Origin: Chthoniobacteraceae bacterium
Lineage (GTDB): Bacteria > Verrucomicrobiota > Verrucomicrobiia > Chthoniobacterales > Chthoniobacteraceae
Reading direction: 5' to 3'
NCBI GenBank assembly: GCA_049840595.1
Contig: JASGKO010000023.1
Coordinates: 100,911-164,910, forward strand
Length of the DNA stretch: 64,000 nt
Numbering within the stretch: the first letter of the stretch is position 1; the number at the start of each line of letters is the position of its first letter. Below are positions 1 to 64,000 of the stretch, one piece after another. The position numbers were made by a program, and so were the translations under genes. The notes beneath the pieces are model-generated. The model ran no database searches. It saw only the letters and a program-made list of their open reading frames with translations, and had not been told where the DNA came from.

Positions 1-480
1 AGTGGACTTACCGGGACCGTGGGCTCGAAAGTCTCCTTCGTCAGTTTCAGCGGACTGGTGGGTTCGGGCACCATCAGTCAGACCTTGGGCACGAACTTTG
101 CCTCCGGCACTACTTATACACTTACCTTAAATGTCGCGGTATCCACACTTACCGGCCTGGCTACAAATACATTTATCAATCTACAAGCCGCAGGAACGAC
201 CGTAAGCAGCTACAACAGTGTAAATCTGGTGAACCTCCTACAAACGGCAAACCAGTTTTATCAAATATCCCTCAGCTATACCGCCACTTCCTCCGATGCC
301 GGTAAAGCAATCGGCCTTAGCTTTGGCACCGGAGCGGTCGCAAGCCTTTCGGGGACTACTTATTTCGACAACGCTCAGCTGATGGCCGTTCCCGAGCCGG
401 GCGTTTCTTTTCACTTGGTGTGGTGTGCCGGTTGGATGGTGTTGCGGAGGAGGCGGTGGATGGCTGGCTGGACGGAGTGA
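1..480 (+). CDS. PEP-CTERM sorting-domain secreted protein, C-terminal part. The gene starts upstream of the window.
   Basis: Frame 1 is open from base 1. The C-terminus reads VPEPGVSFHLVWCAGWMVLRRRR: a PEP motif, then a TM stretch, then an Arg cluster. The Thr/Ser/Gly-rich beta-rich body is typical of PEP-CTERM cargo. Confidence 0.7.
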   Translation, partial: SGLTGTVGSKVSFVSFSGLVGSGTISQTLGTNFASGTTYTLTLNVAVSTLTGLATNTFINLQAAGTTVSSYNSVNLVNLLQTANQFYQISLSYTATSSDAGKAIGLSFGTGAVASLSGTTYFDNAQLMAVPEPGVSFHLVWCAGWMVLRRRRWMAGWTE

Positions 481-735
481 GCGAGAAGAAGGCGGCAGGA
501 CTCGCCGGGAGCTCTAAACGGTTTCCGGAACGGGTCGCCAGATTTGATCTGGCGCGGGATGCAGGATGGATGGCGTGGAGGAGGACGGTGATGGTGGAAA
601 TGGAAGTTGGTGGCGGAGGGTGGGAGGGCCCGGGCCGGAATCTGAAAATGGTTCCAGCCCGGGCCACCAAGTGCCAGACCTTAAGCAGGTGAAAACCTTT
701 TCGAGGCAACATCACCCAAAAAACGCGCGGGTGTT

Positions 736-876
736 TTTTAGAGCCTGTGAAAAACGGGCATGGTTGGCGTTGCTCACTCCTTGCAGATTACGGTGGCTGT
801 GTGCGCCACACTCGTCTGCCAACTCCCGTTTTTCCCTCCCGCCCACCCTTGCCTAATTTTTTCACAGGCTCTAAAA
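736..876. repeat. 19-bp perfect inverted repeat (ttttagagcctgtgaaaaa / tttttcacaggctctaaaa) flanking a ~103-bp spacer immediately upstream of lpxI
   Basis: Direct reverse-complement comparison of 736-754 with 858-876. Lies in the 5' leader of the lpxI operon. Confidence 0.6.
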
Positions 877-882
877 CGAGGC

Positions 883-1698
883 GTGGAAATACCCGCTAAC
901 TTTGGAATCATCGCCGGCAATGGCGCTTATCCCCTGCAAATGGCTCGCGCCGCGCGCGCAGCCGGGGTGAAAAAGATCGTTGCTGCGGCGTTTGAAAACG
1001 AAACCCGCCCGGAATTGGCCGGGCTGGTGGATGAAATCGAGTGGATGCGGGTGGGCCAGCTCGGGAAAATGATTAAATGCTTCGCAAAACGCGGGGTCAC
1101 CCAGGTGGTAATGGCGGGGCAGATCGCGCCGAAAAACCTCTTCGATCTGCGACCCGATGTGAAGGCCCTGCTCGTGCTCGGGCGGCTCAAGCAGCGCAAT
1201 GCAGAGACGATTTTCAGCGCGATCGGCGACGAACTCGGCAAGGCCGGGGTCACCCTGATGCCCGCAACCACCTTCATGGACGATCAACTGGCCGTCGAGG
1301 GACTGATTGCCGGGCCAAAGATCAGCGAACGCGAATTAGATGACATCGCTTTTGGTTTTGAGATCGCCAAGGAAACCAGCCGCCTGGATATCGGGCAGAC
1401 GGTGGTGGTGAAAAACGGGACGGTGCTCGCAGTGGAAGCTTTTGAAGGAACGAATGCCGCGATCAAGCGCGGCGGGGAACTCGGGCGCGGCGAGGCCATC
1501 GTGGCCAAGGTTTCGAAGCCGAATCACGATTTTCGCTTCGACGTGCCGGTGATCGGGCCGCAGACCCTGGAAACCGCCCGCGAGGCGGGCATTCGCATCA
1601 TCGCGGTGGAGGCGGGCCGCACGCTCTTTGTCGAGCGCGAGGCAGTCTTTGCCGCCGCCGCTCAGCATCGCATCTCCATTTACGGACAACGCTTATGA
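883..1698 (+). CDS. lpxI: UDP-2,3-diacylglucosamine hydrolase LpxI (DUF1009 family). The ORF track extends to 760; the likely true start is the GTG at 883, preceded by a GAGG SD.
   Basis: Motifs IIAGNG, WMRVGQLGK, VVMAGQI, RLDIGQTVVVKNGTVLAVEAFEGTNAAIKRGGELG and DFRFDVPVIGP match the LpxI family. Directly upstream of lpxB in one operon. Confidence 0.8.
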   Translation: MEIPANFGIIAGNGAYPLQMARAARAAGVKKIVAAAFENETRPELAGLVDEIEWMRVGQLGKMIKCFAKRGVTQVVMAGQIAPKNLFDLRPDVKALLVLGRLKQRNAETIFSAIGDELGKAGVTLMPATTFMDDQLAVEGLIAGPKISERELDDIAFGFEIAKETSRLDIGQTVVVKNGTVLAVEAFEGTNAAIKRGGELGRGEAIVAKVSKPNHDFRFDVPVIGPQTLETAREAGIRIIAVEAGRTLFVEREAVFAAAAQHRISIYGQRL

Positions 1699-2702
1699 AC
1701 TCACTCAGAATCGGCGTCATCGGCGTCGGCCACATTGGAAAAATCCACGCTCGCGTGCTTTCGGAGTTGGGCAACGCAAAATTTACCGCCGTCTATGATG
1801 CAAATACGGAGATGGCGCGCGAGGTGGCGGCGAAATACGGGGTGCGCGCCGCAAGTTCGTTGGAGGAATACGCCACCCTGGTGGATGCCACCAGCATTGC
1901 CACCCCGACCCCCACGCATTACGAAACTGCCAAGTTTTTGCTGAACGCGGGCAAGCATTGCCTGATCGAGAAACCAATTGCCGAAAACACCGCGCATGCG
2001 AGCGAGATCGCCGCCCTGGCGAAACAGCAGCAGCTCGTGCTGCAAGTGGGGCATATCGAGCGTTTCAACCCGGTGCTAAGCGCGCTGGAGGCGCATCTCA
2101 CCCGCCCGCGTTTTATCGAGGCGCATCGCCTCTCCCCCTACCCCAACCGCAGCACCGAGATCGGCGTGGTGCTCGACCTGATGATCCACGACATCGAGAT
2201 TATCCTGCACCTCGTACGCTCGCCGGTGAAAAGCATCGATGCGGTGGGCGTGCCGGTATTCAGCCGCGGCGAGGATATTGCCAATGCGCGCATCCGCTTT
2301 GAAAATGGTTGCGTGGCAAATATGACCGCCAGCCGCATCAGCCCCGAGAAGATGAGAAAAATCCGCGTCTTCCAGGAGAACGCCTACCTCTCGCTCGATT
2401 ACCAGGCGCAGGAGGGCTACATGTTCCGCCTGGCAGATTCGGATGCGGAGACCAGTTCGCTTTTCAAGAAACTGCTCAGTGCAAAGGACTCCGCGATCAT
2501 CAGCGAATTTGCCGGACGCAAGATCGTGCGCGAACCCGTGGATATCGAGAAGGGCGAGCCGATGAAACGCGAGCTGGAATCCTTCGCCGCGTGCTGCATC
2601 GCCGGGGCCGAGCCCAAAGTGACCGGACCACAGGCCACCGCCGCGCTGGCGCTCGCGATGGAGATCACGGAGATGATCGCTGCTTCCAACGCCCAATCAT
2701 GA
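1695..2702 (+). CDS. Gfo/Idh/MocA-family NAD(P)-dependent oxidoreductase embedded in the lipid A operon. Possibly a GnnA-like UDP-GlcNAc 3-dehydrogenase.
   Basis: N-terminal Rossmann motif IGVIGVGHIGKIHA, then EKP and VGHIERFNP motifs of the Gfo/Idh/MocA family. Start overlaps the lpxI stop (ATGA at 1695-1698); stop overlaps the lpxB start (ATGA at 2699-2702). Confidence 0.85.
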   Translation: MNSLRIGVIGVGHIGKIHARVLSELGNAKFTAVYDANTEMAREVAAKYGVRAASSLEEYATLVDATSIATPTPTHYETAKFLLNAGKHCLIEKPIAENTAHASEIAALAKQQQLVLQVGHIERFNPVLSALEAHLTRPRFIEAHRLSPYPNRSTEIGVVLDLMIHDIEIILHLVRSPVKSIDAVGVPVFSRGEDIANARIRFENGCVANMTASRISPEKMRKIRVFQENAYLSLDYQAQEGYMFRLADSDAETSSLFKKLLSAKDSAIISEFAGRKIVREPVDIEKGEPMKRELESFAACCIAGAEPKVTGPQATAALALAMEITEMIAASNAQS

Positions 2703-3823
2703 AGCTTTTTCTCGTCGCCGGCGAAGCCAGCGGAGACGCCCGCGCCGCCGAGCTAATGCGTAGCCTGCAGGAACTGCACGGCGACGGGCTGGAATTTCAC
2801 GGCCTCGGCGGCCCCCAGATGCACGCACTCTCGCAGGGCAACATCCGTGATTGGACCGATCGTGCGGGCGTGATCGGATTCATCGACGTAATCAAGAACT
2901 ACGGCTACTTCCAACGCGAATTCAACGCCGCACTGGCGGCGATCGAGCGGCTGAAACCGGAGGCGGTGATCTTCATCGATTACCCGGGCTTCAATCTCCG
3001 GATGGCCGCGGCGATCAAAGCACGCGCCCGGTCGCCGAAGGTGATCTATTACATCAGCCCACAAGTCTGGGCCTGGCATCGCAGCCGCATCCCAAAGATG
3101 GCGAAGACAATCGATCTGATGCTGTGCCTTTTCCCCTTTGAAAAGCCGCTCTACGAGCAATCGGGACTGCGCACCGAGTTCGTCGGCCATCCCATGCTCG
3201 ATTCGCTGCAGGCGAAGCGGATCGCCGGGCCGCGCGAGGAAAATCTCGTGGCGCTCCTGCCGGGGAGTCGCAAGCGCGAGGTGAAGAAGATTTTCCCCAC
3301 CATGCTCGCTACGGCCGCCCTGCTCCACCAACGTAAACCCGGCCTGCACTTTGCCGCTGCCGCGTCCTCGGAAAAAATGCGGGAGTTGATGCAGGAGGAA
3401 CTCGCCCAATATCCCGGTGTGCCGTGCGAAATCTCGCTGCGCAATGCCTACGATCTGATGCAGCGCGCCGCCGTGGGCATGGTCGCCAGCGGCACCGCCA
3501 CGCTGGAGGCCTGCTATTTCCGCCTGCCCTTTGCACTCGTCTATCGTGTGGCATGGCTCACCTATGAGATTGGACGCCGGGTCATCCGCGTGCCTTTCAT
3601 CGGCATGGCGAATATTCTCGCCGGACGTGAAGTCATCCGCGAATTCATCCAGAGCAATGCGCAACCGGAAGCGCTGGCCAATTACTTGCAGGGCTTGCTG
3701 GAAAAGCCCGAGACCCGCACCGCCCTGATCGCCGGAACCGACTCCGCGATTGCCACGCTCGGTGAAGGCGGTGCCGCCAAACGCGCGGCCGAAGCGGTGC
3801 TGAAAGAACTCAATCTTAATTAA
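2699..3823 (+). CDS. lpxB: Lipid-A-disaccharide synthase LpxB. The ORF track's long N-terminal extension from 2309 is rejected.
   Basis: N-terminus MKLFLVAGEASGD, then YISPQVWAW and SGTATLE motifs typical of LpxB (GT19). Confidence 0.9.
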   Translation: MKLFLVAGEASGDARAAELMRSLQELHGDGLEFHGLGGPQMHALSQGNIRDWTDRAGVIGFIDVIKNYGYFQREFNAALAAIERLKPEAVIFIDYPGFNLRMAAAIKARARSPKVIYYISPQVWAWHRSRIPKMAKTIDLMLCLFPFEKPLYEQSGLRTEFVGHPMLDSLQAKRIAGPREENLVALLPGSRKREVKKIFPTMLATAALLHQRKPGLHFAAAASSEKMRELMQEELAQYPGVPCEISLRNAYDLMQRAAVGMVASGTATLEACYFRLPFALVYRVAWLTYEIGRRVIRVPFIGMANILAGREVIREFIQSNAQPEALANYLQGLLEKPETRTALIAGTDSAIATLGEGGAAKRAAEAVLKELNLN

Positions 3824-3940
3824 CCACCAAGGCACCAGGACACCAAGGAAGAGAAAAACGAGGATGGTTGCGTAGAAAACACGTCGCAACCCCCGCCATT
3901 CCTCTCATCTCCCACAGCAAAACCTTGGTGCCTTGGGGTC

Positions 3941-4465
3941 TTGGTGATTAATATTCCGCCGATGAGCTTTCCTGAACAAGAACTGAACTCGCTCTGGTCG
4001 CCCTGGCGCTTCCAATATTACACGGCTCCGAAAGTCCCCGATTTCATGCTGGCGGCAGGCCAGTCCTCGGACGATGCGGCGCACCTGGTGGTAGCCCGGC
4101 GGAAGTACTGTTTCCTCATGATGAATCGCTACCCCTACAGCGTGGGACATCTCATGGCCGTGCCCTATCGCAAGGTGGCCGAGGTCGTGGACCTGAGCAG
4201 CGACGAATGGCTGGAACTGCAGGAACTCACCGTGCTGGGGCAGAAGCTGCTCCGGGAAGTCGTGAAAGCGCATGGTTTCAACATCGGCCTGAACTGCGGC
4301 ACCTGCGCCGGGGCGGGGTATGCCGATCATCTGCACCTGCACCTCGTCCCGCGCTGGGAGGGCGATCACAACTTCATGCCAGTGCTGGCGGGCACGCACA
4401 TCCAAGCGCAGCCGCTGGACCAACTTTATGCCCGACTGCGGGCGGTGCTGGAGGAATGGAAATAG
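3941..4465 (+). CDS. HIT-family (histidine triad) nucleotide hydrolase/transferase
   Basis: Histidine triad HLHLHLVPR near the C-terminus; overall GalT/Ap4A-phosphorylase-like HIT fold signature. Confidence 0.75.
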   Translation: MVINIPPMSFPEQELNSLWSPWRFQYYTAPKVPDFMLAAGQSSDDAAHLVVARRKYCFLMMNRYPYSVGHLMAVPYRKVAEVVDLSSDEWLELQELTVLGQKLLREVVKAHGFNIGLNCGTCAGAGYADHLHLHLVPRWEGDHNFMPVLAGTHIQAQPLDQLYARLRAVLEEWK

Positions 4466-4490
4466 CGGCAGGAGGCCCGGCGACAGCTCA

Positions 4491-5195
4491 ATGGACAGCC
4501 TCGATTTCGTCGATCTCCTCAAGTGGTACCTGGTCTTTCTTTTCTCCACCTCGGCCCACGAGGCGGCCCATGCCTGGGCAGCCTTGAAGCTGGGCGATGA
4601 TACCGCGCACCGGGGCGGGCAGGTGACACTCGATCCCACCCCGCACATCAAGCGCGCGCCGATGGGAATGGTCGTGGTGCCGATTGTCTCGTTTCTCGCG
4701 GGCGGTTGGATGATCGGCTGGGCGAGTGCGCCTTACAACGTGGCCTGGGCGTTGACCTACCCGCGTCGGGCGGCCCTGATGGCGCTTACCGGGCCGCTGG
4801 CAAACTTCACCCTCGTGATCCTCGCCGCGATCGCAATCAAGGTCGGAATCGCGGCCCATTATTTCCAGGCTCCTTTCCATCTTGGCTTTACCCATCTGGT
4901 GGATGCGACCGGGGACGGACTCGGTGAATTTTCCGCCAAGGTGTTGAGCATCACGTTCTCCCTGAATCTGCTCCTGGGCACCTTTAACCTGTTGCCCCTG
5001 CCTCCGCTGGACGGTTCCAGCCTGCCGCTGCTTTTCACCCAGGGCGAAACTACCCGCAAGTTGTATGCGTTCATTCACCAGGGTGGCTTGCAGATGATCG
5101 GCCTCTTTATCGCGTGGAAGGTTTTCGGAACGATTTTTCACCCGATATTGCTTTGGGCGGTGAACCTGCTATATCCGAGCGGCGGTTCTATCTGA
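4491..5195 (+). CDS. Site-2 protease family (peptidase M50) membrane metalloprotease
   Basis: HEAAH zinc motif and the downstream LLPLPPLDG motif within multiple TM segments. Start moved to ATG 4491; the ORF track begins upstream at 4320. Confidence 0.8.
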   Translation: MDSLDFVDLLKWYLVFLFSTSAHEAAHAWAALKLGDDTAHRGGQVTLDPTPHIKRAPMGMVVVPIVSFLAGGWMIGWASAPYNVAWALTYPRRAALMALTGPLANFTLVILAAIAIKVGIAAHYFQAPFHLGFTHLVDATGDGLGEFSAKVLSITFSLNLLLGTFNLLPLPPLDGSSLPLLFTQGETTRKLYAFIHQGGLQMIGLFIAWKVFGTIFHPILLWAVNLLYPSGGSI

Positions 5196-5216
5196 GCGTA
5201 AGAAAACAAAGGTATT

Positions 5217-6113
5217 ATGAAACACATTCGGTTCGGTTCGGTTTTGGCTGCAGCACTGGCACTCCTTATTCTGCCCGCTTTTGCGGATGACTCCGCCGTC
5301 ACCACCAAGGACGAAGCACAGGCGATCGTCTCCTCCCTGCGCCCGCAAAAGGGGAACATCGTGATCGGCAATGGGGTGGCCAAGCTGAACGTGCCGGAGC
5401 AGTTCGTCTATCTCGACAGTGCGGATGCGGACAGCATCCTCGTTCGGCTCTGGCACAATCCCCCGGGCACCAAGGTGCTGGGCATGCTCATGCCAGCCAA
5501 CAGCTCCCCCCTTTCCCCGGATAACTGGGCCGTCACGATCGAATACGAGGAGGACGGCTATGTGAAGGATGACGACGCGGGAAAGATTAATTACAACGAC
5601 CTGCTCAAACAAATGAACCAGGGCGCACAGGAGGCCAACGCCGAGCGTGAGAAGCAGGGCTATCCAGCAGTGCAAAACATCAGCTGGGCGGAAACCCCGA
5701 GCTACGACCAGGCAACGCACAAGCTCTACTGGGCCAAGGACATCAGCTTTGCCGGCGAGGAGGAGCATACGCTCAACTACAACATCCGCGTGCTCGGTCG
5801 CCGCGGCGTGCTGGTGCTAAACGCCATCGCCGGAGTCTCCCAACTCCCGGAAATCAAAAAATCGACCCCGCAGATTCTCTCGATGGTCGATTTCAACGAG
5901 GGCAGCCGTTACACCGATTTCAATTCCTCGACCGACAAGGTGGCTACCTATGGCATCGCCGCACTGGTGGCGGGTGGGGTAGCCGCCAAACTGGGCCTGT
6001 TCAAAGTGATCATCGCCGGGCTCATCGCGGCCAAGAAATTCGTCGTCATGGCCGTCGTCGCCGTCGTCGCTGCCTTCAAAAAGTTCTTCAAAAAGAAGGA
6101 ACCGATGGCCTAA
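5217..6113 (+). CDS. Secreted/membrane-anchored protein, DUF2167-like. N-terminal signal peptide, C-terminal double TM and a Lys-rich tail.
   Basis: Signal peptide MKHIRFGSVLAAALALLILPAFA; C-terminal hydrophobic helices then KKFFKKKEP. Confidence 0.5.
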   Translation: MKHIRFGSVLAAALALLILPAFADDSAVTTKDEAQAIVSSLRPQKGNIVIGNGVAKLNVPEQFVYLDSADADSILVRLWHNPPGTKVLGMLMPANSSPLSPDNWAVTIEYEEDGYVKDDDAGKINYNDLLKQMNQGAQEANAEREKQGYPAVQNISWAETPSYDQATHKLYWAKDISFAGEEEHTLNYNIRVLGRRGVLVLNAIAGVSQLPEIKKSTPQILSMVDFNEGSRYTDFNSSTDKVATYGIAALVAGGVAAKLGLFKVIIAGLIAAKKFVVMAVVAVVAAFKKFFKKKEPMA

Positions 6114-6149
6114 AGACTGTCGTCACGAGATTGATAGGGATGTTAAAGC

Positions 6150-6945
6150 TTGAGAAGTAGATGTCCTCTACTCTGGAAAAAACGATCCACCGCCCCATGA
6201 TCTACGTGATGAAGCTAGGCAGCTCCCAGAGACGCATCTTCCTAGTCGCAAAGGGGTCTGGGGCGGTTTAGCCAAAGACAACCGGCAGTTTATCAACGCG
6301 GTGCGGTGGATCTTACACACCGGGGCTCCCTAGTGGGATTTGCCGCCAGATTGTGGAGATTGGAAAAATACTCATCAGCACTTTTGCCGCTAGCGAGACA
6401 AAGATGAGTGGCTGGGCATTGACGCCAGTCATATCAAACTCCCCCTCATGCAACTAGGGCCGTCGGCGACAATCAAGCCATGGGGAAGGCTCAAGAGGGC
6501 TCAACCCCAAGATTCATCTGGCCGTGAATGTGCATGGTTTGCCGCTCCGAGTGCTTGTTACAGAAGCTGCCAGCGCGAATTGTGTCCAAGCGCTTCCTTT
6601 GATCGCAGGGATGGATGCCGATTGTCGGGTGGCTGATTGTGGGTATGATACCAATGCCATTCTCGCCCAAGCGCAAGCTCAAGGAATGGAGCCGGTTATC
6701 CCGCCCAGAAAACACCGCCTCTTTCTGCGGCCTTACGATCAGCACCCCTACCGACTGCGACATTTGGTCGAAAACGCCATTCTCCGACGCAAGGGCTGGC
6801 GCAGCATCGTCACCAGATACGCCAAGCGTAACTCCCCATCGTGCAAATCCGCTGCATGTCTCTTTAGCTTTCCATCTCGTAAAAAGAGAAAAAAAACTGA
6901 TAGGCAGGCTCACCTCTTGGAGAGGGAGTTTCAATTTGTCTAAAG
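6150..6945 (+). mobile_element. Decayed IS5-family (IS427/ISL2-like, DUF4096 + DDE) insertion sequence. The transposase is a pseudogene: no start codon, two in-frame TAG codons at conserved Trp positions, a frame change between the N- and C-terminal halves.
   Basis: Translation gives DNRQFINAVRWILHTGAP*WDLPPDCGDWKNTHQHFCR*RDKDEW, then in another frame GSRGLNPKIHLAVNVHGLPLRVLVTE...VADCGYDTNAI...RNLVENAI. These are hallmark IS5 transposase motifs. Confidence 0.75.
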
Positions 6946-7014
6946 ATGAGAGAGACAATCCTTCTGTGAAATTTTTGAGGGGAAAAGGGCGGGCTCTGGG
7001 GAAGCGGTGGAAAA

Positions 7015-7686
7015 TCAAGCTGATTGATGGCGTCGGACAAAATGCTCGGCGCGGCGGCGGAGATCGGCTGCTCCGGTGAGACCGAGCTTTTCCTTGATGC
7101 GTTTGTGGTAGGTTTCGACCGTTTTGATGCTGGTACCGAGTTTCATCGCTACAGTTGCCGTGGTCGCGCCAGCGCCGGTGAGCAGGAAGACCTCCGTCTC
7201 GCGCATGGAGAGGCTCGAGACAGGATGTGAGCGAAGTTGAAGCCCACCATCGGCCATTTTTTTTACCAGGACACCGGCGACCCGGCGGCTGGCAAACAGT
7301 TCTCCCTCGCCCACTCTTTTCAAAGCGTGCAGGACTTCGTCGGGCTCTTCCTGCTTGGAGACGTAGCCCCGGGCTCCCGCATTGAAGACGCGCTGGAGAG
7401 ACGCCGCATCCTCGAAGGCGGAGATGACCATGGAACGGCTGCGGGGGCTCAAAGCGGTGAAATCGCGCAGGATGCCAGGAACGGATGCAAATTGCTGATC
7501 GGCGTTCATGATAATGATCGCGGGTGACAGCTCTTGGCAGAGTCTTCTGGCGGTGCTGAACTCGCCCGTTTCCGCGCAAATTTCATAATGCCCATTTGCC
7601 CGGATGAGCATGGCAATGCCAAGCCTCATCAAAGGGTAATCACCGACCAGCAGCACGCGCTCTTTCACCGGGGTTTCCGAGTCCAT
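7015..7686 (-). CDS. Orphan LuxR/NarL-type response regulator (REC + HTH_LuxR) with Asn at the predicted phospho-acceptor position
   Basis: Receiver-domain layout (LLVGDYP...IIIMNADQQ...GYVSK) followed by a C-terminal LuxR HTH (LSMRETEVFLLTGAGATTATVAMKLGTSIKTVETYHKRIKEKL). No kinase gene adjacent. Confidence 0.8.
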   Translation of the reverse strand: MDSETPVKERVLLVGDYPLMRLGIAMLIRANGHYEICAETGEFSTARRLCQELSPAIIIMNADQQFASVPGILRDFTALSPRSRSMVISAFEDAASLQRVFNAGARGYVSKQEEPDEVLHALKRVGEGELFASRRVAGVLVKKMADGGLQLRSHPVSSLSMRETEVFLLTGAGATTATVAMKLGTSIKTVETYHKRIKEKLGLTGAADLRRRAEHFVRRHQSA

Positions 7687-8110
7687 AGATCATCTTGATT
7701 CTTTGGGAGTATAGGATGGAAGCGCCAAAATTTTCAAGTTGGAAAGTGGTCGCAAAAAGAAAGGAAGAGCCGGAGAAGGAGGGCATTTTTCCTGACAGCG
7801 GGTAGCTTGATTTATTGAAGAATTGAACGGAGCTGTCGGGTATTTTCACTGATTTTAGGGCTCGCTTTCCCGACAGGTGATGTCCTGAAAACCGATACTG
7901 GAAGCTGACGAGGAATTCGGGTCGCGGCCTGACAGACAGCCGTGAAATAACCTGCTGAGATGGCTGGATGCGAGGGCGAGAGCAGGAAAAAAATAAAAGT
8001 CTATTTTGGAAAACCTAAATCACGGCGCGAAGAATCGCTCTCCTCTCCAGAACCGCAACTTCCATTCACCAGTTCGCACCGTCATTCAACGCCAGGAAGA
8101 AAAACTCCCA

Positions 8111-8854
8111 TTATGAAAAACACGATTCTTTACTCTTCTCATTGCAGAGCCATTCGATCTGCAATTTTGTGCGGTTTGGCAATCTCAGCCGGCTTGGCCG
8201 GGGTGAGCTTCGGTTCGTGCAGATGGGATTAATGGCTCTTACACGATCGGGAGTGGAAATACGGCCAGTGGCACTGATTCGGTGGCGATCGGGCAAGGGG
8301 TTCAGGTTACTGGCAACTATTCATTGGGAGTGGGGCAGGATGTGATCGCAGGTGGTGATTTTTCGTTGGCGGCGGGAGGGTCCGAGGCTGACGGGGAGTT
8401 GTCGACGGCTTTGGGAGGCTCTTATGCGAGCAATTACGGCGCGACAGCTTTCGGAACCTCGGAAGCTGACGGACTATGTTCTGTAGCCGGCGGTGCTGCC
8501 GTCGCATCCGGCAATAATAGCGTGGCCTTTGGGAATACTTCAAATGCATCAGGTCCGTTAACATTCGCAATTGGAACTGCTGTCAATGCTACTGGGTATT
8601 ATTCCATGGCACTGGGATATCTTACAACGTCGCAGGTCTACCGTTCCACAGTGGTGGGTAGCTATAACAAATTGAGAGGGGGGAGTGCCAATACGTGGGT
8701 GGCGACGGATGATTTGTTTGTGATTGGCAATGGTTCGGGCTACGGCACAAATGCATATAGCAATGCCGTTGTCGTACGGAAAGATGGCGCAGTGCTGATT
8801 CACCCGACGGGAGACATCAGTATGGGTATTTTCGCCAATGGCGATCAACCTTAA
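8111..8854 (+). CDS. Secreted Hep_Hag/YadA-head-like repeat protein (adhesin-like), interrupted by a frameshift near 8205-8230
   Basis: Signal peptide MKNTILYSSHCRAIRSAILCGLAISAGLA in frame 1. Frame 2, open from 8207, has repeats of the SxAxGxxSxAxG type (NSVAFGNTSNASG, YSMALGY...). The frame-1 stop at 8230 overlaps the frame-2 open region. Confidence 0.55.
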
Positions 8855-8883
8855 GGCGGGCAAATCTTGAAACAACTCATTTT

Positions 8884-11203
8884 ATGAAACCGGCATTTAT
8901 GCGGTGCGGCGGGGTGGTTCAATTTTGGATTGCGATGGCTGGCCTATTTCTGGTGGCGACCGCAGCTCACGCCCAAGGGCCGAGTTGGTGGACTACACGT
9001 GGAGTTTTAACGCCGGGCGCGGTAGCGCAGGATTTTGGAGCGGCCAACCAAGGGCAGCTCAAAAACTTTGCCCAGGCAGCGATGTCGGAGATGAATGCAG
9101 ATCTCACCGGGGGGGCCGGAAATACCATCCCAACCATGATCAACGCATGGACAGGAAATAGCACCAATGCGCAGGACTTTTCGGCGGTGACGCTGGGGCA
9201 GTTGAAGGCGGTGACGCAGCCTTTCTATGATCGGCTGGCGACGGCGGGCTATGGAGGGGTGTATCCGTGGAGCGGGTCCACGATCCCCGCCAACGATTAT
9301 GCAATGGCGAATATTGGGCAGCTAAAGAACGCGTTTAATTTCTTTTTGCCAGGGACACAACCGATGGATGTGGTGTTTATTATTGATAATACGGGGTCCA
9401 TGGGTAATGCGATTAATGCGATAAAAAACATTGCATCCCCGGTGCTGCAAGGGATTCAGAACTCTTCTGGGAATAATTACAGAATCGGGGTGGTAGTTCC
9501 AGATACGGAGGATTGTGATGTGTTGTTATCCATGTCAGAGAATAATGGATCTGATTTTGAGACCGCTATGTCGAACCTTGAGATTGCACCTTACCCATCG
9601 GGTGATCATACCCCAGAAAGCACCTTGTTGTGTTTGCACAATGTGCTGAGATCTGGAGCGGGTGCATTCAGGTCAAATGTCGAGCGAATTATCATCTTGA
9701 TCACCGATGCCTTACCCAGTGGAACTGAGGTAAGTGTGGATCCTAGTGACTATGATGCGTTTAATGCGGCACCGTCATTTGATGGGAATGGATTTCCTAC
9801 TGCAGATCCGCCACCAATTAGCGGAAGGGTTGCTCCCTCGGTTGAATATTTGGCTTACCAAGAGGCTTTGTATGCCAAACAGCAAGATGCGATGATTGTC
9901 GCGATTGGAATTGTGGGAAGTCGGGATGATTATGGAGGAGGTTATGATCCTGACCCGGAGGCTGCTTTTATCAGGGTTATGAATAACTACTATTCCGGAA
10001 TCACGCATCAAAACAATCCCGCTACTACTTTTTTTAATCTGGATAATGCGAACGATGTAACTGGAGTATTGCTCTCGATGTTTGGGGATGTAAACGGATT
10101 TTTAACGGTTCCGGTTATCTCTCCTTCTGCGGAGTCCTTTGCGAATTCAGTCCAAGTAACGATAACAAGCACGGACTCGAATGAATCTATCTATTATACT
10201 ACAGATGGCTCCACTCCGAGTGCAACCCATGGCACATTGTATACGGGTGCAATCACTATTAGTGCCACTACGACGATCACGGCAGTCGGGTATAAAAACA
10301 GTTTTTATAGCAATGTCACAAGTTCTACTTTCACTCTGGAGCCGAAAACTGCTGCGCCATCATTTACTTATCGCAATACGTCGGTGACAGGAGGAAATTA
10401 TACAAGCGGCGGGAATATCGGTCTCGTTGCGGGGTCGGGAGCAACCATTCGATACACCACGGATGGCTCGACTCCATCTTTTGATGCAAACAATCCGGTG
10501 GGATTGGTGTATGATTCTTCCAATCCCTCAAATAATACGGGTTTGTCTAACTTGAACCCCGAAACGTTGACGGTTAAAGCCATTGCGCGAATTGCGGGCT
10601 ATTCTGACAGCGTGGTTTCTAATTTGTCATTAAATATCTATGCGTTGAGTATCACCTCCACTCCAAACTCTACTTCCGTAACTCTAACGGGTACAATTGC
10701 AACAGATTGGATTCACTGGGAAAATCCAACTTCAAATCCCTCTTTCAATCATAAAAAGTCTGGCTCCACCGCGGTAAATTTGATCACGAACTACACGGCA
10801 GCAGGCGCAACCAGTGCAGCCACTACGGCCCGAAAATTTTCGTGGTCAGATGGCACCCCCACCACAAGTGCAACCCTCGATGCACAGGCAGTTTCGGTGA
10901 TCGGAGCTGGAAATGGATTCAGCTTTTCCTTACCCTCGTATGCTACGCAACACACATTAAAGGTCTATGTGGATATGACGGGCGGAAGTACTGGGAATCC
11001 GGCGGCAGGGCTCGATTTCGGCCTCATTATCAGGAGATGCGAATACGAAAGTCAGCACCACGATCAGCACGACCTCCACAAGCTACTATTATATCACGAT
11101 TCCCTGCACCAATGTGGGAGGACAGACGCTCCAGATCAGTTGCAACGCAAATTCTACGGCAGGAATTTTGCGCCTGTGTGCGGCCCAGCTTCTGTCGAAT
11201 TAG
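8884..11203 (+). CDS. Large secreted protein with GQLK repeats, a VWA domain and chitobiase/hexosaminidase C-terminal-type beta-sandwich repeats. The 3' end is frameshifted near 10980-11040.
   Basis: Signal peptide; MIDAS-like DVVFIIDNTGSMG; repeated IYYTTDGSTPS / IRYTTDGSTPS motifs. After about 11030 the long ORF reads nonsense, while frame 2 gives a beta-rich tail ...SGDANTKVSTTISTTSTSYYYITIPCTNVGGQTLQISCNANSTAGILRLCAAQLLSN ending at 11203. Confidence 0.65.
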
Positions 11204-11686
11204 AGCATTTCGATTAATTCTAGAACCGCGTTTTGGCGAGTGGCGGCTATTTCAGAAACGGTGTTTCCTCCCAAAAGGTCATTCTGAGCGCAGCGGAGTC
11301 GAAGAATCTCTCGACTATTTCCGGGCGGGGCGAACGAGCATTGCCCTCCAGGCTCCAGAAATAGAGGGAGATTACGCTGCGTGCCGCAGCATGTCATTTT
11401 TGGGAAAGAATTTCCAACCGCTCGTGGCTATACCTTTTATTGAACCGCTCTAGCCCTTCTGAGCAAAGACAGGTTTATTTCACCCTCTAGGAGCAGCCTG
11501 AAGGGCGAAAAAACCAACGCAACCACACGGTTCCACGAGCCGCTCCATGGGCCGCCAAGAGAAGGACGGTTATTCCTCTCCAGCCCCATCGGCCCCCATT
11601 TACACAGGCCTCCTTTTGAGGACATTTTTTTGAAGAAAAAGACCGGCTTCCGTGTCCAATTCGATAATCCTTAAGGAGATTAACCA

Positions 11687-12214
11687 ATGAATACGAAGCC
11701 TCTTTTCCACACCATTCTGGCCGCTGCGGTCGCGCTGGCGCTCCCGGCGTTCGCCCTCGCCGATGGGCCTCGGGGTGATGGATTTCACGGCAGCGTTCGT
11801 GCCCAGCCCAATGCTCATGGACACCCGGAAAGCTTCCGGGATCGCGCCGATTTTCACCGTAGTCATGGGGACTACCCTGGTCGATATTATAGCGGTCGAT
11901 ATTATCACCATGGCCATTATTACGGTTATCGGGGCTACCCATACTGGGGATTAAACATCTATGATGGCCCGGTTTACTATTACAATGACGACGATGCCCC
12001 GGCCTACTACCAGGGCTCGGCAGTGGATGATGGTGACGTCACAGCCCGAGACGTCCAGGCCGCCCTTCGCAGCCGTGGCTATTACCATGGAGCGATCGAT
12101 GGCGACATTGGCCCGGCCAGCCGCGCGGCGATTCGGGCCTTCCAAGCCAGTCGCGGATTGCCGATTACCGGCGTGATCAATGATCGCCTGTTGCGTTCCC
12201 TGGGGCTGACCTAA
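11687..12214 (+). CDS. Secreted Tyr/His/Gly-rich protein with a C-terminal peptidoglycan-binding domain (PG_binding_1-like)
   Basis: Signal peptide; low-complexity HGHYYGYRGYPYW region; C-terminal GYYHGAIDGDIGPASRAAIRAFQASRGLPITGVINDRLLRSL. AAGGAG SD precedes the ATG. Confidence 0.7.
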   Translation: MNTKPLFHTILAAAVALALPAFALADGPRGDGFHGSVRAQPNAHGHPESFRDRADFHRSHGDYPGRYYSGRYYHHGHYYGYRGYPYWGLNIYDGPVYYYNDDDAPAYYQGSAVDDGDVTARDVQAALRSRGYYHGAIDGDIGPASRAAIRAFQASRGLPITGVINDRLLRSLGLT

Positions 12215-12365
12215 GCGCGTTTTGAGCTTTCACCTCCAATGGCGCATCCTGCCACCGGGATGCGCCGCAGGTTCTCGATCATTGAGCCCCCCTTTGCGCT
12301 CACCTTCTGAAAACAATCCACCAAGTGGCATACACCTTGCATCGAAATCACTCAAACTCACGGCC

Positions 12366-12773
12366 ATGATGAACCGACTTTTCTTATCCAGCTTCGCCAC
12401 CATCCTCGTGAGCGTGGCCACCATTACCCGGGCAGATGATTTTTCCGGCGGCCTCGGCGGCAATCGGCATGAGGTTTACACTTACCGCGATTACAACCAT
12501 TATCGCTTTCGCTGTTCTCCGAGTGGTTGCTACGCCATCAGTCCAAGTAGTGCGGCCTACCGCTATAATAATAACTCGGCCAGTTCCAGCACCGACCTTC
12601 GCAGGGTGCAGGCGGCCTTGCATGAACGCGGGTATTACCATGGCGAGATCGACGGGGCCATCGGCCCTGCCAGCCGGGCCGCCATTCGCTCCTACCAAAC
12701 TGACCGCAACCTGCCAGTAAGCGGAACCGTGGATGATTCCCTGCTACGCTCCCTTGCTTTGCCCCAAAAATAA
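12366..12773 (+). CDS. Paralogous small secreted protein with the same C-terminal peptidoglycan-binding domain
   Basis: MMNRLFLSSFATILVSVATITRA signal peptide; C-terminal GYYHGEIDGAIGPASRAAIRSYQTDRNLPVSGTVDDSLLRSL. Start set to the internal ATG at 12366. Confidence 0.7.
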   Translation: MMNRLFLSSFATILVSVATITRADDFSGGLGGNRHEVYTYRDYNHYRFRCSPSGCYAISPSSAAYRYNNNSASSSTDLRRVQAALHERGYYHGEIDGAIGPASRAAIRSYQTDRNLPVSGTVDDSLLRSLALPQK

Positions 12774-12876
12774 TCCTTTCCGAGCTGAAGCTCGCCAGAG
12801 TTCCAGTTCAACGAAAACGGCCTCCTCGCCCAACAGGCAAGGAGGCCGTGAAGTTTTTCGTCAGATCACGCAAGCC

Positions 12877-13692
12877 TTACGCAAGGCGGCGGCGACGGCT
12901 GGCGAGCATCGCCAGACCAGCACCGATCGCGAGCGTCACGGTCGAAGGCTCGGGAGCCGCCGTGAAGGTAAGCACGCCGCTGCTGTTCAGCGCGAACGTG
13001 CCGAGGCGGGTCGCAGTCCCCTTGCCCGTGAGGCCGGTCCCTTGCTGCAATTCCCACAGGTCGGAATATTCAACTCCGCTCACTGCGGTGCTGTTGTTAT
13101 TGTCAACCAACGGGTTGATGTTACCGAAGCTTGCACTACTCGCGATGTTATCTTGCTGATAATAACCATTGGTATCGCTCGTGAGATCATCAGTCGCTGT
13201 CGCACTGTTGCTCGTAGCCGTAGCACCATTGAGGCTGCTATACAGGTTCTGGATGTGCCCGACTTGAATCTGCAAGACCGACTTGCTGGTCGCCGCACGG
13301 GAGCCAGCAGAGGAAGCGATCGTGCTCCACACCGTCCCCGCCTTGGCATGTCCGTCAGCCGTGGCCGATCCCGCCGTTCCAACGATACCCCAGTAGAGGA
13401 GGTTGCTGGTGTTGGAGAACCAGTTTGAACCATAGATTCCCTGCAGATCCGCCAAGGTGACACCAGTAAGCGTGAAGGTCGAACCGGGAGTCGCATTGTA
13501 GAACTGCGAAGCGGCACCGAGATCAATGGTCAACACGTCCGCCTGGGCGGCAGCGCCCGTGGAAGAGTTGAGCGAGAAGAACCCGAGGATGAGGTCCGTA
13601 TCAGAGGCAGTCACCGAAGCCTTGGCCGAGGTGCCTGCGAGAGCAAGGCCCGAGAGGGCGAGCGTCGCCGTGAAGAATTTATTGAGCTTCAT
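12877..13692 (-). CDS. PEP-CTERM sorting-domain secreted protein
   Basis: N-terminal signal peptide MKLNKFFTATLALSGLALAGTSAKA; C-terminal AAPEPSTVTLAIGAGLAMLASRRRRLA. Confidence 0.8.
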   Translation of the reverse strand: MKLNKFFTATLALSGLALAGTSAKASVTASDTDLILGFFSLNSSTGAAAQADVLTIDLGAASQFYNATPGSTFTLTGVTLADLQGIYGSNWFSNTSNLLYWGIVGTAGSATADGHAKAGTVWSTIASSAGSRAATSKSVLQIQVGHIQNLYSSLNGATATSNSATATDDLTSDTNGYYQQDNIASSASFGNINPLVDNNNSTAVSGVEYSDLWELQQGTGLTGKGTATRLGTFALNSSGVLTFTAAPEPSTVTLAIGAGLAMLASRRRRLA

Positions 13693-13785
13693 ATGGGTAA
13701 ATTAGCTAGTAGTGGAATAGTGAGATTGAATCCCGCGCTGCTTGCGCAGCCGTTGAGACCGCGCAAGCACTGCAGAGACTGGGAA

Positions 13786-15052
13786 TTAGATACCGCCCCA
13801 AGAGATCGGTCCGCCTTCAACCGAACGGTTCACGTTCATGTCGCCCATCTTGACCCCGGTCGCGATGGCGTCGTTGTCGTGGATCTGGGTATAGAGAGCG
13901 TTGCGGAAGGTCAGGATGCCACCGGAAACACCGCTCTTGCTGTAAAGGTGCTCATACGACCAGAAGGTGTATTGACCGTCCTGAATCGTCTTGTAGTAGA
14001 GCGAGCTGCTCGTGGAATAACCAGCGCCAGCGCCGAAGGTCACACCGTTGAAGGCGAGGTAGGCACAACCGTTGGCAACCGCAGTAGCCGCATCGCTTTC
14101 ACCAAGGTAAGTCACGATGTCGGTCGCACCAAGGGAGTTGCCGGAGGACAGCGCATTCGAGATGTCGAGCGCGAGCGTGCCGCCCGAGCTTTCTCCCGAG
14201 TCACCCTTCGGATAAGCAATGTTGTTTACCGTAGAAGCAGGCCACACAGCGAGATCAGTGATCGTGCCGCTGCCGTTCGTTCCAGTGATGGTCGGCTTGT
14301 ATTGACCAGCCAGGGATTTGGCACCGAAGCCGCTTTCTGCGAAAGCGGTGATACGGGTACCAGAATCTTCGTCACGACCAATGACGACGGTAACGCCGGC
14401 TTCATCAAGCGTGCTGCCAGTGATTTGGGCCGTCACAATGCCACCGCCAGTGGTGCCGCCAGCGAGAAGGCTCAGGATCTGGTTGGGAGAGATGTTAGTC
14501 ATGCTGGAGCTGCCGATGCCGCTCTTACCCTTGACCCAGTAAAAAGGCACCACGCCAACCTTCTGGTCGTTCAGAGAGGGGCTGGTGAAGATGGTCGTGC
14601 CCTGGAACACGTCCGACATGGCGAGGTCAGCCGCGACGGTTTCCGTCGTGGGGCTGGCGATACCGAGCGGCCGCCGTGGTGAAGGTCACGCTGCCCTGAG
14701 AGGTCGTGGCCGTCACGGAGGACATCGAGTTGGCCGAGGTCATCCAGTTGGAAATCGTGGTGCCGCTGGTCAGCGCGTAAACGCCGGAAGCGGAGCCGGA
14801 CCAGGAGGTTTCCACCGTGTAGGTGTCGGAACCGATCGTGCCCTGGAATACCGCCTGGCTGCAGTTGCCGAGGTTCTTCGTGGTGTCCTTCCAGTTGCAC
14901 ACCGGGCTGGTGAGCACGTGGATGATGGCCGCGTGAACCGCCTTACGGAAGGCCGAGGAACCGGCGATGTGCACGGTGTACGAAGCAGCGTTTGCCGAGG
15001 AGACAAGCGCGAGGGCGAGCGAGGCCGCCGAGAGTGTTTTCAATAGTTTCAT
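13786..15052 (-). CDS. Secreted Ser/Thr/Gly-rich protein, split by a frameshift near 14620-14690
   Basis: The 14627-15052 ORF starts with signal peptide MKLLKTLSAASLALALVSSANA. The 13786-14619 ORF continues with similar beta-rich Gly/Thr composition without its own signal peptide. Confidence 0.55.
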
Positions 15053-15565
15053 TGATCAGAGTGGTGGTTGTTGTGTTTTTCAAATCGCCAGCACGGGTCG
15101 CCGACGACACGAACACCTCTAGACGAGCCATGTTACAAACAGATGGCGATGGGGTTACTTCGCGGTCAACTCTGGGCAAACCACCGATTTCCCTCTTAAA
15201 AACCACCCTCCGAAACCTCGCCCGCGCCCCACCGGGACGATGACTTTTTCCACGCCAAAAAGCAGATGCCCCCCGCCCCTGAAACCTATGTACACCCTCC
15301 CTCAAAATCACGCTCCTAACAATCCGGTTACAAATTCAGCCTAATACGACATTCTTCATCCTTTTTGATGACGAATTCGTCTCAAGTCCCGCAAGCTACC
15401 CCAGTGCGACCCAGGTGCTACCCGGGTGCGACGCCAGATCCACTCGCGCTTCATCGAGCAGCCGGATTGAGCATGGAGACCGCCCCCGGTGTCCTCGACG
15501 GGGACGCCGAGCGGACGCTCTCCAGCGCGCTGCGCGTCCCGGCAGGCCCCCCGACCCGGAGACCT

Positions 15566-18500
15566 TTAAAAACTCCGCAGCATGGAGAGCGTTTCCAGCA
15601 GTTGGTTCTCGGGCTTGCCGTCGCTCAGGCGCGGGAATTTGCCGCCGATGAGGACGAAATCGCCGCCGCGGGTGAGCATGAGCTTTTGGTCCTTCACTTC
15701 CACCTTGGTAATCTTGCGGGCGGCGGCGGAAACTTTGATCGCGGCCATCGCGAGCAGGTTGTCGGCCGTGGCCGGAAGCGGGCCGAAGCGGTCGCGCCAG
15801 GTTTTGCGGACGTGGTCGAGCGCCTCCTGCGTGCTGAGCTTCGGCGAGCTGGCGGTAGGCCTGGATGCGGGTCTGCGATTCGCTGATGTAGGTGGAGGGC
15901 AGGAAGGCCGGCGCTTTGTTCCCGCCATCGCGAGCGAGGAACTCGGCTTCGTTGGTCGCGAGGAAGTCGAGCGCGAGCACGATTTCGAGGCGCGGACGGG
16001 CTTTCTCCCCTTTCATTTTGGCAATGGCCTGTTTGAGGAGCTGGCAGTAGAGATCGAAGCCGACGGTGACGATGTGGCCGCTCTGCTGGGTGCCGAGCAC
16101 GTTGCCCGCGCCGCGGATTTCCAGGTCGCGCATCGCGATTTTGAAGCCGGCGCCGAGCGAGCTGTATTGCTTGATCGCGTTGATGCGCTTGCGCGCTTCG
16201 CCCACCGTCATCAGATCGCGCGGAAGCATGAGGTAGGCGTAGGCCTTGTGCTGGGCGCGGCCAACGCGACCGCGGAGCTGGTAGAGATCGGCGAGACCGA
16301 AGCGGTCGGCGCGGTCGATGATGATCGTATTCGCGTTCGGAATATCGAGCCCGCTCTCGATGATCGTGGTGGAGACGAGCACGTCGGTCGTCGCCTTCGA
16401 CGAAGCGTTGCATGATCTCCTCCAGTTCGTCCTCGTCCATCTGGCCGTGGCCGATTTCCACCTTCGCGCCGGGCACCAGCGAGCGAATGCGGCTGGCGAT
16501 GCGCTCGATGCTCTCGATGCGGTTGTGCAGGAAATAGACCTGGCCCTGGCGCGAGAGTTCGCGCTTGATCGCGTCGCGGATGACCCGCTCGTCGTAGCCG
16601 CAGATGAAGGTCTCGGTGGGAATGCGATTCGGGCGGCGGCGTCTCGATCGTGCTCATGTCCCGCGCGCCCATGAGCGAGAGATAGAGCGTGCGCGGGATG
16701 GGCGTGGCGCAGAGCGTCAGGACGTCCACGAGCTGGAAGAGCTCCTTGAACTTCTCCTTGTGCTTCACGCCGAAGCGCTGCTCCTCGTCGATCACGACGA
16801 GGCCGAGGTTCTTAAACTTCACGTCCTTGGAAATGAGCCGGTGCGTGCCGACGACGATATCCACCTCGCCTTCGCTGAGCTCCTGCACGGTCTTGCGTTG
16901 CTCGGTCGGCGGTGCGGAACCGGCTGAGCAGTTCGATCGTGACCGGGTAGTCGCGACATGCGCTCGCGGAAGTTCTGGTAATGCTGCTGGGCGAGCACCG
17001 TGGTCGGGACGAGGAAGGCAACCTGCTTGCCGCCCATCACGGCCTTGAAGGCGGCGCGGATCGCGACCTCGGTCTTGCCAAAGCCGACGTCGCCGCAGAT
17101 GAGGCGGTCCATCGGGCGCTCGGTTTCCATGTCGGCCTTCGTCTCGGCAATGGCGGTAATCTGGTCGGGCGTTTCCTTGTAAAGAAAGGAGCGCTCGAAC
17201 TCGTTCTGCCATTTGTTATCCGGCGGGAAGGAATAGCCGGTGCGGGTCTCGCGCTCGGCGTGAATGCTGAGGAGACTGGCCGCGTAGTCGTAAACGGATT
17301 TTTCCGCCGCCTTCTTGGCCTTGGCCCACTTGCTGTCGCCGAGGGAGCTGAGCGCGGGATTGCGCTTGCCGACACCGACGTAGCGCGAGACGAGGTAGGA
17401 CTGCTCGAGCGGGACGTAGAGCCGGGCATCGTTGTCGAACTCAAGGACGAGCACTTCCTCCTCATTGAAATTTTTCAGCCCGCGAAATTTCCCGATCCCG
17501 TGTTCCAGATGCACCACGTAGTCGCCCTCGGCGAGTTCGCTAAAATCGATCTGGGTGCGGATGGCCTGCTCGCGGGCCCGCTTCATCGCGACCCGGCGCA
17601 CGCGATTGTGGCGATAGCGGCCGAACAGTTCGGCGTCGGAGAGCACCGCAAGTTTCGCCGCCGGGAAAGTGAAGCCGCTGCTCACCGAGCCGGGGAGCAT
17701 GGTGATGCGGTCACGTTCGCCGCCGGGATGAGATCGCGCAGACGCTCCAGCTCGCCCTCGTTGTTGCCGTAGATGAAGACGTGCCAGCCGTCCAGGCGCC
17801 AGCGCTCGAGCTGACCGAAGAACCGCTCGCGCTGCCGCTCTTCGACAATCAGATCGCCCACGGCGAACTCGCCGAGGCCGTGATCAAAGAAGGCGAGCGC
17901 GTAGTCCTCCTGCAAAGAAATCTGCTCGGAGCCGGCGGTGATTTTTACGCCCGCGCTTTCATCGGCGTTTTCGATACTGAGCACCACGTCCCCGGCGGCA
18001 ATGTAATCGCGCATCGAGCACTTCGCGGCCTGCGGTTCGCCGAGGAGGAGCGTGATGGAATCGACGTGCTGCACGCTGGTCTGCGCATCGAGGTCGAAAT
18101 GGCGGATGGACTCGATCTCGTCGTCGAACCACTCGACGCGCACCGGCAACGGATGGTGCCACGAGAAAATATCCACGATGCCGCCGCGCACGGCGTATTG
18201 CCCGCGCAGCGAGACTTGCGGGACTTGATCGTAGCCGGTCTTTTCCAACTGCGCGAGCAGGTCGTCGCGGTCGTAACGGGCCGAGCGCGACAGCTTCAGC
18301 GAAACCTGTTTCAAGCCCGCAGGCGAAGGCACTTCGTCGAGCAGGCTGGAGCTGGTGAGGACGATGACGCGCGGGCCGTCCTTCTGCCCGAGGCGCTGGA
18401 GCAGATCGAGCCGGTCGGCGAAGTTCTCGGGATCGGGCAGCGCGCCCTCGACCGGAGCCGTTTCGAGGATCGGGAAAAAGTGGGCGTCGGGATGCCAGTT

Positions 18501-18770
18501 GGCGAGTTCGCTGTAGATCTCCTCCTGCCGCCGCGTGTTGCCGCAGACGATCCAGAGGCGGCGCTGGCCCGGCCTGGGGGCGAGCACGGAACGGGCGATC
18601 AAGCCGACGAGAAACGGCTGCGCCTGCTCCGCGATATGCTCAAACACGATAGGCTCCCCTGCCCCTGCCGCCACCTGCTGCAAGGTGGCCGCCAATTCCG
18701 GGCACGACGCCGCGATCTCCAGCGGGGTTTCCGCAGGAGTTGCGACGGGAGCAGTGGGCGCTTTCGGCAT
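15566..18770 (-). pseudogene. mfd: Transcription-repair coupling factor Mfd, split across at least 5 ORFs by four or more frameshifts. Possibly sequencing errors rather than a true pseudogene.
   Basis: N-terminal UvrB-like region (17682-18770 ORF); DEAD/helicase region ([34 protein letters not shown]); helicase C-terminal region ([41 protein letters not shown]); C-terminal TRCF domain in the 15566-15928 ORF. These lie in different frames. Confidence 0.85.
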
Positions 18771-18926
18771 GGTGTGGAGTAACGACGAAACGACGCGGGG
18801 ATTATTCTCCCCGCGTCTTCGTCTCTACGCATAGCGCGGGATCAACATGAAGTCCAGCCACCGCACCACAGGCGCACATTTCAAATTGACCCACCCGGCC
18901 AGCCCTTGTTTGTTTGTGGATTCCTT

Positions 18927-20061
18927 ATGTCCATCGACCTCCAAGCCATCAATACCGACGAGTTGAAATCCCGCGTGGGCGAGCTCCGGAGGTATCTTTG
19001 ACCTCGCCAAGCTGCAAACCCGCTTGAGCGAACTGGACGAGGCCATGTCGGCCGCCGATTTTTGGAACAACAAGGAAAGCGCGCAAGCCCAGGTGGAGGA
19101 ACTTTCCACCCTGCGGGCGAAGGTGAATCCCCTGCTCGATCTCGATCGCCAGGTTGGCGATCTGGAAGTGCTGAAGATGCTCGTGGAAGAGGAGCAGGAT
19201 GAAAGCGCGGTCAGCGATTTGAAAAAGGAATACGCGCAGGTGGAAAAAAGTCTGGCGGCCTTTGAGCTGCAGAGCCTGCTTTCCGGCCCGCAGGACAAGT
19301 TCGAATGCGTTCATCACCATTCATTCCGGCGCGGGCGGCACGGAATCGTGCGACTGGGCGGATATGCTGCTGCGCATGTACCAGCGCTGGATCGAGCGCC
19401 GCGGCTTCACAGCACCATGATTGACATTCAAGTCGGCGACGAGGCGGGGATCAAATCCGCCACGCTGCTGGTCGCAGGAAACTATGCTTTCGGCTATCTT
19501 GCCACCGAGCGCGGCGTGCATCGCCTGGTGCGCATCTCGCCCTTCGATGCGAACAAGCGGCGGCATACCTCGTTCGCGAGCATGGATATCGTGCCGGAAA
19601 TTGCCGATGACGCGCCGATTGAAATCAACCCGGCGGATATCGAACTGGACACCTACCGCGCGGCGGCAAGGGCGGCCAGAACGTGAACAAGGTGGAAACC
19701 GCCGTGCGCACTCATCCACATGCCCACCGGCATCATCGTCGCCTGCCAGGCCGAGCGCAGCCAGGGCCAGAACAACCGCGAGCTGGCGATGAAGATGCTC
19801 AAGGCCAAGCTCTACCAGATCGAGCAGGACAAGAAGCGCGCCGAGATCGAGCGGCAGTATGGAGAAAAAGGCGACATCGCCTGGGGCAGCCAGATCCGCA
19901 GCTACGTCTTCCAGCCCTACCAGATGGTGAAGGACCACCGCACCGGCGTCGAGACGAGCAACGTGCAGGCGGTGATGGATGGGGACATCGATGAATTCAT
20001 CGAAGGCAAGCTGCGCGGATGGACGGCGAAGAAGGGCCAGCAGAGCGACGACGACGTGTAG
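18927..20061 (+). CDS. prfB: Peptide chain release factor 2 (prfB) with a programmed +1 frameshift at CUU UGA C (18996-19002). There are also two apparent non-programmed frame changes around the GGQ motif (about 19660-19715).
   Basis: Frame 0 reads [24 protein letters not shown] then TGA; the +1 frame continues [16 protein letters not shown]... as RF2. [16 protein letters not shown] is readable only in a third frame; [14 protein letters not shown] and the C-terminus are in the 19720-20061 ORF. Confidence 0.9.
18988..19002 (+). promoter_or_regulatory. RF2 autoregulatory programmed +1 ribosomal frameshift site: internal SD-like GGAGG, then TAT CTT TGA C
   Basis: Exact match to the canonical prfB recoding cassette (SD-like element 3 nt upstream of CUU UGA C). 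Confidence 0.85.
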
Positions 20062-20069
20062 GCCGGGGA

Positions 20070-20121
20070 CGAGGCTGGAGCCTCGCAGACAATGGCGTTA
20101 CCAGGCTGGAGCCTGGTAACG
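20070..20121 (+). terminator. Tandem GC-rich hairpins after the prfB stop, each with loop TGGA: cgaggc-tgga-gcctcg and cgttaccaggc-tgga-gcctggtaacg. Putative terminator; also part of a repeated module.
   Basis: Perfect 6-bp and 11-bp stems by reverse-complement inspection. The same module recurs at about 23461-23515 and 24171-24230. Confidence 0.55.
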
Positions 20122-20129
20122 AGGGGGCG

Positions 20130-20531
20130 TCAGTAGCCCAAAATCGGTGGATAGCTTGAGAAAAATGAAGGTCCTGCTTCTGTTTCTTCTACAACTACCG
20201 TGATGGTCTTTGCTTTTCGGATTTCTTGTATTAGCAGTAGCGTAGCGATGGTTCGAAAATCCCGAGAATTTGCCCCGGCGCTAACCTCATATTCGTTCCC
20301 ATCCACGGCGAAGGAAACTTCGCCATTGTATAAGTCAGCCTTCAGATTTTTGAGCCCAACCGCTGACAATTCTTTTTGAACATTCCCGGCTTGCGCAGCC
20401 GTTAAGACAAACAGCGGGCTAAACAAGATCGACAGGAGTAAGGCTGTTTTCCGTAGCTCGAAAAACGATCCCCATGCTGTCGCTGTCTTTTCCCGTGCAA
20501 AAAATATTTTGGGAGCCAAGTTAGTTTTCAT
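20130..20531 (-). CDS. Small hypothetical secreted/membrane-anchored protein in lower-GC DNA
   Basis: 133-aa ORF with hydrophobic segment LLLSILFSPLFVLTAAQA. Flanked by prfB-end repeat copies A and D. Confidence 0.45.
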   Translation of the reverse strand: MKTNLAPKIFFAREKTATAWGSFFELRKTALLLSILFSPLFVLTAAQAGNVQKELSAVGLKNLKADLYNGEVSFAVDGNEYEVSAGANSRDFRTIATLLLIQEIRKAKTITVVVEETEAGPSFFSSYPPILGY

Positions 20532-20564
20532 CGTTTTTTTATAAAAAAAGAATGCGCCCTCTTC

Positions 20565-20618
20565 AAGCTGCGCGGTTGGACGGCGAAGAAAGGTCAGCAG
20601 GGCGACGATGATGTGTAA
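20565..20618 (+). repeat. Degenerate third copy of the last ~17 codons of prfB ([17 protein letters not shown] then TAA), without the hairpins
   Basis: About 90% identity to 20007-20061 (aagctgcgcgg.tggacggcgaagaa.gg.cagcag.gcgacga.ga.gtgta.). Confidence 0.6.
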
Positions 20619-20756
20619 GAAGCGGTGAAAGCCATTCCTCGCAAAGGTAATCCGAAGGTTACGCAGCTTTTAAAAGCAGGGAGGAAATCATCCTTTTATT
20701 CGCCCTGCTTTTGATTGTCTCCATCGGGGCATTTTTTGCGACCTGACTCCTATAGT

Positions 20757-21494
20757 TTACTTCTGCAACGCAGCTTCTGCCGCGAAGTGGCCAGCAAGCT
20801 GGGTTACAAATGTTTTCAGGCTCGTCAGCTCTGAAAACTCTACATATTTGCCTGTCCTGGCCGTTGATCTTGGCGAAGTAATGAAGGCCGCCGAGGTATA
20901 GAGGTTTTCCTTTACCAGCTTCTGACAAAGAAGGTTATAACGGTCGGCATAGGAACAGTCGGAGAATTCTTTGAAAACTGGGAAATGGGGAGATCGATCT
21001 TTGACTGGAGTTCGCGAGGCCGGACAATCTTCGATGAGCATGAGCCAGCCAAGGAATGGCTTGGTATGGTTGCCGAGCGCACCTTCGCGGAAGGCCGTCA
21101 ACAGATCTACGGCAGAGCCAATCGCCTCCTCCGTGCGGTTGTTGAAGTTGTTACCAAAGCTGCCGACCTGGCTCTTCATTTCAATAACAGCCACCAATCG
21201 CCCGTTATTCATCACGACCATGTCCCACTGCTTGGTTGGGCGAAAATAGCCGGGAAGGGTCACGACACCCTTGTTAAGACAAATCTGAGCATGCGTAAGG
21301 CCATTAGCTTTAACCAGATCGCCGATCAAAACGAGGAACCCGTCCATGTTTTTACCCGCAGTCACCGCGCCCCGACTCCCGGCATCCAGTTTACCAGCCT
21401 GCTCCTGCTTCTTGAGGGCAGCGGCGCGGTTCCCCCAAAATGCTTGCACTGCTTCGGTGGCTTTTACCTCGTAGTTGGCTAAATCGAGTGGCAT
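20757..21494 (-). CDS. Putative type II restriction endonuclease (PD-(D/E)xK fold; size and pairing resemble the XhoI/PaeR7I family)
   Basis: 245 aa. Candidate catalytic motif D(91)...VIEMK. Immediately downstream of, and co-oriented with, an N6-adenine MTase (5-bp gap). Low-GC island. Confidence 0.55.
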
Positions 21495-21498
21495 ACTT

Positions 21499-23169
21499 TT
21501 AGTGTCCTAACCAAATACGCTCCTCCGAAGTGAGCCGGTAGAGCTCGAAAACAGCTTCATTTGCCATCGACTGATCACCATTTCTACCTGCAGAAATGAG
21601 TTGCTCCTGAATTTTTAAGGGGACCGAATTCCAAAATGGAATTCTGATTCGGCGAAGATATTGCGCTTGGAACCTTAGAAATCCACCGGCCATCTGCACC
21701 GAATAGGTGGAGACAAAAAGCGCCGCAATCCCTGATCGCAGCACCGCCTGGAGGGCATGCAAATCCCATATATCGGATGTAATGAAATAAAGATTGTGGT
21801 GGGGATATAACTTGCCGGATTCATAAACCACATGTGCTTTCCCTTTGATGTCCGGAATGAGGAGCTTGGGTCGCCGAGTCAGTGAGGACGTGATTTTATC
21901 AATGGTCCGATACCAGCGTCGTTCGTCACGTTGGGCGCAATTTCTTCTGCGAAGAATCCCGGCATGCATTTCAAAATAAGCCTTCAATTTCGGATATTTG
22001 TCCAAGTCCACCAGTTGTCCATCCTCTGAAAATGGATTCACCACGCCTTTGCCGGTCCATTCAACATTATCCCCAATGATGTCTTTGGTGACAGCCAGCG
22101 GAAGTTTTCGATCCTCCTCGACGGGGAGTTCGTTGTAGTCACTGACGTAAACCTTGTCTGCGCCGGTCGCCACCCCGATTCCCACTTTGCAGCCAGCTTC
22201 TTCGAGAGTAGGCAATTCGGACTCCAGCCTTCGGACAATGGAAACCTGATCCAGCCCTTGTAAAATCCACGGTTCCTCATCATCCGCCACCTCATCTACT
22301 CGTTGAACCGATGGATGATTACTTCTCCCTTGAAGGGCGGGCACCAATTCCGAAAGTGCACGAGCCTCGACAACTGGTCGATGCGCAACATACGTCACCG
22401 ACTTGGGCTCTCGCTTGATGAGAGTGATTGCCGGGTAAGCCAACACGTCGGACAAAAACGCATCGGTATTAACCATGTCCACATAGGCCATGAGGTGAAA
22501 GCGCTCGGAAATCATCCGCCGGAGGGCCGAACCGTATTTGTTCTTCATCCACCGGTCCGCACAGATAAAACAAAGCACTCCCCCCGGTTCCAGCGAGTTC
22601 AACCCTTTTTCAATGAAAGGAACGTAGAGATCGGCACGATCATACATCGTGGAAAAGCGGTCTCGATATTCAGCCAATAACACAGGCGAAATCGACTCCT
22701 GTCGGACATAGGGCGGATTACCAACCACGTGAGTAAATGATCCGCCCAAGAACGTTAGTAGAAAATCTCCTTCAATCACCCATGCCAGCGCCAACTCCAG
22801 AGCGTCGGTTTCCGAGAAGCCATTTTCGACAAGGAGCGTTTTAACCTTTTCTCGCGTCTTTCCACAGGTTTCGGAATGCACTTCCACAGATCGAATTGCA
22901 TGTTTCAGATCATCCGTCACTTCGTTTACGCCATGCAAAGACGCAAGCAACCGCTCAACGGCGGGTAAGAGAAAGTCTCCCTCGCCAACACTCGGTTCCA
23001 GGAGTCTCAGCTTGGCCAAATCCTGATCGCTGGTGTAACCCGAGAGGTCCAGGATGAAATCAACCACTGCCCTTCGGGTGAAAATCGCGCCACGTGCTTC
23101 ATTGCCTGACCTCGAAAGCTCAGCCAAAGCCGCTTCCAAGGCAGGTGTGGAGCAAAGAAGATCAAGCAT
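21499..23169 (-). CDS. N6-adenine-specific DNA methyltransferase (gamma-class, TaqI/Eco57I-like) with a C-terminal target-recognition region
   Basis: Motif [17 protein letters not shown], motif [12 protein letters not shown], motif IV VVGNPPY, in the gamma-class order. Confidence 0.85.
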
Positions 23170-23315
23170 GTGGAGCAGCTCAATTCTGTTCCGATAGCTC
23201 GGAAAAGCAAGCCTGGCATCGGGAGAAAAAAACGCGACCGCATGGAAGGGAAATACCGGTGGGGAATGCGATGCGATTTTGCAGGAAAAGGCGACGCTTT
23301 TTATATGGCACCAGA

Positions 23316-23515
23316 GTGAAGGACCACCGCATCGGCGTCGAGACGAGCAACGTGCAGGCCGTGATGGACGGCGACATCGACGAGTTTATCGAAGGCAAGC
23401 TGCGTGGGTGGACGGCGAAGAAGGGGCCGCAGAGCGACGACGACGTGCAGGCGCGGGGACGAGGCTGGAGCCTCGCGGACCACGGCGTTACCAGGCTGGA
23501 GCCTGGTAACGAGGG
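23316..23515 (+). repeat. Diverged duplicate of the last ~44 codons of prfB ([44 protein letters not shown]; stop mutated to CAG) plus the dual TGGA-loop hairpin module
   Basis: About 90% nt identity to 19925-20125, with mostly synonymous third-position differences. Confidence 0.8.
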
Positions 23516-23533
23516 AGGGAACGAATGCTGTTA

Positions 23534-24025
23534 CTAGTGGACAGCTTGAGATGGCGGGCTGCCAGCCGCTGCCGCCGGGACCGCAGTAACATTGAAAAGG
23601 GCACCATCCTTTAGCCCGAGAATCATCGTGATGCTACTCGGACCGGAAGTTTTAAATGAGAGGGATGAGGACGGTTTGAAATGGATCACGAGTTCGATGA
23701 CGGGCGGCAGGTTCGGCACGTAGGCGACACCTTTGAGCGTGTAGCCCTTGGCTGCGGTGGCTTCAACTGGTGCAAATTCTGCATTGGAATACTCGCCCTT
23801 GAGCATTTCCGGGATCGCATATTTCTCCAGATTGTTTCGCACCCTTGGGGCCGTGCCGTCGAGGCAATAAAGCTTCTCGATGGCAGCGGCATCCTTTGCC
23901 TTAAAAGCCGACTCTACCTGGGCCAGAAATGCCGCCTGCTGCGGGCCGGTCGGTTCCAGCGAAGGATTGGTGGCCAGTCCAAAATCGCCACTAAGCAGGA
24001 GGAGAAAGAGGGGAAAATATTTCAT
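23534..24025 (-). CDS. Small hypothetical secreted protein (signal peptide MKYFPLFLLLLSGDFGLA)
   Basis: 163-aa ORF from ATG 24025. The ORF track extends further upstream, antisense into repeat C. Sits between repeat copies B and C. Confidence 0.5.
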   Translation of the reverse strand: MKYFPLFLLLLSGDFGLATNPSLEPTGPQQAAFLAQVESAFKAKDAAAIEKLYCLDGTAPRVRNNLEKYAIPEMLKGEYSNAEFAPVEATAAKGYTLKGVAYVPNLPPVIELVIHFKPSSSLSFKTSGPSSITMILGLKDGALFNVTAVPAAAAGSPPSQAVH

Positions 24026-24140
24026 CGATTTTTGTGAAAAAGGAAACCGCACTCGCCAAGGCAAACCAGCCAGCATCTCGTGCAAAGAAATAACGCCATG
24101 TAAACAGGGAGTAAAGCGCCAAGAATCGGCTCCCGCGCGG

Positions 24141-24230
24141 CAACAGAGCGACGACGACGTGTAGGCGCGGGGACGAGGCTGGAGCCTCGCGGACCGTGGC
24201 GTTACCAGGCTGGAGCCTGGTAACGAGGGG
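24141..24230 (+). repeat. Fourth copy of the prfB terminus (QSDDDV, TAG) plus dual hairpin module
   Basis: Near-identical to 20041-20127. Confidence 0.8.
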
Positions 24231-24292
24231 GGTGCTCTTCGCATCGCTATTCGAGTTGGAACTATTGAACGTGGCCTGCTAGAGAGGAAGGC

Positions 24293-24694
24293 ATGCGGTA
24301 TTACTTACTGGTGATGGGGCTGGGCATGATTGGCATGGCGATTTGGCTGGGGTGGCAGTCGCTGACCTTCATTCGGCGGACGCGCAAGACCGATGGGGTT
24401 CTGACCGGGTGGAATGAGACGCCGAAATTCAACCAACCGGGTATCGTTTACTATTATGCGGTGGTCTCGTATGAGGCTTTCGATGGCACGCAGCATCAGG
24501 TGACCAGCGAGATCGGCTGTCATCCGAAGCCGAAGGTGGAAATCGGCCATCGATATCCGGTGCGTTACAACCTGAGGAATCCCGAGGAGGCCCGCCTCGA
24601 TACGCTGGCGAACCTCTGGGCTCCGGCCGCGGGGTTTTTCGTTTTGGGCAGCGGGGTGATCCTGGCCTTTCTGCATCCTTCGCATCATCATTGA
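24293..24694 (+). CDS. DUF3592-like small membrane protein (TM, beta domain, TM)
   Basis: Two hydrophobic helices flanking a soluble segment; typical size for this family. Confidence 0.5.
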   Translation: MRYYLLVMGLGMIGMAIWLGWQSLTFIRRTRKTDGVLTGWNETPKFNQPGIVYYYAVVSYEAFDGTQHQVTSEIGCHPKPKVEIGHRYPVRYNLRNPEEARLDTLANLWAPAAGFFVLGSGVILAFLHPSHHH

Positions 24695-24748
24695 AATCGA
24701 TGAGGCCCGTTTAACAACGTTGCCTTTTTCGGTTTTTCCGCGCAAATC

Positions 24749-26439
24749 GTGGGCGTGGAAGTAACGCAGTCGATTTCGCCCCCAACCAGCTCGCTTTTTT
24801 CCCGGCGGGCTGTTCGCATTCTGTTGATTGTGCTCGTGGGGCTGGCGGCGCAGGGGCATTGCCTGTGGTCCACCTTTTATCTCGACGATACGTGGCAGGT
24901 GGAGAACTCGGAGGCGGTGGAGGGCGGGCAGTGGTGGGCTGATCTGGTCAATTTGCTGCCGAATGCGAGCTACTACTTTACGTGGAAGTTTTTTGGATTT
25001 TCGGCGCCGATTTTTCATCTGGAGAATTTGCTGCTGCACTTGCTGGTGGCGCTGTCGGTGTATGGCTGGCGCGCTATTTCATGGCGCTGGGGAGCGGGGA
25101 GGAATCGGAGCGGTGGGAGAACGCGGCGTGGCTGGCGGCGCTGATTTTCGCAGTGCATCCGCTGACGACGGAGATGACCAACTATGTGCGGGCGCGGGAT
25201 CATGGGCTGGTGACGCTCTTTTCGCTACTGGCGGGGGGCTGCACGCTGCTGGCCCTGCAACGGCGCTGGCTGTGGGCGCTGGCGGCGCTGCTGGCCGTAG
25301 TGCTGGCGACGATCTCGAAGGGGCCGGGGCTGCCGCAGGCGCTCTGCAACTGCCTCGCGGTGGTGGGGGCGTATTGCTGGCTGCGCGGGTGGAAGGGCCT
25401 GCGGATTTCGTGGCCGGTGGGGCTGGCCGTGGGAGCGGCTGCGGGGCTGGTCTTCGCGGTGGCGTTCGGGCACATCCGGTATCTTTGGACCGTGCTGGCG
25501 GGGCAATTCGCGAATCCGCAATTTGGGTTGCATGCGCTCACGCAGTGCCGGGTGTTTCCGCAATACCTGCTGCGGATGGTGTGGCCGGTCGATCTGTGCT
25601 CGGATCACCTGGTGGCGTGGACGAAGGATTACGCCGATCCCACGGCGTGGGTCTATGTGGCGGGGGTGGTGGCGGTGCTGGGCGTGCTGGCTTTTCTCGG
25701 CCTGCGCAAGCGGCAGCCGTGGGCCCTGCTGCTGGGGCTGGCGCTGGCGCCGCTGCTGATGCGCTGGCTGTACCTGGTGAGCGAGTTGATGGTGGAATAT
25801 CGCACTTATCCCTGCCTGCCCTTCGTGGCGATGCTGATGGCGGTGGCGGTGCAGCGCTGGCTTCGCAAACAGCCCCGGGTGGCATGGGGCGTGGCCGGGA
25901 CGGTGCTGGTTTTCTTTTCGGCCCTCACTTTCCAGCGCAGCCTCGACTGGCGCAGCACGGATGCGCTTTGCACGCAGATCAGCACCCTTTATCCGCTGCA
26001 TTTGCGCGAGATGAATGAACGCTCGACGTGGGATCTCGATGCGGGACGCTACGAGGCGATTCTGGACCGGTATCCGGGATTTCTGGCCACGCTGAACAAG
26101 GTGATGGATTACAACCGCTCGACGCCGCATCGCTATTACGACAACTGGCCGCTGTGCGTGGTGAATGAGGAGTGCATGGTCTCCGAGGCGATGGCGCACG
26201 TGAAATCGAAGTGGGATGGGCAGGCGCATCTGGACCTGACCGCCTGGCGAATGCTGCAAAATCACATCTATCACCCCGGGCTGTGGGCGCAGTGGCATTA
26301 CTCGGCGGGGAACATTGCGCTGCTGGAGGGGGATGAAAAAAGCGCGCTCCAGCATTACTTGAATGCGCGGGCTTACATCGCGACGCCGCTGCTGGTGGAC
26401 CGGCAGATTGCGAAGATCGTGCCGGGGTATGGGCGATAG
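24749..26439 (+). CDS. TMTC/PMT-like (DUF1736-type) polytopic membrane protein with a C-terminal soluble region; frameshifted near 25070-25100
   Basis: GTG start. N-terminal region YYFTWKFFGFSAPIFHLENLLLHLLVALSVYGW is typical of DUF1736/TMTC. It continues in another frame (ORF 24982-26439) with AAWLAALIFAVHPLTTE. Confidence 0.6.
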
Positions 26440-26583
26440 AGCAGAAAGAAAAATTAACCACGAAGCACACGAAGATCACGAAGGGGGGAGAAAGGGGGCC
26501 GGGGGAAATAAGGGTGGTGGATTTAGCCTGGCGCACGTTTTCACCTCGGACGGGCACACAGTCGTCACGTTACTGCCCCAGGA

Positions 26584-27030
26584 ATGTTACTTGTCCGGGT
26601 GGGTTCCTACGCGAATTTGGGGTTGATGAATCCTAGCCCCAACCGCACTGAAGTATCGCGGCCATCATGGTTGGGGCGCATCGTGCAACTGGATCTCGCG
26701 GATTCGCACAAGCGGCTCCAATTCCGGCTCGGGAAGTGGTTTCAGTGGAGCATCAGCTTGAGCGAGGAACGCGGTGCGGCGGGCGGGAGCATCAAGTTTT
26801 CCACGCCATTCCGCTCTCCCCTGCTCTCCGGCCTGCTTTGTGTGGGGCTGGCTTTTGCGATGGGACACGTGAGCCAGTTCATCACGCCGGTGATTTTTCT
26901 ATGCTTTGCGGTGCATCATTTTCGGCGGTGGTGGAAATCGTGGTTTCGGCGAAAGGAGATGGCGATGGGAGCGGATTTTTTGCGACAGGATGGACGGGAG
27001 GAACGGGAGGTCCTGGCGGTAAGTCGGTGA
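26584..27030 (+). CDS. Hypothetical small membrane protein
   Basis: ORF only; one or two hydrophobic segments; no recognisable motifs. Confidence 0.3.
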   Translation: MLLVRVGSYANLGLMNPSPNRTEVSRPSWLGRIVQLDLADSHKRLQFRLGKWFQWSISLSEERGAAGGSIKFSTPFRSPLLSGLLCVGLAFAMGHVSQFITPVIFLCFAVHHFRRWWKSWFRRKEMAMGADFLRQDGREEREVLAVSR

Positions 27031-27112
27031 GGTGAGGAACGGTTTGGAATGGCGGCGTCAGGCCGCCGCATTCCAAGGGCTTTCCCGCGAAAGATGGCGT
27101 GGATTTCACCCC

Positions 27113-27751
27113 TTACTTCACGGGACGGCGGAAGAGGAAGAGGTAGCTGTTAAACACGGTGTTGCCCCAAAGCGGACGCACTTCGACCTCGAAGCCGGCA
27201 GCCTTGAAGGGGGCGGTGATTTCCTCGATGCGCAGATAGTGTTTCGTCGAGAATTTCATCCAGCGGATTTTGGCGATGAACCACTCCTCCAGCTTGGTCA
27301 TGCGGAAGCGCCAGTTGTCCACGTAAGGCGTGGCGCGGATGAGGCAGAGGCCGCCGGGGGCGACCATTTGCGCGGCCTGCTGCAGCAGGGCCTGTTGCTG
27401 CTCCACTTCGAGGTAGTGCAGGACATCGATGATGGTGACGTTGCCGGAAAACGCACGCGGGATGCTGGCGTCGCCCTGCTCGAAGACGAGGTGATCGTAC
27501 AGGGCGCCCACTTTTTGCGCGGTGTCGATTTTCCGGGAGTCGAAATCAAGGCCGGTGATGGGGGGCCGGAAACCGTGCTCGCGCAGGTAATAGGCGAGCA
27601 GGCCCACGCCGCAGCCGAGATCGATCAACGGCTGATCGGTGTCGCGCAGAATTTCCCAGGCCGCCGCGAAGACGGGATCGCCCTTCAGCTTTCCCTTCAC
27701 GTAGCCCTGCATGAAGCGGCCTTTGAAATGAGAAGCAATGCGCTCGATCAC
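27113..27751 (-). CDS. Class I SAM-dependent methyltransferase
   Basis: SAM-binding motif I LIDLGCGVGLLA and the downstream acidic-loop pattern. Last gene of the 7-gene operon. Confidence 0.8.
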   Translation of the reverse strand: MIERIASHFKGRFMQGYVKGKLKGDPVFAAAWEILRDTDQPLIDLGCGVGLLAYYLREHGFRPPITGLDFDSRKIDTAQKVGALYDHLVFEQGDASIPRAFSGNVTIIDVLHYLEVEQQQALLQQAAQMVAPGGLCLIRATPYVDNWRFRMTKLEEWFIAKIRWMKFSTKHYLRIEEITAPFKAAGFEVEVRPLWGNTVFNSYLFLFRRPVK

Positions 27752-29049
27752 CGGATGGCAAAGTCAGCCGGGCGATGCCCGCGGATTCCGTATTTTCCCA
27801 GCATCCCGAGCAGCCACTTGCTGTAGGGACGGTTGATATAGGCGCCGGTCGCCATACCGCTGAGGTTTTTTTCCATATGCGCCTGCATCAGGTCGCTGAT
27901 CTTGCCGGGATACTTTGCGGAAATATCCAGGCCGGTGCGCTGGATGGCGAAGATGCGGCCGTCGTAAAAATAATCGATGAGATTCTGCCAGGCGGCGAGC
28001 ATGCCGCGGAGCCAGCGCCAGTAGGCATCGAACTCCCTGGGCAATCCCGGATGGGCGCCACCGCGGGCCGGGATGATTTCCGAGAGCCGTTCGGCGCTGA
28101 CCATGGCCATGCAGAGGCCCGGGGAAAGCATGGGGTCCACGAAACCGAAGGCATCGCCGACCATGGTCCAGTTCTCACCCGAGCCGTAGTCGGAGATGAG
28201 CTGGTAGTTGGCGAAGGTGGCGATGTCGGTGACGCGGCGGCGCTGGCCGCAATCGCTGGCGATGCGGGGCTCGTTGTCGATGATCGCTTCGAGCTGTTCC
28301 TCGGGCGTGCTGCCGAAGCGCCTGGCGTCGTCCTTGTTGATCACGACACCGATGGAGAGACGGCCCGGCAGCGGGATGCGCCAGGCCCAGCCGTACTGCA
28401 GGCGAATGGTCATGACGTGACCGCGCGGCTCGGGCCACGGGGCGTTTTCGTAGTGGGCGAAGTGGGAGATGTCCTTGCGCCGGCCCACCTTGGAACCGAT
28501 GCCGAGGAGTTTGGCGAACAAGCGGCGGCGACCGCTGGCGTCGATGACCAGATCGGGCTCGGAATCCCACTCGGGCACGAGGGCGAGCGACTCGGGGGCG
28601 AGCTTCACGCGCGACTTTTGTTTCGCCCCGGCATTGACCGCCTCCAGCCTGGCGGCGCTTTGAAGGTAGCGCACCCCGGAGTCGATCGCGGTCTTCAGGA
28701 TCAAAGCGTCAAATTCCTGGCGTGGCACGTTGTAAGCGTAAGGCGGGAGCAGCCCGCGGGTGGCGGTGAAGAAAAGCCGGATGTCCTGCTTTTCGTCGAA
28801 GGTGAAATTAACGCCGGGCTTGAGGACACCGATTTTTGCGACCTCTTCCTCGATGCCGAGGCGCTGAAAAATCGGCACCATGAGCGGAACGAGCGATTCC
28901 CCGACGATGAGGGGCGGGCGGGCTCCATCGTCGAACATGGCGACGGACGCGCCCTTGCGCGCGAGCAGCGCGGCGAGCGTGGCCCCAGACGGGCCGGAGC
29001 CGATGATGGCGACGCGGGTGGGGCGTTGGGATGAGGCAAGGTTGACCAT
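27748..29049 (-). CDS. Flavin-dependent halogenase (tryptophan-halogenase family)
   Basis: N-terminal GxGxxG (VAIIGSGPSGA) and the family-diagnostic WxWxIP motif (GWAWRIPLP). 4-nt overlap with the downstream MTase. Confidence 0.8.
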   Translation of the reverse strand: MVNLASSQRPTRVAIIGSGPSGATLAALLARKGASVAMFDDGARPPLIVGESLVPLMVPIFQRLGIEEEVAKIGVLKPGVNFTFDEKQDIRLFFTATRGLLPPYAYNVPRQEFDALILKTAIDSGVRYLQSAARLEAVNAGAKQKSRVKLAPESLALVPEWDSEPDLVIDASGRRRLFAKLLGIGSKVGRRKDISHFAHYENAPWPEPRGHVMTIRLQYGWAWRIPLPGRLSIGVVINKDDARRFGSTPEEQLEAIIDNEPRIASDCGQRRRVTDIATFANYQLISDYGSGENWTMVGDAFGFVDPMLSPGLCMAMVSAERLSEIIPARGGAHPGLPREFDAYWRWLRGMLAAWQNLIDYFYDGRIFAIQRTGLDISAKYPGKISDLMQAHMEKNLSGMATGAYINRPYSKWLLGMLGKYGIRGHRPADFAIR

Positions 29050-29064
29050 GGCGAGGTCTCAGTT

Positions 29065-30501
29065 TCAGCGTTGAATTTTCCCGCTCGGCGTTTTGGGCAG
29101 GGCGGCGACGAAGGTGTATTTAAGCGGGAGTTTGTAGCTCGAAAGGCGCGCCCGGCACCAGCCGATGAGCTCGGAAATTTTGGGCGGGGTGGCAGGATCG
29201 GCCACGACGATTTCGGCGACGGGCACGCTGCCAAAGGCGGGATGCGGGATGGCGATGACGCGCGATTCCTGCACGGCGGGGTGTTCGTTCAAAGTGGCCT
29301 CGACTTCCTCGGGAAAACATTTCATGCCGCCGACGTTGATCACGGAGTGCGTGCGCCCGGTGAGGTAGAGGGCGCCCTCGGCATCGCGCCGGGCCTGATC
29401 GCCGGTGCGGAACCAGCCATTTTCCAGGATCTCCGCGCGCGGCAGCCAGGGCGAGAGATAGGCATCGACGAAACCGGGACCGCGCAGGAAAAGCTCGCCC
29501 GCGATTCCGGTGGAGACCTCCGCGCCGTGTTCGTCGCGGATCGAGATTTCGTAGCCTGCCTGCGGACGTCCGACGGAATCGGGTTTCTCGACCGGCCATT
29601 GATCGTTTAACAACGGGAGGCCGCACTCGATGATGCCCATCGCCTGATGCAGCGGCAGACCGAAGCGCTCGACGAACTTTTGCCCGGTCGCCACGGGGAG
29701 GGCGGCGGCGGTGGAAACGGCGAGGCGCAGGGACGGAACCGGCTTGGCCGGCTCGTGACCGGCGAGCAGCGCGTAGTGAAACGGCGAGGCGTAGAGGGCG
29801 GTGCCCTGGTGCTTTTCCAAAGCGCGGAAGACGTCTTCGCCGAGATGCGACTCCTCGATCACGGTGGTCGCACCGTGCAGGAGATAGAGCACGATGGAGA
29901 CGGCGAAGTGATGGGCCATGGGCAGCACCCAGATAATTCGATCCCCGGGGCCGAAACGAAGGTGGCTGTTGCTGGCGGTGACGCGGGCGAGGAGTGTCTC
30001 GTGGGAGAGCACGACGCCCTTGCGCTTGCCGGTGGTGCCGGAGCTGAAGCGGATGAGCGCGGGATTCACTGCCGCGAGTGCGTCCTCGGAAAAATCGACG
30101 GCCCCCTCGCGCAGCCCGGTCAGGAGCGTGGCCTCGCCGAGACCGGCGGCGTGCAGCGGGCGGGAATTGGGAGCAGGCCGGTGCCACTCCCTGCCATCGG
30201 CGCAAAGGACGGCATCGAGGCCGGTGGTGCGGAGCTGCGCCTCGCGCTCGGGGTGGCTCAACTCCGGGGCGACGGGCACCAATACGCCGCCGCACTTGAG
30301 CACGGCGAGAGACCAGACGATGTGGGCGATGCCATTCGGACAATGGAGACCGATCCGCTGGCGGCCCGCCTCCCCCAGGGCACTCGCCGCCGCGAGCATT
30401 TGCGCCTCGACGTCGCCAAAAGTCAACGAACGCTCCCCGGCAATGATGGCCACCGCCGAGCGATCGGCGCGCGCAAAGATTTCATCAACGACATTCATCA
30501 T
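29065..30501 (-). CDS. Acyl-AMP/acyl-CoA ligase (ANL adenylating enzyme)
   Basis: AMP-binding core FSSGTTGKRKGV, YASPFHY, TGDQARRDAEGALYLTGR, LPKTPSGKIQR. Confidence 0.85.
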   Translation of the reverse strand: MMNVVDEIFARADRSAVAIIAGERSLTFGDVEAQMLAAASALGEAGRQRIGLHCPNGIAHIVWSLAVLKCGGVLVPVAPELSHPEREAQLRTTGLDAVLCADGREWHRPAPNSRPLHAAGLGEATLLTGLREGAVDFSEDALAAVNPALIRFSSGTTGKRKGVVLSHETLLARVTASNSHLRFGPGDRIIWVLPMAHHFAVSIVLYLLHGATTVIEESHLGEDVFRALEKHQGTALYASPFHYALLAGHEPAKPVPSLRLAVSTAAALPVATGQKFVERFGLPLHQAMGIIECGLPLLNDQWPVEKPDSVGRPQAGYEISIRDEHGAEVSTGIAGELFLRGPGFVDAYLSPWLPRAEILENGWFRTGDQARRDAEGALYLTGRTHSVINVGGMKCFPEEVEATLNEHPAVQESRVIAIPHPAFGSVPVAEIVVADPATPPKISELIGWCRARLSSYKLPLKYTFVAALPKTPSGKIQR

Positions 30502-31763
30502 ATGCGGGAAGAATTGAGCCGGGAGGTTCTAACACGCGTGGCGAGCGCCTGCCAATCCCCGGCAACGGGATTGCGAAGATTTTCCACGGCCGCGAGCGCA
30601 GCGGCTTCACCAGTGGCCAGGCAGGTGCCCATGACGCGGATCGAAGCCTGCGCTTCGTGCGAGGCGGAGAGGCAACGTCCAGCGACCCAGAGATTTTCCA
30701 CCGCGCGGTGTTTCAACGAGCGCAGGGGAATCTGCGGGACGACCCCCGGCTCGGGATAGCGCCAGCGCGGGCCGGTGGCCTTTTCGCGCAGCTCGACGGG
30801 CCAGGCGGCGACGGCGACCGCATCCGGAAAAGGGGTGCCGGAAAGGAGATCTTCCACCGGCAATTCATACACGCCAGCAGCCCGGCGGCTTTCCCGCACG
30901 CCAGCACGGGATGGCCATTGCGCCACGACGCAGGATTCGCAGCCGGCGATTTTTTCCCGCAGGTGCCGCACAATGGCGAGCGCGGTGCGGCGTCCGGTGA
31001 ATTCCACTTCCGCCAGCAATTCTGGCGCGCACGGGTCCCACTCGCCTCCGGTGAGATCAATCGTCATGAAGGCCTCGTCGTTGCGCATTCCGGCGCGGAA
31101 GCCGGTGCCGAGGGCTTCGCCGGGCAATTCACCGGATTTCACGGCGGCGGCGATGGCATGGGCGAGCTTCAGCCGACCCGAGTCATCGAAGAAGCCCGGG
31201 GGAAAGCCGCGCAGTCCGACGATGTAGGCGGGGCGTTGCAAGCGGGCGGACTCCACCTGCTCGAAGGCCGCGCCACCGAGCACGGTGAGCGTGGCGTCGC
31301 CAGTGGTATCAATGAAGGCGCGGGCGTGAATTTCCCGGCGCTCGCCGCGGCAAATGACCTGCACCTGGTTGGCAGTGAAATCCGCGGCCACCAACTCGCT
31401 GTGCAGCCAGCAGTTCAAGCGCGGCGTCTCGTTGACCATCGCATCGGCCAGGGCCGCGAAGCTCACGGGATCGTGCGGGAGCACATCCACGCGGCCCATG
31501 CGCACGGGTTCTTTCGCGCCGCCGCTTTGCAGGAGACGCCCGGCAAATTCGCGCGGAAAACCGTCATTGGCCCAGGCGACGCCGGGTTCCTCGCGCATGA
31601 GGTAGAGCCCGCAAATCGTATGCACGAGGGCCGAGGTGCCCATGCCTCCGAGGAGCCCGCCACGCTCGATGAGCAGGACTTCGGCCCCGGCCCGGGCGGC
31701 ACTGATCGCGGCGGCGATCCCCGCGCTGCCTCCTCCGGCGACCAGCACGTCGCAGGTCGTCAT
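30498..31763 (-). CDS. FAD-dependent oxidoreductase (FAD_oxidored/GidA-like fold)
   Basis: N-terminal dinucleotide-binding motif VLVAGGGSAGIAAAISAARAG. Start and stop overlap neighbours by 4 nt. Confidence 0.7.
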   Translation of the reverse strand: MTTCDVLVAGGGSAGIAAAISAARAGAEVLLIERGGLLGGMGTSALVHTICGLYLMREEPGVAWANDGFPREFAGRLLQSGGAKEPVRMGRVDVLPHDPVSFAALADAMVNETPRLNCWLHSELVAADFTANQVQVICRGERREIHARAFIDTTGDATLTVLGGAAFEQVESARLQRPAYIVGLRGFPPGFFDDSGRLKLAHAIAAAVKSGELPGEALGTGFRAGMRNDEAFMTIDLTGGEWDPCAPELLAEVEFTGRRTALAIVRHLREKIAGCESCVVAQWPSRAGVRESRRAAGVYELPVEDLLSGTPFPDAVAVAAWPVELREKATGPRWRYPEPGVVPQIPLRSLKHRAVENLWVAGRCLSASHEAQASIRVMGTCLATGEAAALAAVENLRNPVAGDWQALATRVRTSRLNSSRI

Positions 31764-33493
31764 GCCGCGCCGAGATCGGTGAGGAATTGGTCGAGCATCA
31801 ACTGGCGCTCGGTCGCATCGAGCGCGCCATCATGCCAGCACATGGTGACAATGAGGCGACCGTTCTTCTCGTTGCAGAAGATGCCGGTGCCGGGCGGCGT
31901 GGCGATGCCGGGGACGTGATAGGCGTTCACCACTTTGGCGCCGAGAAACTCATTCATCCCGCTCGCAAACTCGCCGGTGTGCGAGTGGAAGAAGGAGGCG
32001 AACGGCCCCTTCATCTGAAGCTGCACGAAGCGCATGTAGAGACCGGCGGGGATGACGCTCATGCTGTGCATGAGGTCGTTGAGCGATTCGCCGAGGCGCT
32101 CCTTGAGGAAGCGGGCCTGCTGCTCCAGCAGCGAGGCGGTGGCGGTCTCGATGCTGCCGATCTGGTCCCGCTCCAGCACCCCGAAGAACATGGTGAGATG
32201 GTTTTGAAAAATCGGCCCGCGCGCGCCCTTGCGGCGGCGTTGCACCGGGACGTTGCAGGTGTGCGAGGCCGGAACCAGGCCGCGATGGGCGAAAACACGA
32301 TCGTGCGCACGCATCGAGCAGGCGAGGTAGAACGGCAGGTTGATGAGCCCACCGCAGAGCGAGGCGCAGCGTTCATTGGCCTTGCGCGTCTGCTCTTCAG
32401 TCAAGGTGTGGACGAGGAAACGGGTGACGCCCTTCTTTGGCGTGCGCGAGCCGAGACAGGAAATCGTGTGCTGCGAGAGCTTGCGGAAGAACTGGACGAT
32501 GGGGCGGGCGGTGATCCAGCGCTCTTTCCAGGTGGCCGTTTCGTCGTCCAGCGCGGAGTCCACGCCGGGGATCGGTTCGTCGCTGGAGTCGGAGCCGAGA
32601 CGCTGGAGGTCTTGCAGGAAGAATTCCGCGCCGACGCCATCCATCATCAGGTGGCTCCAGGAGAACATGAGGATGACGGTGCCATCGCGGGTCTCAAAGA
32701 GGCTGAAGCGGGCCTTGGGCCAGACTTTCGCTCCCGTGCGGGGCATGGGGTCGTTGATGACCGCTTCCATCTGGGAATGGATGTCGGTGCAGGGCTGCCC
32801 CCCCTCGGCGAGGAGCTGGCCAGCGGACCCCTGCTCGCTGAACAGGCGCAACTCCGGCACGGCGGGTTCTGCGGACGGCACCCAATAGGGGATGCCGAAG
32901 AAAAAATTCCGCTTCAACAACGCGGAAAGCATCGGATAAACCTCCGCCGCACGGGCAAGGAGCGAGCGCAGGCGGGCCAAATCGGGCACATGATCGAGCA
33001 CGAGAATGGAGTGGGCCCGGTGCCCCCCCTGCCCGGCTTTGCGCGACAGCGTGTCGAAGCCGAGCACGAAATAATCGCAGCCGCGCATCGGCAGTTTTTC
33101 AAAGGTCATGTTGCACGTCGTGCGCTTCGCCGGCTCGGGCCTGGTGCCGTTGACCGACGGGGGGATGACCGGAGCGACGGCGGCGACGGGAGGGGCGGGC
33201 GTCTCCTCCGGAGCCGGGGCAGTTTCGGCTGGGCCCAGCTTGGTCCGCAATAGATCGGCAATCGTCCGGACGGTGGAGAAATTCTTTCGCGAAACGGATT
33301 CCACCGGGATGCTGACGTGGAACTCCTCCTCCAGCACGAGCAGGAGCTGCATGATCGCCATGGAATCCAGCCCGGCGGCGTAGAGATCGCTATCTGGCGA
33401 GAAGCCGTCCCCGGTTTCCAAAATCCGCTCGCTAATGAGCGTTAACAGATTGTTTTCAAGGTCTTCGGGAGCAGGAGCCGTCGGTAAATTCAT
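31760..33493 (-). CDS. Fusion protein: N-terminal acyl carrier protein domain plus C-terminal condensation-like acyltransferase domain (NRPS C / WS-DGAT / PapA5 superfamily)
   Basis: Ppant attachment site GLDSMAIMQLL near the N-terminus; HxxxDG catalytic motif (SWSHLMMDGVG) in the C-terminal domain. Confidence 0.7.
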   Translation of the reverse strand: MNLPTAPAPEDLENNLLTLISERILETGDGFSPDSDLYAAGLDSMAIMQLLLVLEEEFHVSIPVESVSRKNFSTVRTIADLLRTKLGPAETAPAPEETPAPPVAAVAPVIPPSVNGTRPEPAKRTTCNMTFEKLPMRGCDYFVLGFDTLSRKAGQGGHRAHSILVLDHVPDLARLRSLLARAAEVYPMLSALLKRNFFFGIPYWVPSAEPAVPELRLFSEQGSAGQLLAEGGQPCTDIHSQMEAVINDPMPRTGAKVWPKARFSLFETRDGTVILMFSWSHLMMDGVGAEFFLQDLQRLGSDSSDEPIPGVDSALDDETATWKERWITARPIVQFFRKLSQHTISCLGSRTPKKGVTRFLVHTLTEEQTRKANERCASLCGGLINLPFYLACSMRAHDRVFAHRGLVPASHTCNVPVQRRRKGARGPIFQNHLTMFFGVLERDQIGSIETATASLLEQQARFLKERLGESLNDLMHSMSVIPAGLYMRFVQLQMKGPFASFFHSHTGEFASGMNEFLGAKVVNAYHVPGIATPPGTGIFCNEKNGRLIVTMCWHDGALDATERQLMLDQFLTDLGAA

Positions 33494-33507
33494 GCAAACC
33501 GGGAGAG

Positions 33508-34230
33508 TTAGCCAGCGCGTCTTTCCCCTGTCAAGCCAGTGCAGGCTTTCTCCAAACTAGCCGGGCGCGCGGCCAGGGGCTGCCCCGATGCGCCTTTTAC
33601 CCATTCCGGGCGGCGGCGCATTCCTTCGGCAAGGGAGCGCATGGCTTGCTCGATCTGCCCGGCCATGATCCGGCGGTCTTCCCGGCGGTTCCCAGTGTGC
33701 GGCGGGTGAATGGGCTCCCCACAGACCACCCAGAGGCGGCAGGGCTTGGACATACGCCAGACCATGGGCCGCAGGAGCGCTTCCGAGCCGAGCACCACAC
33801 AGGGAATCACCGGCTTGCCGCTGCGCATGGAGACCAGGCACACCCCGCGCTTGATCCGCCCTCCGCGCAGGACGGACTCCGCATCGCGCTTGATCTCGCC
33901 TTCAGGGAAAATCCCGACCACCTCGCCCGCCTGGGCCAGGCGGATGGCGGTCTTGACCGCACTCACCGGCACGCCCTGGCGATTGACGGGAAAGGCCCCC
34001 ACCTCTTTCAGCAGGCGGGTGCTCCACCAGGAACGGTAAAACTCGACCCGCGCCATCCAACGAACGTGACGCTTGAGGACCACACTGACGCAAAACGGGT
34101 CGAGATGACTCGCATGCGTGCACGCCAGGACATACCCCCCCTCGCGCTCGCTCTGGGCCAGATCGAGTCGCAGGCGGATGGTGCGGTGGAACACACGTCC
34201 CGAAAAGAAGCGGACAAGGGAGTAGAACAT
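33508..34230 (-). CDS. PlsC-type lysophospholipid/glycerol acyltransferase (LPLAT)
   Basis: H(x4)D motif (CTHASHLD) and IFPEGE motif. Confidence 0.8.
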   Translation of the reverse strand: MFYSLVRFFSGRVFHRTIRLRLDLAQSEREGGYVLACTHASHLDPFCVSVVLKRHVRWMARVEFYRSWWSTRLLKEVGAFPVNRQGVPVSAVKTAIRLAQAGEVVGIFPEGEIKRDAESVLRGGRIKRGVCLVSMRSGKPVIPCVVLGSEALLRPMVWRMSKPCRLWVVCGEPIHPPHTGNRREDRRIMAGQIEQAMRSLAEGMRRRPEWVKGASGQPLAARPASLEKACTGLTGERRAG

Positions 34231-34232
34231 CG

Positions 34233-35013
34233 TCAGCGCAATTGGTCGTCGGCGGGGATGACAAAGGAATAGCCGCGATTCTGCAACTCTTCAACCACGC
34301 GGAGAATGGTCTGGTTACTTTTGGCACGGCCCTCGTGGAGGAGGATGATGCCGCCCGGGTGGGCCTGGGGCACGACGCGCTCCACCACTTTTTCCACATC
34401 GCAGATGAGGCCGTCGTGGCCGCGAATATTCCAGGCGACCAGGCGCATTTCCAAGCCCGCCAACAAGGAGTGCAACCGCACATGCTTGAGCCCGAAAGGA
34501 GCACGGAACCAGCGCCCCACCTGCACCCCGGTGCGGGCGAGGCGTTCGTTTCCGCGGACCACCTCATCCCGCAAGGCCCAGGGCAGCAGCGCCCAGAAGG
34601 TCGCGACCGGGTGCGTGTGCGTATGATTGGCCAGGGTATGGCCGAGCGTCATCATCGCGCGGGCGGTTTCCGGCTGCTTTTCCAGGCGTTCACCGATGAC
34701 AAAAAAAGTCGCCCGCACCTGCCGCTGGGCCAGTTCCCGGGCCAGGGCCATCGAGTTTTCCCCATCCGGACCGTCGTCGATGGTAAGCCACAGTTCCTTT
34801 TTGTCCGTCACAAACCGGGTCACCACCGGCCCGAAAATCCCCGAGGAGGGCGCGATCAATCCGTAAATAAAGCTCCCATGTACCAGGCACGGCCGGGCCA
34901 GCCATCCACCAATGCCAGCCGAGCCCGATGACCAGCGCGGGCAGGGCCAGATTGAGCAGCAAAAAGCCCCGGCGCAGCCATGGCGTATCGAGCGGCTTGG
35001 GAGATTGGAGCAT
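34233..35013 (-). CDS. Polysaccharide deacetylase (NodB homology domain), probably membrane-anchored; N-terminal region in a different frame (frameshift about 34860-34900)
   Basis: TIDDGP and NHTHTHP motifs. An alternative-frame N-terminus (ORF 34690-35085, from Met at 35013) gives a TM helix LLLNLALPALVIGLGWHWW. Confidence 0.7.
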
Positions 35014-35153
35014 CCGGGTTGCATAGCATGGCCGTTTTCCTGGAGGCAAGAGTGCTGCTTTCTTTTGTGCAATCTTTTTTATCACCTATAAAAAGCCCTT
35101 CCAAAATTCCTGCGGTTGTCGCCCGGCGGTCCTTGTGCAATTCTGGCCGCCCG

Positions 35154-36090
35154 ATGTCTCAACCGCCACCAGCCCCGCAAGCACGCCGCACTTCCGGCTG
35201 GTATGGCATTGCCTGTTTCAAGCTGGCCCATTATGCGACCTATGTGATCCCCCGGCACCTCGGAATGCGGGTGGCGGATTTGCTCGCGGCGATCACCTAC
35301 CGGCGGGCGCGCGCCGGACGCGCGGCGCAGCGGGAAAATCTCCACACCGCCACCGGGCTGAGTGGCGCGGCACTCGAACAGCTCTGCCGGGCCAATTACC
35401 GGAACTTTGCGCGGATGCTCACCGATTACTTCTACCTCACCCGCTCGGGAGGCGCGCACCTGCGCAGTCTCCTGCACGGCTGGAGCGGCATCGAATACCT
35501 GAAGACCGCGCGGGAACAGGGGCGCGGGGTGATTCTGATCACGGCACATCTGGGGCATTGGGAGATGGGGGGCATCCTGCTCTCCCTGGATGGCATGCCG
35601 ACGAATATCATCACCCTGCCCGAGCCGGGGAGTCTCAACGAATGGCGCGAGGCCAACCGCCGCGCAGCCAGGGGTAAAAACGATCACCGTGGGCGCGGAT
35701 AAATTCGCCTTTGTGGAAATCATGCGGGTGCTGCGGCAGAACGAGTGCGTCGCCATGCTGGTGGACCGGCCCTATGCCGGCAGCGGCGTGCCGGTGAAAT
35801 TGTTCGGGCAGGATACGGAGTTTTCCAGCGGCCCGGTGCGACTGTGGGAACACACCGGCTCGCCGATTCTCCCGGCGTTCGTCCTCCAGCGACCGGATGG
35901 TTTTTATACCTCCTTCATCGCACCACCGGTGGAGCTGGACCCCGCGCTGTCGCACGAACAGAACACCCAGCGAATTGCCGACAGCTTCGCGGAGATCATC
36001 CGCCAGCATCCCGAGCAGTGGTATAACTACGTGCCAGTTTTTAAATCCTCCGAGCGCCCGGCCGAAGAACCGGTTGCGACCGCCAAGTAG
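35154..36090 (+). CDS. LpxL/HtrB-family lipid A (lyso-lipid) acyltransferase, frameshifted near 35660-35700; divergent from the 7-gene operon
   Basis: ILITAHLGHWEMGG (HX4E-type LABLAT motif) in the 34980 ORF. C-terminal half (MLVDRPYAGSGVPVKLFGQDTEFSSGPVRLW...EQWYNYVPVFK) in the 35590 ORF. Confidence 0.7.
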
Positions 36091-36093
36091 CCA

Positions 36094-37077
36094 TCAGGAT
36101 ACGGCATGGGCGGCATGCCCTGCGCAGCGCTGCACTTCCACCGTGACGTGGAGCAGCTCTTCATGCTCGCGGAAGAGTTCCCGGTATTCCTCCACCGATT
36201 TCGGATGCTCGGCCACAATGCAGACAATGGCCGCGTCCCGTCCCTCACCGACCTGCCACACGTGCAGATCGGTAATCACGGAATCGCCATCGGCCTCCAC
36301 GGCCTTGCGGATTTCATCGGGCAAATCGCAGTTCTCCGGGGTGCGATCCAGCAGAATACCGCTGGTGGCCTTGAGCAGAGTGAGCGCCCAGGAAAAGACC
36401 ACCACACTGCCCGCGAGGCCCACCACCGGATCGAGCCACCACCAGCCAAAATACTTGCCCGCGAGCAGGGCCCCGATCGCCAGGAGCGTCGTCATGGCAT
36501 CCGCCAGCACGTGCAAATAGGCGGCGCGCAGATTCAAATCGCCATGGTCGTGATGATGATGGCCGTGGTCGTGATCGTCGTGAGCATGATGATGGTGCTC
36601 GTGCCCGTGGTGATGGTGATGAGGTCCCGAGCCCAGCAGGAAGGCGCAGACCAGATTCACGGCCAGCGCCACGACGGCCACGCCAATCGCCTCGTTGAAA
36701 TGAATGGGCTGCGGCTCGAAGAAACGGCGAATGGATTCACCCGCCATCAAAAAGGCCACCACCGAAAGCACGACCGCACTGGAGAAACCACCGAGCGCGC
36801 TCACCTTTCCCGTGCCGAAGCTGTACCGCGGGTCGCTGGCATGCTTGCGCATGAACCGATAGGCGAGCGCGGCGATCAGAAAGGCCGAGACGTGCGTCCC
36901 CATGTGCCAGCCATCCGCCAGCACCGCCATGGAGTGAAAGACCAGGCCCCCGGTAATCTCGACCACCATCATCACGGCGGTAATGGCCACCACCAGGCGG
37001 GTCCGCTTTTCCGCCAGGGTGGAGTCTGGAGCAAAGTGATGGGTATGCCGTAAGGATGAGGAATCGTCGTGATGCAT
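36094..37077 (-). CDS. Cation diffusion facilitator (CzcD/ZitB-like) metal efflux transporter with an extremely His-rich loop
   Basis: Six-TM CDF architecture; loop HHHHGHEHHHHAHDDHDHGHHHHDHG; C-terminal cytoplasmic domain. Confidence 0.85.
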   Translation of the reverse strand: MHHDDSSSLRHTHHFAPDSTLAEKRTRLVVAITAVMMVVEITGGLVFHSMAVLADGWHMGTHVSAFLIAALAYRFMRKHASDPRYSFGTGKVSALGGFSSAVVLSVVAFLMAGESIRRFFEPQPIHFNEAIGVAVVALAVNLVCAFLLGSGPHHHHHGHEHHHHAHDDHDHGHHHHDHGDLNLRAAYLHVLADAMTTLLAIGALLAGKYFGWWWLDPVVGLAGSVVVFSWALTLLKATSGILLDRTPENCDLPDEIRKAVEADGDSVITDLHVWQVGEGRDAAIVCIVAEHPKSVEEYRELFREHEELLHVTVEVQRCAGHAAHAVS

Positions 37078-37434
37078 GGATCGCCTCGATTATACGGGGA
37101 TTTTCACCGCAAATCCAGCATGGAACTGAAATGCACGATCCAGGCCCTGCTCACGAATTGATGGCCCCATCATCCCGGGCCACGTCGCCACGGAATGACC
37201 TGATCCGATCCCCAACGACCGGATTTTAGACCGGATGAACAGGATTTACAGGATGAATGAGTGGGGGATGATTTGGAATTTTCGCCATCCGGTTCATCTG
37301 GTTGATCCTGTCCGAAAATCTCTTTCCGACAGAACCGTTTTCCCAACGGCCCACCAGGCCGTGACTACCGTGTCAGTAGAGCCTGGACCGCTTTCATTAC
37401 CGGAAGGGACTGCGGGGAAACTCGGGAACCCGGC

Positions 37435-38398
37435 CTACAGTTCGGCAAGGAATCGGAACACTTTGTCGCGGAACCCGGGCAACACTTCGTGGGAAAAATC
37501 CGGGTAGATTTCCATCTGCTTCTTCGCGGTGATCTTGTTGTAGGCGGCGAATTGGGTGGAGGGCGGGCACACCGTATCCATGAGGCCGGTGCCCATCAGG
37601 ATTTCCCCGCGAATCCGCGCGGCGAGATGCTGCACATCCACGTAGCCGAGGCGGGTAAAGATCTCGTGCTCGCGCTCGTGGCGCGGGTCGAACATGCGGA
37701 AGAAATAGCGGAAGCTCGGCGTAGGCATCCTTCGCCTGATCCATCTCCCACACTCGCTTATAATCGGAGAGGAAGGGAAAGGTGGCCGCCGCACGCTTGA
37801 TCCGGTGCGGAGCCAGTGCCGCGCAGGCCAGCGTGAGGGCACCGCCCTGGGACTCCCCATAGGCCCCCATGCGTTCGGCATCGACCTCCGCAAAACCGGC
37901 GACGATTTTTGCCAGGAGCGCGGTATCGAGAAAAATCTGGCGGAAGGCGAGCCGCTTCGGGTCGGCATCCCCCAGCCCGCGCACGATGTGGCCCTCAAAA
38001 GTGGTCCCGCGCGCGCCCCCGAGGTCGTCGCTTTTGCCGCCCTGCCCGCGGCAGTCCATCGCCGCAAGCGCAAGGCCCGCCGCGGGGAAAGCCAGCTTTT
38101 CCATCCAGTCGCCGCTATGCCCGCGGTAGCCGTGAAAATTCAAAATCGCCGGGACTTTTTGCGCGCCCCGCGGACGCAGATATTTCGCATAGATGCGACT
38201 GCCGCCGACGCCGGTGAAATACAGGTCGAAGCATTCCGCAAACGGCGCCTGAAACGGTGCGGAGGTGAGTTCCACTTGGGGGTCGAGCGCCTCCAGCTCG
38301 GCCAGGCCTTCGTTCCAGTATTCATCGAAATCCGCCGGGCGCGGGTTGATGCCCTGGTAGTCCTGCAGTTCGGAAAGGGGTTTATCGACAAGCGGCAT
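37435..38398 (-). CDS. Acetyl xylan esterase / cephalosporin-C deacetylase family (AXE1) serine hydrolase, frameshifted near 37700
   Basis: N-terminus [28 protein letters not shown]; GxSxG nucleophile YGESQGG. C-terminal quarter continues in ORF 37435-38073. Confidence 0.7.
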
Positions 38399-38502
38399 GG
38401 ACGCGAGCGAAAGAAAAATCGCGCCGGTTCGCAAGTGCAAAGCGCGCGATGATCCAGATGGTTGAGACCGGCTGGACGGGAGGGGCCGGAGCGGTATTGC
38501 GC

Positions 38503-39408
38503 CTACGGCTTTTGCGCGTCGCGCCCCTTTTTCACCTCGGCCGCGGCGGCGCAGAGGCAGCCGCCGAAGATGATCACGGAGCCGGAGAGGTAAATCCACA
38601 TGAGGAGCGCGAGCACGCCGCCGAGGGCGCCATAGACCTGGTTGAAGTTGTGAAAGTTGCTGGCGTAGAGCACGAACATGCGCTGCAACACCTGCAAGGC
38701 CAGCGCCACGAGCAGGGCCTGAATCCACACCTCGCGAAAGGTCGGATGCTGGCGCGGGGCGAATTTGTAAAACATGACGAAGCCATACACCGTGACCGCG
38801 AGCGGGATGAGCGTATGGGCGAGCCAGAACAGGGCGCCCACCAGTTGAAAATTCAACGCCTCATGATTGACCAGGGCCTGCACGGCATCGAGGACCGGCG
38901 GGGCCACCATGCCCAGCAGGAGCGCGGTGCCCAGCACGGCGAGCATGAGCAGGTTCTGAATCGGCAGCCGCCACCACGCGTATTCCTTCGTCCCCCAGGC
39001 CCGGTTGACCCCGCGGACGAGGGCCTGGAAGAAGCCGAGCGCGCTCCAGACGACCACGAGAAAGGCAATGATCCCGGCACTGCGGCGCGAGGCGACCACC
39101 GTCTGCACCACGGCGAGCACGCTGTTGCGGCCATCCGAATCCTCCGAGATGGAGGGCACGTACCCGCCGACGGCATCCATCACCTTCGTCGCCGTCTCGG
39201 TGTAGTCGAAGAAAAGCGAACCGATGGTGACAAAGATCAGGAGCAGCGGGAAAATGGCGAAAAAAGCGTAGTAGGCAAAAGCGGCCGCGCGTTCCGAGGC
39301 ATTGGTCTCGGAAAAGCGCTGGATCGCCAGCATCACGATCCGCACCAGCCGACCCAAGGCAGTCAACGGCACGGCTTCGGCGCTTTTCGAGTCAGATCCC
39401 ATACTCAT
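38503..39408 (-). CDS. YihY/BrkB-family inner-membrane protein
   Basis: FAYYAFFAIFPLLLIF signature region and six predicted TM segments. Start set to the internal ATG at 39408. Confidence 0.75.
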   Translation of the reverse strand: MSMGSDSKSAEAVPLTALGRLVRIVMLAIQRFSETNASERAAAFAYYAFFAIFPLLLIFVTIGSLFFDYTETATKVMDAVGGYVPSISEDSDGRNSVLAVVQTVVASRRSAGIIAFLVVVWSALGFFQALVRGVNRAWGTKEYAWWRLPIQNLLMLAVLGTALLLGMVAPPVLDAVQALVNHEALNFQLVGALFWLAHTLIPLAVTVYGFVMFYKFAPRQHPTFREVWIQALLVALALQVLQRMFVLYASNFHNFNQVYGALGGVLALLMWIYLSGSVIIFGGCLCAAAAEVKKGRDAQKP

Positions 39409-39605
39409 CAATTCGCAGTGTGGCTGAAAATTGCGCCTGCGGGAAGCTACGTCGGTGAAAAATCGGCGCGCGCGATTCCGGGGGGGTGACGGTCCCTTCC
39501 TCTTTGTCGTTGCTGCTTGCCCCTGCTGAAATATCCCTGCTACCGTGCGGCCCAGTGACCGAGCCACAGGAAACTGCACCCGAAAAGAAAAAGCGAACTG
39601 GATGT

Positions 39606-42600
39606 ATGCGCAAACTGGCGTTTTGCGCGCTGCTTGCTTTCCTGCTGTTCCTGGCGGCGCTGGTGGGCGTTTATCTGGCCCGCTTTCCCTTGATCAAGTA
39701 TGCGGCGGCCAAGCTGGGACCGACGCAGAACCTCGCCATCTCCCTCGACCTGGAGGGCTCGCTGTTCACCTCGCTCACGGTGGACCACCTCAAAATCGTC
39801 CCCACTGGCCCGAGCGAAATCGTGGGCATCAACGTGGACCATGTGAGCGCGCACTACCATTTGCTGAAATTGATTCGCGGCGACTTCACGCACGGCATTG
39901 AGGAAGTGGAAGCGCGCAACGCCTTCATCGAACTGCGGCCCGACGACGCGGTGGCGGAAAAGCTCGGCCACAAGAAGAAGCAGATCATGCGCTGGGACGA
40001 TCTCTTCCATAATCCCGGGCTCTTCATTCGCAATATCGCGGGAGACAACATCAACTTCATCTCGCACACCCCGGCCAGGGGACGTGCGGATCGAGCGCGC
40101 CAGCGCGCACCTCCAGCCCGGCGCAAACGGCCCGATCAAGATCGGCCACTTCGAGATTCCCGGCTACGGCAGCTGGGACCACGTGCAGGCCAATGCGAGC
40201 AACGATCGCGGGATCGTGCAGGTGAACGGGCTGTATCTCGACCAGCTCAACGGCGTGGACACGCTCACGCTCGACTCCACCGGGCGCACGCTCAAGCTGG
40301 TGGGGCGCTACAAGGGAGCGGGCGCGAATGTCTCGCTGGCGGTGGTCAATGAGATCGGGCATCTCCAGTTTGAGGCGGAAATCCCCAAGGTGCCGACGCT
40401 GCTCCCGCAATTCCACAGCGGGGAATTCACCGCCGCGGGCTCGCTGGAGATTCGCCAGCGCGACATCGGCCTGCACGTGACGGGAGCGGTCAACCAACTG
40501 ACCAGCGACTCGTTCGATACGGGCCATGCCGAGTTCACGCTCAATGCGACGGATACGCTCATCCCGCGCCCGCTCAAGCCGCTGGATGGACTGGTGAGCC
40601 AGTTGAGCGTGGCATTTCAAGCCCTGCGCTTCAACCAGTATGCGCTCGATCAAGGCGCACTGACCGCGAGCAACCAGCATGAGAAAGTGGAGATGGCCAG
40701 CTTCACCTTCTCCCGCCAGCAGAACCACTTTGCGCTCAAGGGAAGCGCGGTGTTGCCGACGGATTTGAAGCAGATCACGACCACGCCGTTCTCGATCGAC
40801 TTCACGCTGCACGCGCCAAATCTCGCGGGCTTCAACGTCGAGCAGGATTTGAAATCGCTCAACGGCTCGCTGGAAGGCACGGGCAGCCTGCACCACCAGA
40901 ACAACATCTATAGTGGCGAAGCGACGCTCGCGGGCACGAACCTGAATTTCCAGGGCTTCAACACGCAGAAGCTGAATACGCGCCTCACCTTGCAGGATCG
41001 CGTGATCCAGTTCACCGAGCTGTTCCTTGACATCAACGGGCGCGACTTCGTGAATGCGTGGGCACAGATCAACCTCGACTTGCCGAATGCCTACTCCGGC
41101 CACCTGCAGGCCAGCGTGGCCGATCTCGGCATCTTCAATCCCCTGCTCCACGCGGCCAATCCCACCGCCGCGCTCGCGGGCTCGCTGCAGGCGGACTGGC
41201 TGGGCAACGGCACGCTGCAACCGCAGGCGCACCACGGCTGGCTGCAAGTGGTGGCGGACAAGGTGGAGAGCAGCGGCGCGAAGGTCGATCACGCCCAGAT
41301 CAGCGGCACCTACACGCCGGAGAAAGCGACCTTCCCCGATCTCGATATCGCGAGCGGCCCGAGCCATTTCGTGGGCCAGCTCGAGCTCGCGGAAGGCAAG
41401 CTGCGGCTGCACGACATCGCGCTCGACCAGAACGGGCTGCGCGTCCTCGATGGCTTCGTCATCATTCCCTGCGCGCTCGCGAAATACCAGCAACCGGCGC
41501 AGCTTTTCCCGCTTGAGGGCCGCATCGCCGCCAATCTCCAGGCGGACAATCTCGACCTGGAAAAGCTGCTCGGCAGCTTCGGCCAGAAATCGCCGGTGAG
41601 CGGCAATCTCACGCTGAACCTGCTCGCGGCGGGCAGCCTGGGCGAGCCCGTGGCCACGGTGCAGCTCGACGCCCGGAAGCTCAGCGTGCCGCAGACGGCC
41701 TCGATCGGCCCGACCGATGCGAGCCTGCAATTCCATATCGCGAAAAAGCAATCCACGCTCGACGGCACAATCAAGCAGGCGCAGATGCAACCGCTCACGC
41801 TTCATGGCGAGACCGCGCTGGATATCGAAAAGCTGGTGCAAAGCAAAAAGCTCGATCCGCAGACACCGATCAAACTCGATGCCTCGATCCCGGCCTCCTC
41901 GATCGCCTTTGTGGAAAAACTCGCGCCGGCCATTCGCTATATCGAAGGCACGGTCGCGCTCGAAATGCACGCGCAGGGCACGGTCGGGAATCCCGATCTG
42001 CGCGGCCAGGCGATGCTGAACATCCCGGCCCTGCGCTTCAACAACCAAAGCCTGCCGACGGTCAACCAATTCGGCGCGGAGATCCGCTACGAAGGAAAGA
42101 AGGTCGTGATCAAGCGCTGCGGGGGGGGCATTGCGGGCGGCCAGGTAAACCTGGAGGGCACGGTGGACGTCGCGAATCTCCAGCAGCCCACGCTCGCGCT
42201 GCGCTTCAAGGCCGACAACGCGCTGCTCGCGCGAAACGACTCGGTCACGCTGCGTGCCAATTCCGACATCCACATCGACGGCCCGCTGGCGACGGCCAAG
42301 GTGAAGGGCTCGGTCAATATTACGAAGAGCCGCTTCTTCCGCGACATCGAGATCCTGCCCATCCAGCTCCCGGGCCACGGCCCCGAACCCGGGCATCAAC
42401 CAACCACAGGTCTCCATCACGGCCAAGCCGGTGGCCGACTGGACCTTCGACGTGGCGATCAAAACCAGCGATCCCTTCATGGTGGCGGGCAACCTGGCGA
42501 AAGGCGCGGTGGACACCGATCTGCATCTCGGGGGCACGGGGCGGACGCTCTCGCTCGAAGGTTACGCGGAGATCGACAACTTTGTCGCCTCGCTCCCCTT

Positions 42601-43090
42601 CAGCAAACTGGAGGTGCCCTATGGGTATGTCTATTTCACCAAGGACGAACCTTTTACCCCGCAGCTCGACATCCAGGGCAGTTCCTCGATGCGCGGCTAC
42701 GATATCTCGGTCTATATCTACGGCGATCCCGGCAATCCGCTCACCATCTTCACCAGCCAGCCCCCGCTGCCACAGGAGGAAATCATCTCGCTGCTCGCCA
42801 CGGGCCTGACCACAAGCGAGATCACCACCAATGGCGATGCCGTAGCCGGGCGCGCGGCGGTGCTGGCGTTCCAATCGCTCTATCGCAAGATTTTCAAACA
42901 CTCCGAGGCGACGGAAAAGGATTCGTTCCTGGATCGGTTCGAGTTCGACATCGGGGGGGTGGACCCACGCACCGGGCACCAGGATATCTCGGCCCAATTC
43001 CAACTGACCAAGCGCTTCTTCCTCGTCGGCGCGCTGGATGTGCAAGGCAACCTCACCGGCCAGGTGAAATACCTCATTCGATTCAAGTGA
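39606..43090 (+). CDS. tamB: TamB-like translocation and assembly module protein (AsmA-like/DUF490), with frameshifts near 40080 and 42390
   Basis: N-terminal signal-anchor MRKLAFCALLAFLLFLAALVG; very long beta-rich body; C-terminal DUF490-like segment ORF 42431-43090 (...GQVKYLIRFK). Located immediately upstream of a TamA/BamA-like gene. Confidence 0.75.
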
Positions 43091-45138
43091 ACGTGCGCCG
43101 ACTATTCACCCTCCTGCTTTTGGCAATGACGCTCACCGCCCGGAGCGCGGCACCTGCTTTCATGCCGAACCCCGCGGCTTCGCCAACCCCGCCCGTCAAT
43201 ACCCCGAATGTGCCCGTGGTCTTCAAAGGCGCGGCTCATTACCGGGAGGAGCAGCTCAAGAATGCGATCCACGACCAGCTCGAAGCGATCCGCGAGAGCG
43301 GCCTCACCCCCGCGGCGGCTGATGACGCGGCCTTCTTCCTCGGGCTCTATTATCAAAACCAGGGCTACGCGAAGGCCGAGGTGCAATGGGGCATCGCGGG
43401 CAATACGCTCACGCTGACGATCAACGAAGGGCCCTTCGTCATGCTGGGCGACGTGAACTTTGCGGGCAATGCGCACTACCCTTCCCCGGCGCTGCGCGAA
43501 TACATCGTGGGCACCACCCGCGAGCGTTTCTCGGCGTTGCAAAAGACGCTGCCCTTCGTCGCCGCCGATGTGGAGACGGGCGTGGACCGCCTGCGCGGCA
43601 TGTATTCCGGCGAGGGCTTTCTCGACGTGACGATCTCCGATCCGCAATTCACCTACAGCCCGGATAACAAGAAGGCCGATGTGCTGGTGAATATTCACGA
43701 GGGCACGCAATACCACTTCGGCGCGATTACCTTTACCGGCGATGTGCCTTTCGACCGGGCGACGCTGCTCGCGGAAATCAAGAAATTCTCCGACCTGCCC
43801 TACACGCCGTTTCAGGTGACGAATATGGAGCGCGCGGTCGGCTACTTCTACAAGACGCACGGCTATTTCCAGGTCGCGCTCCAGACGGACAGCGATCCCA
43901 CCCAGGCGGTGAAAGGCGTGGTGCCAGTCCATTTCACGGCGAAATCGGGGCCGGTCTTTCACTTCGGCGCGGTCACGGCGCATGGAATGGAGCGGCTGCA
44001 GGCGAGCTTCCTGCCCAAGCGCTTCGGCAAGCTCACCGGGCAGATTTACAACCCCGCCGCGCTGGATACCGTCTTCCGCGATCTCATGCGCACCGGCCTC
44101 TTCAAGCGCCTGCGGGTGACGCCCAAGGCGATGCCGGACCACACGGTGACGATCGATCTCGACGTGGAGGAAGCGCCCGCGAAGGAAGTCGGCTTCTCCA
44201 CCGGCTATGGCACCTACGAGGGCTTCCTCCTCGGGATCTCGCTTGGCGACCTCGATCTCTTCGGCACCGGGCTGCCGCTCACGACGAGCCTGGAATTTTC
44301 CCAGCGCTACATCAAAGGCGAAGTGCTCTATTCCGATCCGTGGTTCCTGGAGAGCAACTTTGCCGAGCAGCTCCGGCTCTACGGCATCTCGGTAAGCTTC
44401 GACGGTTACGACAAGATCGAATACGGCGCGCGCGAACAGCTTTCCTACCAAATCACCAGGAGCCTCAACCTCGCGGCTTTTCTCCAGACCCGCATTGTGA
44501 GTGTGACTGGCACGGGCATCGATGCCATCGACCTTGGCCAGCCCAGCTACCACGTCAACAGCGTCGGCCTCACCGAGAGCTTCGATCTGCGCAAGGACCC
44601 GCTCAATCCGGCGGGGCTGGTGGTGAATGGCGCGGTGGAATACGCCAGCAGCGGGCTGGGCAGTTCGATCGATCTCATTCGTGGCACGGTGAGCGCGGCC
44701 TATTATCTTCCGATCGGTCGCTCCATGCTCGGCTTTGGCTTGCGCGCCGGGGCGCTGGAGGATACCGAGAACAAGCCGGTGCCGATTGATGAACGCTACT
44801 TCAACGGCGGCAGCCGCAGCGTGCGCAGCTTTACCGAGCGCGATCTCGGCCCGCATGATCGCCACGGCTTCCCGATCGGCGGCGACTCGTTCAGCGTGAT
44901 CAACGTCGAATACGATTTCCCCATCGTCGGCGATCTCGGCGGCGCGGTCTTCATCGACGCTGGCTCCGTCGGGCAGAAGGCCACGGACGCCTTCAGCGAC
45001 ATGCGCTACGGCGTGGGCGCGGGACTGCGCTACAAGCTACCGATCGGCCCGCTCCGGCTGGACTATGGCTACAATCCAGATCGTCGTCCGGGCGAAGACA
45101 TGGGGGCATTCCATTTCAGCTTCGGCTTCGCGTTTTAG
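43087..45138 (+). CDS. tamA: Omp85-family outer-membrane protein (TamA/BamA-like): POTRA domains plus 16-strand barrel
   Basis: Signal peptide RRLFTLLLLAMTLTARSAA. Barrel region with C-terminal beta-signal ending ...FHFSFGFAF. GTG start overlaps the tamB stop. Confidence 0.85.
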   Translation: MNVRRLFTLLLLAMTLTARSAAPAFMPNPAASPTPPVNTPNVPVVFKGAAHYREEQLKNAIHDQLEAIRESGLTPAAADDAAFFLGLYYQNQGYAKAEVQWGIAGNTLTLTINEGPFVMLGDVNFAGNAHYPSPALREYIVGTTRERFSALQKTLPFVAADVETGVDRLRGMYSGEGFLDVTISDPQFTYSPDNKKADVLVNIHEGTQYHFGAITFTGDVPFDRATLLAEIKKFSDLPYTPFQVTNMERAVGYFYKTHGYFQVALQTDSDPTQAVKGVVPVHFTAKSGPVFHFGAVTAHGMERLQASFLPKRFGKLTGQIYNPAALDTVFRDLMRTGLFKRLRVTPKAMPDHTVTIDLDVEEAPAKEVGFSTGYGTYEGFLLGISLGDLDLFGTGLPLTTSLEFSQRYIKGEVLYSDPWFLESNFAEQLRLYGISVSFDGYDKIEYGAREQLSYQITRSLNLAAFLQTRIVSVTGTGIDAIDLGQPSYHVNSVGLTESFDLRKDPLNPAGLVVNGAVEYASSGLGSSIDLIRGTVSAAYYLPIGRSMLGFGLRAGALEDTENKPVPIDERYFNGGSRSVRSFTERDLGPHDRHGFPIGGDSFSVINVEYDFPIVGDLGGAVFIDAGSVGQKATDAFSDMRYGVGAGLRYKLPIGPLRLDYGYNPDRRPGEDMGAFHFSFGFAF

Positions 45139-45198
45139 CCCGGGTTCACGAATTTCCAAGCAGGTCCTTCCGGTCATAAAAGCGGTCCATTCTTTGCC

Positions 45199-45358
45199 CG
45201 CGCTGTAGCCACGGCCCTGTGGGCCGTTGGGGATGAACGGGCCATGAAATGCAGCGCTCTGCCAAAAATCGCGGCATAATGCTCACTCCCTTTGGAACTG
45301 GATTTTTGCCAGAGCATCGTCTTTCCCCAACGGCCCACAGGGCCGTGGCTACAGCGCG
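45199..45358. repeat. 34-bp perfect inverted repeat (cgcgctgtagccacggccctgtgggccgttgggg / ccccaacggcccacagggccgtggctacagcgcg) around a 92-bp spacer
   Basis: Arms 45199-45232 and 45325-45358 are exact reverse complements. Lies between convergent tamA and the DUF1003 gene. Confidence 0.7.
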
Positions 45359-45543
45359 ACTAGGAAGCTCTGTGCGGAAAGGCAGGGTTTTCGCCTTCTG
45401 CTTTGCAATTCGTGAACACGACAAACGATGCTTTTGTCCAGCGACCCTTCGGGGCGCAAGACTGGTTGAATGATGGCCTTCCGGTGGTTTTCACCACCAG
45501 CTAATTTCCGCCGTTCCTCCGGGACTCGATTTGCGAGTGCGCC

Positions 45544-46179
45544 CTACTCTTTCGACCCCGCGTCGAGAAACTTGCGGTGCATCTCGGTGGTCAGTTCTTC
45601 GATGCGTTGGGTCAGCGATTTGGTGAGTTCGGTCAGCTCGGTATTCTGGCGCAGCAGTTCGGAGATCTGGGTCATTTGCTGCGCGGCGAGGACCTGGCGT
45701 TGCTCGCTGGCCACGGCGAGGTCTTCCCGATGCTGGGCATCGGCATCGGCATGGGCCTTGTCACGATCCGCCTGCCGGGTCTGGGCCAAAAGGATGAGCG
45801 GAGCGGCGTAGGCGGACTGGAGGCTGAAGGCGAGGTTGAGCAGGATGAAGGGGTAAACGTCGAACTTGGTGACGCCGAGGATGTTCAGGAGAATCCAGGC
45901 GAAGACCACGAGGGTCTGCACGACCAGAAATACGGGCGTGCCAAAGAAGCGGGCAAAGGACTCGGCCTTGAGGGCAAACCAGTCATCGCCAAACACCGAA
46001 TTCAAATGCAGGTGCGGGAGATGAAAGCGGAAATGATGATGCTGCTTTTGAGGATGCGCGGTGGAAGCGGCGGCGGTGGATTCGCTGTTCATAAATGGAT
46101 CGCTAACTGCCGCACTCGAGTTCCATGGTCTGCGAAGCACCCGACTCCGCAAAAAAGGTGGGCCATGCAGGCTGCGCAT
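45544..46179 (-). CDS. DUF1003-family membrane protein
   Basis: FDVYPFILLNLAFSLQSAYAAPLILLAQTRQADRDK core typical of DUF1003, plus a C-terminal coiled coil. Confidence 0.6.
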   Translation of the reverse strand: MRSLHGPPFLRSRVLRRPWNSSAAVSDPFMNSESTAAASTAHPQKQHHHFRFHLPHLHLNSVFGDDWFALKAESFARFFGTPVFLVVQTLVVFAWILLNILGVTKFDVYPFILLNLAFSLQSAYAAPLILLAQTRQADRDKAHADADAQHREDLAVASEQRQVLAAQQMTQISELLRQNTELTELTKSLTQRIEELTTEMHRKFLDAGSKE

Positions 46180-46371
46180 GCGGGATTGGGCGGAATGGAG
46201 CCATGCGCAGCGGAAAACGCAAGCCGGAACCCTTTACTTACAGGAGTGTAATCGCACATCGGATCCCATTCCTACGGTCGTTTTTTGAGACATGACTCCC
46301 CTTCCCGCGCCCTGACCGTTCGCAAAAGGCGCGGCTTCCTCCGACCGCGATGGAGGCAAAAAGTCCGCTGG

Positions 46372-46614
46372 TTATTGATGCAGGTGCATCAGCTCTTCCG
46401 TGAGGCGATCCGCCTCCGTGGGAGTGTCTTCATGGGTTTGAGGAGGAGCGGCGTGGCACCGATGGTGAATTTCCTGCTCGGCGCGCAGCCAGTGCTCGAG
46501 CGCATGGCCGTCGGGACGACCTTCCTCTTCGTAGAAGTGCAGGGCGAGCGTGGCGATTTCCAGTTCCTCGTCGAAATGAGCGCCGAGGCCAGTGAATGAG
46601 GGAGTTGTTTGCAT
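46372..46614 (-). CDS. Small DUF2934-family protein
   Basis: EEGRPDGHALEHWLRAEQEI motif. Start set to the internal ATG at 46614. Confidence 0.45.
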   Translation of the reverse strand: MQTTPSFTGLGAHFDEELEIATLALHFYEEEGRPDGHALEHWLRAEQEIHHRCHAAPPQTHEDTPTEADRLTEELMHLHQ

Positions 46615-47152
46615 GGTGTGTTTGGGTTTTGGTTTTTTCGCGGGAAAGGGTTGGTGGAGAAGCATCACGAGCACTGCGAGTGGGGAGTCGTTTCCAGCCT
46701 TTGGAAACTCGCGAGGGTTGGTGGAATCGAAGCAATTTTCATGGGCCTTCCTCCAAGCACCGACGATCACCGTGGCAACCATCAGTGGATTTAAAAAGCT
46801 AGGCCGCGATTGGTTGGGGGCAACTTCATTTTGCCATTCGTCACTCGCGCCCGGCCAGCCATTGCGCGAGTGATTCGGCTACGCGCGGGCGCCCGCCTTT
46901 TCCGATTTCCCTTGCACTCCAGGGCACGCTCCGCTAAACATACGGTCAATATGGTTACTACACCATGCGGTATGACTCCGGAAGGAGCAGCGGATACGTG
47001 CGACATCACTGCGATGTCCTTGCTCACCACGTCCATTTAGGCCCATTCCGGCCTGATGCCCTTTTTGCGCCTGCACCCGCGGGAGCTTTGCGTACGGATC
47101 GCTCCGTCGTCGCTTTCCAATCCAAATAACAACCAACCCATACCCATAACCT

Positions 47153-49144
47153 ATGATCTCATTCACCTTCATCCTCTACTGCATCCTCGCCATCGCGGCG
47201 CTGGCGGTGCTCATCACCCTGCCGCGATTGTGCGGGATCGTGTACATCCCGCACGACAAAGTCGGCGTGATTGAAAAGATCTGGAGCGTCACCGGCTCCC
47301 TGCAACAGGGCCGGATCGTCGCGCATAACCGGGAGGCCGGTTACCAGGCCCACATTCTGCGTGGTGGCTTCCACCTGTGGCTGTTCCCGTGGCAATATCG
47401 CATTCACAAGACGCCCCTCGTCACGATTGCCGAGGGCCGCATTGGCTACGTCTATGCCCGTGACGGTCTGCCGCTCGATGCCACCCAGACGCTGGGCCGC
47501 ACCGTGGAGTGCAATCATTTCCAGGACTCCGATGCGTTTCTGAAAACCGGCGGCCAGCGCGGCCGCCAGCGCGCCATCCTGCGTGAAGGCGTGTATGCGC
47601 TCAATCTCTCGCTCTTCGTCGTCATCACCGAGACCGGCGTCTATACGCTGGAGCAGGACGATGCCTACAGCGAATGGCAGCGCGAACTCGCCGCCCGCGA
47701 CGGGTTCAACCCGATCGTGATCGGCCCGCGGGTCGCGGATAATGGGCAAAGCTACGACCTCGTCGGCATCATCACCGTGCAGGACGGCCCCACCCTGCCT
47801 GCGGGCGACATCATCGCTCCGGAAATCCCGAGCCAGGATGGCGTGGGCCACAACTACTTTCAGGACCCCGAGGCGTTCCTGCTCCTCGGCGGCCAGCGCG
47901 GGCGCCAGCTCCAGGTGCTCACGGACGGCACGTTCTTCATCAACCGCTGGTTCGGCACCGTGGAGGTGAGCCAGAAGACGCTCATCCCCATCGGCTACGT
48001 GGGCGTCGTGGTCGCCTACTATGGTGAGAAAGGCGACGACACCACCGGCGAAGCTTTCCGCTACGGCGAGCAGGTCGAGGTCGGCACCAAAGGCGTGTGG
48101 AAACAGGCGCTCGCGCCCGGTAAATACGCGCTGAATCCGTATGCGGTAAAAATCGAGATGGTGCCCACGGTGAACTTCGTGCTCCGCTGGATCACCGGGC
48201 AGACGGAAAATCATCATTACGATGACGAGCTCGCGACCATCGAACTCATCACCTCCGACGGTTATGAGCCGCTGCTGCCGCTCTCACTCGTGCTGCATAT
48301 CGACTACCAGAAAGCCCCGAGCGTGGTGCAACGCTTCGGCGATGTGAAGCGCCTCATCACGCAGACGCTGGACCCGATTCTCACCGCCTACTTCCGCGAC
48401 GTGGCGCAGAGCTCGACCATGCTCGAACTGCTCACCCATCGCGAAGACATCCAGACGAAGGCGACCGGGGAATTGCGCAAGCGGTTCACCGAGTTCGACA
48501 TCAACTGCGTGGCGGTGCTGATCGGCCGCCCGGAATCGAAGATCAAGGAGCCGGAGAACGACCCGATCGAGCGCCTCTTCGACCAGTTGCGCCAGCGCCG
48601 CCTCGCCGATGAAAAGCGCGAGACCTTTGCGAAACAGCGCGAGGCCGCGAACCATCAGCGTGAATTCGAGGAAGCCCAGGCCCGGGCCGCCCAGCAGGCG
48701 CACCTCACCGAATCGAAGATCGCGGTGGAAATCGCCGCCAACCGCGGTGACGCCCAGGTGAAGGAAGCCGAGCGCATGGCGCTCCGCGAGATCGCCCTCG
48801 CCGAAGGCCAGGCCAAGGCCCGCAAGCTGGAAGGCGAGGGCGAGGCCGCCAAGATCATGCAGGTCGGTAGCGCCGAGGCCGAGGTCTTCCAGAAGAAGAT
48901 CGACGCTTACGGCGACGCCCGCCTCTTCATCCTGCCAGAGCTCGCCCAGCAACTGGCCAACTCGAAGCAGGCCCTCGTCCCGCAACAGGTGATGCTGACC
49001 AACGGCGAAACCGCCCAGGGCGGGGTGGCCGGCCCGCTCAGCACGCTCATCTCGTTGCTGACGGCGGACAAGGCCGGGATGCCGTTCAAGAAAGCGGAGC
49101 CCGCCAAGACGGAGGCGACTCCCGCCACCGAAGCGAAGGCGTAA
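47153..49144 (+). CDS. Flotillin-like SPFH/band-7 protein (YqiK/FloA type) with an internally duplicated segment and a C-terminal EA-rich coiled coil
   Basis: N-terminal TM; repeated motif NHFQDSDAFLKTGGQRGRQ / HNYFQDPEAFLLLGGQRGRQ; C-terminal AEAEV/KAR repeats typical of flotillins. Confidence 0.8.
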   Translation: MISFTFILYCILAIAALAVLITLPRLCGIVYIPHDKVGVIEKIWSVTGSLQQGRIVAHNREAGYQAHILRGGFHLWLFPWQYRIHKTPLVTIAEGRIGYVYARDGLPLDATQTLGRTVECNHFQDSDAFLKTGGQRGRQRAILREGVYALNLSLFVVITETGVYTLEQDDAYSEWQRELAARDGFNPIVIGPRVADNGQSYDLVGIITVQDGPTLPAGDIIAPEIPSQDGVGHNYFQDPEAFLLLGGQRGRQLQVLTDGTFFINRWFGTVEVSQKTLIPIGYVGVVVAYYGEKGDDTTGEAFRYGEQVEVGTKGVWKQALAPGKYALNPYAVKIEMVPTVNFVLRWITGQTENHHYDDELATIELITSDGYEPLLPLSLVLHIDYQKAPSVVQRFGDVKRLITQTLDPILTAYFRDVAQSSTMLELLTHREDIQTKATGELRKRFTEFDINCVAVLIGRPESKIKEPENDPIERLFDQLRQRRLADEKRETFAKQREAANHQREFEEAQARAAQQAHLTESKIAVEIAANRGDAQVKEAERMALREIALAEGQAKARKLEGEGEAAKIMQVGSAEAEVFQKKIDAYGDARLFILPELAQQLANSKQALVPQQVMLTNGETAQGGVAGPLSTLISLLTADKAGMPFKKAEPAKTEATPATEAKA

Positions 49145-49537
49145 CTGCCGCGCCTGCGATCGAAGCAAAGGGGACGCTGTAAGGCGTCCCCTTTTTGCGC
49201 CGACCGGCGCGAGCCGTGGGAGAGATCCCCGGTCAGGGAACGATCCGGGGATCGGCCACGGGTTGCTCGATTTGCCAGTAACCCCCGTAGCGTTCGTGAC
49301 GGTAGAGACAGTGGGGGTTGAGCAGCATCGGATGACCGCCGCCGGTCACCTGCATCTCGAAGGCCAGGGCTGCCCCAGAGCGGCGGGAGTGGCGGGGAAA
49401 GGTTACGGCGAGTCGATGCTTTAAAAATCTGGCCATCGAATGAGCCGCAGCCTCAGAGCCTGGACCGAAAGTCCACGCACTTTCCGGTTGCGAGCCGCGC
49501 GCGCGCTGGTAAAACGAAAGGGTATTCCTTTGTCACT

Positions 49538-49623
49538 GCCGATGTGGCGAAATGGCAGACGCACCGGACTTAAAATCCGTTGGAGCTCATACCTCCGTGC
49601 GGGTTCGAGTCCCGCCATCGGCA
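49538..49623 (+). tRNA. tRNA-Leu (anticodon UAA), class II with a long variable arm
   Basis: Manually folded. 7-bp acceptor stem gccgatg/catcggc; anticodon loop cuUAAaa; T-arm gcggg-TTCGAGT-cccgc; discriminator A. Confidence 0.8.
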
Positions 49624-49764
49624 CTTTCGGGAAAAGGAGGGCAACGATGTTGTCAGAAATCCTCTTTCCTCTCGTCTTCAAGCAAATCGAAAATCGACTT
49701 TTTCGCCGACCATCGGATGAGATCAAATCCTGATGATTAGATATCCCAAAACTCCCCATTCCCC

Positions 49765-50274
49765 TCATTCCGGCTTTTGTTCCGGGTTCGGCGCGGGAAC
49801 TTTGCGAAGTACTTCGTTCCAGAGTTTCAGGAAACGTTGAACTTCCCCGTTCTTCTTAAATTCCGGCGCGTAAACCGAGATGGCGTGCGATTTACCTTCC
49901 ATCATTACTTGCAGGATCAGAGTTACATCATCGGTAGGATCTTTTGAAAGATCGCCTTCGTATTTATCCTTGATGGCGAAAAATCGGGTTACGCGCACCA
50001 GCGCGACTAATTGTTGCACATCGTCTTTGGTCAGATGGAAGACCTTACGATCGATCGTCTCGTGCTCGGAGGAATAGGTGTAGATCTCCTGGCTCACTCC
50101 TCCATCGGAGTTGATCGTCAGTTTCCACGGATGCCAATTGCTATAGCCAGGCCCATATTCTGCATAGAGGATGAAATCCTTCGGAATAGCAATCGGCTCG
50201 GACTTGGGCGAGGTCGCGATCGCGTCACCCACCATCCACAACAATAGCCATCCATAGATTAGTCCCGGTCGCAT
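49765..50274 (-). CDS. Hypothetical secreted protein in an AT-richer patch next to tRNA-Leu
   Basis: 169-aa ORF with N-terminal hydrophobic segment; no known motifs. Confidence 0.4.
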   Translation of the reverse strand: MRPGLIYGWLLLWMVGDAIATSPKSEPIAIPKDFILYAEYGPGYSNWHPWKLTINSDGGVSQEIYTYSSEHETIDRKVFHLTKDDVQQLVALVRVTRFFAIKDKYEGDLSKDPTDDVTLILQVMMEGKSHAISVYAPEFKKNGEVQRFLKLWNEVLRKVPAPNPEQKPE

Positions 50275-50530
50275 GGATACCCATCCTAGGGGCTGTTCAG
50301 TAAGATGAAATTCAAAAAGGTTTTCTTCCCGGCTCTTGATCAGGAGCAGCCCAAGAGCCGGTCAAACATCCGGTTCCATGGTTGCGGATTTCCGGCAAGA
50401 ATTAGATCGCCAGCAGCGGCTCTTCTCTGCCATGTTCGCAACGGTTTCAGGAGAAACGTTCGCCTAGATCATGGGTATTTTCCGGAACTACTTGCAGGGC
50501 CGCCATATACTTTTTCACACCACGGAACTT

Positions 50531-52033
50531 ATGAGCACCGATCAACCCGCCAGTGCCACCCCGGAGCCGAAACCCGATGTCGTGACCAAGCTGGAAAAGC
50601 CTTCCAGCGCAGCGACGTCGGCGACGACGCCCACCGCCAAGCCGGGAGCCAGTTGGAAAAAGCCGATCATCATCGTGGCGGTGATTGGGGCGCTGATCAT
50701 TGTGATCCCGAAGATCATCCATGCCCTGCAGACGGTGGAAACGGATGATGCGTATGTAAACAGCTATGTAACCTTTGTCGCTCCACGGGTGACCGGGCAG
50801 GTGCAAAAGGTGCTGGTGGAAGATAACAACCGGGTGCAAAATGGCGACGTGCTGGTGCAGCTCGATCCCGAACCGTACGAGGTGCAAGTGGCGATCAAGC
50901 AGGCGGCGGTGAATCTCGCGCAATCGAATCTGGTGGTGGCGGATGCCTCGGTACGCAGCCAGGTGGCACAGGCGCGCAGCAATCGCTTCAAGCTCATGCG
51001 CGCGATCGAGGATGTGGACAACCAGGTGGCGTTGATTCGGGCGCGGGCGGCGACGGTGGATCAGGCAAAGGCCACGCTCACCCTGGCCCAATCGGAATAT
51101 GACCGCTCGAAAAAACTCTACGCCGGCAAGGTCTCAAGCGCGGAGGAGCTGGACCAGAAGCGCGAGGCGCTGGATGTGGCCCAGGCCCAATCGACCCAGG
51201 CGCTGGAAAGCGTTTATCAAGCCCGGGTGGCGCTCGGGCTCCCGGCCCAGCCGCCGCAGGGCGGCAGCCTTACGGAGGTGCCGGCGGATATCGACCAGAC
51301 CTTTTCCTCGGTGCGGCAGGCGCTGGCGGACCTGATCCAGAGCGCCTCACAGCTCGGGGTGATCGGCTCCTCCTTCGATCTCACGCCGAAGCAGACGATT
51401 GAGGAGTTTTACAAGCGCGACCCCAGTGGCAACATCGACAAGATTTACGCCGCGATCATCAAGGATGCGCCGGAGGTAAAGAAGGCCCACGCCTCGCTGG
51501 AGCAGGCGGAGCGCGATCTCGACGATGCGAAGCTGAGCCTGCGCTATTGCACGATCCGCTCGGAGATCGACGGCGTAGTCACCCGGCGCAATGTGAACCC
51601 CGGCAATCACGTGCAGGCGGGGCAAAGCCTCATGGCCGTGCGCTCGTTGAAGGACATCTGGGTGGATGCGAATTTCAAGGAGACGCAACTGCGCGATCTG
51701 CGGATCGGCCAGCAGGTGAAGCTCACCACCGATCTGTATGGCGGGCATGAGGAATTCGAGGGGCGCATCTCCGGCTTCACGATGGGCACGGGCTCCACCC
51801 TCGCGTTGCTGCCCGCCCAGAATGCGACGGGGAACTTTGTGAAAGTGGTGCAGCGTCTCCCGGTGCGCATCGATCTGGTGAACTATGATCCCGACAAGGT
51901 GACGCTGTTCGTGGGCCTGTCGGTGACGCCCGAAGTGGATATCCGCACCGAACCGGAGGGGCCGAATGCGGGCAAGTTCCTGCAAGCGCCGATCATGCAG
52001 CCGGGCGAGTCCCCTGCCCCAGCCGGCAAATGA
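50531..52033 (+). CDS. emrA: HlyD/EmrA-family membrane fusion protein (multidrug efflux adaptor)
   Basis: N-terminal TM; coiled-coil and beta-barrel regions; conserved C-terminal GNFVKVVQRLPVRI. Confidence 0.85.
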   Translation: MSTDQPASATPEPKPDVVTKLEKPSSAATSATTPTAKPGASWKKPIIIVAVIGALIIVIPKIIHALQTVETDDAYVNSYVTFVAPRVTGQVQKVLVEDNNRVQNGDVLVQLDPEPYEVQVAIKQAAVNLAQSNLVVADASVRSQVAQARSNRFKLMRAIEDVDNQVALIRARAATVDQAKATLTLAQSEYDRSKKLYAGKVSSAEELDQKREALDVAQAQSTQALESVYQARVALGLPAQPPQGGSLTEVPADIDQTFSSVRQALADLIQSASQLGVIGSSFDLTPKQTIEEFYKRDPSGNIDKIYAAIIKDAPEVKKAHASLEQAERDLDDAKLSLRYCTIRSEIDGVVTRRNVNPGNHVQAGQSLMAVRSLKDIWVDANFKETQLRDLRIGQQVKLTTDLYGGHEEFEGRISGFTMGTGSTLALLPAQNATGNFVKVVQRLPVRIDLVNYDPDKVTLFVGLSVTPEVDIRTEPEGPNAGKFLQAPIMQPGESPAPAGK

Positions 52034-53634
52034 GCACCTCCGCGGCATCGACAGGCGGCGTGCGCGTGATCAATCCGTGGATCATTGCCATGGCCGTGGT
52101 GGTGCCCACCTTCATGGAGGTGCTCGATACCACGATCGCGAATGTGGCGTTGCGCTACATCGCGGGCGGTCTTTCCTCGGCGGTGACGGATAGCGAGTGG
52201 GTGGTGACGAGCTATCTGGCCGCCAATGCGATTATCCTCCCGATCTCGGGCTGGCTGGCCGCGCACCTTGGCCGGCGGCGCTACTTCCTGCTCTCGATCG
52301 CCATTTTCACCCTCGCCTCGGTGATGTGCGGGATGGCGACCAGCTTGAACCAGCTCATCTTTGCCCGCGTCCTGCAGGGGCTGGCCGGGGGCGGGCTGCA
52401 ACCTTCCAGCCAGGGCATTTTGCTCGATACCTTCCCACAGGAAAAGCAGGGCGCGGCGCAGACGCTCTTTGGCGTGGCGGCGCTGATTGCGCCGATCATC
52501 GGCCCCACGCTGGGCGGATGGATCACGGATCAATATTCGTGGCGTTGGATTTTCTTCATCAACCTGCCGGTGGGGGCGCTCGCCTATTTCCTGTGCTCGG
52601 TCACGGTGCGCGATCCCGATTATTTGCGGGAGCAGATCGAATCCGCGCGCGGCAAGCCGCTGAACTTCGATACGATCGGGCTGAGTCTGCTCTCGCTGAC
52701 GCTGATCTGCTGGGAGATCGTGCTCAGCAAGGGACAGGAGTGGGACTGGTTCGACGATGCCTATGGCCGGGTGCAGACGCTGGCGACGCTCTTTGTGGTG
52801 GGGCTCGGGTCGCTGATCCTCTGGGAGCGGCGGCAGAAGAATCCGCTGGTGAATTTCCGCCCGCTCGGAGAGCGAAACTTTGCCAGCGCCTGCCTGGTGA
52901 TCTTCTGTGCGTTTGGCGTGCTCTACGGCTCCAGCACCCTGCTGCCGGGCATGCTTGAGGCGCTCTTTGGCTACGATGCCTACCACGCGGGGCTGGTGCT
53001 CTCGCCAGCCGGGGCCTTCACGATTGTGGCAATCATCATCGTGGGCATTCTCATCGGTCGCGGCGTGGATGCGCGCTGGCTGATCGCCACGGGATTGCTC
53101 ATCGTCGCGGCGGGTAATTACTGGATGTCGCAGATGAATCTCAATATCGCGCCCGCGCAGGTGATCTGGCCGCGCATCGTGATGGTGGGCGGGCTGGGGC
53201 TCGTCTTCGCCCCGCTGAATGTGGCGGCCTATCTTTATACGCCGCGGGAACTGCGCGGGGCGGCGGTCGGGCTCTTTGCCCTGCTGCGCAATGAAGGCGG
53301 CAGCGTGGGGACTTCGCTGGGGCAGACGCTCACGGAGCGCCGCGAGCAGTTTCACGTGCTGCGCTTGAACGAAACCCTCGATCCCTTGAACCCCTCGGTG
53401 AATTCGTTCATCGATCAAGTGCAGCCCTCCTACCAACAAGCCATGGGGGACCCGGTGGCCGCGCAGCAAATGGCGATTCAAGCCCTGCAAAATATCCGGG
53501 ACGTGCAAGCCTCGGCGCTGTCCTATTTCGACTGCTTCCTCATTTTCTCAGTGCTCTCCACGGGGCTGGCCTTTCTCGTCCTGATAATGAAACGCTCGGT
53601 CGCGGCCAAGGGGGCCCATGTGGCGGCAGAGTGA
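52030..53634 (+). CDS. emrB: MFS DHA2-family (EmrB/QacA, 14-TMS) drug efflux transporter
   Basis: ATGA overlap with emrA. Motifs LDTTIANVALRYIAGGL and GPTLGGWITDQYSWRWIFFINLPVG. Confidence 0.9.
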   Translation: MSTSAASTGGVRVINPWIIAMAVVVPTFMEVLDTTIANVALRYIAGGLSSAVTDSEWVVTSYLAANAIILPISGWLAAHLGRRRYFLLSIAIFTLASVMCGMATSLNQLIFARVLQGLAGGGLQPSSQGILLDTFPQEKQGAAQTLFGVAALIAPIIGPTLGGWITDQYSWRWIFFINLPVGALAYFLCSVTVRDPDYLREQIESARGKPLNFDTIGLSLLSLTLICWEIVLSKGQEWDWFDDAYGRVQTLATLFVVGLGSLILWERRQKNPLVNFRPLGERNFASACLVIFCAFGVLYGSSTLLPGMLEALFGYDAYHAGLVLSPAGAFTIVAIIIVGILIGRGVDARWLIATGLLIVAAGNYWMSQMNLNIAPAQVIWPRIVMVGGLGLVFAPLNVAAYLYTPRELRGAAVGLFALLRNEGGSVGTSLGQTLTERREQFHVLRLNETLDPLNPSVNSFIDQVQPSYQQAMGDPVAAQQMAIQALQNIRDVQASALSYFDCFLIFSVLSTGLAFLVLIMKRSVAAKGAHVAAE

Positions 53635-53732
53635 TAAATTCCTGACTTTTCAGAAGCGTAACTGAAATTTCCGCCCTTTTGCCGTTGACGGCGGCGACGG
53701 CGCACGGGATAGCAAATCCTGCATTTCCTGCC

Positions 53733-53909
53733 ATGAAAGCTGTATTCCTCCTTCTCCTGATCATGACGACCCTCTTCTGCGCCGGCTGCGCGGCGACTGA
53801 CGAGGACAAGCATTTCTATGGCCGGGGCTGGTGGCAACCCGACACGCTGGACCACGACGACGACCCGCCGACGCACGGCAACGAGACGGTGGATCCGATG
53901 TATCAGTAG
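53733..53909 (+). CDS. Small putative lipoprotein
   Basis: MKAVFLLLLIMTTLFCAGC lipobox-like signal; acidic tail. Confidence 0.35.
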   Translation: MKAVFLLLLIMTTLFCAGCAATDEDKHFYGRGWWQPDTLDHDDDPPTHGNETVDPMYQ

Positions 53910-53935
53910 GTGCTGTCGCGGCGGCTCTTCAATTA

Positions 53936-54745
53936 CTACGCAAGCGGCTCTTCAATGATGGGGTTGGCTAGCGTTCCGATTCCGTCAATTTCACTCACCA
54001 ATTGATCGCCCGGTGCGAGCCAGCGCTGGGGATCGCGCGCCATGCCCACCCCCTCGGGAGTTCCGGTGAGGATGACGGTCCCGGGGAAGAGCGTCGTGCT
54101 GCCGCTGAGAAAGCTGATGAGTTGCGCCACGGGAAAGATCATGTGCGCGGTGGTCGATTCCTGCATCACCTCGCCGTTGAGCATCGTGCGCAAGGACAGT
54201 GCCTGCGGATCGGGAATTTCATCCGCCGTGACGAGGCACGGCCCGAGCGGGCAAAAGGTATCGAAGGTTTTCCCGCGACAGAATTGTCCCCCGCCCCATT
54301 GACGCTGCCAGTCGCGCGCGGAGATGTCGTTCGCCACGGTGTAGCCGAGCACATAATCCAGCGCGTGCGCGCGCGAGACATTCTTGCAGGTCTTCCTGAT
54401 CACCACGGCCAGCTCCACTTCGTAATCGACCTGATTGCTCCGCAAGTGCCGGGGCAATTCCACCGGGTCGCCCGGATTCTGCACGGCCCCGGGCGATTTC
54501 ATAAACAGCACGGGGTGCTCGGGAACCCGCGAATTGGTCTCGCCAATGTGGCTGCGATAATTGAGGCCGATGGCCAGAATCATCGGCGGGGCAATCGGGG
54601 CGAGTAACTTTGCGACTTCCGCCTTTTCCGTCGTCGTGTGAAAATCGCCGAACAAATCGCCCTCGATCCGCAAGGCGGACCCATCGGGCTGAAGCGCGGC
54701 ATGGGCAGGGTTTCCGGCGGCATCGAGGTGGCGGATGATTTTCAT
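53936..54745 (-). CDS. Fumarylacetoacetate hydrolase (FAH) family protein
   Basis: FAH-fold motifs GDPVELP and VDYEVELAVVI; metal-binding acidic residues. Confidence 0.75.
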   Translation of the reverse strand: MKIIRHLDAAGNPAHAALQPDGSALRIEGDLFGDFHTTTEKAEVAKLLAPIAPPMILAIGLNYRSHIGETNSRVPEHPVLFMKSPGAVQNPGDPVELPRHLRSNQVDYEVELAVVIRKTCKNVSRAHALDYVLGYTVANDISARDWQRQWGGGQFCRGKTFDTFCPLGPCLVTADEIPDPQALSLRTMLNGEVMQESTTAHMIFPVAQLISFLSGSTTLFPGTVILTGTPEGVGMARDPQRWLAPGDQLVSEIDGIGTLANPIIEEPLA

Positions 54746-54823
54746 GCCGCAGTGTAGCACAACCGAAAAGGCCACCCGCAAAGGTTGTCTTGCGGCAAGG
54801 GTTGTGCTTGGCTGCACAGTTCA

Positions 54824-55795
54824 ATGCCCACTTGGAAATCCTATCGCTACCGCCTCGAATATGCCGCCTGCTCCTTTTTGGCCTGGGGCATTCCGAAGCT
54901 GTCGCGCGGGCTGTGCGCGAAACTGGCGCGCGGGCTGGGGACGCTGATTTTCTGGTTCGATGCCAGAGGGCGCGCCGTGGCACTGGCGAACCTGCACGCT
55001 GCGCTGGGCGAGCGAGCGGATGCGCGGGCCATCGTCCGCGAGAGTTACCGGCAGTTCGTGCGCACAATGTTCGACCTTTTCTGGTCACCGGCGCTGACGA
55101 AGGAAAATGTCGCGCAATATATTCACCACGAGAACCTGGAAGTGCTGGCGGGCCTGCAGACGCAAAAGCGGGGCGTCATCGTCATGTGCGTGCATAATGG
55201 CGGTTTCGAATGGGCGAGCCTCGGGGCCGGATTCTATGGCGTGAACGGGATGATTGTGACCGAGGATTTCAAGAACCCCGCGCTGGCCGAAATTTTCAAG
55301 GGGCTGCGCGAGGTGTCGGGGCACCAGATCATCGGGCAGGACGGATCGATTTTGCGCTTGTTAAAACAAGTGAAACGCGGGGGCAGTTCCGGCGTATTGA
55401 TCGACCTGAACCTGCGCCCCGACCAGCCCGCAGTGGTGATCGATGCGATGGGGATGAAAATGTGCGTGACCTTCCTCCACGCCGTGCTGGCCGACCGCGG
55501 GAATGCCGCGCTGCTCCCGCTGGAGAGCGAGTTGCGACCCGACGGAACCTGCCGGGTGCGCTTTCATCCCCCGCTGGAGCCCGCCCCGGGAGCCACCCCG
55601 CAGCAGATCGCGCAGATGTGCTGGGACTTCTACGAGCCGACGATCCGGGCCCATCCCGAGCGCTGGCTCTGGGCTTACAAGCACTGGCGCTACAAGCCAA
55701 AGAGGACGACGCGCGAATACCCTTTCTATGCGAATGAATCCTCCAAGTTCGAGAAGCTGCTAAAGCAGATGCAGGCTGGATCGACCGGGGCTTAG
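54824..55795 (+). CDS. lpxL: LpxL/HtrB-family lipid A secondary acyltransferase
   Basis: HX4E-type motif CVHNGGFEW; C-terminal RWLWAYKHWRYKP. Confidence 0.8.
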   Translation: MPTWKSYRYRLEYAACSFLAWGIPKLSRGLCAKLARGLGTLIFWFDARGRAVALANLHAALGERADARAIVRESYRQFVRTMFDLFWSPALTKENVAQYIHHENLEVLAGLQTQKRGVIVMCVHNGGFEWASLGAGFYGVNGMIVTEDFKNPALAEIFKGLREVSGHQIIGQDGSILRLLKQVKRGGSSGVLIDLNLRPDQPAVVIDAMGMKMCVTFLHAVLADRGNAALLPLESELRPDGTCRVRFHPPLEPAPGATPQQIAQMCWDFYEPTIRAHPERWLWAYKHWRYKPKRTTREYPFYANESSKFEKLLKQMQAGSTGA

Positions 55796-55828
55796 CATGC
55801 TGTAGCGAAGAGTTCGCTTGAACCCCGC

Positions 55829-56461
55829 TTACTTATTTTTGTTCAGCAGCGTGCGCACTTGGTCAACGGTCATCACATCGAACTTGCCCTGCCACCCCAC
55901 GTCCTGGTTCTGATCGATCGCAGTGTGCATCTTCTTGCTTTCGGGGCCCAGATATTCCCGATGCGCCTGGTCGAGCTCGCTGGTGGCGTAAACCTTGTGG
56001 CTGTCCGAGCTTTCTTTGACATCCGCCTTCTTGACCGCATACTTGGTATCTACATTCGGGATGACCTTTTCCGTGGTTTCATTGGCGGACTTGGTGGCAA
56101 AGACACGGTTGCCAAGATCGGCCTGCTTGGTTCCCGCGAAATCGGAGGTAGTAAAGGTCTTGTCGAAAGAGTGCTGGGAAAACTGGAAGCCCTTGGTCTC
56201 GAATTTTTTTCCAATCTCCGAGGACTTCTCCCCTTCGAACTTCTTGTGCATGTCGTTTTCCAGACCGTGGTCGGGATGCCAGTTTAGAATCTGGTCCATG
56301 CGCGACTCCTGCTGTTGCGCGCGGGCAAACAGGCTAAGGGAGAGCAGGAGGATGGCGGCAAGAAAACGCACAGGCCGGATGCTCGCACACAATCGGGCCA
56401 GTGTAAAGGAACGGGTTCGGAGAGGAGCCGGGCAGGAAAGTTGGCGATTTGCCTTGTTCAT
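55829..56461 (-). CDS. Hypothetical secreted Lys-rich protein
   Basis: Signal peptide-like FLAAILLLSLSLFARA; no known motifs. Confidence 0.4.
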   Translation of the reverse strand: MNKANRQLSCPAPLRTRSFTLARLCASIRPVRFLAAILLLSLSLFARAQQQESRMDQILNWHPDHGLENDMHKKFEGEKSSEIGKKFETKGFQFSQHSFDKTFTTSDFAGTKQADLGNRVFATKSANETTEKVIPNVDTKYAVKKADVKESSDSHKVYATSELDQAHREYLGPESKKMHTAIDQNQDVGWQGKFDVMTVDQVRTLLNKNK

Positions 56462-56491
56462 GGACAGAATGTCATCGAAATAGCGCGCACC

Positions 56492-57907
56492 ATGACCTGG
56501 CCCCGCGCTTTACTCATTCTTACCGTCTTCTGGGCCTTGATCTTCCTGCCCGCGCTGGGGACGACCGAATACAAGGGCGAAGAACCACGCCGGGTGCTGC
56601 CGGCGGTTTCGATGCTGCAAACGGGCAACCTTGTGGTGCCGATGCTCTGCGGCGAGCCTTTTCTCCGAAAACCGCCGCTGGTGAATTGGTTGATCGCGGC
56701 GTCTTTCCACCTCACCGGCAAGCAGAATGAATGGGCGGCCCGCCTGCCCTCGGTATTGGCCGTGTGGCTGCTGGGCGCGGGAATTTTTCTCTTTTGCCGC
56801 CGCTGGCTGGGCGTGGAAACGGCACTGGTCGCGGCAATGATCGCGATCACCCATGTGGGGATGGTGGACAAGGGACGCATGGCTGAGATCGAGGCCGAAT
56901 ACATCGCACTCTCCGGCCTGGCCACGGTGGGTTGGCTGGCGCTACATCGGCGGAAGGCATCCCCCTGGCAGCAATGGCTGGTGGCCGGAACGTTGCTGGG
57001 TATCAGCTTTCTGGCGAAAGGGCCGGTCAATTTGATCTTCTTTTACCCCGTGGTGCTCGGGGTGCTGATCGCGGAACGGGAGTGGCGCACGCTCTTCTCC
57101 CCCGCCCATCTCGCGGGGCTCGTGGTGATGTTCGGCATCTTCGCCCTGTGGGCCGTGCCCTACTGGCATCAGGCCCCGGCCAACGCCGCCCAGGTGATGG
57201 CGCACCAGACGGCGGGCCGGTTCAGCAGCAACTTCAATTTCTCCAACTGGGTGCTGGCGATCCCGCGCGGCTTGAGCAACTTCCTGCCCTGGGTGCTGCT
57301 GGCCCCCCTGTGCTGGCGGCGGACGGTCCTGGAACGCGAAGGCACATGGTATGTGGCGACACGAAACACGAGCGTCGCCCTCTTTCTCATCATCCTCCTA
57401 CTCCCCGGCATGCTCCCGCGCTATTCCCAGCCGCTCCTGATTCCGATGAGCCTGTTGATTGCCATCGCCTTGCAGGATGCCCCGCAGGTTCTACTGGAGC
57501 GCTGGAAGAAATTCCTGCCCTGGGCCCGCCAGGCCACGCCAGTCTCGCTCGTGCTGGCGAGTTCGGCCCTCATTTGCGTGGGAATCCTGGTCTATGCCAT
57601 CGCGGCCCTCACCGTGGTGAGCAGCCATGACAATCTGCGTCCCTTGGGGCGGAGCATCAACAAAGCCGCGGAGGCCACGAAGCCGCTCTACCTGCTCGAC
57701 TGCGGCTACCAGCCCTTCTTCGCCTATGTGACCCAGCGGTGCATCTATCTCCAGCAACGGGAGGACCTCCCGCCCGGTGCCGCCCAGATTTTGCTCAGCA
57801 ATCGCGAGTGGAAAAGGCTCCACAAAGCCGATGCCAGCTACGAGGTGAAAAAGACGATCCCCATCGACAAGAAAGATCAGCTCTTTTTGGTCACCCGGAA
57901 AGCGTGA
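56492..57907 (+). CDS. ArnT/PMT-like glycosyltransferase (GT39/GT83), a candidate lipid A or glycan modifier
   Basis: About 11 TM segments; N-terminal loop and periplasmic C-terminal domain typical of ArnT-like GTs. Confidence 0.75.
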   Translation: MTWPRALLILTVFWALIFLPALGTTEYKGEEPRRVLPAVSMLQTGNLVVPMLCGEPFLRKPPLVNWLIAASFHLTGKQNEWAARLPSVLAVWLLGAGIFLFCRRWLGVETALVAAMIAITHVGMVDKGRMAEIEAEYIALSGLATVGWLALHRRKASPWQQWLVAGTLLGISFLAKGPVNLIFFYPVVLGVLIAEREWRTLFSPAHLAGLVVMFGIFALWAVPYWHQAPANAAQVMAHQTAGRFSSNFNFSNWVLAIPRGLSNFLPWVLLAPLCWRRTVLEREGTWYVATRNTSVALFLIILLLPGMLPRYSQPLLIPMSLLIAIALQDAPQVLLERWKKFLPWARQATPVSLVLASSALICVGILVYAIAALTVVSSHDNLRPLGRSINKAAEATKPLYLLDCGYQPFFAYVTQRCIYLQQREDLPPGAAQILLSNREWKRLHKADASYEVKKTIPIDKKDQLFLVTRKA

Positions 57908-57953
57908 TGGAATCGATTCTTTCACGTGGAAAAATTCCCGCCATACTGGCGGC

Positions 57954-58980
57954 GTGAAGTTTTCCCCGCTCCGCCCTGTCTTTCTCGCTGCCTGCTTTTT
58001 GCTGGCCGGAAAAGGATACGCGGATGACTACCTGCTCGGAGCCGATCTTTCGAGCACGCCCCAGAGCGAAGCACGCGGGGTGAAATTCTCCGCCAACAGG
58101 ACGTCGAACGATCTCCTCCACCTGCTGCACGAGCACGGGTTCAATTGGGTGCGGCTGCGTATCTTCCATGATCCAAAGGCTGCAGGCGGCTATTCGCCAG
58201 AGGGCTACTGCGACCTCGGGCATACGCTGGCGATGGCCCGCCGAATCCGATCGGCAGGCATGAAGCTCCTGCTCGATTTCCATTACAGCGACACGTGGGC
58301 CGATCCGGCCCACCAGACCAAGCCGGCCGCTTGGAAGGACAAGCACGGCCGGGAATTGGAAACCGCCGTCCACGACTACACCGCACACGTCCTTACGGCC
58401 CTGAAAAAACAGGGCACCCCACCCCGACCTGGTGCAAACCGGCAACGAGATCGGCCATGGCTTGCTCTGGCCCGACGGCCAGCCCTGGAAGGGCGGAAGC
58501 TGGGATGCCTTCACCGGTTTGTTGAAGGCCGCAATCCGCGCCGTTCGTGAAACGACGCCCCAGGCCAGGGTGATGCTCCACGTGGAAACCGGCGGGCGTA
58601 ACCGGGAAACACGCGAGTTCTTCGACCACCTCCGGGAACATCACGTCGCTTTCGACGTGATCGGCCTGTCATACTACCCGCGCTGGGATGGTCCGTTGGA
58701 AAACCTGCGGCAAAACCTCGCCGATCTCGCCACCCGCTACCCGCAGCCCATCGTGGTCGTGGAATACAGCGCGCCGCAACTGCGCGAGATCAACGATGCC
58801 GTCCACTCCCTCCCCCATGGAAAGGGCCTCGGCAGTTTCATCTGGGAACCCGCGCACTGGGGCGGCCCCGCCCTTTTCCAGAAAGACGGCCGGGCCAGGC
58901 CCGCGCTGGAGCTTTATCCGCAAATGGCGAAGGACTACGGACGGCGCAGAGGTCGTTCGCTGCAGCGCATAGATAGTTAG
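57954..58980 (+). CDS. Glycoside hydrolase family 53 (endo-beta-1,4-galactanase), frameshifted at the C/A homopolymer region about 58404-58425. Its 3' end runs into the attC-like repeat.
   Basis: Signal peptide. GH53 motifs FNWVRLRIF and DLVQTGNEIG (second ORF, 58432-58980). Confidence 0.7.
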
Positions 58981-58988
58981 GCCACAGG

Positions 58989-59312
58989 CTATCCACCGCG
59001 CTCATCATACCACCCCTGCGGGTCATCAAGATCAATATCCTCTCCTTCTTGCATGTCGCCCAGGTGCCAGCCCTCTCGCTTGCAGAGTGCCGCCAGTTCT
59101 TTGATGTGGTTGAAGCCGCCGTGCGTGTAAATGTCCTGAACTGTCTCGTCCTCTGTGGTCAGCTCCAGACGGAATCCGCCTTCAACGGGCAACGCCGCCT
59201 CAGTGAGTGACTCCCACTCAAGTCCGCGAAATGCACCATCGAACTTGCGTGTGACATCAGCGATCTCGCCAAGCCCCTCTCCGTCATTGTGGACAAGAAG
59301 ATTCCAAGACAT
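58989..59312 (-). CDS. Small acidic hypothetical protein, integron cassette-like ORF
   Basis: 107-aa ORF. On its coding strand it is bounded by GTTAGGC 13 nt upstream of the ATG and GCCTAAC 6 nt after the stop. Confidence 0.4.
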   Translation of the reverse strand: MSWNLLVHNDGEGLGEIADVTRKFDGAFRGLEWESLTEAALPVEGGFRLELTTEDETVQDIYTHGGFNHIKELAALCKREGWHLGDMQEGEDIDLDDPQGWYDERGG

Positions 59313-59321
59313 AACGTGTGA

Positions 59322-59388
59322 TGTAGCCTAACAACCCAAGCTCGGCGACAGGCGCAAGCCTGTTCGCTGCAGCGTCTAGGCGTTGCAG
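59322..59388 (-). repeat. attC-like imperfect palindrome. Cassette-strand sequence: cctgcaac GCCTAGAC gctgcagcgaacagg cttgcg cctgtcgccgagcttggg tt GTTAGGC.
   Basis: Canonical core GTTAGGC (plus strand shows GCCTAAC at 59326-59332). Imperfect inverted repeats with unpaired bases. The internal box gttcgctgcagcg recurs at 58949-58961 beside a plus-strand GTTAGGC (58976-58982). Confidence 0.45.
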
Positions 59389-59825
59389 GGATCGGATTTT
59401 GGTGGTTCATGGACTGCGAGGAAGAGTGTCGGGGCACCGGGAACGCGAAAGATGCCAATTGCACGAAGACAGCGGACTGCCAACGCCGAAAATACCTGCG
59501 CGTCGCTGTCAGATGCAGCGATGCCGGGGCTGGTGAAGACGCGAAAACCCGTGAGGTTCTGGAGTGACTGGAGACTCTTCGAAGCCTCACGCGCGCGAAG
59601 CGGAAAATCCTCATTGGCCCACGCCCACAGCCAGGAGTGGCGCTCAGGGCTGTGCGTGCCGATGGGTGTGATCGGGAAGGAATGATCTCCGATCCGCAAC
59701 GTGCAATCGGCAAGATCGTAGTGCCACTGGTCGCTACCGAGAATTCGCTGCTGGAATCGCGGTTGGAGGTGTGCAAGTTCGTCACGGCAGGCAGCAACGA
59801 ACGCGGAAAACTGCTCGTCCGACAT
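59376..59825 (-). CDS. Hypothetical protein, first integron cassette-like ORF
   Basis: 149-aa ORF from ATG 59825 (the ORF track extends antisense into the integrase fragment). Its stop codon lies inside the attC-like element. Confidence 0.4.
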   Translation of the reverse strand: MSDEQFSAFVAACRDELAHLQPRFQQRILGSDQWHYDLADCTLRIGDHSFPITPIGTHSPERHSWLWAWANEDFPLRAREASKSLQSLQNLTGFRVFTSPGIAASDSDAQVFSALAVRCLRAIGIFRVPGAPTLFLAVHEPPKSDPCNA

Positions 59826-59924
59826 GGAGCTTGATGTCGGCGACGTGCTGCAAACAGGACAATTGGAAGCGTCGTGCATCAGATACGGGTAGCAGCGCCT
59901 TGCGAGAAGTAGCTCCCAAAAATA

Positions 59925-60020
59925 GGGTCTAATCCAGCGGTGTTTTGGGGTATAATCTGGCGTCGTTTTTCGATCCTCAGAGAACTCTTCATTTTCTTCG
60001 GGTATAATCCGCTTGTTTTG
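59925..60020 (+). promoter_or_regulatory. attI-like / promoter region: three imperfect ~22-bp direct repeats (gggtctaatccagcggtgtttt, ggggtataatctggcgtcgttttt, cgggtataatccgcttgttttg), two of them carrying TATAAT
   Basis: Repeats found by eye at 59925-59946, 59947-59970 and 59999-60020. Located between the integrase fragment and the first cassette-like ORF. Confidence 0.35.
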
Positions 60021-60053
60021 AGCCTGACCTGCCGGAGATGGTCGCACCCTTGA

Positions 60054-60330
60054 TTTCGGGCAATCTGTCAAACTCTCCTCCGGGCAGCAAGCCAAAAACT
60101 GCTCGATCAGGTGCGGGGTGTCTTCCGCCTCAAGCACTATTCGCTGCGAACGGAAAAGACGGATGTCGATTGGATTAAACGCCTCATCGTTTTTCACAAT
60201 AAGCGGCATCCCCGCGAAATGACCGAGGCGGAGGTGAGCACCTTTCTCACGCCTCTGGCGGTGGAGGGCCATCTTTCCGTCTCCACGCATAATCAGGCGT
60301 TGAGTGCGATTCTTTCGCCTCGTTCCCACA
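60054..60330 (+). pseudogene. intI: Remnant of an integron-integrase-like tyrosine recombinase (N-terminal ~90 residues only)
   Basis: ...SQKLLDQVRGVFRLKHYSLRTEKTDVDWIKRLIVFHNKRHPREMTEAEVSTFLTPLAVEGHLSVSTHNQALSAILS aligns residue-by-residue with the IntI N-terminus ([23 protein letters not shown].W...FIRFH...VSVSTHRQALAALL). Homology stops at about 60325 where two hairpins begin. No catalytic domain. Confidence 0.7.
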
Positions 60331-60434
60331 CTCTGTGTGGGAACGCATCTGTCCGGGACACTCCGTGTCCCTGGCAATTCCTGGCGTCCAGGCGGTTAAA
60401 TATTTTGGCGATCAGCCCGACCGGCACGAGGCCG

Positions 60435-60980
60435 CTAGATCATTCCCAGCTGCATCTTGCCCACTTCGCTGATCATGCCCTGATTCCACGGCGGGTCCCA
60501 GACGAGCTCGACCAGCGCATCCTTCACGCCGGAGAGCGCGAGGATTTTGCTCTGCGCTTCGGCGCAAATGGTCGGGCCCATGCCGCAGCCGGGCGCGGTG
60601 AGCGTCATTTTTACATTCACCTTGGCGCCGTCGCTTTCCTGCTCGACGCGGCAATCATAGACGAGGCCGAGATCGACGATGTTGACCGGGATTTCCGGAT
60701 CGTAGCAGGTCTTGAGCTGGTCCCAGACGGTCTTCTCATCGAGCGGACCATCGGAAGCCGCCGACGCTTCGGCCTTGGGCGCGGTTGGCTCGATCCCGAG
60801 CGCGTCCACATTCTGCTCGGTAATGCGGGCAAGGCCGAAATGTCCGGCCACGGTATAGCTCCCCCCGAGGGACTGGGTGATGATGACGCTCGCTCCCGCG
60901 GGGATGGTGATGACCTGTCCGCTGGGAATCTGAATGGCCTCGCAATCGCGAGTGAGTTCTTTGGGCTGATTTTCGTACAT
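60435..60980 (-). CDS. SufT-like Fe-S assembly protein with a C-terminal DUF59/MIP18 domain
   Basis: VWDQLKTCYDPEIPVNIVDLGLVYD...TLTAPGCGMGPTI...VELVWDPPW. Confidence 0.65.
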   Translation of the reverse strand: MYENQPKELTRDCEAIQIPSGQVITIPAGASVIITQSLGGSYTVAGHFGLARITEQNVDALGIEPTAPKAEASAASDGPLDEKTVWDQLKTCYDPEIPVNIVDLGLVYDCRVEQESDGAKVNVKMTLTAPGCGMGPTICAEAQSKILALSGVKDALVELVWDPPWNQGMISEVGKMQLGMI

Positions 60981-60989
60981 GGAAAAAAA

Positions 60990-61481
60990 CTAGGAATGAG
61001 GATTGAGCACGACCTTCACCTTTTTCCCTGCCGCACCGGCAAAGGAGTCGAACAGGGAATTACCCACCGGTTGGGCGGGAGCCGGAGCGGGGGCCGTCGG
61101 TTTCCCCTGCCCCTCGGTGAGGGCCGAGCGGAGCGCACTCTCCACCAGCTGCGCGCAGTGAATCTTCATTGGTGGCAATGCGCCGAGCGGCGCGGAAAGA
61201 TCGCTCCCCGACATGGTGAGCGCCTCATCCGCCGTCTTGCCGGCGATCAACTCCGTGGCCACGCTGGCCACCGCAATTGCGGTCTCGCAGCCAAAGGTCT
61301 GGAACGTCGCGCGGTCAATCACCTTGCGCCCGTTCTCCTCCTTGAACTTGATCCACATCCGCAGCATGTCGCCGCAATCGGCGCTGCCCACAGTGCCCAC
61401 GGCATCGGCATTCTCCATCTCGCCGAGATTCTTGGGATTGGAAATCGCCTGCTGAATTTTCTGCTGAAGGTCTTCGCTCAT
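60990..61481 (-). CDS. NifU/IscU-like Fe-S cluster scaffold protein (N-terminal domain type)
   Basis: GSADCGDMLRMWIK ... TFQTFGCETAIA conserved Cys pattern. Confidence 0.7.
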   Translation of the reverse strand: MSEDLQQKIQQAISNPKNLGEMENADAVGTVGSADCGDMLRMWIKFKEENGRKVIDRATFQTFGCETAIAVASVATELIAGKTADEALTMSGSDLSAPLGALPPMKIHCAQLVESALRSALTEGQGKPTAPAPAPAQPVGNSLFDSFAGAAGKKVKVVLNPHS

Positions 61482-61492
61482 AAGCCAGGTCG

Positions 61493-62041
61493 ATTACTCC
61501 AGGTGATAGCGCGGCAGGCTCGGATCGATCTCCTGCGCCCATTGATCCACCCCCCCAGTGAGGCTCTTCACATTGGTAAACCCGTGCCCGGCAAAATACG
61601 CCGCCGCATCCATGCTGCGGATGCCGTGATGGCACACCATCACCACCGACTCGGTGCGGTCCCAGCTCGAAGCATTTCCTGCATCATCTCCTGGGTGAAA
61701 AGCTGGGCCCCGGCGATATGCACCGCGTCAAATTCCTCGCGGGTGCGCACGTCGATCAGCTTGGGAACGTTCGGAGTCTTGAGCAATGCGTCGAGTTCGG
61801 TCGCGCTGATCTGCATCTGCTGGTCGGCTTGATGGCTCGATTGCAGAAACTCGATCACGTCATCCACCGGCAAATCGTTATTGCGGGCGCAGACCTGGGC
61901 CAGTGTCTCGGTCGGCTGGAAGCCGCAACTGGAGCAGCCGCCGATGTGATACTGGCGGAACAGCGCGCGCTGAGCACCGGGAAAGCGCTCCAGCAACTCG
62001 GCCATCGTCAAATTCGGATCAATCTCAAGCGTGGTGGACAT
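61493..62041 (-). CDS. DUF1858 (redox-active disulfide) plus rhodanese-domain fusion protein, frameshifted near 61690
   Basis: MSTTLEIDPNLTMAELLERFPGAQRALFRQYHIGGCSSCGF (DUF1858-like). Rhodanese active-site loop VCHHGIRS is readable only in the +1 frame of the C-terminal segment. Confidence 0.55.
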
Positions 62042-62142
62042 ACGGGCAAAATAGCACACCCGGCCAGATGTCGAAGCGAAGTTTTTCCAGGCCGCCATCC
62101 CCATCGTCTTCCACTTTCCAGGCAACGTTCGCCAAGAAGATC

Positions 62143-62658
62143 TTACAGAGGTTTTGTCTTGATCGAAGTCACGGTCACCTTCGAATCGTCCCCGGAAAAG
62201 ATGCTGATCGGGTTGTTGATCCGGGCATAGTCACCGTGGTGCTCAAAGCGCAGATCGTCGTTCACATAGATTTGCTGACTGTCCTGCGTGACCACCCAGC
62301 GGATGGTGACATCGGTATTGGTGGGGATGCGACCTTTTCCTCCTTGATGATCTCCATTGGCCGGGCCGCCATCCACGCGGAGCTCGTCTTCATTTCGCTC
62401 CCAATTAAAAATCACCTCATCAGCCGCATAGCTCATCCGCAGATTTTTCGAATCCGTGCGAGCGACAATCGTGATCTCCAGTGGAGGACGAAAGGATGCC
62501 TTCGTGGTCACGCGCTGATCCCCGGTAACCGTCACCGGCACCTTGCCGAAGGAATCGGTCAACGCGCCGATTTGCTCGGTAACGGCATGGTTCAAAGTGT
62601 CGGCCCCGGCAAAGACAGCAGTCAGCAGCACAAGAATGAATGGGGAGATTATTTTCAT
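62143..62658 (-). CDS. Hypothetical secreted beta-rich protein
   Basis: Signal peptide MKIISPFILVLLTAVFAGA; no motif recognised. Confidence 0.4.
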   Translation of the reverse strand: MKIISPFILVLLTAVFAGADTLNHAVTEQIGALTDSFGKVPVTVTGDQRVTTKASFRPPLEITIVARTDSKNLRMSYAADEVIFNWERNEDELRVDGGPANGDHQGGKGRIPTNTDVTIRWVVTQDSQQIYVNDDLRFEHHGDYARINNPISIFSGDDSKVTVTSIKTKPL

Positions 62659-62737
62659 GGCGAGGGATAGCTACTTACTTATGTAATACGCTGACCAATT
62701 GCCCTTTCTTAGAAAAATAATGACTCGGTTTGCGAGC

Positions 62738-64000
62738 TTAAAGCGGCTTCACGCTGATTTCCCGCGGCTCCTCCGTCGTTACGCTGATGGCATCCAGCGC
62801 ATTGGTCGCCCGGGCCTTCGCGACGGCGTTCTTCGCTTCCGCCGGCAGGCGATTCAGGAGCGCATCGGAATACGGCAGCACCTTCAGGCGAATCTTCGAC
62901 CAGTCACTGGCGGGAATGCGCCACAACGCAATCGGGAAGGCATCGCCATTGTAGAAATGATCGCCAAAAAGCTTGTCGCCGACATACAGCCGGGCTGCAT
63001 CGCCGACATAATGGACATTCAAAATGAGCTGACGCCCGTTCGCAATGGCCGGGATTTTTAGCTGATACACGGCGGCATCCGCCCATGTCGCCTCCTGCAT
63101 GCCCTGCAGGGTCGTTGCCTTCGGCCCAGCGGCCTGCTCCTGCACGACCGGCACTTGCACGGTGGCCAGCGCCTGGGGCGCGGGCGGCACAAAGCGAGCG
63201 AATACGCCATCCGCACTGCCTTTCACCTTCAAGTCGCCCACGGCTACGCCCGGCAGCGGTGGAAACACCGACAGCGCAAAATCGCCTGCGGTCGATTGCA
63301 TCTGCAACCGGTCTTGGTCCGCATAGACGGTGGCCGACGAGAGAATCACCCGATCCCTCCCCGCGAGGGGCAGCCGCCAGAGGCTCTTGCCTTGCGCTGC
63401 CGTGAGCACCACAAACGAAACCGTCTGTCCATCCGCCTTTTTGATCTGCGCGGCCATTCCAGTCCCCGGCTTGAAATCCCGGAAATAGGTCACCCCATCC
63501 CGGACGTTGAATCGCCAGTTCCGGCGCGATCCCGTCCAGCGCGGTCAGGAAATAGACCGGTTCACCCTGGTCGTTCGTTACCCGGCACAGCGGCTGTGCA
63601 GTGGCGTATTGCACCTGCACTCCATCGCAGTCCCAGTTCACCGGCCACACCCCGTAGCTATCCACGGGAATCGTAATCGGCTGCTCGGGAATCATTACCG
63701 TGCCCGCGTTCGTTTTGACCGCGAATTGCACGCCCTGATGCTCCGGCAATGGCACCGTGGGCTGGTGATTGCTGAAGAAGAGGAAGCCGGATTTTCCATC
63801 CGAACGCATGTCCCAGCGCAGGACGGAAAAGTCACTCAGATCGACCGGCTTTTGGTCCGGCAAATAGACCGGCATCCGCGCCAGGGCCGGGCCGAAATCC
63901 TCCAGAAAAAGATGCTGCTGTCGCAGGAGATGATATTGCTCCCGCACCTGCCCACAGGCGCCAAGCGCGGTTTGGAAATCGTAATCCTTGAATGGCAGCT
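62738..64000 (-). CDS. Partial glycoside hydrolase, beta-sandwich C-terminal domains (possibly beta-galactosidase-like). Frameshifted near 63500; continues beyond the window end.
   Basis: Two overlapping minus-strand ORFs (62738-63493, 62904-63947) with jelly-roll-like segments (ILNVHYVGDAARLYVGDKLFGD, FFSNHQP...VQFAVKT). Confidence 0.35.

Follow-up and report, generated by a model that had tools for sequence, protein, structure and literature searches.

We consider it moderately probable that the region around the prfB stop codon is an insertion hotspot driven by recombination, at which three foreign segments have been stacked, each with a related lineage's own prfB terminus and independently of an integrase. 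The array clearly exemplifies a type of insertion hotspot that is already known and does not constitute a new mobile element, and its best reading is as a member of the class termed "insertion with long target duplication" by Kobayashi's group, here occurring three times and with cargo beyond restriction-modification (R-M) genes. Within the window (the whole 64-kb stretch of DNA that was analysed, part of a 165-kb contig), the prfB 3' end occurs in four direct copies, i.e. the native end and relics of 54, 142 and approximately 23 nt. Repeat finding and blastn located all four where the preliminary description had reported them, and the serial insertion hotspot that it proposed at the prfB 3' end was supported. 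Three low-GC cassettes lie between the copies, and a dual-hairpin module (see below) is associated with some of them. The features are, in order:

18927..20061, plus strand: prfB (release factor 2), identified from the sequence as read, ORFs and an RF-1 domain downstream of the frameshift
19927..20061, plus strand: T1, native functional last 45 prfB codons with TAG stop, the reference copy
20066..20127, plus strand: module M1, short hairpin 20070-20085, long hairpin 20096-20121
20128..20563, minus strand: cassette 1, single ORFan gene 20130-20531, 133 aa, GC 0.45
20564..20618, plus strand: T2, relic, last 18 prfB codons ending in a TAA stop of its own, 89% identity to T1, no module after it
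20619..20756: spacer 'x' after T2, terminator-like hairpins at about 20672-20712 and 20716-20731, T-run after the latter
20757..23169, minus strand: cassette 2 cargo, complete type II R-M pair (Pfam, PADLOC)
20757-21494, minus strand: XhoI-family endonuclease (PADLOC REase_II 1-243/247, full length)
21499-23169, minus strand: Eco57I/TaqI-type N6-adenine methyltransferase (PADLOC MTase_II 14-557/563, full length)
23170..23315: non-coding DNA upstream of the methyltransferase, right end of cassette 2
23316..23450, plus strand: T3, relic, last 45 prfB codons, stop changed from TAG to CAG
23455..23518, plus strand: module M3, short hairpin 23460-23475, long hairpin 23486-23511
23519..24140, minus strand: cassette 3, gene 23534-24025, 163 aa from MKYFPLFLLLL, GC 0.55
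24141..24164, plus strand: T4, relic, last ~8 prfB codons including TAG
24169..24232, plus strand: module M4, short hairpin 24174-24189, long hairpin 24200-24225, 94% identical to M3
24293..24694, plus strand: first gene past the array, borderline DUF3592 match, GC 0.58

Reading of the sequence placed a programmed +1 frameshift site, CTT TGA C, at 18996-19002 of prfB, with GGAGG upstream at 18988-18992. The in-frame UGA in CUU UGA C, the Shine-Dalgarno-like GGAGG and the RF-1 domain downstream are the marks of a frameshifted prfB, and PCRF and RF-1 domains were found in the RF2 of relatives. A 113-aa C-terminal prfB fragment, 100% identical, is annotated in a Chthoniobacteraceae MAG at NCBI. 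The host is a soil Verrucomicrobium, and the landing gene prfB is essential. Additional homopolymer-type indels that split the prfB reading frame look like assembly errors; neighbouring genes, e.g. the gene at 24749-26439, are affected likewise, and 1-nt indel differences between the tail copies are therefore unreliable.

The copies were compared with the native end (19902-20141) as a reference. By blastn, 23316-23515 was 92% identical to it over 200 nt (E=2e-72), 24144-24231 was 95% identical over 88 nt (E=3e-34) and 20564-20617 was 89% identical over 54 nt (E=1e-11). At the codon level, T3 differed from T1 by nine synonymous and three non-synonymous changes, and its stop codon was changed from TAG to CAG, in agreement with the mostly synonymous divergence and mutated stop described earlier for this copy. 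T2 differed from T1 by six synonymous changes (TAG to TAA included) and one non-synonymous change, so that 15 of the 19 changed codons in T2 and T3 together were synonymous and four were not. By our own estimates, the synonymous share would be roughly 25-30% if a non-coding duplicate decays randomly, and about 40% if a duplicate made in situ is compared with a functional copy that keeps evolving. Such almost exclusively synonymous change indicates that the relic tails were once-working prfB ends in related lineages and not local duplications; judged from their codons, they show divergence under purifying selection, as would be left in gene ends that were formerly functional in other genomes. 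A 17-residue lineage-specific tail peptide is encoded by all three alleles and was present in 0 of 7 relatives, which points to close relatives of the host as donors.

The relics also differed amongst each other. T2 and T3 disagreed at 10 of 19 codons, and the GC3 of T2 was distinctly low (12/18, compared to 17/18 in both T1 and T3), which is incompatible with T2 and T3 being duplicates of a single target. The low GC3 of T2 agrees with the low-GC R-M cassette beside it; this match and the bias towards synonymous divergence both favour the earlier proposal that incoming DNA came with a prfB-end replica of its own. The sole region common to all four copies was the last ~23 nt of prfB, and within its last ~23-24 nt T2 differed from T1 at five positions and T3 at one or two. 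The starting point of the homology varied by copy, at -54 (T2), -142 (T3) and -23 (T4). The 15-mer GTGGATAGCTTGAGA at 20147..20161 (plus strand) recurs in the same register at 23537-23551, indicating that the homology between T1-M1 and T3-M3 runs about 40 nt past the module; the shared stretch enters the 3' ends of two unrelated ORFs, where it is read in different frames.

We confirmed that the minus strand carries every gene located between copies (20130-20531, 20757-21494 with 21499-23169, and 23534-24025) and that the intervening DNA is lower in GC (0.45-0.55 in the inserts, 0.60 in the window and 0.60-0.67 in the flanks), as had been described; the cargo is compositionally foreign. Each cassette begins with the sequence that usually follows the prfB stop codon, either the module or a terminator region, and continues with a gene convergent with prfB. 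The cassette 1 protein has a hydrophobic N-terminal segment, and the homologue search returned no match other than itself (QM796_09120); 32 nt separate the ATG of its gene from the start of T2 upstream of it. Spacer 'x' has no similarity to the hairpin module and is probably the 3' untranslated region of the donor prfB and of the R gene. The insert of cassette 2 (20619-23315; 2.7 kb) contains only R, M and non-coding DNA. The cassette 3 protein, 183 aa long in the NCBI version, has a signal-peptide-like N-terminus and matched itself and one 48%-identical homologue in an unrelated context. All three cassette boundaries are intergenic and lie just upstream of an intact gene or operon, gene fragments are absent, and no common motif was found at the three cassette right ends.

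In each of six relatives, whose RF2 C-terminal identity is 79-91%, prfB had a single tail, and the flanks were not syntenic. In five of the six, prfB was followed by a module or terminator region and then by a convergent gene, and the downstream gene was different in each. Our searches found no same-species or same-genus genome and no donor genome or empty site, and the array was seen in no other genome examined. A comparable arrangement was found at a different gene, on an unrelated metagenome contig (L156), where two alleles of a DsrE-like gene 3' end lie on either side of an XhoI-type R-M pair homologous to that of cassette 2 (identity 66% for R and 55% for M). These alleles differ at five sites, all of them third codon positions, and by an in-frame 24-nt indel, and the pattern therefore depends neither on prfB nor on a recombinase specific to it. 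On another contig (L171), homologous R-M genes lie between 116-nt repeats that are 99% identical.

Each event would have needed no integrase and would have used homology in the conserved prfB gene as its anchor. Incoming DNA would pair with prfB, and its heterologous far end would be joined inside the resident prfB tail, in turn at -23, -142 and -54. The join may be illegitimate (homology-facilitated illegitimate recombination) or, with an equivalent outcome, may be a single homologous crossover of a circularised unit carrying a copy of the tail; by either route, prfB would acquire a new functional end, and the old one, truncated, would move downstream as a relic. Cassette 3 would probably have arrived first, followed by the R-M cassette and then by cassette 1. 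That homology-facilitated illegitimate recombination can yield a duplication instead of a deletion comes from general background and strand-topology reasoning, not from a cited experiment. The clean boundaries, with no cut genes, speak against this explanation: random illegitimate joins would often cut genes, so that such neatness fits discrete mobile units better, although it could also be explained by selection or later trimming. The uniform orientation of the cassettes, as in integron arrays or accreted elements, speaks against it as well, as does the proposed donor arrangement being unobserved (0 matches for the tail-peptide pattern in metagenome and viral collections).

A possible, though unlikely, alternative is site-specific accretion of three small integrase-less elements, akin to cis-mobilisable elements (CIMEs) or integron cassettes, by a tyrosine or serine recombinase acting in trans, with the last ~23 nt of prfB as core and an attP carrying a replacement gene end. 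The direct repeats around each unit, the in-frame replicas with synonymous changes known from elements that integrate into 3' ends, the complete gene units with clean intergenic boundaries in one orientation, and the ~23 nt common to all four copies would all be accounted for. However, no integrase or transposase gene was found in the array or among the ~50 ORFs of the window, tblastn detected no integrase catalytic domain in the window, and in none of the six relatives was an integrase annotated within 8-10 kb of prfB. The earlier statement that the window lacks an integrase holds for a complete one; a truncated N-terminal fragment of an integron integrase, without catalytic domain and ending at model position 72 of 315, is present at 60054-60320. 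It belongs to a degenerate integron at 58.9-60.4 kb, 36 kb from the array, and suggests that an integron-type integrase was formerly in the genome, which favours accretion. Against accretion, the three cassettes share no conserved arm or end motif, homology lengths vary threefold to sixfold, and T2 differs from T1 at 5 of 24 terminal positions, which would impede the exchange of strands within a shared core. Viral contigs contained no prfB-tail sequence, and a prfB-specific enzyme would be insufficient to explain the allelic gene-end duplication around the homologous R-M pair at the DsrE-like gene. What stands of the analogy with islands drawn in the preliminary description is the imported gene end, while the lack of an integrase and of a shared end motif, the variable boundaries and the DsrE-like parallel count against it. 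A related and rather doubtful idea is that the last ~23 nt of prfB may be an attachment site for tiny integrase-less cassettes among close Chthoniobacteraceae, moved by a recombinase encoded elsewhere or by host homologous recombination on excised circles, with the dual-hairpin repeat aiding excision or termination; if true, an integron-like gene-capture platform would sit on the end of an essential gene.

The 54-142 nt direct repeats around the R-M pair have the form described by Furuta et al., and together with the nearly identical 116-nt repeats of contig L171 they could suggest that the resident prfB tail was copied on the spot, e.g. at a staggered break, and diverged later in place. This is very improbable, as non-coding relics should decay at all codon positions, yet the changes are mostly synonymous, T2 and T3 differ at 10 of 19 codons and T2 is low in GC3. 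We also regard it as highly unlikely that an assembler concatenated strain variants with different genes after prfB. The MAG stems from an error-prone assembly, homopolymer indels being present in prfB, the 24749-26439 gene and other places, and the array was not seen in other genomes. However, the DNA upstream of each cassette joins internal points of the prfB tail (-54, -142 and -23), whereas alternative paths in the assembly graph would diverge past the tail and meet again in shared downstream DNA, not inside prfB, and such an error would be needed three times; moreover, the 4.3-kb array should fit within single long reads, and contig L156, an independent assembly, has the same architecture. 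Finally, the modules themselves could be recombination sites of a cassette array, as had been raised before, either integron-like (attC-like sites) or REP-mediated (substrates of RAYT/HUH enzymes), with the prfB tail being accidental. Read along the minus strand, two of the three cassettes do have a module behind their 3' end, in the manner of attC behind a cassette ORF; the structure of the module is conserved across its family, in which stem variants are compensatory, and there is a degenerate integron 36 kb away. Nevertheless, this is extremely improbable: the module is missing at copy 2, and only the last ~23 nt of prfB are in all copies; it reads CGTTACC...GGTAACG, i.e. with the opposite polarity (GTT...AAC), perfect stems and no RYYYAAC/GTTRRRY cores, and is unlike the attC-like sites at 58.9-59.4 kb; in other genomes it is a dispersed intergenic repeat that does not flank cassettes; and the in-frame, synonymously diverged prfB codons would be left unexplained.

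Several known systems resemble the array in part. ICESt3-type elements at fda in streptococci have been described as integrative elements and CIMEs that accumulate in tandem at a protein gene's 3' end. The prfB array shares with them the co-oriented serial units, the att-like repeats that replicate the gene 3' end and the supply of the functional end by the latest arrival; in contrast, no integrase or integrase remnant was found in or near any prfB unit, the units are small (0.5-2.8 kb, one gene or operon each), repeats differ in length and boundaries, and there is no conserved end sequence. Integron arrays and CALINs likewise consist of small, co-oriented, mostly promoter-poor ORFan cassettes, R-M systems included, with a structured repeat after each, but the repeat here is a piece of prfB with, in some copies, the REP-like module and not attC, and the array has neither attI nor intI, the only intI fragment being that of the real integron remnant, which has its own attC-like sites. 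In classic experiments on homology-facilitated illegitimate recombination, recipient DNA was usually deleted. The one-sided anchor in a conserved gene, by which neighbouring foreign DNA enters the chromosome, an arbitrary second join nearby and independence of a dedicated recombinase would be common to that process and the array, but the join at prfB would lie within the anchor and create a duplication. The process was reportedly described in natural transformation, by de Vries and Wackernagel in 2002 and Prudhomme et al. in 2002.

The closest match is the long target duplication of R-M gene complexes (Nobusato et al. 2000; Furuta, Abe and Kobayashi 2010, PMC2853133), in which R-M genes without mobility genes are inserted between non-identical direct repeats of 46-420 bp overlapping the 3' ends of genes (PMC2853133). 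Such insertion presumably relies on homologous or break-induced recombination, chiefly in species that are competent (PMC2853133). Cassette 2 has this form: homologues of R and M are present in a low-GC insert of 2.7 kb (below 20 kb) without other mobility genes at a gene 3' end, and the flanking direct repeats, similar and non-identical, exceed 30 bp (54 nt for T2, 142 nt for T3, or 200 nt with the module). The prfB array differs in having three stacked units, two of which (cassettes 1 and 3) are without R-M genes, in targeting the end of an essential translation gene, and in that its repeats are distinct alleles by synonymous divergence and GC3, imported and not locally made. On the preferred reading, by which related lineages' prfB ends were stacked by recombination, accessory and defence genes would be able to land at a conserved essential gene without dedicated mobile-element machinery, and the displaced prfB ends could be read as strata, synonymous differences and GC3 indicating a different related lineage as the source of each layer. 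Together with contig L156, the prfB array suggests that the "long target duplication" is an imported allele and not a local copy, which leaves fewer candidate mechanisms for this kind of R-M mobility, unexplained since 2000.

The dual-hairpin module consists of a short hairpin (cgaggc-TGGA-gcctcg) and a long hairpin (cgttaccaggc-TGGA-gcctggtaacg), which fold as drawn (z-scores -2.6 to -4.0). It had been described as accompanying all four copies, which is correct for copies 1, 3 and 4 and not for copy 2. No further copies of the two hairpins were found in the 64-kb window (0.1-0.15 matches expected by chance), and a module variant 36 kb away brings the window total to four. The view that the module is part of a prfB-specific repeat did not survive a genome search, in which its 20-nt core was a dispersed multi-copy REP/REPIN-like repeat, identical in at least six phyla (Cyanobacteria, Verrucomicrobiota, Planctomycetota and others). 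An exact 20-mer search gave at least 126 matches in at least 119 loci, with at least five loci in the complete Microcoleus GLPB chromosome and at least three to four each in two Verrucomicrobiota MAGs, Chthoniobacteraceae SMAG_U5969 and Verrucomicrobiota ELA550. Among the matches listed, prfB was present in one of 119 loci, where the module lies upstream of it, and 79 of 126 copies had the flanks GCGT ... ACGAG. Elsewhere the module is an ordinary dispersed intergenic repeat, often between convergent genes; stem variants carry compensatory changes, and the structure is conserved across the family. REPIN-like inverted doublets of ~170 nt were found at L010, L024, L037, L078, L108 and many cyanobacterial loci, while the three prfB-associated modules are singlets. 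These results show that the module is a passenger repeat and no prfB-specific attachment site, and the preliminary description's own caveat of a REP-like element unrelated to prfB thus applies to the hairpin module and not to the prfB tails. No Rfam family and, in a literature search by sequence strings, no published description of the module was found. As short, GC-rich extragenic palindromes with many dispersed copies per genome and inverted doublets elsewhere, the modules resemble REP, BIME and REPIN sequences. They differ in having, by inspection, no GTAG or CGTC tag as known from REPs (PMC3733652), and REP families are usually lineage-specific, in contrast to a core that is identical across phyla. 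The repeat family may merit separate study.

Repeat search and alignment confirmed that four copies of the prfB end stand in direct orientation with other genes interleaved, as had been described from the sequence alone. The copies comprise the native end (T1) and three downstream relics (T2 to T4), and dual-hairpin modules (M1, M3 and M4) follow T1, T3 and T4:

19927-20061, plus strand: T1, the native prfB end, followed by M1
20066-20127, plus strand: M1, two-hairpin module adjoining T1
20564-20618, plus strand: T2, relic of 54 nt (89% identity) with its own TAA stop and no module
23316-23450, plus strand: T3, relic of 142 nt followed by M3 (92% identity over 200 nt)
23455-23518, plus strand: M3, two-hairpin module adjoining T3
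24141-24164, plus strand: T4, relic of ~23 nt followed by M4 (95% identity over 88 nt)
24169-24232, plus strand: M4, two-hairpin module adjoining T4

Between the copies lie three minus-strand cassettes, whose GC content of 0.45-0.55 against 0.60 for the window bears out the lower GC noted earlier for the intervening DNA. Cassette 1 (gene at 20130-20531) encodes an ORFan of 133 aa with no homologue other than itself, cassette 2 (genes at 20757-23169) carries a complete type II R-M pair of an XhoI-family endonuclease and an Eco57I/TaqI-type adenine methyltransferase, and cassette 3 (gene at 23534-24025) encodes a 163-aa product with a signal-peptide-like N-terminus, whose single homologue lies in an unrelated context without prfB or module. 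The left boundaries of the relics are unequal (-54, -142 and -23 nt from the prfB end for T2, T3 and T4), and comparison of the three cassette right ends revealed no common motif. A 15-mer, GTGGAYAGCTTGAGA, occurs at 20147-20161 and 23537-23551 in the same register, ~27 nt past M1 and M3, within the 3' ends of two unrelated ORFs and in different reading frames; it was found neither in the rest of the window nor in the 129 loci compared.

An assembly artefact is an unlikely source of the array, although the sequence has its share of errors. Beyond the programmed +1 frameshift (CTT TGA C at 18996-19002), homopolymer-type indels at 19290-19720 scatter prfB over at least four frames, and the neighbouring membrane-protein gene (24749-26439) is also split, with such indels at 25060-25080; the pattern indicates an assembly of probable error-prone long-read type. 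Because prfB is essential, its extra indels were treated as sequencing errors, and single-base indel differences among the repeat copies were given no weight. Unlike these two genes, the low-GC cassette genes are intact. Exact-protein look-ups of the window proteins returned no record; the C-terminal RF2 fragment of 113 aa and cassette genes 1 (QM796_09120) and 3 (QM796_09140) gave 100% matches in an NCBI Chthoniobacteraceae metagenome-assembled genome.

The divergence of the relics carries most of the argument. Compared with T1, T3 has nine synonymous and three non-synonymous codon changes, one of the latter being the stop, and T2 has six synonymous changes (including TAG to TAA) and one non-synonymous change, so that 15 of the 19 pooled changes are synonymous. 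A non-coding duplicate decaying in place is expected to change at all codon positions. By our own estimate, such a bias is very unlikely under random decay, and likewise very unlikely if one decaying copy is compared with one evolving functional copy. Judging from this codon pattern, the prfB relics are most plausibly alleles from other lineages, and the earlier proposal, in which incoming DNA brought its own copy of this gene end, is upheld. Duplication of the prfB tail in situ would also yield direct copies; it is unlikely, since the relics on either side of the R-M pair, T2 and T3, have different codons at 10 of 19 positions and are thus not two copies of one duplicated target. GC3 is 12/18 in T2 and 17/18 in both T1 and T3, and the low value of T2 matches the lower-GC R-M cassette that adjoins it. 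All three alleles encode one lineage-specific 17-residue tail, found in none of seven relatives, so the donors were probably close relatives, at a synonymous distance of roughly 0.3. A metagenome scan for DNA encoding a 13-residue prfB-tail peptide gave zero hits, and therefore neither a donor nor an empty site was found. Both the prfB tail and the hairpin core were absent from viral contigs, which provides no evidence for a phage attP.

We conclude from these alleles that each cassette probably brought along the prfB end of a donor lineage. A recombination event with its anchor in prfB would make the incoming end the functional one, while the old end would stay downstream, truncated where the far end of the foreign DNA joined, either by illegitimate ligation (homology-facilitated illegitimate recombination) or through a single crossover of a tail-bearing circular unit. 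Cassette 3 would have arrived first, followed by the R-M cassette and finally by cassette 1, with T4-M4 as the original resident end. The circular route corresponds to the "release and reinvade" cycle hypothesised by Kobayashi's group (PMC2853133). The prfB array matches the class published there as "insertion with long target duplication", defined by non-identical repeats of 46-420 bp, overlap with a gene 3' end and no mobility genes (PMC2853133), and it is an unusually clear three-layer variant of this known phenomenon. A literature search on homology-facilitated illegitimate recombination yielding duplications found nothing useful.

The main competing explanation is site-specific accretion by a recombinase acting in trans, which is favoured by the tidiness of the cassettes (whole genes, intergenic boundaries, one orientation) and which we regard as a rather improbable but real possibility. 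Parallels elsewhere in the R-M family bear on it. The endonuclease family is widespread, with more than 529 metagenome relatives confirmed, and the methyltransferase lies upstream of the endonuclease in 77 of 80 retained loci; flanking direct repeats were present at a few of the 52 R-M loci with usable flanks. On one metagenome contig (L156), a homologous XhoI-type R-M pair lies between duplicated 3' ends of a DsrE-like gene (1-149 and 2853-2981); the two have five differences, every one at a third codon position, and an in-frame 24-nt indel. The allelic gene-end signature of the prfB array recurs here at another gene, which is evidence against an integrase specific to prfB and in favour of a general process driven by homology. 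A second contig of 3.6 kb (L171) carries M, R and a ThiS-like gene between terminal 116-nt repeats (1-116 and 3531-3646; 99% identical) and could be a tandem array, a circular form or a contig that breaks at a repeat. CTCGAG, the expected XhoI-type site, occurs six times in the window against ~25 expected; avoidance as an R-M effect was rejected because GTCGAC (1 vs 15 expected) and GGATCC (3 vs 10 expected) are depleted to an equal degree, which leaves no effect particular to this system.

A role for an island-type integrase, as first suggested, was not borne out, given the variable boundaries, the lack of a cassette-end motif and the lack of a recombinase among the scanned ORFs of the window. 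No integrase, resolvase or transposase was detected when ~50 ORFs of the window were scanned with Pfam, so the earlier statement that no integrase is present stands for these ORFs, with one amendment: an integron-integrase N-terminal SAM-like fragment at 60054-60320 (TIGR02249 positions 1-72 of 315) is the only recombinase trace. In six relatives, with RF2 C-termini 79-91% identical (no same-genus genome was found), each prfB has one tail and no module or relic, also by short-word blast for tail relics, and no integrase is annotated within 8-10 kb. In five of them the immediate downstream neighbour converges on prfB and encodes an M10 peptidase (two relatives), a LysM protein, a PAP2 protein or a PIN toxin-antitoxin pair; in the sixth, a co-directional periplasmic-binding-protein gene follows prfB. 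Since the gene after prfB differs among them, this region is variable across the family. The proposed comparison thus yielded a single prfB tail in 6/6 relatives and no empty site joining prfB to the DUF3592 gene; none of the other sampled genomes has the stacked array.

Overall, the hairpin module proved to be a dispersed repeat and not a prfB-linked integration feature as previously thought. Its hairpins fold as drawn, and the cores have no other exact occurrence in the 64 kb (0.1-0.15 chance matches expected), with a variant fourth module at 60318-60377. A scan of species-representative genomes found the 20-nt core TACCAGGCTGGAGCCTGGTA at at least 119 loci (at least 126 matches), identical across at least six phyla: in Cyanobacteria (Microcoleus, Nostoc, Stigonema and others), Verrucomicrobiota (Chthoniobacteraceae, Spartobacteria), Planctomycetota, Salinibacteraceae, Calditrichaeota and one deltaproteobacterium, several genomes having multiple loci among the matches listed. 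For REP-type repeats such cross-phylum identity is unusual, and the family may perhaps be the more novel by-product of this work. In 100 of the 126 listed matches the core has a second, small GC-rich hairpin within ~30 nt. Most listed copies are flanked by CGT ... ACGAG, pairing is preserved in stem variants such as TCCCAAGC/GCTTGGGA, and inverted, REPIN/MITE-like doublets of ~170 nt are frequent in Verrucomicrobiota, Planctomycetota and Cyanobacteria. At only one of the 119 listed loci is prfB present, and there the module lies upstream of it. Together these results make the module a passenger, which happened to lie 3' of prfB in this clade. Capture mediated by the hairpins, whether integron-like or REP-mediated, could draw on the modules within the array and is unlikely in view of this dispersal.

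An attC-like reading of the module was ruled out by polarity and structure. The long hairpin can be written in a Xer/dif-like 10-6-10 format (CGTTACCAGG CTGGAG CCTGGTAACG); no switch in cumulative GC skew coincides with the prfB locus. A link between the CTGGAG in the loops and the Eco57I-type methyltransferase domain was judged coincidental, the partner endonuclease being XhoI-type. An Rfam search of the locus returned no family at E<=5, and a literature search with the hairpin sequence strings gave unrelated primer matches only. In 28 of the 126 listed copies (L004, L006, L011, L017, L026 and other cyanobacterial loci), the flanks and small hairpin are reverse-complemented, yet the long-hairpin loop still reads TGGA, so loop orientation is uncoupled from module orientation in a flip/flop-like manner. 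In another Chthoniobacteraceae MAG (L085), 84-nt direct repeats (117-200 and 1345-1428; 92% identical), a different hairpin-containing repeat, bracket one minus-strand gene and a hairpin module, with a further degenerate module nearby.

Elsewhere in the window, 58900-60400 holds a degenerate chromosomal integron, whose integrase fragment (plus strand) ends exactly at the variant module. Two ORFs lie upstream of this fragment:

59376-60050, minus strand: DUF6882 ORF
58989-59312, minus strand: 107-aa ORF

After the DUF6882 ORF comes an attC-like site that has both cores (GCCTAAC ... GT(C)TAGGC, about 59316-59376), and after the 107-aa ORF only an R''-type core (GCCTAAC, ~58985), where the neighbouring gene appears to have truncated the site. 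A second low-GC stretch (6000-12000; 0.46-0.55), which may also have been acquired, carries genes for a LuxR-type response regulator, a protein with YadA head repeats and a 777-aa VWA / CHB_HEX_C / Fn3-associated surface protein.

Follow-up and report, generated by a model that had tools for sequence, protein, structure and literature searches.

In the free-standing non-ribosomal peptide synthetase (NRPS) logic of VibE/VibB/VibH, an aryl-acid ligase and an aryl carrier protein are combined with a stand-alone condensation enzyme. In the AlmEFG system of Vibrio cholerae, a ligase, a small carrier and an LpxL-family acyltransferase effect the glycine modification of lipid A. The pathways of the halogenases Bmp2, Mpy16, PltA and CndH, in turn, rely on an A domain for an amino acid and on a flavoenzyme of the acyl-CoA-dehydrogenase type. 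In the aryl-polyene (APE) lipids, acyl groups are esterified to GalNAc-phosphate-diacylglycerol, with ApeD and ApeJ as the builders (10.1101/2020.12.19.423268), and the xanthomonadin-type clusters encode a methyltransferase, a deacetylase, an exporter, LolA, acyltransferases, an AMP-ligase, an ACP and a halogenase (PMC3949708).

The locus described here lies in a 64 kb window (the whole stretch of DNA that was analysed) from a Chthoniobacteraceae bacterium of soil. It shares with APE/APEL, xanthomonadin and flexirubin-type clusters the AMP-ligase and ACP, the halogenase, the methyltransferase, the polysaccharide deacetylase and the PlsC-/LpxL-type acyltransferases. However, it differs from APE clusters in being devoid of KS, CLF, KR and DH; conversely, its condensation-fold protein and PF12831 flavoprotein are both missing from the E. 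coli and Xenorhabdus APE clusters. An earlier reading based on the letters alone (the sequence-only reading) could match this gene set to no described pathway; our analysis bears this out, and we read it as an undescribed, conserved operon.

Organization of the Locus

Seven minus-strand genes (27113–35013) succeed each other with 4-nt overlaps or gaps of 2–15 nt. These ORF coordinates agree with the tight packing claimed earlier (4-nt overlaps, gaps of 16 nt or less), and Pfam concurs with every domain call of the sequence-only reading. All the genes are GC3-rich (0.76–0.83). A NodB/CE4 deacetylase with an N-terminal membrane segment (34233–35013; Polysacc_deac_1) stands 2 nt from a 240 aa PlsC-type (lysophospholipid/glycerol-phosphate) acyltransferase (33508–34230; Acyltransferase, PF01553), which is followed after 14 nt by a 577 aa carrier-protein/condensation-fold didomain (31760–33493; PP-binding, AlphaFold and Foldseek). 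The latter overlaps by 4 nt with a 421 aa FAD-dependent oxidoreductase of family PF12831 (30498–31763; FAD_oxidored, E 5e-85), and this by 4 nt with a 478 aa adenylate-forming ligase of ANL class I (29065–30501; AMP-binding and AMP-binding_C). A gap of 15 nt precedes a 433 aa flavin-dependent halogenase of the short 'variant B' type (27748–29049; Trp_halogenase and FAD_binding_3), which overlaps by 4 nt with the final gene, coding for a 212 aa SAM-dependent methyltransferase (27113–27751; Methyltransf_23/25/12/11). Between the gene starts at 35013 (minus strand) and 35154 (plus strand) lies a divergent intergenic region of 140 bp (35014–35153), presumed to be the promoter region; a sigma-70-like consensus was not found in it, which says little for this phylum. 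The plus-strand gene (35154–36090; Lip_A_acyltrans) encodes an LpxL/PatA-family (lipid A-type) acyltransferase of ~310 aa. Elsewhere, the window contains the lipid A genes LpxI (760–1698) and a second LpxL-family gene (54785–55795); patatin, MMPL and LolA genes are absent from it.

The frames of two of these genes are broken. The deacetylase start at 35013, as called previously, is a real ATG, from which the membrane segment (MLQSPKPL...) is encoded, yet the stop at 34233, which closes a span of 781 nt, lies in another frame; a 1-nt insertion is apparent near 34888–34904 in comparison with an 87%-identical relative, the frameshift being seen relative to L003. In the LpxL-like gene, a 1-nt insertion near 35667–35671 splits two frames, which cover positions 17–171 and 181–293 of the Lip_A_acyltrans profile; the gene is unbroken (304 aa) in L003 and L004. 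The sequence-only reading had overlooked both frameshifts. By comparison with a relative, AXE1, TamB and a 563 aa gene are likewise frameshifted in the window, and the GH53 and Mfd genes are split too. Since frameshifts are pervasive in the assembly, those of the deacetylase and LpxL-like genes are probably assembly or sequencing indel errors.

Conservation and the Core Module

We counted co-conservation across the 27 Chthoniobacterales loci in which the carrier/condensation gene has a flank of 6 kb or more on each side. The flavoprotein gene is beside it in all 27, the ligase in 25 and the halogenase in 19; the methyltransferase (15/27), PlsC (14/27, often duplicated) and deacetylase (14/27) come next, and the LpxL-like gene (7/27) is kept least often. 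The neighborhood is kept across dozens of Chthoniobacterales genomes, and the objection that the genes might be adjacent merely by chance therefore fails. Relatives also possess fuller versions with a patatin, MMPL exporters, LolA-like carriers and extra halogenases; the MMPL exporter and LolA-like carrier are a further feature in common with APE-type clusters. For example, the order in a Chthoniobacter locus (L061) is LolA, LpxL, MMPL, halogenase, then deacetylase, PlsC, PlsC, patatin, ACP, C, FADox, ligase, halogenase, MTase, then MMPL, LolA, halogenase. The window cluster is a reduced form of a larger conserved cluster.

In Verrucomicrobiaceae, the carrier–condensation gene is mostly unlinked (flavoprotein 0/16, ligase 3/16). 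The four-gene core, comprising the carrier, condensation-fold protein, flavoprotein and ligase, is found in other bacteria as well, and in two of the four cases sampled it is situated within APE-type clusters. The loci L087 and L085 present a minimal module without lipid genes: the former has no other releasing enzyme, acyltransferase or thioesterase nearby, and in the latter an AurF-type arylamine oxygenase adjoins the core.

Proposed Activation and Tailoring of the Acyl Group

The ligase displays a P-loop (SSGTTGKRKG), a C-terminal Lys (in PSGKIQR) and a LPMAHHFAVS motif, which we assign to the acyl/aryl-CoA-ligase type and not to the FDxS type of NRPS; by sequence it is an adenylating enzyme of the former type. 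Its best PDB matches (feruloyl-CoA synthetase, benzoate-CoA ligase, oxalyl/malonyl-CoA ligases, FadD13 and MenE) are all similar in score; their E-values lie within a few orders of magnitude and do not tell an aryl acid from a short-chain or fatty one. We favor a small aromatic or hydroxy-aromatic acid over a fatty or amino acid, because as many as three halogenases of the phenol/pyrrole type occur per cluster, the best solved relatives of the ligase include feruloyl- and benzoate-CoA ligases, and the arylamine oxygenase adjoins the module in L085. Aryl-acid supply genes (chorismatase, ammonia-lyase) were not found in the Verrucomicrobial loci.

The halogenase has the motifs GSGPSG, GWAWRIP and GDAFGFVDP, along with K77, which aligns with the Lys of KPGVN in Bmp2; the catalytic Lys, WxWxIP and GDAxxFxDP are invariant across 47 cluster-linked halogenases. 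The sequence-only reading had left it undecided between the Trp and the pyrrole/phenol types. Its best PDB matches (FasV 8zop, Bmp2, Mpy16, CndH, ChlB4, CmlS and PltA) group it, as judged by sequence, with the carrier-protein-dependent phenol/pyrrole halogenases, and the Trp type was set aside on these grounds. It is the same short variant with the same catalytic motifs as Bmp2, Mpy16, PltA and CndH, but is accompanied by a CoA-ligase-like ligase and a PF12831 flavoprotein in place of the A domain and acyl-CoA-dehydrogenase-type enzyme of their pathways. The methyltransferase, with the SAM motif LIDLGCGVG, shows weak NCBIfam similarity to UbiG-type O-methyltransferases.

The Carrier–Condensation Didomain

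The didomain comprises a carrier (~8–88), a disordered linker (89–124) and a condensation-superfamily domain (~125–577). The carrier is similar to aminoacyl carrier proteins and DltC; its Ser44, the presence of which had been left to be verified, is invariant in 37 homologues. The region after it yields no Pfam match, being too divergent for PF00668. An AlphaFold model of the didomain (pLDDT 87.5) and Foldseek relate this region to NRPS condensation-superfamily structures, namely AzeD, a Cy domain, LgrA, SrfA-C and TRI3 (E ~1e-23 to 1e-18). Residues His281, Asp285 and Gly288 are conserved among homologues, whereas the first His of HHxxxDG is Ser in the window protein and varies across the wider family (H 46, D 24, S 18; n = 128). 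In Chthoniobacter, the carrier and the condensation-fold protein are encoded by separate, adjoining genes. This carrier-then-condensation layout fits the minimal activate-load-transfer system proposed in the sequence-only reading, but we only infer an acyl-transfer chemistry for the modelled domain, because the nearest solved structure, AzeD (PDB 8s6l; E 7e-23, TM 0.75 on target, 17% identity), is a dehydratase.

This raises the alternative that the condensation-fold protein is itself a tailoring enzyme (a dehydratase, isomerase or aromatase) partnering the flavoprotein, with a PlsC- or LpxL-type enzyme moving the finished acyl from the carrier to the lipid. AzeD, a stand-alone C-family enzyme of an NRPS pathway, likewise has a substituted first His, and the condensation-fold and flavoprotein genes always adjoin or have one radical-SAM gene between them (one contig), which is what a two-enzyme transformation would predict; moreover, the PlsC is similar to Aas-type acyl-ACP:lysophospholipid acyltransferases, and an ACP-bound acyl group is the proposed substrate of the LpxL-like domain in ApeJ. 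We nevertheless consider this unlikely: the identity to AzeD is low; the catalytic residues (His, Asp and Gly) hardly vary at all, just as in genuine condensation domains; and the minimal module of L087 would be left with no nearby acyltransferase or thioesterase for release. This absence of another releasing enzyme favors off-loading by the condensation domain. AzeD also differs from the window protein in that its substrate is a free alkaloid intermediate, the window protein being fused or, in relatives, adjacent to a carrier.

Lipid-Side Enzymes and the Proposed Destination of the Product

The PlsC-type enzyme (HX4D motif THASHLDP; FPEGE) shows NCBIfam similarity to the acyl-ACP-phospholipid O-acyltransferase Aas and to AGPAT, the deacetylase has the CE4 motifs TIDDGP, HTHTHP, RAPFG and ILLHEG, and the LpxL-like protein (HX4E motif HLGHWE) has the phosphatidylinositol-mannoside acyltransferase as its best NCBIfam match; the catalytic motifs of all three are intact. 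The membrane lipid or glycolipid destination suggested earlier is strengthened because relatives add a patatin, a second PlsC, MMPL exporters, LolA-like proteins and a flippase-like LPG_synthase_TM protein.

An alternative destination would be lipid A/LPS, decorated in the manner of AlmEFG by loading a small acid on the carrier and transferring it with the LpxL-family enzyme. The ligase, carrier and LpxL-family architecture, the likeness of the carrier to aminoacyl/D-alanyl carrier proteins and the lipid A genes in the window accord with this; however, it is very unlikely, as the ligase does not resemble DltA/AlmE, the LpxL-like gene is kept in fewer loci than any other member, and the MMPL, LolA, patatin and PlsC of relatives suggest a glycerolipid rather than an LPS route. 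AlmEFG is not known to include a condensation-fold protein, a flavoprotein or a halogenase, all of which the window adds along with the methyltransferase, PlsC and deacetylase.

We assign a similarly low probability to a VibE/VibB/VibH-like role of the core, in which it would make a soluble small molecule, for instance a halogenated aryl amide, and the lipid genes would be neighbors with a separate role. The lone minimal modules of L087 and L085 and the often solitary Verrucomicrobiaceae gene agree with it. Yet in Chthoniobacterales the genes for lipid acyltransferases, patatin, MMPL and LolA stand among those of the core in overlapping operons. As in the Vib system, the ligase is free-standing and is joined by a carrier and one condensation-fold enzyme, which could release the acyl onto a nucleophile that is not carrier-bound. 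The window locus departs from the Vib system in having the carrier fused upstream of the condensation domain, Ser for the first His, a divergence beyond the reach of PF00668, and a lipid rather than a siderophore context.

Kinship with Aryl-Polyene Clusters

The window contains no KS, KR or DH genes, and when 86 related loci, with flanks of up to 10 kb per side, were queried with a ketosynthase, only two weak (31%) matches emerged, which are probably FabF; the reported absence of the KS/CLF/KR/DH core thus stands. The sequence-only reading had confined the APE relation to shared accessory genes; these are indeed shared, but the link goes deeper, as the core module itself is embedded in APE clusters. 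In L086, the carrier-C-FADox-ligase module is inside a genuine APE cluster, with a KS 58% identical to E. coli ApeR, an LpxL-like protein matching ApeJ (E 1e-49) and a separate ligase and ACP for the APE starter; a JGI contig has the module within an APE-like cluster. The Verrucomicrobial LpxL, MMPL and LolA show only family-level likeness to the E. coli Ape proteins (E 5e-3 to 1e-9).

Least probable of all is an ordinary aryl-polyene/xanthomonadin-type pigment cluster with its KS/CLF/KR/DH genes elsewhere in the genome, which would suit the match of the accessory genes to xanthomonadin-type clusters (PMC3949708), the occurrence of the core in genuine APE clusters and the antiSMASH 'arylpolyene' regions reported for some Verrucomicrobiota, but is opposed by the absence of KS/KR/DH genes from the 64 kb and by the mere two weak ketosynthase matches among the 86 loci, where all else is tightly clustered, by the separate starter ligase and ACP of L086, and by the absence of any BLASTP match between the window ligase and the E. 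coli starter ligase ApeH.

Proposed Pathway

We see an even chance that the operon makes a tailored acyl group for a membrane lipid, i.e., that it specifies an APE/xanthomonadin-like lipid pathway without a type II polyketide synthase. Points that count against this reading are the missing aryl-acid supply genes, the undiscriminating E-values of the ligase, the AzeD likeness and the Ser of the condensation-fold domain, the lack of patatin, MMPL and LolA genes in the window, the unlinked carrier–condensation gene of Verrucomicrobiaceae, the family-level likeness to the E. coli Ape proteins and the two frameshifts. Briefly, the ligase would adenylate a carboxylic acid and load it on Ser44 of the carrier. 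The tethered acyl group might then meet the PF12831 flavoprotein, which would oxidize or desaturate it, and the halogenase, which would add chlorine or bromine; it would also be methylated. The condensation domain would off-load the acyl group to a lipid head group or a lysolipid, on which an amine or hydroxyl would receive it. The deacetylase would bare an amine on an N-acetyl-hexosamine head group, and the PlsC- and LpxL-type enzymes would add fatty acyl chains. In relatives, the patatin, MMPL and LolA-like proteins could provide for lipid remodelling and outer-membrane export; in the genome of the window, genes of these types, if used at all, would come from beyond these 64 kb. The cluster is best read as an undescribed, polyketide-free relative of the aryl-polyene lipid pathways.

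Operon organization and gene integrity

The cluster comprises seven minus-strand genes, which by Pfam encode, in ascending order of coordinates, a SAM methyltransferase (MTase; 27113-27751), a flavin halogenase (27748-29049), an AMP-binding ligase (29065-30501), a PF12831 FAD oxidoreductase (hereafter the flavoprotein; 30498-31763), a PP-binding protein with a long C-terminal part devoid of any Pfam assignment (31760-33493), a PlsC-type acyltransferase (33508-34230) and a NodB/CE4 deacetylase (from 34233, with its start at 35013). Across a 140-bp divergent intergenic region lies a plus-strand gene for a lipid A-type (LpxL/PatA family) acyltransferase (35154-36090). The domain calls of the sequence-only reading for these genes are borne out, as is the tight packing that it described: three junctions overlap by 4 nt and the remaining three have gaps of 15, 14 and 2 nt. 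Third-position GC is 0.76-0.83 across the seven ORFs (27113-35013). Terminator and promoter scans yielded nothing above background; hence, it is the spacing that argues for a single transcript.

The same nine genes are unbroken in two independent assemblies of one relative (L003 from JGI and L004 from ENA), which is 85-91% identical to the window at the protein level. Compared with these, the window has a single inserted nucleotide in each of two cluster genes: near 35667-35671 in that for the LpxL-like protein, and near 34888-34904, upstream of the catalytic domain, in that for the deacetylase. Accordingly, the deacetylase start first proposed at 35013 does open a membrane segment (MLQSPKPL...), but in a different frame from the catalytic domain. 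Comparison with the relative's two concordant assemblies or Pfam profiles reveals that AXE1 (37438-38398), a TamB-like gene (39555-42994) and a 563-aa gene without assignment (24749-26436) also change frame, and that GH53 (57954-58980) and mfd (15396-18770) are likewise split. Since so many unrelated genes of the window are broken, assembly indel error is the likeliest cause of the frameshifts and pseudogenization of the deacetylase and LpxL-like genes is unlikely; both are provisionally treated here as functional in the organism.

Several other features of the window may be recorded. A 1746-aa plus-strand ORF (39898-45138) reads as a TamB-POTRA-Omp85 fusion but is probably an artefact: the relative's TamB-like gene maps to three different window frames (39555-42994), and the Omp85/POTRA part probably belongs to a distinct TamA-like gene, linked to it through an open frame in GC-rich DNA. 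A minus-strand region at 20757-23169, with a GC content of 0.50-0.55 against about 0.61, encodes an XhoI-family restriction endonuclease and an Eco57I/TaqI-type methylase; this restriction-modification island was probably acquired by horizontal transfer. GC is also low (about 0.50) at 8-12 kb, around a plus-strand gene (8884-11217) for a 777-aa protein with VWA and chitobiase-C/Fn3-associated domains, which is unrelated to the cluster.

A fused carrier and condensation-fold protein

The PP-binding protein unites two domains. Its carrier, which resembles aminoacyl and D-alanyl carrier proteins (DltC), keeps the phosphopantetheine Ser that the proposed activate-load-transfer scheme presumed: Ser44 (full-length numbering), within the motif GLDSMAIM, is invariant in homologues. 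The C-terminal domain was placed by fold search alone. For this domain, a sequence search of the PDB drew no match, and the fusion has none to PF00668 (Condensation) at E<0.01; a few of its homologues have weak precomputed matches to that profile. The AlphaFold model (pLDDT 87.5; residues 89-124 disordered) displays the two-lobed chloramphenicol-acetyltransferase-like fold, and Foldseek recovers condensation-superfamily matches at E 1e-23 to 1e-18, including AzeD, a heterocyclization (Cy) domain, LgrA, SrfA-C, TRI3 and E domains, with PCP-C didomain structures among them. The counterpart of the HHxxxDG motif in the window is S280-H281-LMM-D285-G-V-G288, in which His281, Asp285 and Gly288 do not vary among 37 close homologues and are kept in 127-128 of 128 members of the wider family; the first His is a Ser in the window and variable elsewhere in the family.

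Halogenase, ligase and lipid enzymes

The halogenase carries the motifs GSGPSG, GWAWRIP and GDAFGFVDP, and the catalytic Lys that the sequence-only reading had taken as decisive is present as Lys77, aligned with the catalytic Lys of Bmp2. This Lys, WxWxIP and GDAxxFxDP are invariant in all 47 halogenases adjoining the core in related loci. On the choice between tryptophan and phenol/pyrrole types, which that reading had left to phylogeny, PDB E-values assign the enzyme to the short phenol/pyrrole type: the best solved relatives are FasV, Bmp2, Mpy16, CndH, ChlB4, CmlS and PltA (E 7e-33 to 1e-21), against only about 5e-5 for PrnA-type tryptophan halogenases, and the 433-aa protein lacks the C-terminal domain of the latter. 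Many short phenol/pyrrole-type halogenases work on carrier-tethered substrates; from its clade membership and gene adjacency, the window halogenase would be expected to do the same.

The ligase retains its P-loop and C-terminal catalytic Lys. Its LPMAHHFAVS segment (A4 region) we take to be of the CoA-ligase type rather than the FDxS type of amino-acid enzymes. Among solved structures, it comes closest to feruloyl-CoA synthetase, benzoate-CoA ligase, oxalyl- and malonyl-CoA ligases, FadD13 and MenE, with PDB E-values all within a few orders of magnitude of each other, such that aryl, short-chain and fatty acids are not separated. DltA is absent from the best 60 PDB matches, and an alpha-amino acid appears unlikely as the substrate.

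The lipid enzymes likewise preserve their signatures: HX4D and FPEGE in PlsC, HX4E in the LpxL-like protein, and, in the deacetylase (Pfam E 5e-23), the CE4 motifs TIDDGP, HTHTHP, RAPFG and ILLHEG, which supply the Asp-Asp and His-His metal ligands. The window also encodes LpxI (760-1698) and a second, intact LpxL-family acyltransferase (54785-55795), near a PMT_2/ArnT-like glycosyltransferase (56315-57907) that adjoins it. Given this intact LpxL-family gene, the LpxL-like gene of the cluster is an extra paralogue rather than the housekeeping copy.

Distinction from aryl-polyene clusters

The sequence-only reading had set the cluster apart from aryl-polyene (APE) clusters by its missing KS/CLF/KR/DH core. 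This holds: no KS, KR or DH domain was found in any ORF scanned across the 64 kb, and tblastn with an ApeR-like KS gave no match in the window and two weak (31%) matches in 86 related loci. KR and FabA/ApeI-like domains (ApeQ, ApeI/ApeP) are likewise missing from the window and from the recurrent neighbor families of related loci. The window thus lacks the KS/chain-length-factor pair (ApeO/ApeR/ApeC), and it also lacks the MMPL (ApeM) exporter with its LolA-like (ApeL) carrier. The lipid-anchoring acyltransferases (ApeD LPLAT and the LpxL-like half of ApeJ) have counterparts at the family level only, in the form of PF01553 and PF03279 proteins with intact HX4D/E motifs. For the starter-unit AMP-ligase and ACP (ApeH and ApeE), the window has a ligase and a carrier; BLASTP of the window ligase against ApeH returned no match at E<0.01, and the LpxL, MMPL and LolA proteins of L061, a larger related locus, match the E. 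coli Ape proteins at E 5e-3 to 1e-9. Judged by sequence, the window cluster is no more than a family-level relative of the E. coli Ape proteins.

Conservation within Verrucomicrobiota

A search with the fusion protein recovers 105 homologues at E<=1e-3. Wherever an organism is named, it belongs to Verrucomicrobiota; one homologue is labelled just 'bacterium'. A scan of one genome per species yielded 80 loci, nearly all labelled Verrucomicrobiota (Chthoniobacterales, Terrimicrobiaceae, Verrucomicrobiaceae and one Akkermansia-labelled MAG), with three bearing another or no taxon label, one of them Enterobacteriaceae. The unexpected labels fall on two MAG loci, L084 (Akkermansia muciniphila), which also carries an MMPL gene and a partial ligase match, and L034 (Enterobacteriaceae); these may be binning or naming errors.

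We called and clustered ORFs in all loci, annotated the recurrent families, and restricted co-occurrence counts to loci with at least 6 kb on each side. In Chthoniobacterales, the core is accompanied by the flavoprotein in 27/27 loci, the ligase in 25, the halogenase in 19, the MTase in 15, PlsC and the deacetylase in 14 each, and the LpxL-like gene in seven. These counts rule out random adjacency and confirm that the gene set is co-conserved in relatives, on which the sequence-only reading had staked its interpretation. In Verrucomicrobiaceae, the fusion gene is mostly unlinked (flavoprotein 0/16, ligase 3/16, halogenase 6/16).

Chthoniobacter has a larger cluster, in which separate but adjacent genes encode the carrier and the condensation-fold protein. 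L061 displays the order LolA, LpxL, MMPL, halogenase; then deacetylase, PlsC, PlsC, patatin, ACP, C, flavoprotein, ligase, halogenase, MTase; and then MMPL, LolA, halogenase. MMPL and LolA are found in many Chthoniobacterales relatives, and an LPG_synthase_TM flippase-like protein joins the cluster in other loci. None of patatin, MMPL, LolA and LPG_synthase_TM is encoded within the window, whose cluster is hence a reduced version. Neither a chorismatase nor an aromatic ammonia-lyase was found among the recurrent neighbor families of related loci; other recurrent neighbors considered as precursor-supply enzymes proved to be housekeeping (ROK kinase, pantothenate kinase, aminotransferase, GHMP kinase and RNA cyclase).

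The four-gene module beyond Verrucomicrobiota

When 1.84 billion representatives were scored with a profile built on the condensation-fold domain, at least 951 proteins were recovered at E<=1e-3, of which 262 reached E<=1e-30 (counted as 50%-identity representatives); most are stand-alone proteins of 430-460 aa. In all four non-Verrucomicrobial contexts sampled, carrier, condensation-fold protein, flavoprotein and ligase occur together, and in three of these the module genes are adjacent. L085, from a MAG labelled Proteobacteria, combines the module with two halogenases, an amine oxidase and an AurF-type oxygenase; L087 combines it with a B12/radical-SAM enzyme, without lipid genes. On a JGI contig, the module lies among genes for a KS, an ApeI-like dehydratase, an LpxL-like protein and a PlsC-MTase, and a radical-SAM gene separates its condensation-fold gene from that of the flavoprotein. 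Finally, in L086 the module sits inside a full aryl-polyene cluster, whose KS shares 58% identity with ApeR of E. coli CFT073 and whose LpxL-like protein aligns with the C-terminal half of ApeJ (E 1e-49). The polyene starter there has its own ammonia-lyase, ACP and ApeH-like ligase, apart from the module ligase, implying that the module supplies something else.

Among the neighbors, a B12-binding radical-SAM enzyme lies beside or inside the module in L087 (8290-9642) and the JGI 3300072015 contig, and phytoene-desaturase-like amine oxidases accompany it in that contig, L085 and L086. These neighbors hint that the same carrier-bound substrate undergoes additional tailoring of other kinds.

Proposed mechanism and relation to known systems

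We advance the following mechanism, in which our confidence is evenly balanced. An acid would be loaded on the carrier and tailored while tethered; the tailored acyl group would then pass to the head group of a lipid or to a lysolipid. The deacetylase would ready an amino sugar as acceptor, and fatty acyl chains would be put on by the PlsC-type and LpxL-type enzymes. Three points, none of them decisive, favor an aromatic acid: the presence of up to three phenol/pyrrole-type halogenases per cluster; feruloyl- and benzoate-CoA ligases among the best solved relatives of the ligase; and the AurF-type enzyme adjoining the module in L085. Alternatively, the condensation-fold domain might itself be a tailoring enzyme paired with the flavoprotein, leaving off-loading to the acyltransferases. 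The likeness to AzeD raises this prospect: AzeD, a dehydratase, is the nearest solved structure, and it is the founding member of a clade of C-family proteins that stand alone and in which the first His varies (10.64898/2026.07.17.738954). However, L087 holds a minimal module without any other releasing enzyme, and we consider this alternative unlikely.

The window cluster shares its logic with xanthomonadin-type and aryl-polyene pathways. Xanthomonadin-type clusters (arcuflavin, for example) combine an MTase, polysaccharide deacetylase, exporter, LolA, acyltransferases, AMP-ligase, ACP and halogenase beside KS/KR/DH (PMC3949708). In Xenorhabdus, the aryl-polyene lipid consists of a polyene acid in ester linkage to GalNAc-phosphate-diacylglycerol; in its pathway, ApeD is proposed to be a glycerolipid acyltransferase, ApeJ a glycosyl/acyl-transferase taking the ACP-bound acyl group, and ApeM and ApeL exporters (10.1101/2020.12.19.423268). 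The window cluster differs from both in that the synthase is missing and the condensation-fold protein and flavoprotein are added. Four other systems serve as working analogies, although the window cluster misses at least one defining feature of each: VibE/VibB/VibH, with a ligase, carrier and stand-alone condensation enzyme, for the core; the Bmp/Plt carrier-tethered halogenations for the halogenase; Aas, which joins acyl-ACP synthetase and lysophospholipid acyltransferase; and AlmEFG, in which a ligase, a carrier and an LpxL-family transferase act on lipid A. The window matches AlmEFG in its DltC-like carrier and divergent LpxL-family gene, whereas the AlmEFG ligase is a DltA-like amino-acid ligase and the best PDB relatives of the window ligase are acyl/aryl-CoA ligases. 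A full-text literature search found no description of this gene set; a study of Ca. Udaeobacter reports just low-similarity antiSMASH 'arylpolyene' and 'ladderane' regions.

Implications

As far as sequence analysis reaches, the original interpretation of a candidate pathway for a halogenated acylated lipid or lipo-amino compound is supported, with refinements. Tentatively, and with somewhat less than even confidence, we propose that the module of carrier, condensation-fold protein, PF12831 flavoprotein and ligase is a widespread biosynthetic cassette not recognized before. It would make a head group, not a polyene but often halogenated, and attach it to lipids of the outer membrane; in Chthoniobacterales it would stand in for the type II PKS that aryl-polyene clusters have.

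[quoted passage not shown] Here, their lipid-anchoring and export logic appears to be reused with a different, polyketide-free core, and standard rules keyed on KS would probably overlook such clusters. The four-gene module is common, sometimes within genuine aryl-polyene clusters, and has no assigned function; solving it in one organism would thus annotate hundreds of loci. The Chthoniobacterales are abundant, poorly cultured soil bacteria which, if the cassette reading is true, carry enzymatically halogenated membrane lipids of an undescribed kind. Should the product be a halogenated envelope lipid, it would bear on outer-membrane protection or signaling in these bacteria and offer a source of new carrier-dependent halogenases.

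Follow-up and report, generated by a model that had tools for sequence, protein, structure and literature searches.

A halogenase-family flavoprotein gene tied to a ligase/PCP-condensation module in Verrucomicrobiota and Rokubacteria

Described halogenase systems and the Verrucomicrobiota locus

In the pyrrole systems, proline is loaded by an amino-acid adenylation domain and oxidised by an acyl-CoA-dehydrogenase-type enzyme. In the chlorothricin pathway, the halogenated acid is O-methylated and then moved to a sugar hydroxyl. The characterised relatives of the enzyme described below halogenate phenols or pyrroles; the carrier-dependent pyrrole halogenases Bmp2, Mpy16 and PltA work together with a loading enzyme, a carrier and an FAD enzyme, and ChlB4 (chlorothricin; ChlB2/ChlB4/ChlB5/ChlB6 branch) is thought to halogenate a salicylate-type acid, 6-methylsalicylate, while this is tethered to a carrier (PMC8407142). 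FasV, the fasamycin halogenase (PDB 8ZOP), chlorinates a free phenolic, aromatic polyketide at a late step of an actinomycete type II PKS pathway, with CtcQ as the reductase (PMC11420778). FasV, RadH and CmlS use free substrates or are listed as doing so (PMC8407142, PMC11420778), and RadH has been described as acting on free compounds (PMC10377541). The tryptophan halogenases PrnA and RebH belong to the same superfamily and have the WxWxIP and FxxPxxSxG motifs (PMC8407142). Halogenase genes also occur in xanthomonadin clusters (PMC3691225), and for aryl polyene (APE) lipids acyl and glycosyl transfer and export by LolA and MMPL proteins have been proposed (bioRxiv 10.1101/2020.12.19.423268). 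Enzymes of this class, and halogenation of carrier-tethered substrates, are well known already.

The locus described here is part of a window of 64,000 nucleotides, the whole stretch of DNA that was analysed, from a Chthoniobacteraceae bacterium (contig JASGKO010000023.1). An intact ORF of 433 aa with an ATG start (27748..29049, minus strand) codes for a flavin-dependent halogenase family protein, which the public record (MGC3989830.1, NCBI) names just 'NAD(P)/FAD-dependent oxidoreductase'. It is followed by a class I SAM-dependent methyltransferase of 212 aa (27113..27751, minus strand; Pfam Methyltransf_23/25/12/11), the GTG start of which overlaps the halogenase stop by 4 nt (GTGA). Directly upstream, separated by 15 nt, is a stand-alone adenylate-forming (ANL) ligase of 478 aa (29065..30501, minus strand; Pfam AMP-binding and AMP-binding_C). 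This is preceded by a PF12831 FAD-dependent oxidoreductase of 421 aa (30498..31763, minus strand; Pfam E 4.6e-85) and, two genes upstream, the ORFs being translationally coupled, by a carrier protein fused to an NRPS-type condensation domain (PCP-C; 577 aa, 31760..33493, minus strand; Pfam PP-binding and structure prediction). Both junctions of the flavoprotein gene, with the PCP-C gene and with the ligase gene, are ATGA overlaps in which start and stop share 4 nt. Carrier and loading enzyme thus adjoin the halogenase, and ligase, flavoprotein and PCP-condensation didomain form a minimal NRPS-like module upstream of it. The earlier note had described the partners as acyltransferases rather than NRPS/PKS. 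The acyltransferases are indeed present, but the statement does not hold for the module directly upstream.

Beyond this module, a PlsC-type (lysophospholipid) acyltransferase of 240 aa is encoded (33508..34230, minus strand; Pfam PF01553, motifs HASHLD and FPEGE), with NCBIfam matches to AGP_acyltrn and acyl-ACP--phospholipid O-acyltransferase. The adjacent gene codes for a NodB-type polysaccharide deacetylase of the carbohydrate esterase 4 fold (34233..35072, minus strand; Pfam PF01522, NCBIfam PdaB and NodB). Its N-terminus is uncertain: the start found in one related locus (L085) maps to 35013, and there is a 1-nt indel near 34888. An LpxL-type (Lip_A_acyltrans) acyltransferase gene is transcribed divergently (35184..36087, plus strand). 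One additional base near 35666 breaks its reading frame in two, as became evident by tblastn with the intact 304-aa gene of L085 (91% identity), residues 4-165 of which align to 35184-35669 and residues 166-304 to 35671-36087. A 224-aa ORF (35082-35756, minus strand), considered as the first gene of the operon, is spurious, as it has no Pfam or NCBIfam match and is antisense to the well-conserved LpxL-type gene. A scan for promoters and terminators over 26.4-36.2 kb was uninformative, since its counts did not exceed those of shuffles.

FasV is the best solved match of the halogenase (phmmer E 7e-33, profile 185 bits, residues 12-363). GxGxxG, GES, Lys-Gly, WxWxIPL and FxDPxxSxG are common to both proteins, which are of similar length (412 and 433 aa), but the last ~66 residues of the window protein are specific to its own family. 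In contrast to FasV, it is found without a PKS, together with the ligase/PCP-C module and lipid acyltransferases. Bmp2, Mpy16 and PltA (136-169 bits) have the same motifs and the same short single-module architecture, and the pathway logic is alike. However, the window ligase has no FDxS motif, the flavoprotein is of the PF12831 type, and off-loading would be performed by the fused condensation domain instead of a thioesterase or a PKS. For ChlB4 (161 bits), the order of steps in chlorothricin biosynthesis parallels the halogenase, methyltransferase and transfer domain of the window. There, an iterative PKS provides the acid and a deoxysugar of the spirotetronate accepts it, whereas here a free acid would be ligated and the acceptor is presumably a lipid. 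The APE and xanthomonadin clusters resemble the locus in an AMP-ligase that loads an aryl acid on an ACP, a methyltransferase and lipid-type acyltransferases, and further in the LolA-like and MMPL export genes of related loci and in the halogenase of xanthomonadin clusters. They differ in having KS/CLF, KR and two DH genes, which neither the window nor most related loci contain; type II PKS domains (KS, CLF, KR, two dehydratases) were not found among the operon and flanking ORFs. The window has the PCP-condensation didomain and the PF12831 flavoprotein instead. As KS, KR and DH genes are missing, identity with a full aryl polyene cluster is ruled out. PrnA and RebH are about 100 residues longer (~530-550 aa), and their tryptophan-binding module has no alignable counterpart in the window protein.

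Halogenase affinity of the 433-residue protein

The protein matches Pfam Trp_halogenase (PF04820) with 86.3 bits, the gathering cut-off being 21. Its grouping with halogenases or monooxygenases was judged by the bit-score ranking of PDB proteins with the family profile. In this ranking, where the affinity is observed directly, the top ten proteins score 126-185 bits and nine of them are named halogenases (including FasV, Mpy16, ChlB4, PltA, Bmp2, CndH, CmlS and RadH), while the best non-halogenase, the first monooxygenase, scores 47 bits. The variant B enzymes Mpy16, ChlB4, PltA, Bmp2 and CndH are interleaved with FasV, RadH and CmlS. The best NCBIfam match is the CmlS model NF033113, but this match (105.6 bits, cut-off 900) spans the N-terminal 314 of 570 profile positions alone. 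Tryptophan halogenases of the PrnA/RebH type yielded only fragmentary matches (E ~5e-5 over ~50 residues), and their profile scores of 36-39 bits are confined to residues 4-66 around the N-terminal FAD motif. Most likely, the protein falls in the phenol/pyrrole-type branch and not in the tryptophan branch. A comparison with the PrnA E346-type Glu is not applicable, as the protein is not a tryptophan halogenase and can be aligned over short stretches only.

Four motifs were located by motif scan and by alignment to homologues and solved halogenases, all on the minus strand. The GxGxxG FAD-binding motif is GSGPSG (residues 17-22, 28984..29001). Lys77, in the context VLKPG (28819..28821), is the candidate catalytic lysine; it aligns to the Lys-Gly position of FasV (rKyG), Bmp2 (dKPG) and Mpy16 (kKfG), which we take to be that of the catalytic lysine (equivalent to K79 of PrnA). 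The WxWxIP motif is WAWRIP (residues 221-226, 28372..28389). The FxDPxxSxG tunnel motif is FVDPMLSPG (residues 303-311, 28117..28143), with GDA just before it, and aligns to FIDPLLSTG in FasV, FLDPIFSSG in Bmp2 and FVDPIFSSG in Mpy16. The WxWxIP motif is used here as defined in PMC8407142, according to which it and FxDPxxSxG hold the substrate off the flavin and line the HOX tunnel. In 25 of 25 homologues (50-91% identity), GSGPSG (G, G, P, G), Lys77, WxWxIP (W, W, I, P) and FVDPMLSPG are unchanged. This conservation, also a direct observation, implies that the motifs are under selection and excludes a chance match.

A six-frame scan of the window yielded a second W.W.IP (WTWLIP) on the minus strand at ~22.47 kb (converted coordinate), within an unrelated Eco57I-like methylase ORF (21499-23169). 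It is therefore the combination of motifs that is diagnostic and not WxWxIP by itself.

A halogenase with WxWxIP and GSGPSG had been proposed in the earlier note, and this reading is borne out by the PF04820 score and by both motifs. The same applies to the two checks suggested there: a lysine of the catalytic type is present and the profile scores group the protein with halogenases and not with monooxygenases. We nevertheless considered a halogenase-like flavoprotein that does not halogenate, either a hydroxylase of the QhpG/LodB kind or a reductase of the geranylgeranyl-reductase type, since the NCBIfam models for QhpG, GG-reductase and LodB match with E 1e-27 to 1e-15 and the public annotation is merely that of an oxidoreductase. 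However, all these scores are under their cut-offs (QhpG 96.7 vs 240, GG-reductase 78 vs 158.8, LodB 56.1 vs 400, and also GoxB 48.4 vs 400). In the PDB search, the hydroxylase QhpG (7ctq) and an archaeal GG-reductase obtain 35 and 41 bits, far from the range of the halogenases, and the invariant Lys77 is accompanied by the two motifs that shield the flavin and line the tunnel. We regard a non-halogenating protein as very improbable. That the ORF codes for a true halogenase is, as judged from its sequence, highly probable.

The ligase/PCP-condensation module and its occurrence in relatives

The ligase carries the motif PMAHHFAVS, which is of the acyl/aryl-acid type, in place of the FDxS motif of amino-acid adenylation domains. 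Among PDB proteins, feruloyl-CoA synthetase and benzoate-CoA ligase come closest to it (~E 1e-42). Among NCBIfam models, those of fatty-acid CoA ligase subfamilies are at the top, and fatty-acid models score level with aryl ones. With this motif and with acyl/aryl ligases as best matches, amino-acid adenylation (the proline-to-pyrrole route) is unlikely. The PF12831 flavoprotein is modelled with high confidence (AF2 pLDDT 95), and Foldseek returned generic two-domain flavoprotein matches only (TM <= 0.47), with no assignable reaction.

In the 577-aa protein, the PP-binding domain (residues ~16-85) is followed by a Pro/Ala-rich linker and by the condensation domain (~130-577), which contains SHLMMDG, a motif of the HHxxxDG type. 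Ser44 (in DS), H281 and D285 are unchanged in 39 of 39 homologues; Ser44 is the serine expected to carry phosphopantetheine. By sequence, PDB and Pfam searches with the condensation-like domain were near noise (Pfam E 0.055), so that its fold was resolved solely by structure prediction. The AF2 model (pLDDT 87), in which the carrier-condensation fold is directly observed, matches condensation, cyclisation and epimerisation domains (two-lobed CAT-like fold), and Foldseek against the PDB returned AzeD and the condensation domains of TycA, LgrA, SrfA-C and CDA (E 1e-22 to 1e-18). We assign the protein as a PCP-condensation didomain on this predicted structure. As AzeD, the top structural match, has been deposited as a dehydratase, the condensation-like domain might modify the acyl group and not transfer it.

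The orthologous halogenase family has relatives in 394 species-level genomes. The best 80 of these are nearly all from Verrucomicrobiota, the others being from Rokubacteria/Methylomirabilota, and several relatives carry a second halogenase of 513 aa within the same locus. Halogenases had been called rare in Verrucomicrobia-like genomes, and this has to be revised: the gene set is common in Verrucomicrobia.

Synteny, again observed directly, was counted in 80 related loci. In 38-39 of them the ligase gene immediately precedes that of the halogenase, with gaps of 1 nt in relatives, and the flavoprotein is present in 29-32. A carrier protein and its loading enzyme are encoded next to the halogenase in ~40 of 80. 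The order PCP-C / flavoprotein / ligase / halogenase is found in ~30-40 of 80 loci from two phyla. The cassette of Verrucomicrobiaceae consists of PCP-C, ligase and halogenase only, the PF12831 flavoprotein being missing, and in Rokubacteria the cassette has housekeeping genes, dnaX and recR among them, as neighbours. Orthologues of the Prosthecobacter/Brevifollis clade (~55% identity) frequently stand alone or have only an LPG_synthase_TM gene beside them.

Lipid and export genes are found repeatedly near the cassette, in many different arrangements. LPG_synthase_TM occurs in 16 related loci, patatin in 13, MMPL in 16 and LolA in 13 plus 6; LolA-like/MMPL export genes adjoin the cassette in 13-19 loci. 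The methyltransferase is co-located in 13. Five of 80 loci have a ketosynthase gene close to the cassette; otherwise there are no type II PKS genes within 10 kb. What is new is the setting: in hundreds of Verrucomicrobiota and Rokubacteria species, a conserved halogenase is tied to a ligase/PCP-condensation module and, in many arrangements, to PlsC, LpxL-type, NodB-type, LPG-synthase-TM, patatin, LolA and MMPL genes. The cassette is not described in the literature that we found on Verrucomicrobia halogenases, on aryl polyene clusters with halogenase, LolA and MMPL, or on structure 8ZOP.

Probable substrate of the halogenase and possible destination of the acyl group

We lean towards a chain of reactions in which the halogenase acts on a carrier-loaded, electron-rich acyl group that is then moved to an envelope lipid. 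As suggested by gene order, the 577-aa protein would receive the acyl group on its carrier domain from the ANL ligase; the acid used is most probably a hydroxy-aryl one or another electron-rich carboxylic acid. By homology, the halogenase would be a two-component enzyme, which binds FADH2 from a separate flavin reductase and, with O2 and chloride or bromide, forms hypohalous acid. This would travel through the WxWxIP / FxDPxxSxG tunnel to Lys77, which would steer electrophilic halogenation onto an electron-rich carbon. The PF12831 flavoprotein may also modify the acyl group, and the methyltransferase encoded downstream may methylate it. Next, the fused condensation domain might move the tailored group onto an acceptor amine or hydroxyl. 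The acceptor would probably be a (glyco)lipid of the envelope that the acyltransferases of PlsC and LpxL type prepare together with the NodB-type deacetylase, and in relatives LolA-like and MMPL proteins may carry the product outward.

The substrate is probably tethered to the carrier, as far as can be judged from the genes. This carrier dependence is read from gene context, since FasV and RadH use free compounds. As FasV is the closest solved relative, the halogenase might instead be pictured as acting late, in the style of variant A, on a free small molecule or a finished lipid, its proximity to the carrier module reflecting a shared pathway only. The solitary orthologues of Prosthecobacter, Brevifollis and related genera, where the PCP-C gene is on another contig, would fit. 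Against this stand the tight adjacency of ligase and halogenase (15 nt, or 1 nt in relatives) in two phyla and the shortness of the protein (433 aa), which resembles Bmp2 (409 aa) in this respect, and we consider it rather unlikely.

An aromatic substrate of the carrier-bound kind is favoured by the motif type of the ligase and by its nearest solved relatives. A plain fatty acyl chain is unlikely to be used, since the carbons that flavin-dependent halogenases attack are electron-rich ones. An aliphatic but enolisable one (a beta-ketoacyl or enoyl thioester, formed with the help of the PF12831 enzyme, as proposed for CmlS) would lead to a halogenated fatty-acyl lipid, the kind of product implied in the earlier note. 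It would be in line with CmlS as the best NCBIfam model, with the fatty-acid CoA ligase models that score highest for the ligase, with a flavoprotein able to desaturate or oxidise between the carrier and ligase genes, and with the ketosynthase near five cassettes. However, the CmlS score is far under its cut-off, CmlS is ninth among solved structures, after the phenol and pyrrole halogenases, and halogenation of unactivated sp3 carbons is the chemistry of non-haem iron halogenases and is not known for flavin-dependent ones (PMC8407142). The flavoprotein is, moreover, missing from the Verrucomicrobiaceae cassette, which suggests that the loaded acid is already halogenatable. An aliphatic substrate therefore seems distinctly unlikely to us, and we retain an electron-rich, carrier-loaded acid as the preferred reading.

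A halogenated lipid-like product is plausible. That it is lipid-anchored can be proposed only tentatively from the gene content. Counting against a lipid destination, neither LolA nor MMPL genes are found within the 64-kb window, and its LpxL-type gene is frameshifted. With considerable reservation, the ligase/PCP-condensation/halogenase cassette could represent an undescribed envelope-lipid tailoring pathway of Verrucomicrobiota and Rokubacteria, which would decorate the head group of a membrane (glyco)lipid with a halogenated and methylated aryl-acyl unit.

Should the product be one more small phenolic metabolite, this would be a routine finding. If it is a halogenated envelope lipid, a major soil phylum that has been little studied would gain a new class of lipids, and soil organochlorine would have a biological source. 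Carrier-dependent halogenases, with which in vitro work is difficult, could then be studied in a cassette that is compact and self-contained. Should the tailoring pathway prove true, organohalogen lipids would be routine envelope constituents of abundant soil and freshwater bacteria and not rare secondary metabolites.

Family affinity of the halogenase

The ORF at 27748-29049 (minus strand) codes for 433 residues and carries GSGPSG (residues 17-22), an invariant GES (50-52), Lys77 within VLKPG, WAWRIP (221-226) and the stretch GDAFGFVDPMLSPG (298-311). Glu51 of the invariant GES may match the glutamate discussed for CmlS, as we presume. The protein scores 86.3 bits with the Pfam Trp_halogenase model (gathering cut-off 21), and the motif set is invariant in 25 homologues of 50-91% identity, which confirms that the WxWxIP and N-terminal FAD motifs described in the earlier note are real and not due to chance. 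The family motifs of flavin-dependent halogenases are GxGxxG, WxWxIP and Fx.Px.Sx.G, and WxWxIP is thought to hold the substrate off the flavin (PMC8407142).

A six-frame scan of the window revealed a second W.W.IP (WTWLIP) at about 22.47 kb on the minus strand (position ~22470 is converted from the six-frame index), inside an unrelated Eco57I-like methylase ORF (21499-23169). The hexapeptide can thus occur by chance and is not diagnostic by itself. The methylase and an XhoI-like restriction endonuclease (20757-21494) lie in a stretch of low GC (19927-24232; 0.50-0.55 versus about 0.60), which is bracketed and interspersed by direct repeats of 94-142 nt (19927-20128, 23316-23518, 24139-24232). 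Short units of GGCTGGAGCC that resemble hairpins are found in each repeat, and the metagenomic contig L085 has a copy as well; the repeats of this stretch are not tRNAs. The region resembles a mobile restriction-modification island or else a family of repeats.

When the family profile was searched against all PDB sequences and matches were ranked by bits, FasV came first (185 bits), followed by Mpy16 (169), ChlB4 (161), PltA (154), Bmp2 (145), the uncharacterised 3nix (143), CndH (138), CmlS (132), RadH (126), tetracycline halogenase (77) and PltM (64). The top non-halogenase is a Bacillus flavin monooxygenase. Its 47 bits, against 126-185 bits with halogenases, speak against a clustering with monooxygenases, which the earlier note had named, beside a missing catalytic lysine, as a refutation. 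Pairwise alignment with HMMER places Lys77 on the Lys-Gly position of FasV (8zop), Bmp2 (5bul) and Mpy16 (5buk), so that a candidate catalytic lysine is present, and the FxDPxxSxG stretches align as well. We rejected an identity as tryptophan halogenase, as the matches to PrnA and RebH were mere fragments and the protein falls short of their length by about 100 residues; the glutamate of PrnA-type enzymes (Glu346), proposed as a further check, is therefore not applicable. The product genuinely belongs to the flavin-dependent halogenases, and its affinity is with those of phenol and pyrrole type.

A non-halogenating hydroxylase is unlikely in view of the motifs that are invariant in 25 homologues. 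The halogenase-like hydroxylase QhpG reaches only 35 bits in the profile search, and with the NCBIfam models for QhpG, LodB, CmlS and geranylgeranyl reductase the protein stays far under every cut-off.

The operon and its carrier-condensation protein

On the minus strand, the operon runs from a NodB-type deacetylase (34233-~35013) via a PlsC-type acyltransferase with HASHLD and FPEGE motifs (33508-34230), a 577-aa protein (31760-33493), a PF12831 flavoprotein (30498-31763) and an adenylate-forming ligase (29065-30501) to the halogenase and a SAM methyltransferase (27113-27751). Three junctions are ATGA or GTGA overlaps. The ligase motif PMAHHFAVS is of the acyl/aryl-acid type and not FDxS, and the solved proteins closest to the ligase are feruloyl- and benzoate-CoA ligases. 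The flavoprotein model (pLDDT 95) has no close solved match (TM at most 0.47).

The 577-aa protein consists of an N-terminal PP-binding domain, a Pro/Ala-rich linker and a 450-residue domain with almost no match at the sequence level (Condensation, E 0.055). Its AlphaFold model, built from 39 homologues (pLDDT 87), resembles condensation, cyclisation and epimerisation domains of NRPSs as well as PCP-C didomains and stand-alone AzeD (E 1e-22 to 1e-18). His281 and Asp285 in the SHLMMDG motif are invariant, as is the carrier-domain serine (DS44). The protein is a carrier-condensation didomain. With this protein, the ligase and the flavoprotein as neighbours, the halogenase is part of a minimal NRPS-like module. 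The earlier note had seen acyltransferase partners rather than NRPS/PKS; the PlsC-type and LpxL-type acyltransferases are indeed there, but the exclusion of NRPS does not hold.

The LpxL-type gene is divergent (35184-36087, plus strand). Comparison with L085, which is 84% identical, delimits it, shows it to be broken by one extra base near 35666, and exposes a 224-aa antisense ORF opposite to it as spurious. Frame changes relative to L085 occur at ~34888, ~35666, ~37690-37780 and ~25015-25063 and affect four genes (the deacetylase N-terminus, the LpxL-type acyltransferase, an AXE1 esterase and a 563-aa hypothetical protein). Both sites inspected have single extra bases that lie outside long homopolymers, and the frame changes could stem from assembly indels in the MAG or from true pseudogenisation. 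A second Lip_A_acyltrans-like region (54866-55666, plus strand; 26% identical to the cluster-linked gene) could represent the housekeeping late acyltransferase of lipid A. TamB-type and Omp85-type functions are usually divided between TamB and TamA/BamA; at 39898-45138 (plus strand) they are united in one ORF of 1746 aa, which has a TamB domain, a POTRA repeat and, at its C-terminus, an Omp85 barrel.

Recurrence of the cassette in Verrucomicrobiota

The window proteins (NCBI MGC3989829-MGC3989834) stem from a Chthoniobacteraceae MAG, and NCBI names the halogenase just 'NAD(P)/FAD-dependent oxidoreductase'. More than 120 clusters (90% identity clustering) have at least 49% identity to it. The rarity in this phylum that the earlier note supposed is not supported: in a scan in which each species was represented by one genome, 394 genomes had relatives. 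Among the best 80, almost all are from Verrucomicrobiota (Chthoniobacterales, Terrimicrobiaceae, Verrucomicrobiaceae, Prosthecobacter, Brevifollis, Luteolibacter), with about a dozen from Rokubacteria/Methylomirabilota. The orthologous group is large, uncharacterised and generically annotated.

The 80 loci were analysed by tblastn of the operon proteins and by unbiased clustering of all ORFs. The halogenase was found in 78, the carrier-condensation protein in 39, the ligase in 38, the flavoprotein in 29, MMPL and LPG_synthase_TM in 16 each, LolA-like proteins in 13 plus 6, patatin-like phospholipase, methyltransferase and deacetylase in 13 each, and a ketosynthase in 5. A lipid-gene neighbourhood around the halogenase is thus recurrent; LolA and MMPL were not found within the 64-kb window. 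Chthoniobacterales loci of the L003/L010 type have the complete set. In rokubacterial loci the set is limited to carrier, condensation domain, flavoprotein, ligase and halogenase, with housekeeping genes on either side. Verrucomicrobiaceae loci hold the carrier-condensation protein, ligase and halogenase without flavoprotein, and the halogenase of Prosthecobacter and Brevifollis often stands alone or beside an LPG_synthase_TM gene.

This lysyl-phosphatidylglycerol synthase/flippase-like gene directly adjoins the halogenase in its 16 loci (L007, L028, L029, L033, L047-L051, L056 and others; also noted at L001 11317-12357), in many cases where the cassette is otherwise missing. The patatin-like phospholipase is nearby in its 13 loci. 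In its C-terminal part, the longest MMPL-cluster ORF of L007 (17224-20490, minus strand, 1088 aa) matches the window's LpxL-type acyltransferase region, which hints at an MMPL-acyltransferase fusion or at ORF-calling read-through. A second, longer Trp_halogenase-family protein (513 aa, only ~25% identical to the first) occurs in many of the related loci, namely L003/L010 (16546-18087, minus strand), L043, L053, L063, L068, L070 and L072, with no copy in the window; it suggests that halogenation proceeds in two steps or with two regiochemistries.

A proposed carrier-bound route and its alternatives

In the route that we propose, the ligase would load an electron-rich, probably hydroxy-aromatic, acid onto the carrier, where the halogenase would halogenate it via Lys77, using O2, halide and FADH2 from an unlinked reductase. 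The methyltransferase, plus the flavoprotein where present, would tailor the halogenated acyl group, and the condensation domain would pass it on to an envelope lipid, at an amine or a hydroxyl group. In NodB/NodA logic a deacetylase exposes an amine for N-acylation, and the NodB-type deacetylase would be a parallel. Precedents for the pathway logic are ChlB4, to which halogenation of carrier-tethered salicylate has been attributed (PMC8407142), xanthomonadin clusters, which contain halogenase genes (PMC3691225), and aryl polyene lipids, for which acyl transfer and LolA/MMPL export have been proposed (bioRxiv 10.1101/2020.12.19.423268).

Late-stage halogenation of a free molecule is how FasV, the nearest solved structure, acts (PMC11420778), but we consider it rather improbable here. 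Slightly more doubtful still is halogenation of an aliphatic beta-keto or enoyl group in the manner of CmlS. The cassette with the halogenase is conserved and its make-up differs from that of characterised halogenating pathways. Its components are familiar; the points of interest are their combination and its breadth in Verrucomicrobiota.

Follow-up and report, generated by a model that had tools for sequence, protein, structure and literature searches.

Remnant of an integron with a truncated integrase gene in a Chthoniobacteraceae (Verrucomicrobiota) metagenome-assembled genome

Comparison with described integrons

Integrons are devices used by bacteria for the capture of genes. Several described systems resemble the locus reported herein. 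First, the sedentary integrons downstream of ilvD in Xanthomonas are likewise chromosomal and adjoin housekeeping genes, and they likewise combine an integrase gene (intI) inactivated by truncation or frameshift with cassettes of unknown function. A preprint (bioRxiv 10.1101/2025.06.18.660453) associates the loss of the integrase with a stable cassette array. Second, CALIN (clusters of attC sites lacking an integron integrase) contain cassettes with attC sites and lack a functional integrase, as does the present locus. Cury et al. proposed the loss of intI as one origin of CALIN and reported intI pseudogenes near 15 of 279 CALIN (PMC4889954), and a complete integron, in the sense of IntegronFinder, is made up of intI together with one or more attC sites (PMC4889954). 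Third, an attC array, a GCCTAAC core, attI, and a divergent intI are found together in L114 (Limisphaerales MAG CRY1-m2-bin11) and L209 (GCA_038226705.1).

In the present study, 64 kb of DNA (64,000 nucleotides; hereafter the window) from a metagenome-assembled genome (MAG) of Chthoniobacteraceae (Verrucomicrobiota) was analyzed, and a degenerate integron of approximately 1.4 kb was observed at positions 58937-60318, between a GH53 galactanase gene and a SufT-like gene that both face it with their 3' ends. This stretch is very probably a decayed integron comprising the first quarter of an integrase gene, an old insertion site, and two captured genes with damaged recombination sites. Upon re-reading of the sequence, every feature proposed in a first-pass annotation was found in place, and its interpretation as a relic integron was essentially right: the two observations that it had named beforehand as decisive, the score of the palindromes under an attC covariance model and the affinity of the integrase fragment to IntI or to XerC/D, both came out in favor of an integron. 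The locus is a real but ordinary genomic fossil of an expected kind. Unlike the Xanthomonas integrons, it belongs to the phylum Verrucomicrobiota, and the erosion is further advanced, with two cassettes, damaged attC sites and attI core, and three quarters of intI deleted. CALIN are defined by at least two attC sites, whereas the whole 64 kb holds one detectable full-length site and one half-site. In addition, the remnant carries neither of the two signatures by which IntegronFinder recognizes intI (PF00589 and IntI_Cterm) and therefore lacks the functional-looking intI of a complete integron. The pseudogenes of Cury et al. matched the C-terminal signature of IntI, whereas the N-terminal domain alone is present here, so their pseudogene screen would miss this remnant. 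Without an IntI C-terminal signature and with fewer than two intact attC sites, the locus would probably be missed by standard pipelines and thus exemplifies integron relics that are under-counted. L114 and L209, complete integrons of this attC family, have the same attC arms and the same order and orientation of elements as the window, and their IntI N-terminal domains are 48-57% identical to the fragment; unlike in the window, the catalytic domain is retained (both assemblies with frameshifts), the attC sites are canonical, each arm having a spacer of 5 nt, and the GCCTAAC core of attI is undamaged. The remnant indicates that a lineage of Chthoniobacteraceae once hosted an active integron, and it offers a dissected example of integron death, in which the integrase is truncated, the attI core mutated, and the attC sites shortened or halved while the cargo genes survive.

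Anatomy of the remnant

The homology and the anatomy of every part could be established at the level of sequence. First, the intI remnant occupies 60038-60317 of the plus strand (Pfam, NCBIfam, PDB, and tblastn) and keeps its own ATG at 60038 and approximately 93 N-terminal codons in all. The ATG and 20 codons (..GSKPK; N-terminal sequence MVAPLISGNLSNSPPGSKPK) lie in a different frame from the 73 codons at 60099-60317 of the plus strand (LLDQVRG...NQALSAILS), and an extra A in the A5 run at 60094-60098 causes the +1 shift into the LLDQV frame. The removal of one A restores SKPKLLDQV, the consensus of the homologues P0001 and P0004. Thus, the part recognized in the first-pass annotation is homologous to IntI as claimed, but it had been given in a frame without a start, the true ATG lying in the other frame. 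The fragment matched Pfam PF13495 (E 1.2e-21) and, among NCBIfam models, integron integrases only (NF011946, E 1e-20; TIGR02249, E 4e-20), with scores under the full-length cut-offs since just 73-90 residues survive; no Xer model matched at E<=1. The sole match among PDB sequences at E<=10 was VchIntIA/IntI4 (2A3V, E 7e-11, residues 8-74 of 320), with no Xer structure at the same threshold. These results support the assignment of the fragment to IntI and not to XerC/D, as had been predicted. The N-terminal half of the L114 IntI matched 60069-60314 in tblastn (52% identity, E 2e-23), its C-terminal half had no match anywhere in the 64 kb, and the identity to intI genes adjoining attC arrays was 52-57%. 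The homology to IntI ends at 60314-60318, at about residue 93 of roughly 320, and a catalytic domain of the tyrosine-recombinase type (PF00589), with the additional segment specific to IntI, is absent from the whole 64 kb. Moreover, of the 43 columns with at least 90% conservation among 120 homologues, 5 differ in the fragment, with Y to D and Q to H among the changes. Judged from these features, intI is a truncated pseudogene and not a functional member of its family. An intact intI elsewhere in the source genome, outside the 64-kb window, might still act on the full-length attC site.

Directly past the point where intI breaks off, two strong hairpins are located at 60321-60345 and 60350-60376 (folding z = -4.6 and -4.3), with perfect or near-perfect stems of 11 bp and 7 to 9 bp; they are situated downstream of the SufT-like gene, 58 nt from its stop codon. 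The first-pass annotation had correctly described an integrase fragment cut short and followed by this pair. The hairpins are not part of the integron; they are probably native to the convergent suf operon, as the terminator in its 3' region. No further copies were found in the window or in the fetched loci; a repeated mobile element, considered as another explanation of the hairpins, has no support, there being no second copy in the window.

Second, the attI region shows the canonical placement, with the cassettes divergent from intI, and appears to carry a mutated core. The degenerate core, which is also the 5' boundary of the first cassette, may be placed at 59897-59903 (plus strand) because two alignments, one of the loci of homologues of the first cassette (DUF6882) and one of 10 intact integrons, point to this position. 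It reads GCCTTGC, compared with GCCTAAC in the intact integrons of the group (on the cassette strand, GCAAGGC compared with G/TTAGGC, the slash marking the boundary). The same spot in the DUF6882 loci, approximately 20 nt before the ATG, reads ATTAGGC (L204), TTCAGGC (L201), or TTTAGTC (L205), and GCCTAAC is located 100-200 nt upstream of intI in the 10 intact integrons. An attI-like region at 59925-60019 of the plus strand, situated between this core and the beginning of intI, contains three direct repeats, each about 22 nt long: repeat 1 at 59925-59946 (GGGTCTAATCCAGCGGTGTTTT), repeat 2 at 59948-59970 (GGGTATAATCTGGCGTCGTTTTT), and repeat 3 at 60000-60019 (GGGTATAATCCGCTTGTTTT). The pattern GGGTMTAATCYRSC..GTTTT occurs three times, compared with 0.12 expected, and in 0 of 100 shuffles. 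Lineage-specific direct repeats are present at this position in intact integrons with the same attC family as well (four copies of GGATTATATTGAATCGT in L048; also L079 and L041), and the repeats of the window are putative IntI-binding sites. attI sequences are lineage-specific and no model of them exists; in BLAST comparisons with all loci, attI spacer and hairpins alike gave chance 12- to 22-mers only. The three repeats claimed earlier are thus real, but a TATAAT box is found in two of the three only. The proposal that these boxes represent the Pint and Pc promoters was dropped, since no sigma-70-type promoter was predicted in a scan of 58800-60600.

Third, two attC sites accompany the two minus-strand ORFs of the cassettes (ORF1, 59376-59879; ORF2, 58989-59312). 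The palindrome between these ORFs, described as 67 bp in the first-pass annotation, is an attC site of 56 nt (attC1; 59326-59381, plus strand corresponding to the bottom strand) and, as claimed, ends in GTTAGGC (minus strand, 59332-59326) 13 nt before the ATG of ORF2. attC1 is a full-length match to covariance model R1 (45.4 bits, E 4.6e-11), and the only match in the 64 kb below E 0.01; R1, trained on 68 sibling attC sites whose terminal structure had been trimmed, is a family-specific model, not the generic IntegronFinder model. The 5' side consists of R' GCCTAAC, the spacer AACCCAA, and L' GCTCGGCGAC, followed by a terminal hairpin of 12 nt (AGGC-GCAA-GCCT), L'' GT(T)CGCTG(C)AGC, and R'' G-TCTAGGC. 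The family consensus at this place is GCG-CATG-GTTAGGC; relative to it, attC1 lacks the '' arm spacer as well as GT from the GTT triplet, a net deletion of 4 nt. attC sites carry mutually pairing R' and R'' boxes of the form RYYYAAC and GTTRRRY; in attC1, R' is intact, but its 7-bp pairing with R'' requires a bulged C. attC sites also have a central unpaired spacer of about 5-6 nt on either arm, between the R and L boxes; the spacers are 7 and 5 nt in the family, and attC1, with 7 nt (5' arm) and 0-1 nt (3' arm), departs from this feature. On the 3' arm of the plus strand, two extrahelical bases are kept: a C is bulged at 16'' and, across a 6-bp stem, a T at 22''/23''. attC sites have been described as carrying extrahelical bases, with a 6-bp stem between them, on the arm that faces the AAC triplet in the bottom strand (PMC5027507); the first such base in attC1 and its family is C rather than the usual G. 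Folded alone, as had been recommended, the bottom strand of attC1 forms the 7-bp R box, in which the C is bulged, a bulge of 7 nt on one side only, and an L stem interrupted by the T and C bulges; in wider context, the minimum free energy favors an alternative hairpin. GTTGCAG, just past attC1, was considered as the true R'' and ruled out, its complement being absent upstream.

The second site is a half-site (attC2; 58937-58982, plus strand corresponding to the bottom, recombinogenic strand), delimited by local alignment. A GCCTAAC (minus strand, 58982-58976) does lie 6 nt beyond the stop of ORF2, as stated in the first-pass annotation, but a second complete site is not present there. The remnant contains part of the variable terminal structure, L'' GTTCGCTGCAGCG (58955-58967), the spacer CATAGATA, which reaches 8 nt through the duplication of ATAG (4 nt), and, at 58976-58982, R'' GTTAGGC. 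Nothing of the R'/L' half is left, and no RYYYAAC partner was found within 150 nt upstream. The alignment with the family sites L071 and L059 starts exactly at 58937 (43 of 47 positions identical, with a 4-nt insertion), and attC2 fails as a full site under R1 (8.5 bits). The 13-nt box GTTCGCTGCAGCG occurs exactly twice in the window, at 58955 and 59362, confirming that it is common to both elements, and each core heptamer has a single occurrence in the 64 kb. The C-terminal motif of GH53 stops just 5' of attC2, and the GH53 ORF runs on through the remnant, gaining the tail GRRRGRSLQRIDS and a stop codon, TAG, inside R''. An Rfam scan of 57500-61500 at E<=10 returned chance matches to snoRNA and sRNA families and nothing attC-like. 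To our knowledge, Rfam holds no attC family, and this null result therefore carries no weight.

In other genomes, sibling attC sites were observed in arrays adjoining intI genes (L114 and L209). The pattern GTTCGCTGCAGCG..TAGGC was present in at least 120 species genomes among the matches listed, mostly of Verrucomicrobiota and Planctomycetota, including Chthoniobacter flavus Ellin428 and several Chthoniobacteraceae MAGs, with two to three copies per 8 kb. The attC arms belong to a cassette pool common to soil and freshwater Verrucomicrobiota, Planctomycetota, Acidobacteriota, and Cyanobacteria. The 74 full family sites share R' RYYYAAC, a spacer, the L box, a terminal structure that varies, a second spacer of 5 nt, and GTTAGGC, and their L box has two bulged bases on the 3' arm with a 6-bp stem between them. 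This shape is the attC architecture described previously (PMC5027507). The terminal stem covaries, with 61 double changes compared with 15 in shuffles (0 of 500), and in R' the AAC never changes while the outer bases differ between sites, a pattern predicted by cassette exchange. Held-out sites in L208 and L209 scored 46, 41, and 28 bits under R1. A literature search for the attC box sequence found no paper.

Origin of the locus and alternative explanations

Herein, we propose with high confidence that the locus derives from a chromosomal integron of a Chthoniobacteraceae genome, of which the platform end survives in eroded form. The original layout would have been canonical, with intI transcribed rightwards and attI, including integrase-binding repeats and a GTTAGGC core, just upstream; cassettes, each an ORF plus attC, would have been inserted at attI and read leftwards. 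A deletion on one side would have removed intI beyond approximately codon 93, and a deletion on the other side would have removed the array past the middle of the second attC site, so that the remnant would thereby have been fused to the 3' ends of the convergent GH53 and sufT-like genes. Since the catalytic domain is missing, the attI core lacks AAC/GTT, attC1 lacks the '' arm spacer and part of GTT, and attC2 lacks R'/L', recombination would be impossible, and both cassette genes would consequently be immobilized. The earlier suggestion of a dead array, made from the missing catalytic domain, is therefore strengthened by the lesions of both attC sites and of the attI core. ORF1 and ORF2 would most likely be expressed as ordinary chromosomal genes, from any promoter activity of the former attI/intI 5' region.

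An already truncated integron piece, consisting of the intI 5' end, attI, and two cassettes, might instead have been imported between GH53 and suf. We consider this unlikely; such a piece could have arrived through recombination, illegitimate or homologous, or on a larger mobile element that was later lost. Import would fit the observation that the remnant adjoins the 3' ends of convergent housekeeping genes at both ends with no surplus integron sequence, and the occurrence of the attC family in several phyla indicates much horizontal movement; however, no transposase genes, inverted repeats, or target duplications were found at the borders, and the same family is common in Chthoniobacteraceae, making a resident integron plausible. 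No relative examined has an integron at the GH53/suf locus, although these comparators are at most 68% identical and too distant to show ancestry: in a metagenome scan with the SufT-like protein, all 80 loci were at or below this identity and none had intI, GH53, ORF1, or ORF2 nearby. With such relatives and no shared synteny, decay in situ and the uptake of a pre-truncated fragment are not separable by this comparison.

It is far less probable that the locus is an assembly artefact, in which an integron piece from another population or locus was joined through near-identical attC repeats. The source is a MAG, one junction falls inside an attC repeat, and two nearby homopolymer frameshifts, in the A5 run of intI and in the A6/C4 runs of the GH53 gene near 58402-58425, hint at error-prone assembly. 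Nevertheless, what lies to the left of 58937 is unique coding sequence of GH53 without attC similarity, so no shared repeat spans the join, the right junction lies in no repeat, the GC content and gene density are continuous, and the GH53 ORF passes smoothly into the remnant. These frameshifts may themselves be errors of assembly and not real lesions; the truncation of intI is independent of them and stands in either case. Finally, although PF13495 is found in non-integron tyrosine recombinases as well, many database relatives are labelled XerD by automatic annotation, and Rfam has no match in the region, a XerC/D- or phage-type recombinase fragment beside REP-like or terminator palindromes resembling attC by chance can be dismissed, being refuted as far as the NCBIfam, covariance model, and PDB searches allow by the two integron-integrase families at about 1e-20 with no Xer family at E<=1, by IntI4 as sole PDB match, and by palindromes whose family forms arrays beside intI with full attC architecture.

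Within the proposed erosion of a chromosomal integron, each of the two attC sites carries a lesion at the recombination-critical spacer/R'' junction: attC1 has a deletion of 4 nt, and in attC2 4 nt are duplicated. Tentatively, the locus could be a snapshot of cassette domestication and not mere debris, in which genes are locked in the chromosome by small lesions at this junction; both genes are intact, their families are under purifying selection, and collapsed attC sites accompany the DUF6882 cassette of L204 as well. If the loss of attC function is a recurrent and selected route from cassette to core gene, such loci would allow this route to be traced, and it would draw on a cassette pool with attC arms nearly identical across several phyla.

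Cassette genes

Both minus-strand ORFs proposed in the first-pass annotation exist and are intact. The start of ORF1 had been placed at 59825, which is most likely an internal Met, the start being ATG 59879. The resulting N-terminal extension of 18 residues (MHDASNCPVCSTS..) is conserved in L201, L204, and L205. ORF1 encodes a DUF6882 protein of 167 aa (Pfam PF21813, E 6e-27) and terminates at a TAG within R'' of attC1. The homologues are up to 82% identical, and the dN/dS is 0.11-0.20. No significant match to the family attC model was obtained on the contigs of the closest homologues (L201-L206), and the very closest (L201 and L205) have no recognizable family-type attC adjoining. By eye, a DUF6882 cassette was also found in the unrelated contig L204, with collapsed attC sites of this attC family on its flanks.

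Cassette 2 begins at G/TTAGGC (59332/59331), 13 nt before the ATG of ORF2, the product of which (107 aa) is identical to NCBI protein QM796_09315 of a Chthoniobacteraceae MAG. ORF2 belongs to no Pfam, NCBIfam, or PADLOC family, and searches of both cassette proteins in PADLOC and Pfam (E<=10) returned DUF6882 alone. The AlphaFold model of ORF2 is confident (pLDDT 88.6), and its comparison with PDB gave no fold at E<0.05 (best E 0.055, TM 0.4-0.5). A tblastn search with ORF1 and ORF2 against 120 attC-family loci returned nothing. The dN/dS of ORF2 compared with L208 is 0.10, and the values of 0.10-0.20 for the two cassettes indicate that these gene families are under purifying selection. Homologues of ORF2 with 81-65% identity are cassettes with family-type attC flanks beside intI in L207, L208, and L209, and in L207 the homologue is the second cassette after attI.

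The integrase gene remnant and its neighbours

The relic integron proposed in the first-pass annotation was recovered in the present study, and its interpretation is supported by an integrase fragment with matches to IntI only and by an attC site scoring 45.4 bits. A reading of 58400-61000 together with the ORF listing placed every feature of that annotation at its reported position. In order, a GH53 galactanase gene (57954-58980, + strand; Pfam PF07745) is followed by the 107-aa ORF2 (59312-58989, -), ORF1 (-; DUF6882, PF21813, E 6e-27), a non-coding spacer of roughly 210 bp, the integrase-like reading frame (60054-60325, +), two strong hairpins (60321-60345 and 60350-60376; z about -4.5) and a convergent SufT-like gene (60980-60435; PF01883).

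Several matches identify the integrase fragment. First, 73 codons, LLDQVRG...NQALSAILS (60099-60317), matched PF13495 (E 1e-21). Second, the NCBIfam matches were restricted to the integron-integrase families NF011946 and TIGR02249 (E about 1e-20), with no Xer family at E<=1. Third, the sole match among PDB sequences at E<=10 was Vibrio cholerae IntI4 (2A3V, residues 8-74 of 320; E 7e-11). XerC/D-type recombinases did not match better, and the assignment to IntI is upheld. The reading frame originally proposed lacks a start codon; the true ATG lies at 60038 in another frame (MVAPLISGNLSNSPPGSKPK), and the deletion of one A from the A5 run at 60094-60098 gives ...SKPKLLDQV..., the exact consensus of the homologues. 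Homology to the full-length IntI of L114, a Limisphaerales MAG with a canonical integron, stops at 60314, the C-terminal half of that protein has no match anywhere in the 64-kb window, and 5 of the 43 columns conserved in at least 90% of 120 homologues are changed, including Y to D and Q to H. These results indicate that intI is a truncated, decaying pseudogene with its 5' end kept, in agreement with the earlier claim of truncation. The best 120 database matches to the fragment (P0001-P0120) were all short proteins of 80-158 aa comprising the N-terminal domain alone, and several are encoded on contigs of 30 kb to 5 Mb; their shortness may reflect search bias, contig ends or truly abundant truncated intI genes.

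The GH53 gene lies in two overlapping frames, with a frameshift near 58402-58425 in an A6/C4/C4 homopolymer stretch. The GH53 and intI frameshifts are both homopolymer-borne and may be MAG assembly errors or real lesions; the truncations are independent of them. The GH53 protein is complete up to its last conserved motif, ALFxxxGRAxPxL, and its ORF extends 13 codons into the attC2 remnant, ending at the TAG within GTTAGGC. The hairpins at the intI breakpoint lie 58 nt past the SufT-like stop and have no relatives in the window or any fetched locus; the simplest reading is that they form the native 3' end of the suf operon. The integron piece may have been acquired as a fragment, as an alternative to erosion in situ; the best SufT-like relative is 68% identical and none shares synteny with the window, so that comparators at this distance do not separate the two explanations.

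Two further observations concern this DNA. An open frame of 573 aa (60111-61832, +), starting at a GTG inside the intI remnant and running antisense across the suf genes, is a spurious frame of the sort that high-GC DNA typically yields, although gene callers could wrongly report it as a long "integrase-like" protein. In addition, a 24-nt hairpin with a perfect stem, GTTACCAGGCTCCAGCCTGGTAAC, occurs in three identical copies (20097-20120, 23487-23510 and 24201-24224; 0 expected by chance), with similar flanks at two sites (20084-20135 and 24189-24237). This is a REP-like repeated element with no relation to the integron.

The attC family and the probable attI region

The heptamers GCCTAAC and GTTAGGC are each found a single time across the 64 kb, in either case at the integron remnant, and the 13-mer GTTCGCTGCAGCG occurs exactly twice, once past each small ORF; the core sites and the shared 13-bp box noted previously are both present. 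An Rfam scan of the region returned nothing attC-like and was uninformative. When the pattern GTTCGCTGCAGCG-N(1-10)-TAGGC was scanned over a species-representative genome collection, at least 120 loci were found. The loci listed belong mostly to Verrucomicrobiota and Planctomycetota, with some from Acidobacteriota, Cyanobacteria and others, and include Chthoniobacter flavus Ellin428 and several Chthoniobacteraceae MAGs. It has been reported that attC types are shared according to environment and not phylogeny (PMC8352920). Many listed loci carry 2-3 family sites 0.4-1.3 kb apart, 13 of the 120 also encode an IntI relative, and L114 shows a textbook integron layout, in which three attC sites and the first cassette are followed by the attI core GCCTAAC, some 100 nt of attI and intI in divergent orientation.

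The 74 complete family sites read GCCTAAC - GACCC - AAGCTCAGCGAC - [13-103 nt] - GT(T)CGCTG(C)AGCG - CATG - GTTAGGC, that is, an R box, two unpaired spacers (7 and 5 nt), an L stem with two bulged bases on its 3' arm and six base pairs between them, and a variable terminal structure. The layout is the one that Nivina et al. (PMC5027507) described for attC bottom strands, in which the extrahelical bases sit near positions 16 and 23-24, separated by a 6-bp stem, and the spacers measure 5-6 nt. Covariation is seen at the base of the terminal stem (61 double changes vs 15 in column shuffles, with none of 500 shuffles reaching the observed count). In the 5' R box, AAC is invariant and the outer bases vary (GCCT, GCCG, ATCT, GCAG and others), the footprint expected from cassette exchange at the bond between A and C. 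The family arms, 24 nt in length, are nearly invariant across at least 120 species genomes from several phyla (e.g. L018 5239-5331, L039 1488-3778 and L114 2064-3016). The terminal structure measures 45 nt in 51 of the 74 complete sites, most of these being close to CCGGCGCACGGGACGCAACGATTGCAACCGCGACGCTCCCGCCGG, and such conservation of a "variable" structure is unexpected in attC sites.

A covariance model (R1) was trained on 68 distinct sites of the family, the inner part of the terminal structure being removed to keep its varying length from dominating, and was run across all 64 kb with filters off. attC1 (59326-59381, +) scored 45.4 bits (E 4.6e-11, a rough value from a family-specific model), and the match lies on the bottom strand, as required for cassettes read on the minus strand. 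The second-best match, an unrelated repeated hairpin, scored 15.8 bits (E 0.05). Non-training sites in L208 and L209, two contigs with ORF2 homologues, scored 46, 41, 28 and 20 bits, placing attC1 inside the family range. By alignment and folding of the isolated site, attC1 keeps both extrahelical bases, the L stem, in which one pair is a G-T wobble, and a short terminal hairpin capped by GCAA. Its '' arm reads GCG-TCTAGGC vs the family GCG-CATG-GTTAGGC, lacks the spacer, and allows GTT-AAC pairing only with a bulged C. The second palindrome, also proposed as attC, reached 8.5 bits as a full site, because similarity to L071 and L059 starts abruptly at 58937, within the terminal structure, and runs to R'' at 58982 (43/47 identical by local alignment). 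This half-site, attC2, carries a tandem ATAG duplication in its spacer and has no R' partner upstream.

The three direct repeats reported near the integrase, GGGTMTAATCYRSC...GTTTT at 59925, 59948 and 60000, exceed chance (3 matches vs 0.12 expected). At 59903-59897 (-) the sequence reads GCAAGGC, where, some 20 nt before the ATG, DUF6882 homologue loci have a core resembling TTAGGC (in L204, ATTAGGC). In ten intact integrons of the group, GCCTAAC stands at the corresponding place, 100-200 nt upstream of intI, and lineage-specific direct repeats come after it. By position and analogy, 59897-59903 is probably a mutated attI core, and the repeats the former putative integrase-binding part of attI.

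Present state of the locus

Herein, we propose that the locus is non-functional as an integron. The recombinase lacks all catalytic residues, the AAC/GTT pairing geometry of the probable attI core and attC1 is lost, and attC2 lacks one arm. Considering the structural requirements in PMC5027507, attI x attC and attC x attC exchange should both be impossible even with an integrase in trans, leaving ORF1 and ORF2 as presumptive fixed chromosomal genes whose expression is putative; no sigma-70-type promoter was predicted. The array had been called dead from its missing catalytic domain, and the damage to the attI core, attC1 and attC2 points the same way.

Stabilised cassette arrays that outlast the loss of intI are well documented, Xanthomonas being one example (bioRxiv 10.1101/2025.06.18.660453), and CALIN elements, some with intI pseudogenes nearby, were described by Cury et al. 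(PMC4889954). The present locus falls outside the formal definitions of complete integron, In0 and CALIN, and routine pipelines would therefore probably miss it. Rather than a new kind of element, it is one more case from Verrucomicrobiota, and an unusually eroded one.

The two cassette genes

ORF2 is identical to NCBI protein QM796_09315 (Chthoniobacteraceae MAG), and its homologues are cassettes elsewhere. In contig L207, a homologue (81% identical) occupies the second cassette position counted from an attI core (GTTAGGC) and a divergent intI fragment, with its own attC on both sides. In L208 and L209, family-type attC sites follow or precede the homologue, which in L209 lies beside an intI with both domains. 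A confident structure model of ORF2 gave no PDB fold match, and PADLOC and Pfam returned nothing beyond DUF6882 for the cassette proteins.

Homologues of ORF1 reach 82% identity and conserve MHDASNCPVCSTS.., indicating a true start at ATG 59879; the start at 59825 assigned previously omits an 18-residue N-terminal extension (59826-59879, -). Contig L204 (1757-2400) holds a decayed array in which a DUF7668 gene is followed by a collapsed attC some 35 nt long (GCC-CATG-CGCTG-AAC...ATTAGGC), then by a DUF6882 gene with its stop within GCCTAG and a degenerate attC; it is a second decayed cassette pair, on an unrelated contig. This suggests repeated fixation of the DUF6882 cassette; no family-type attC was recognisable at the remaining close DUF6882 homologues. 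With pairwise dN/dS values of 0.10-0.20, the ORF1 and ORF2 protein families are both under purifying selection overall. The N-terminal extension of ORF1 (MHDASNCPVCSTS...) contains a CPxC motif, and many database homologues are about 167 aa long.
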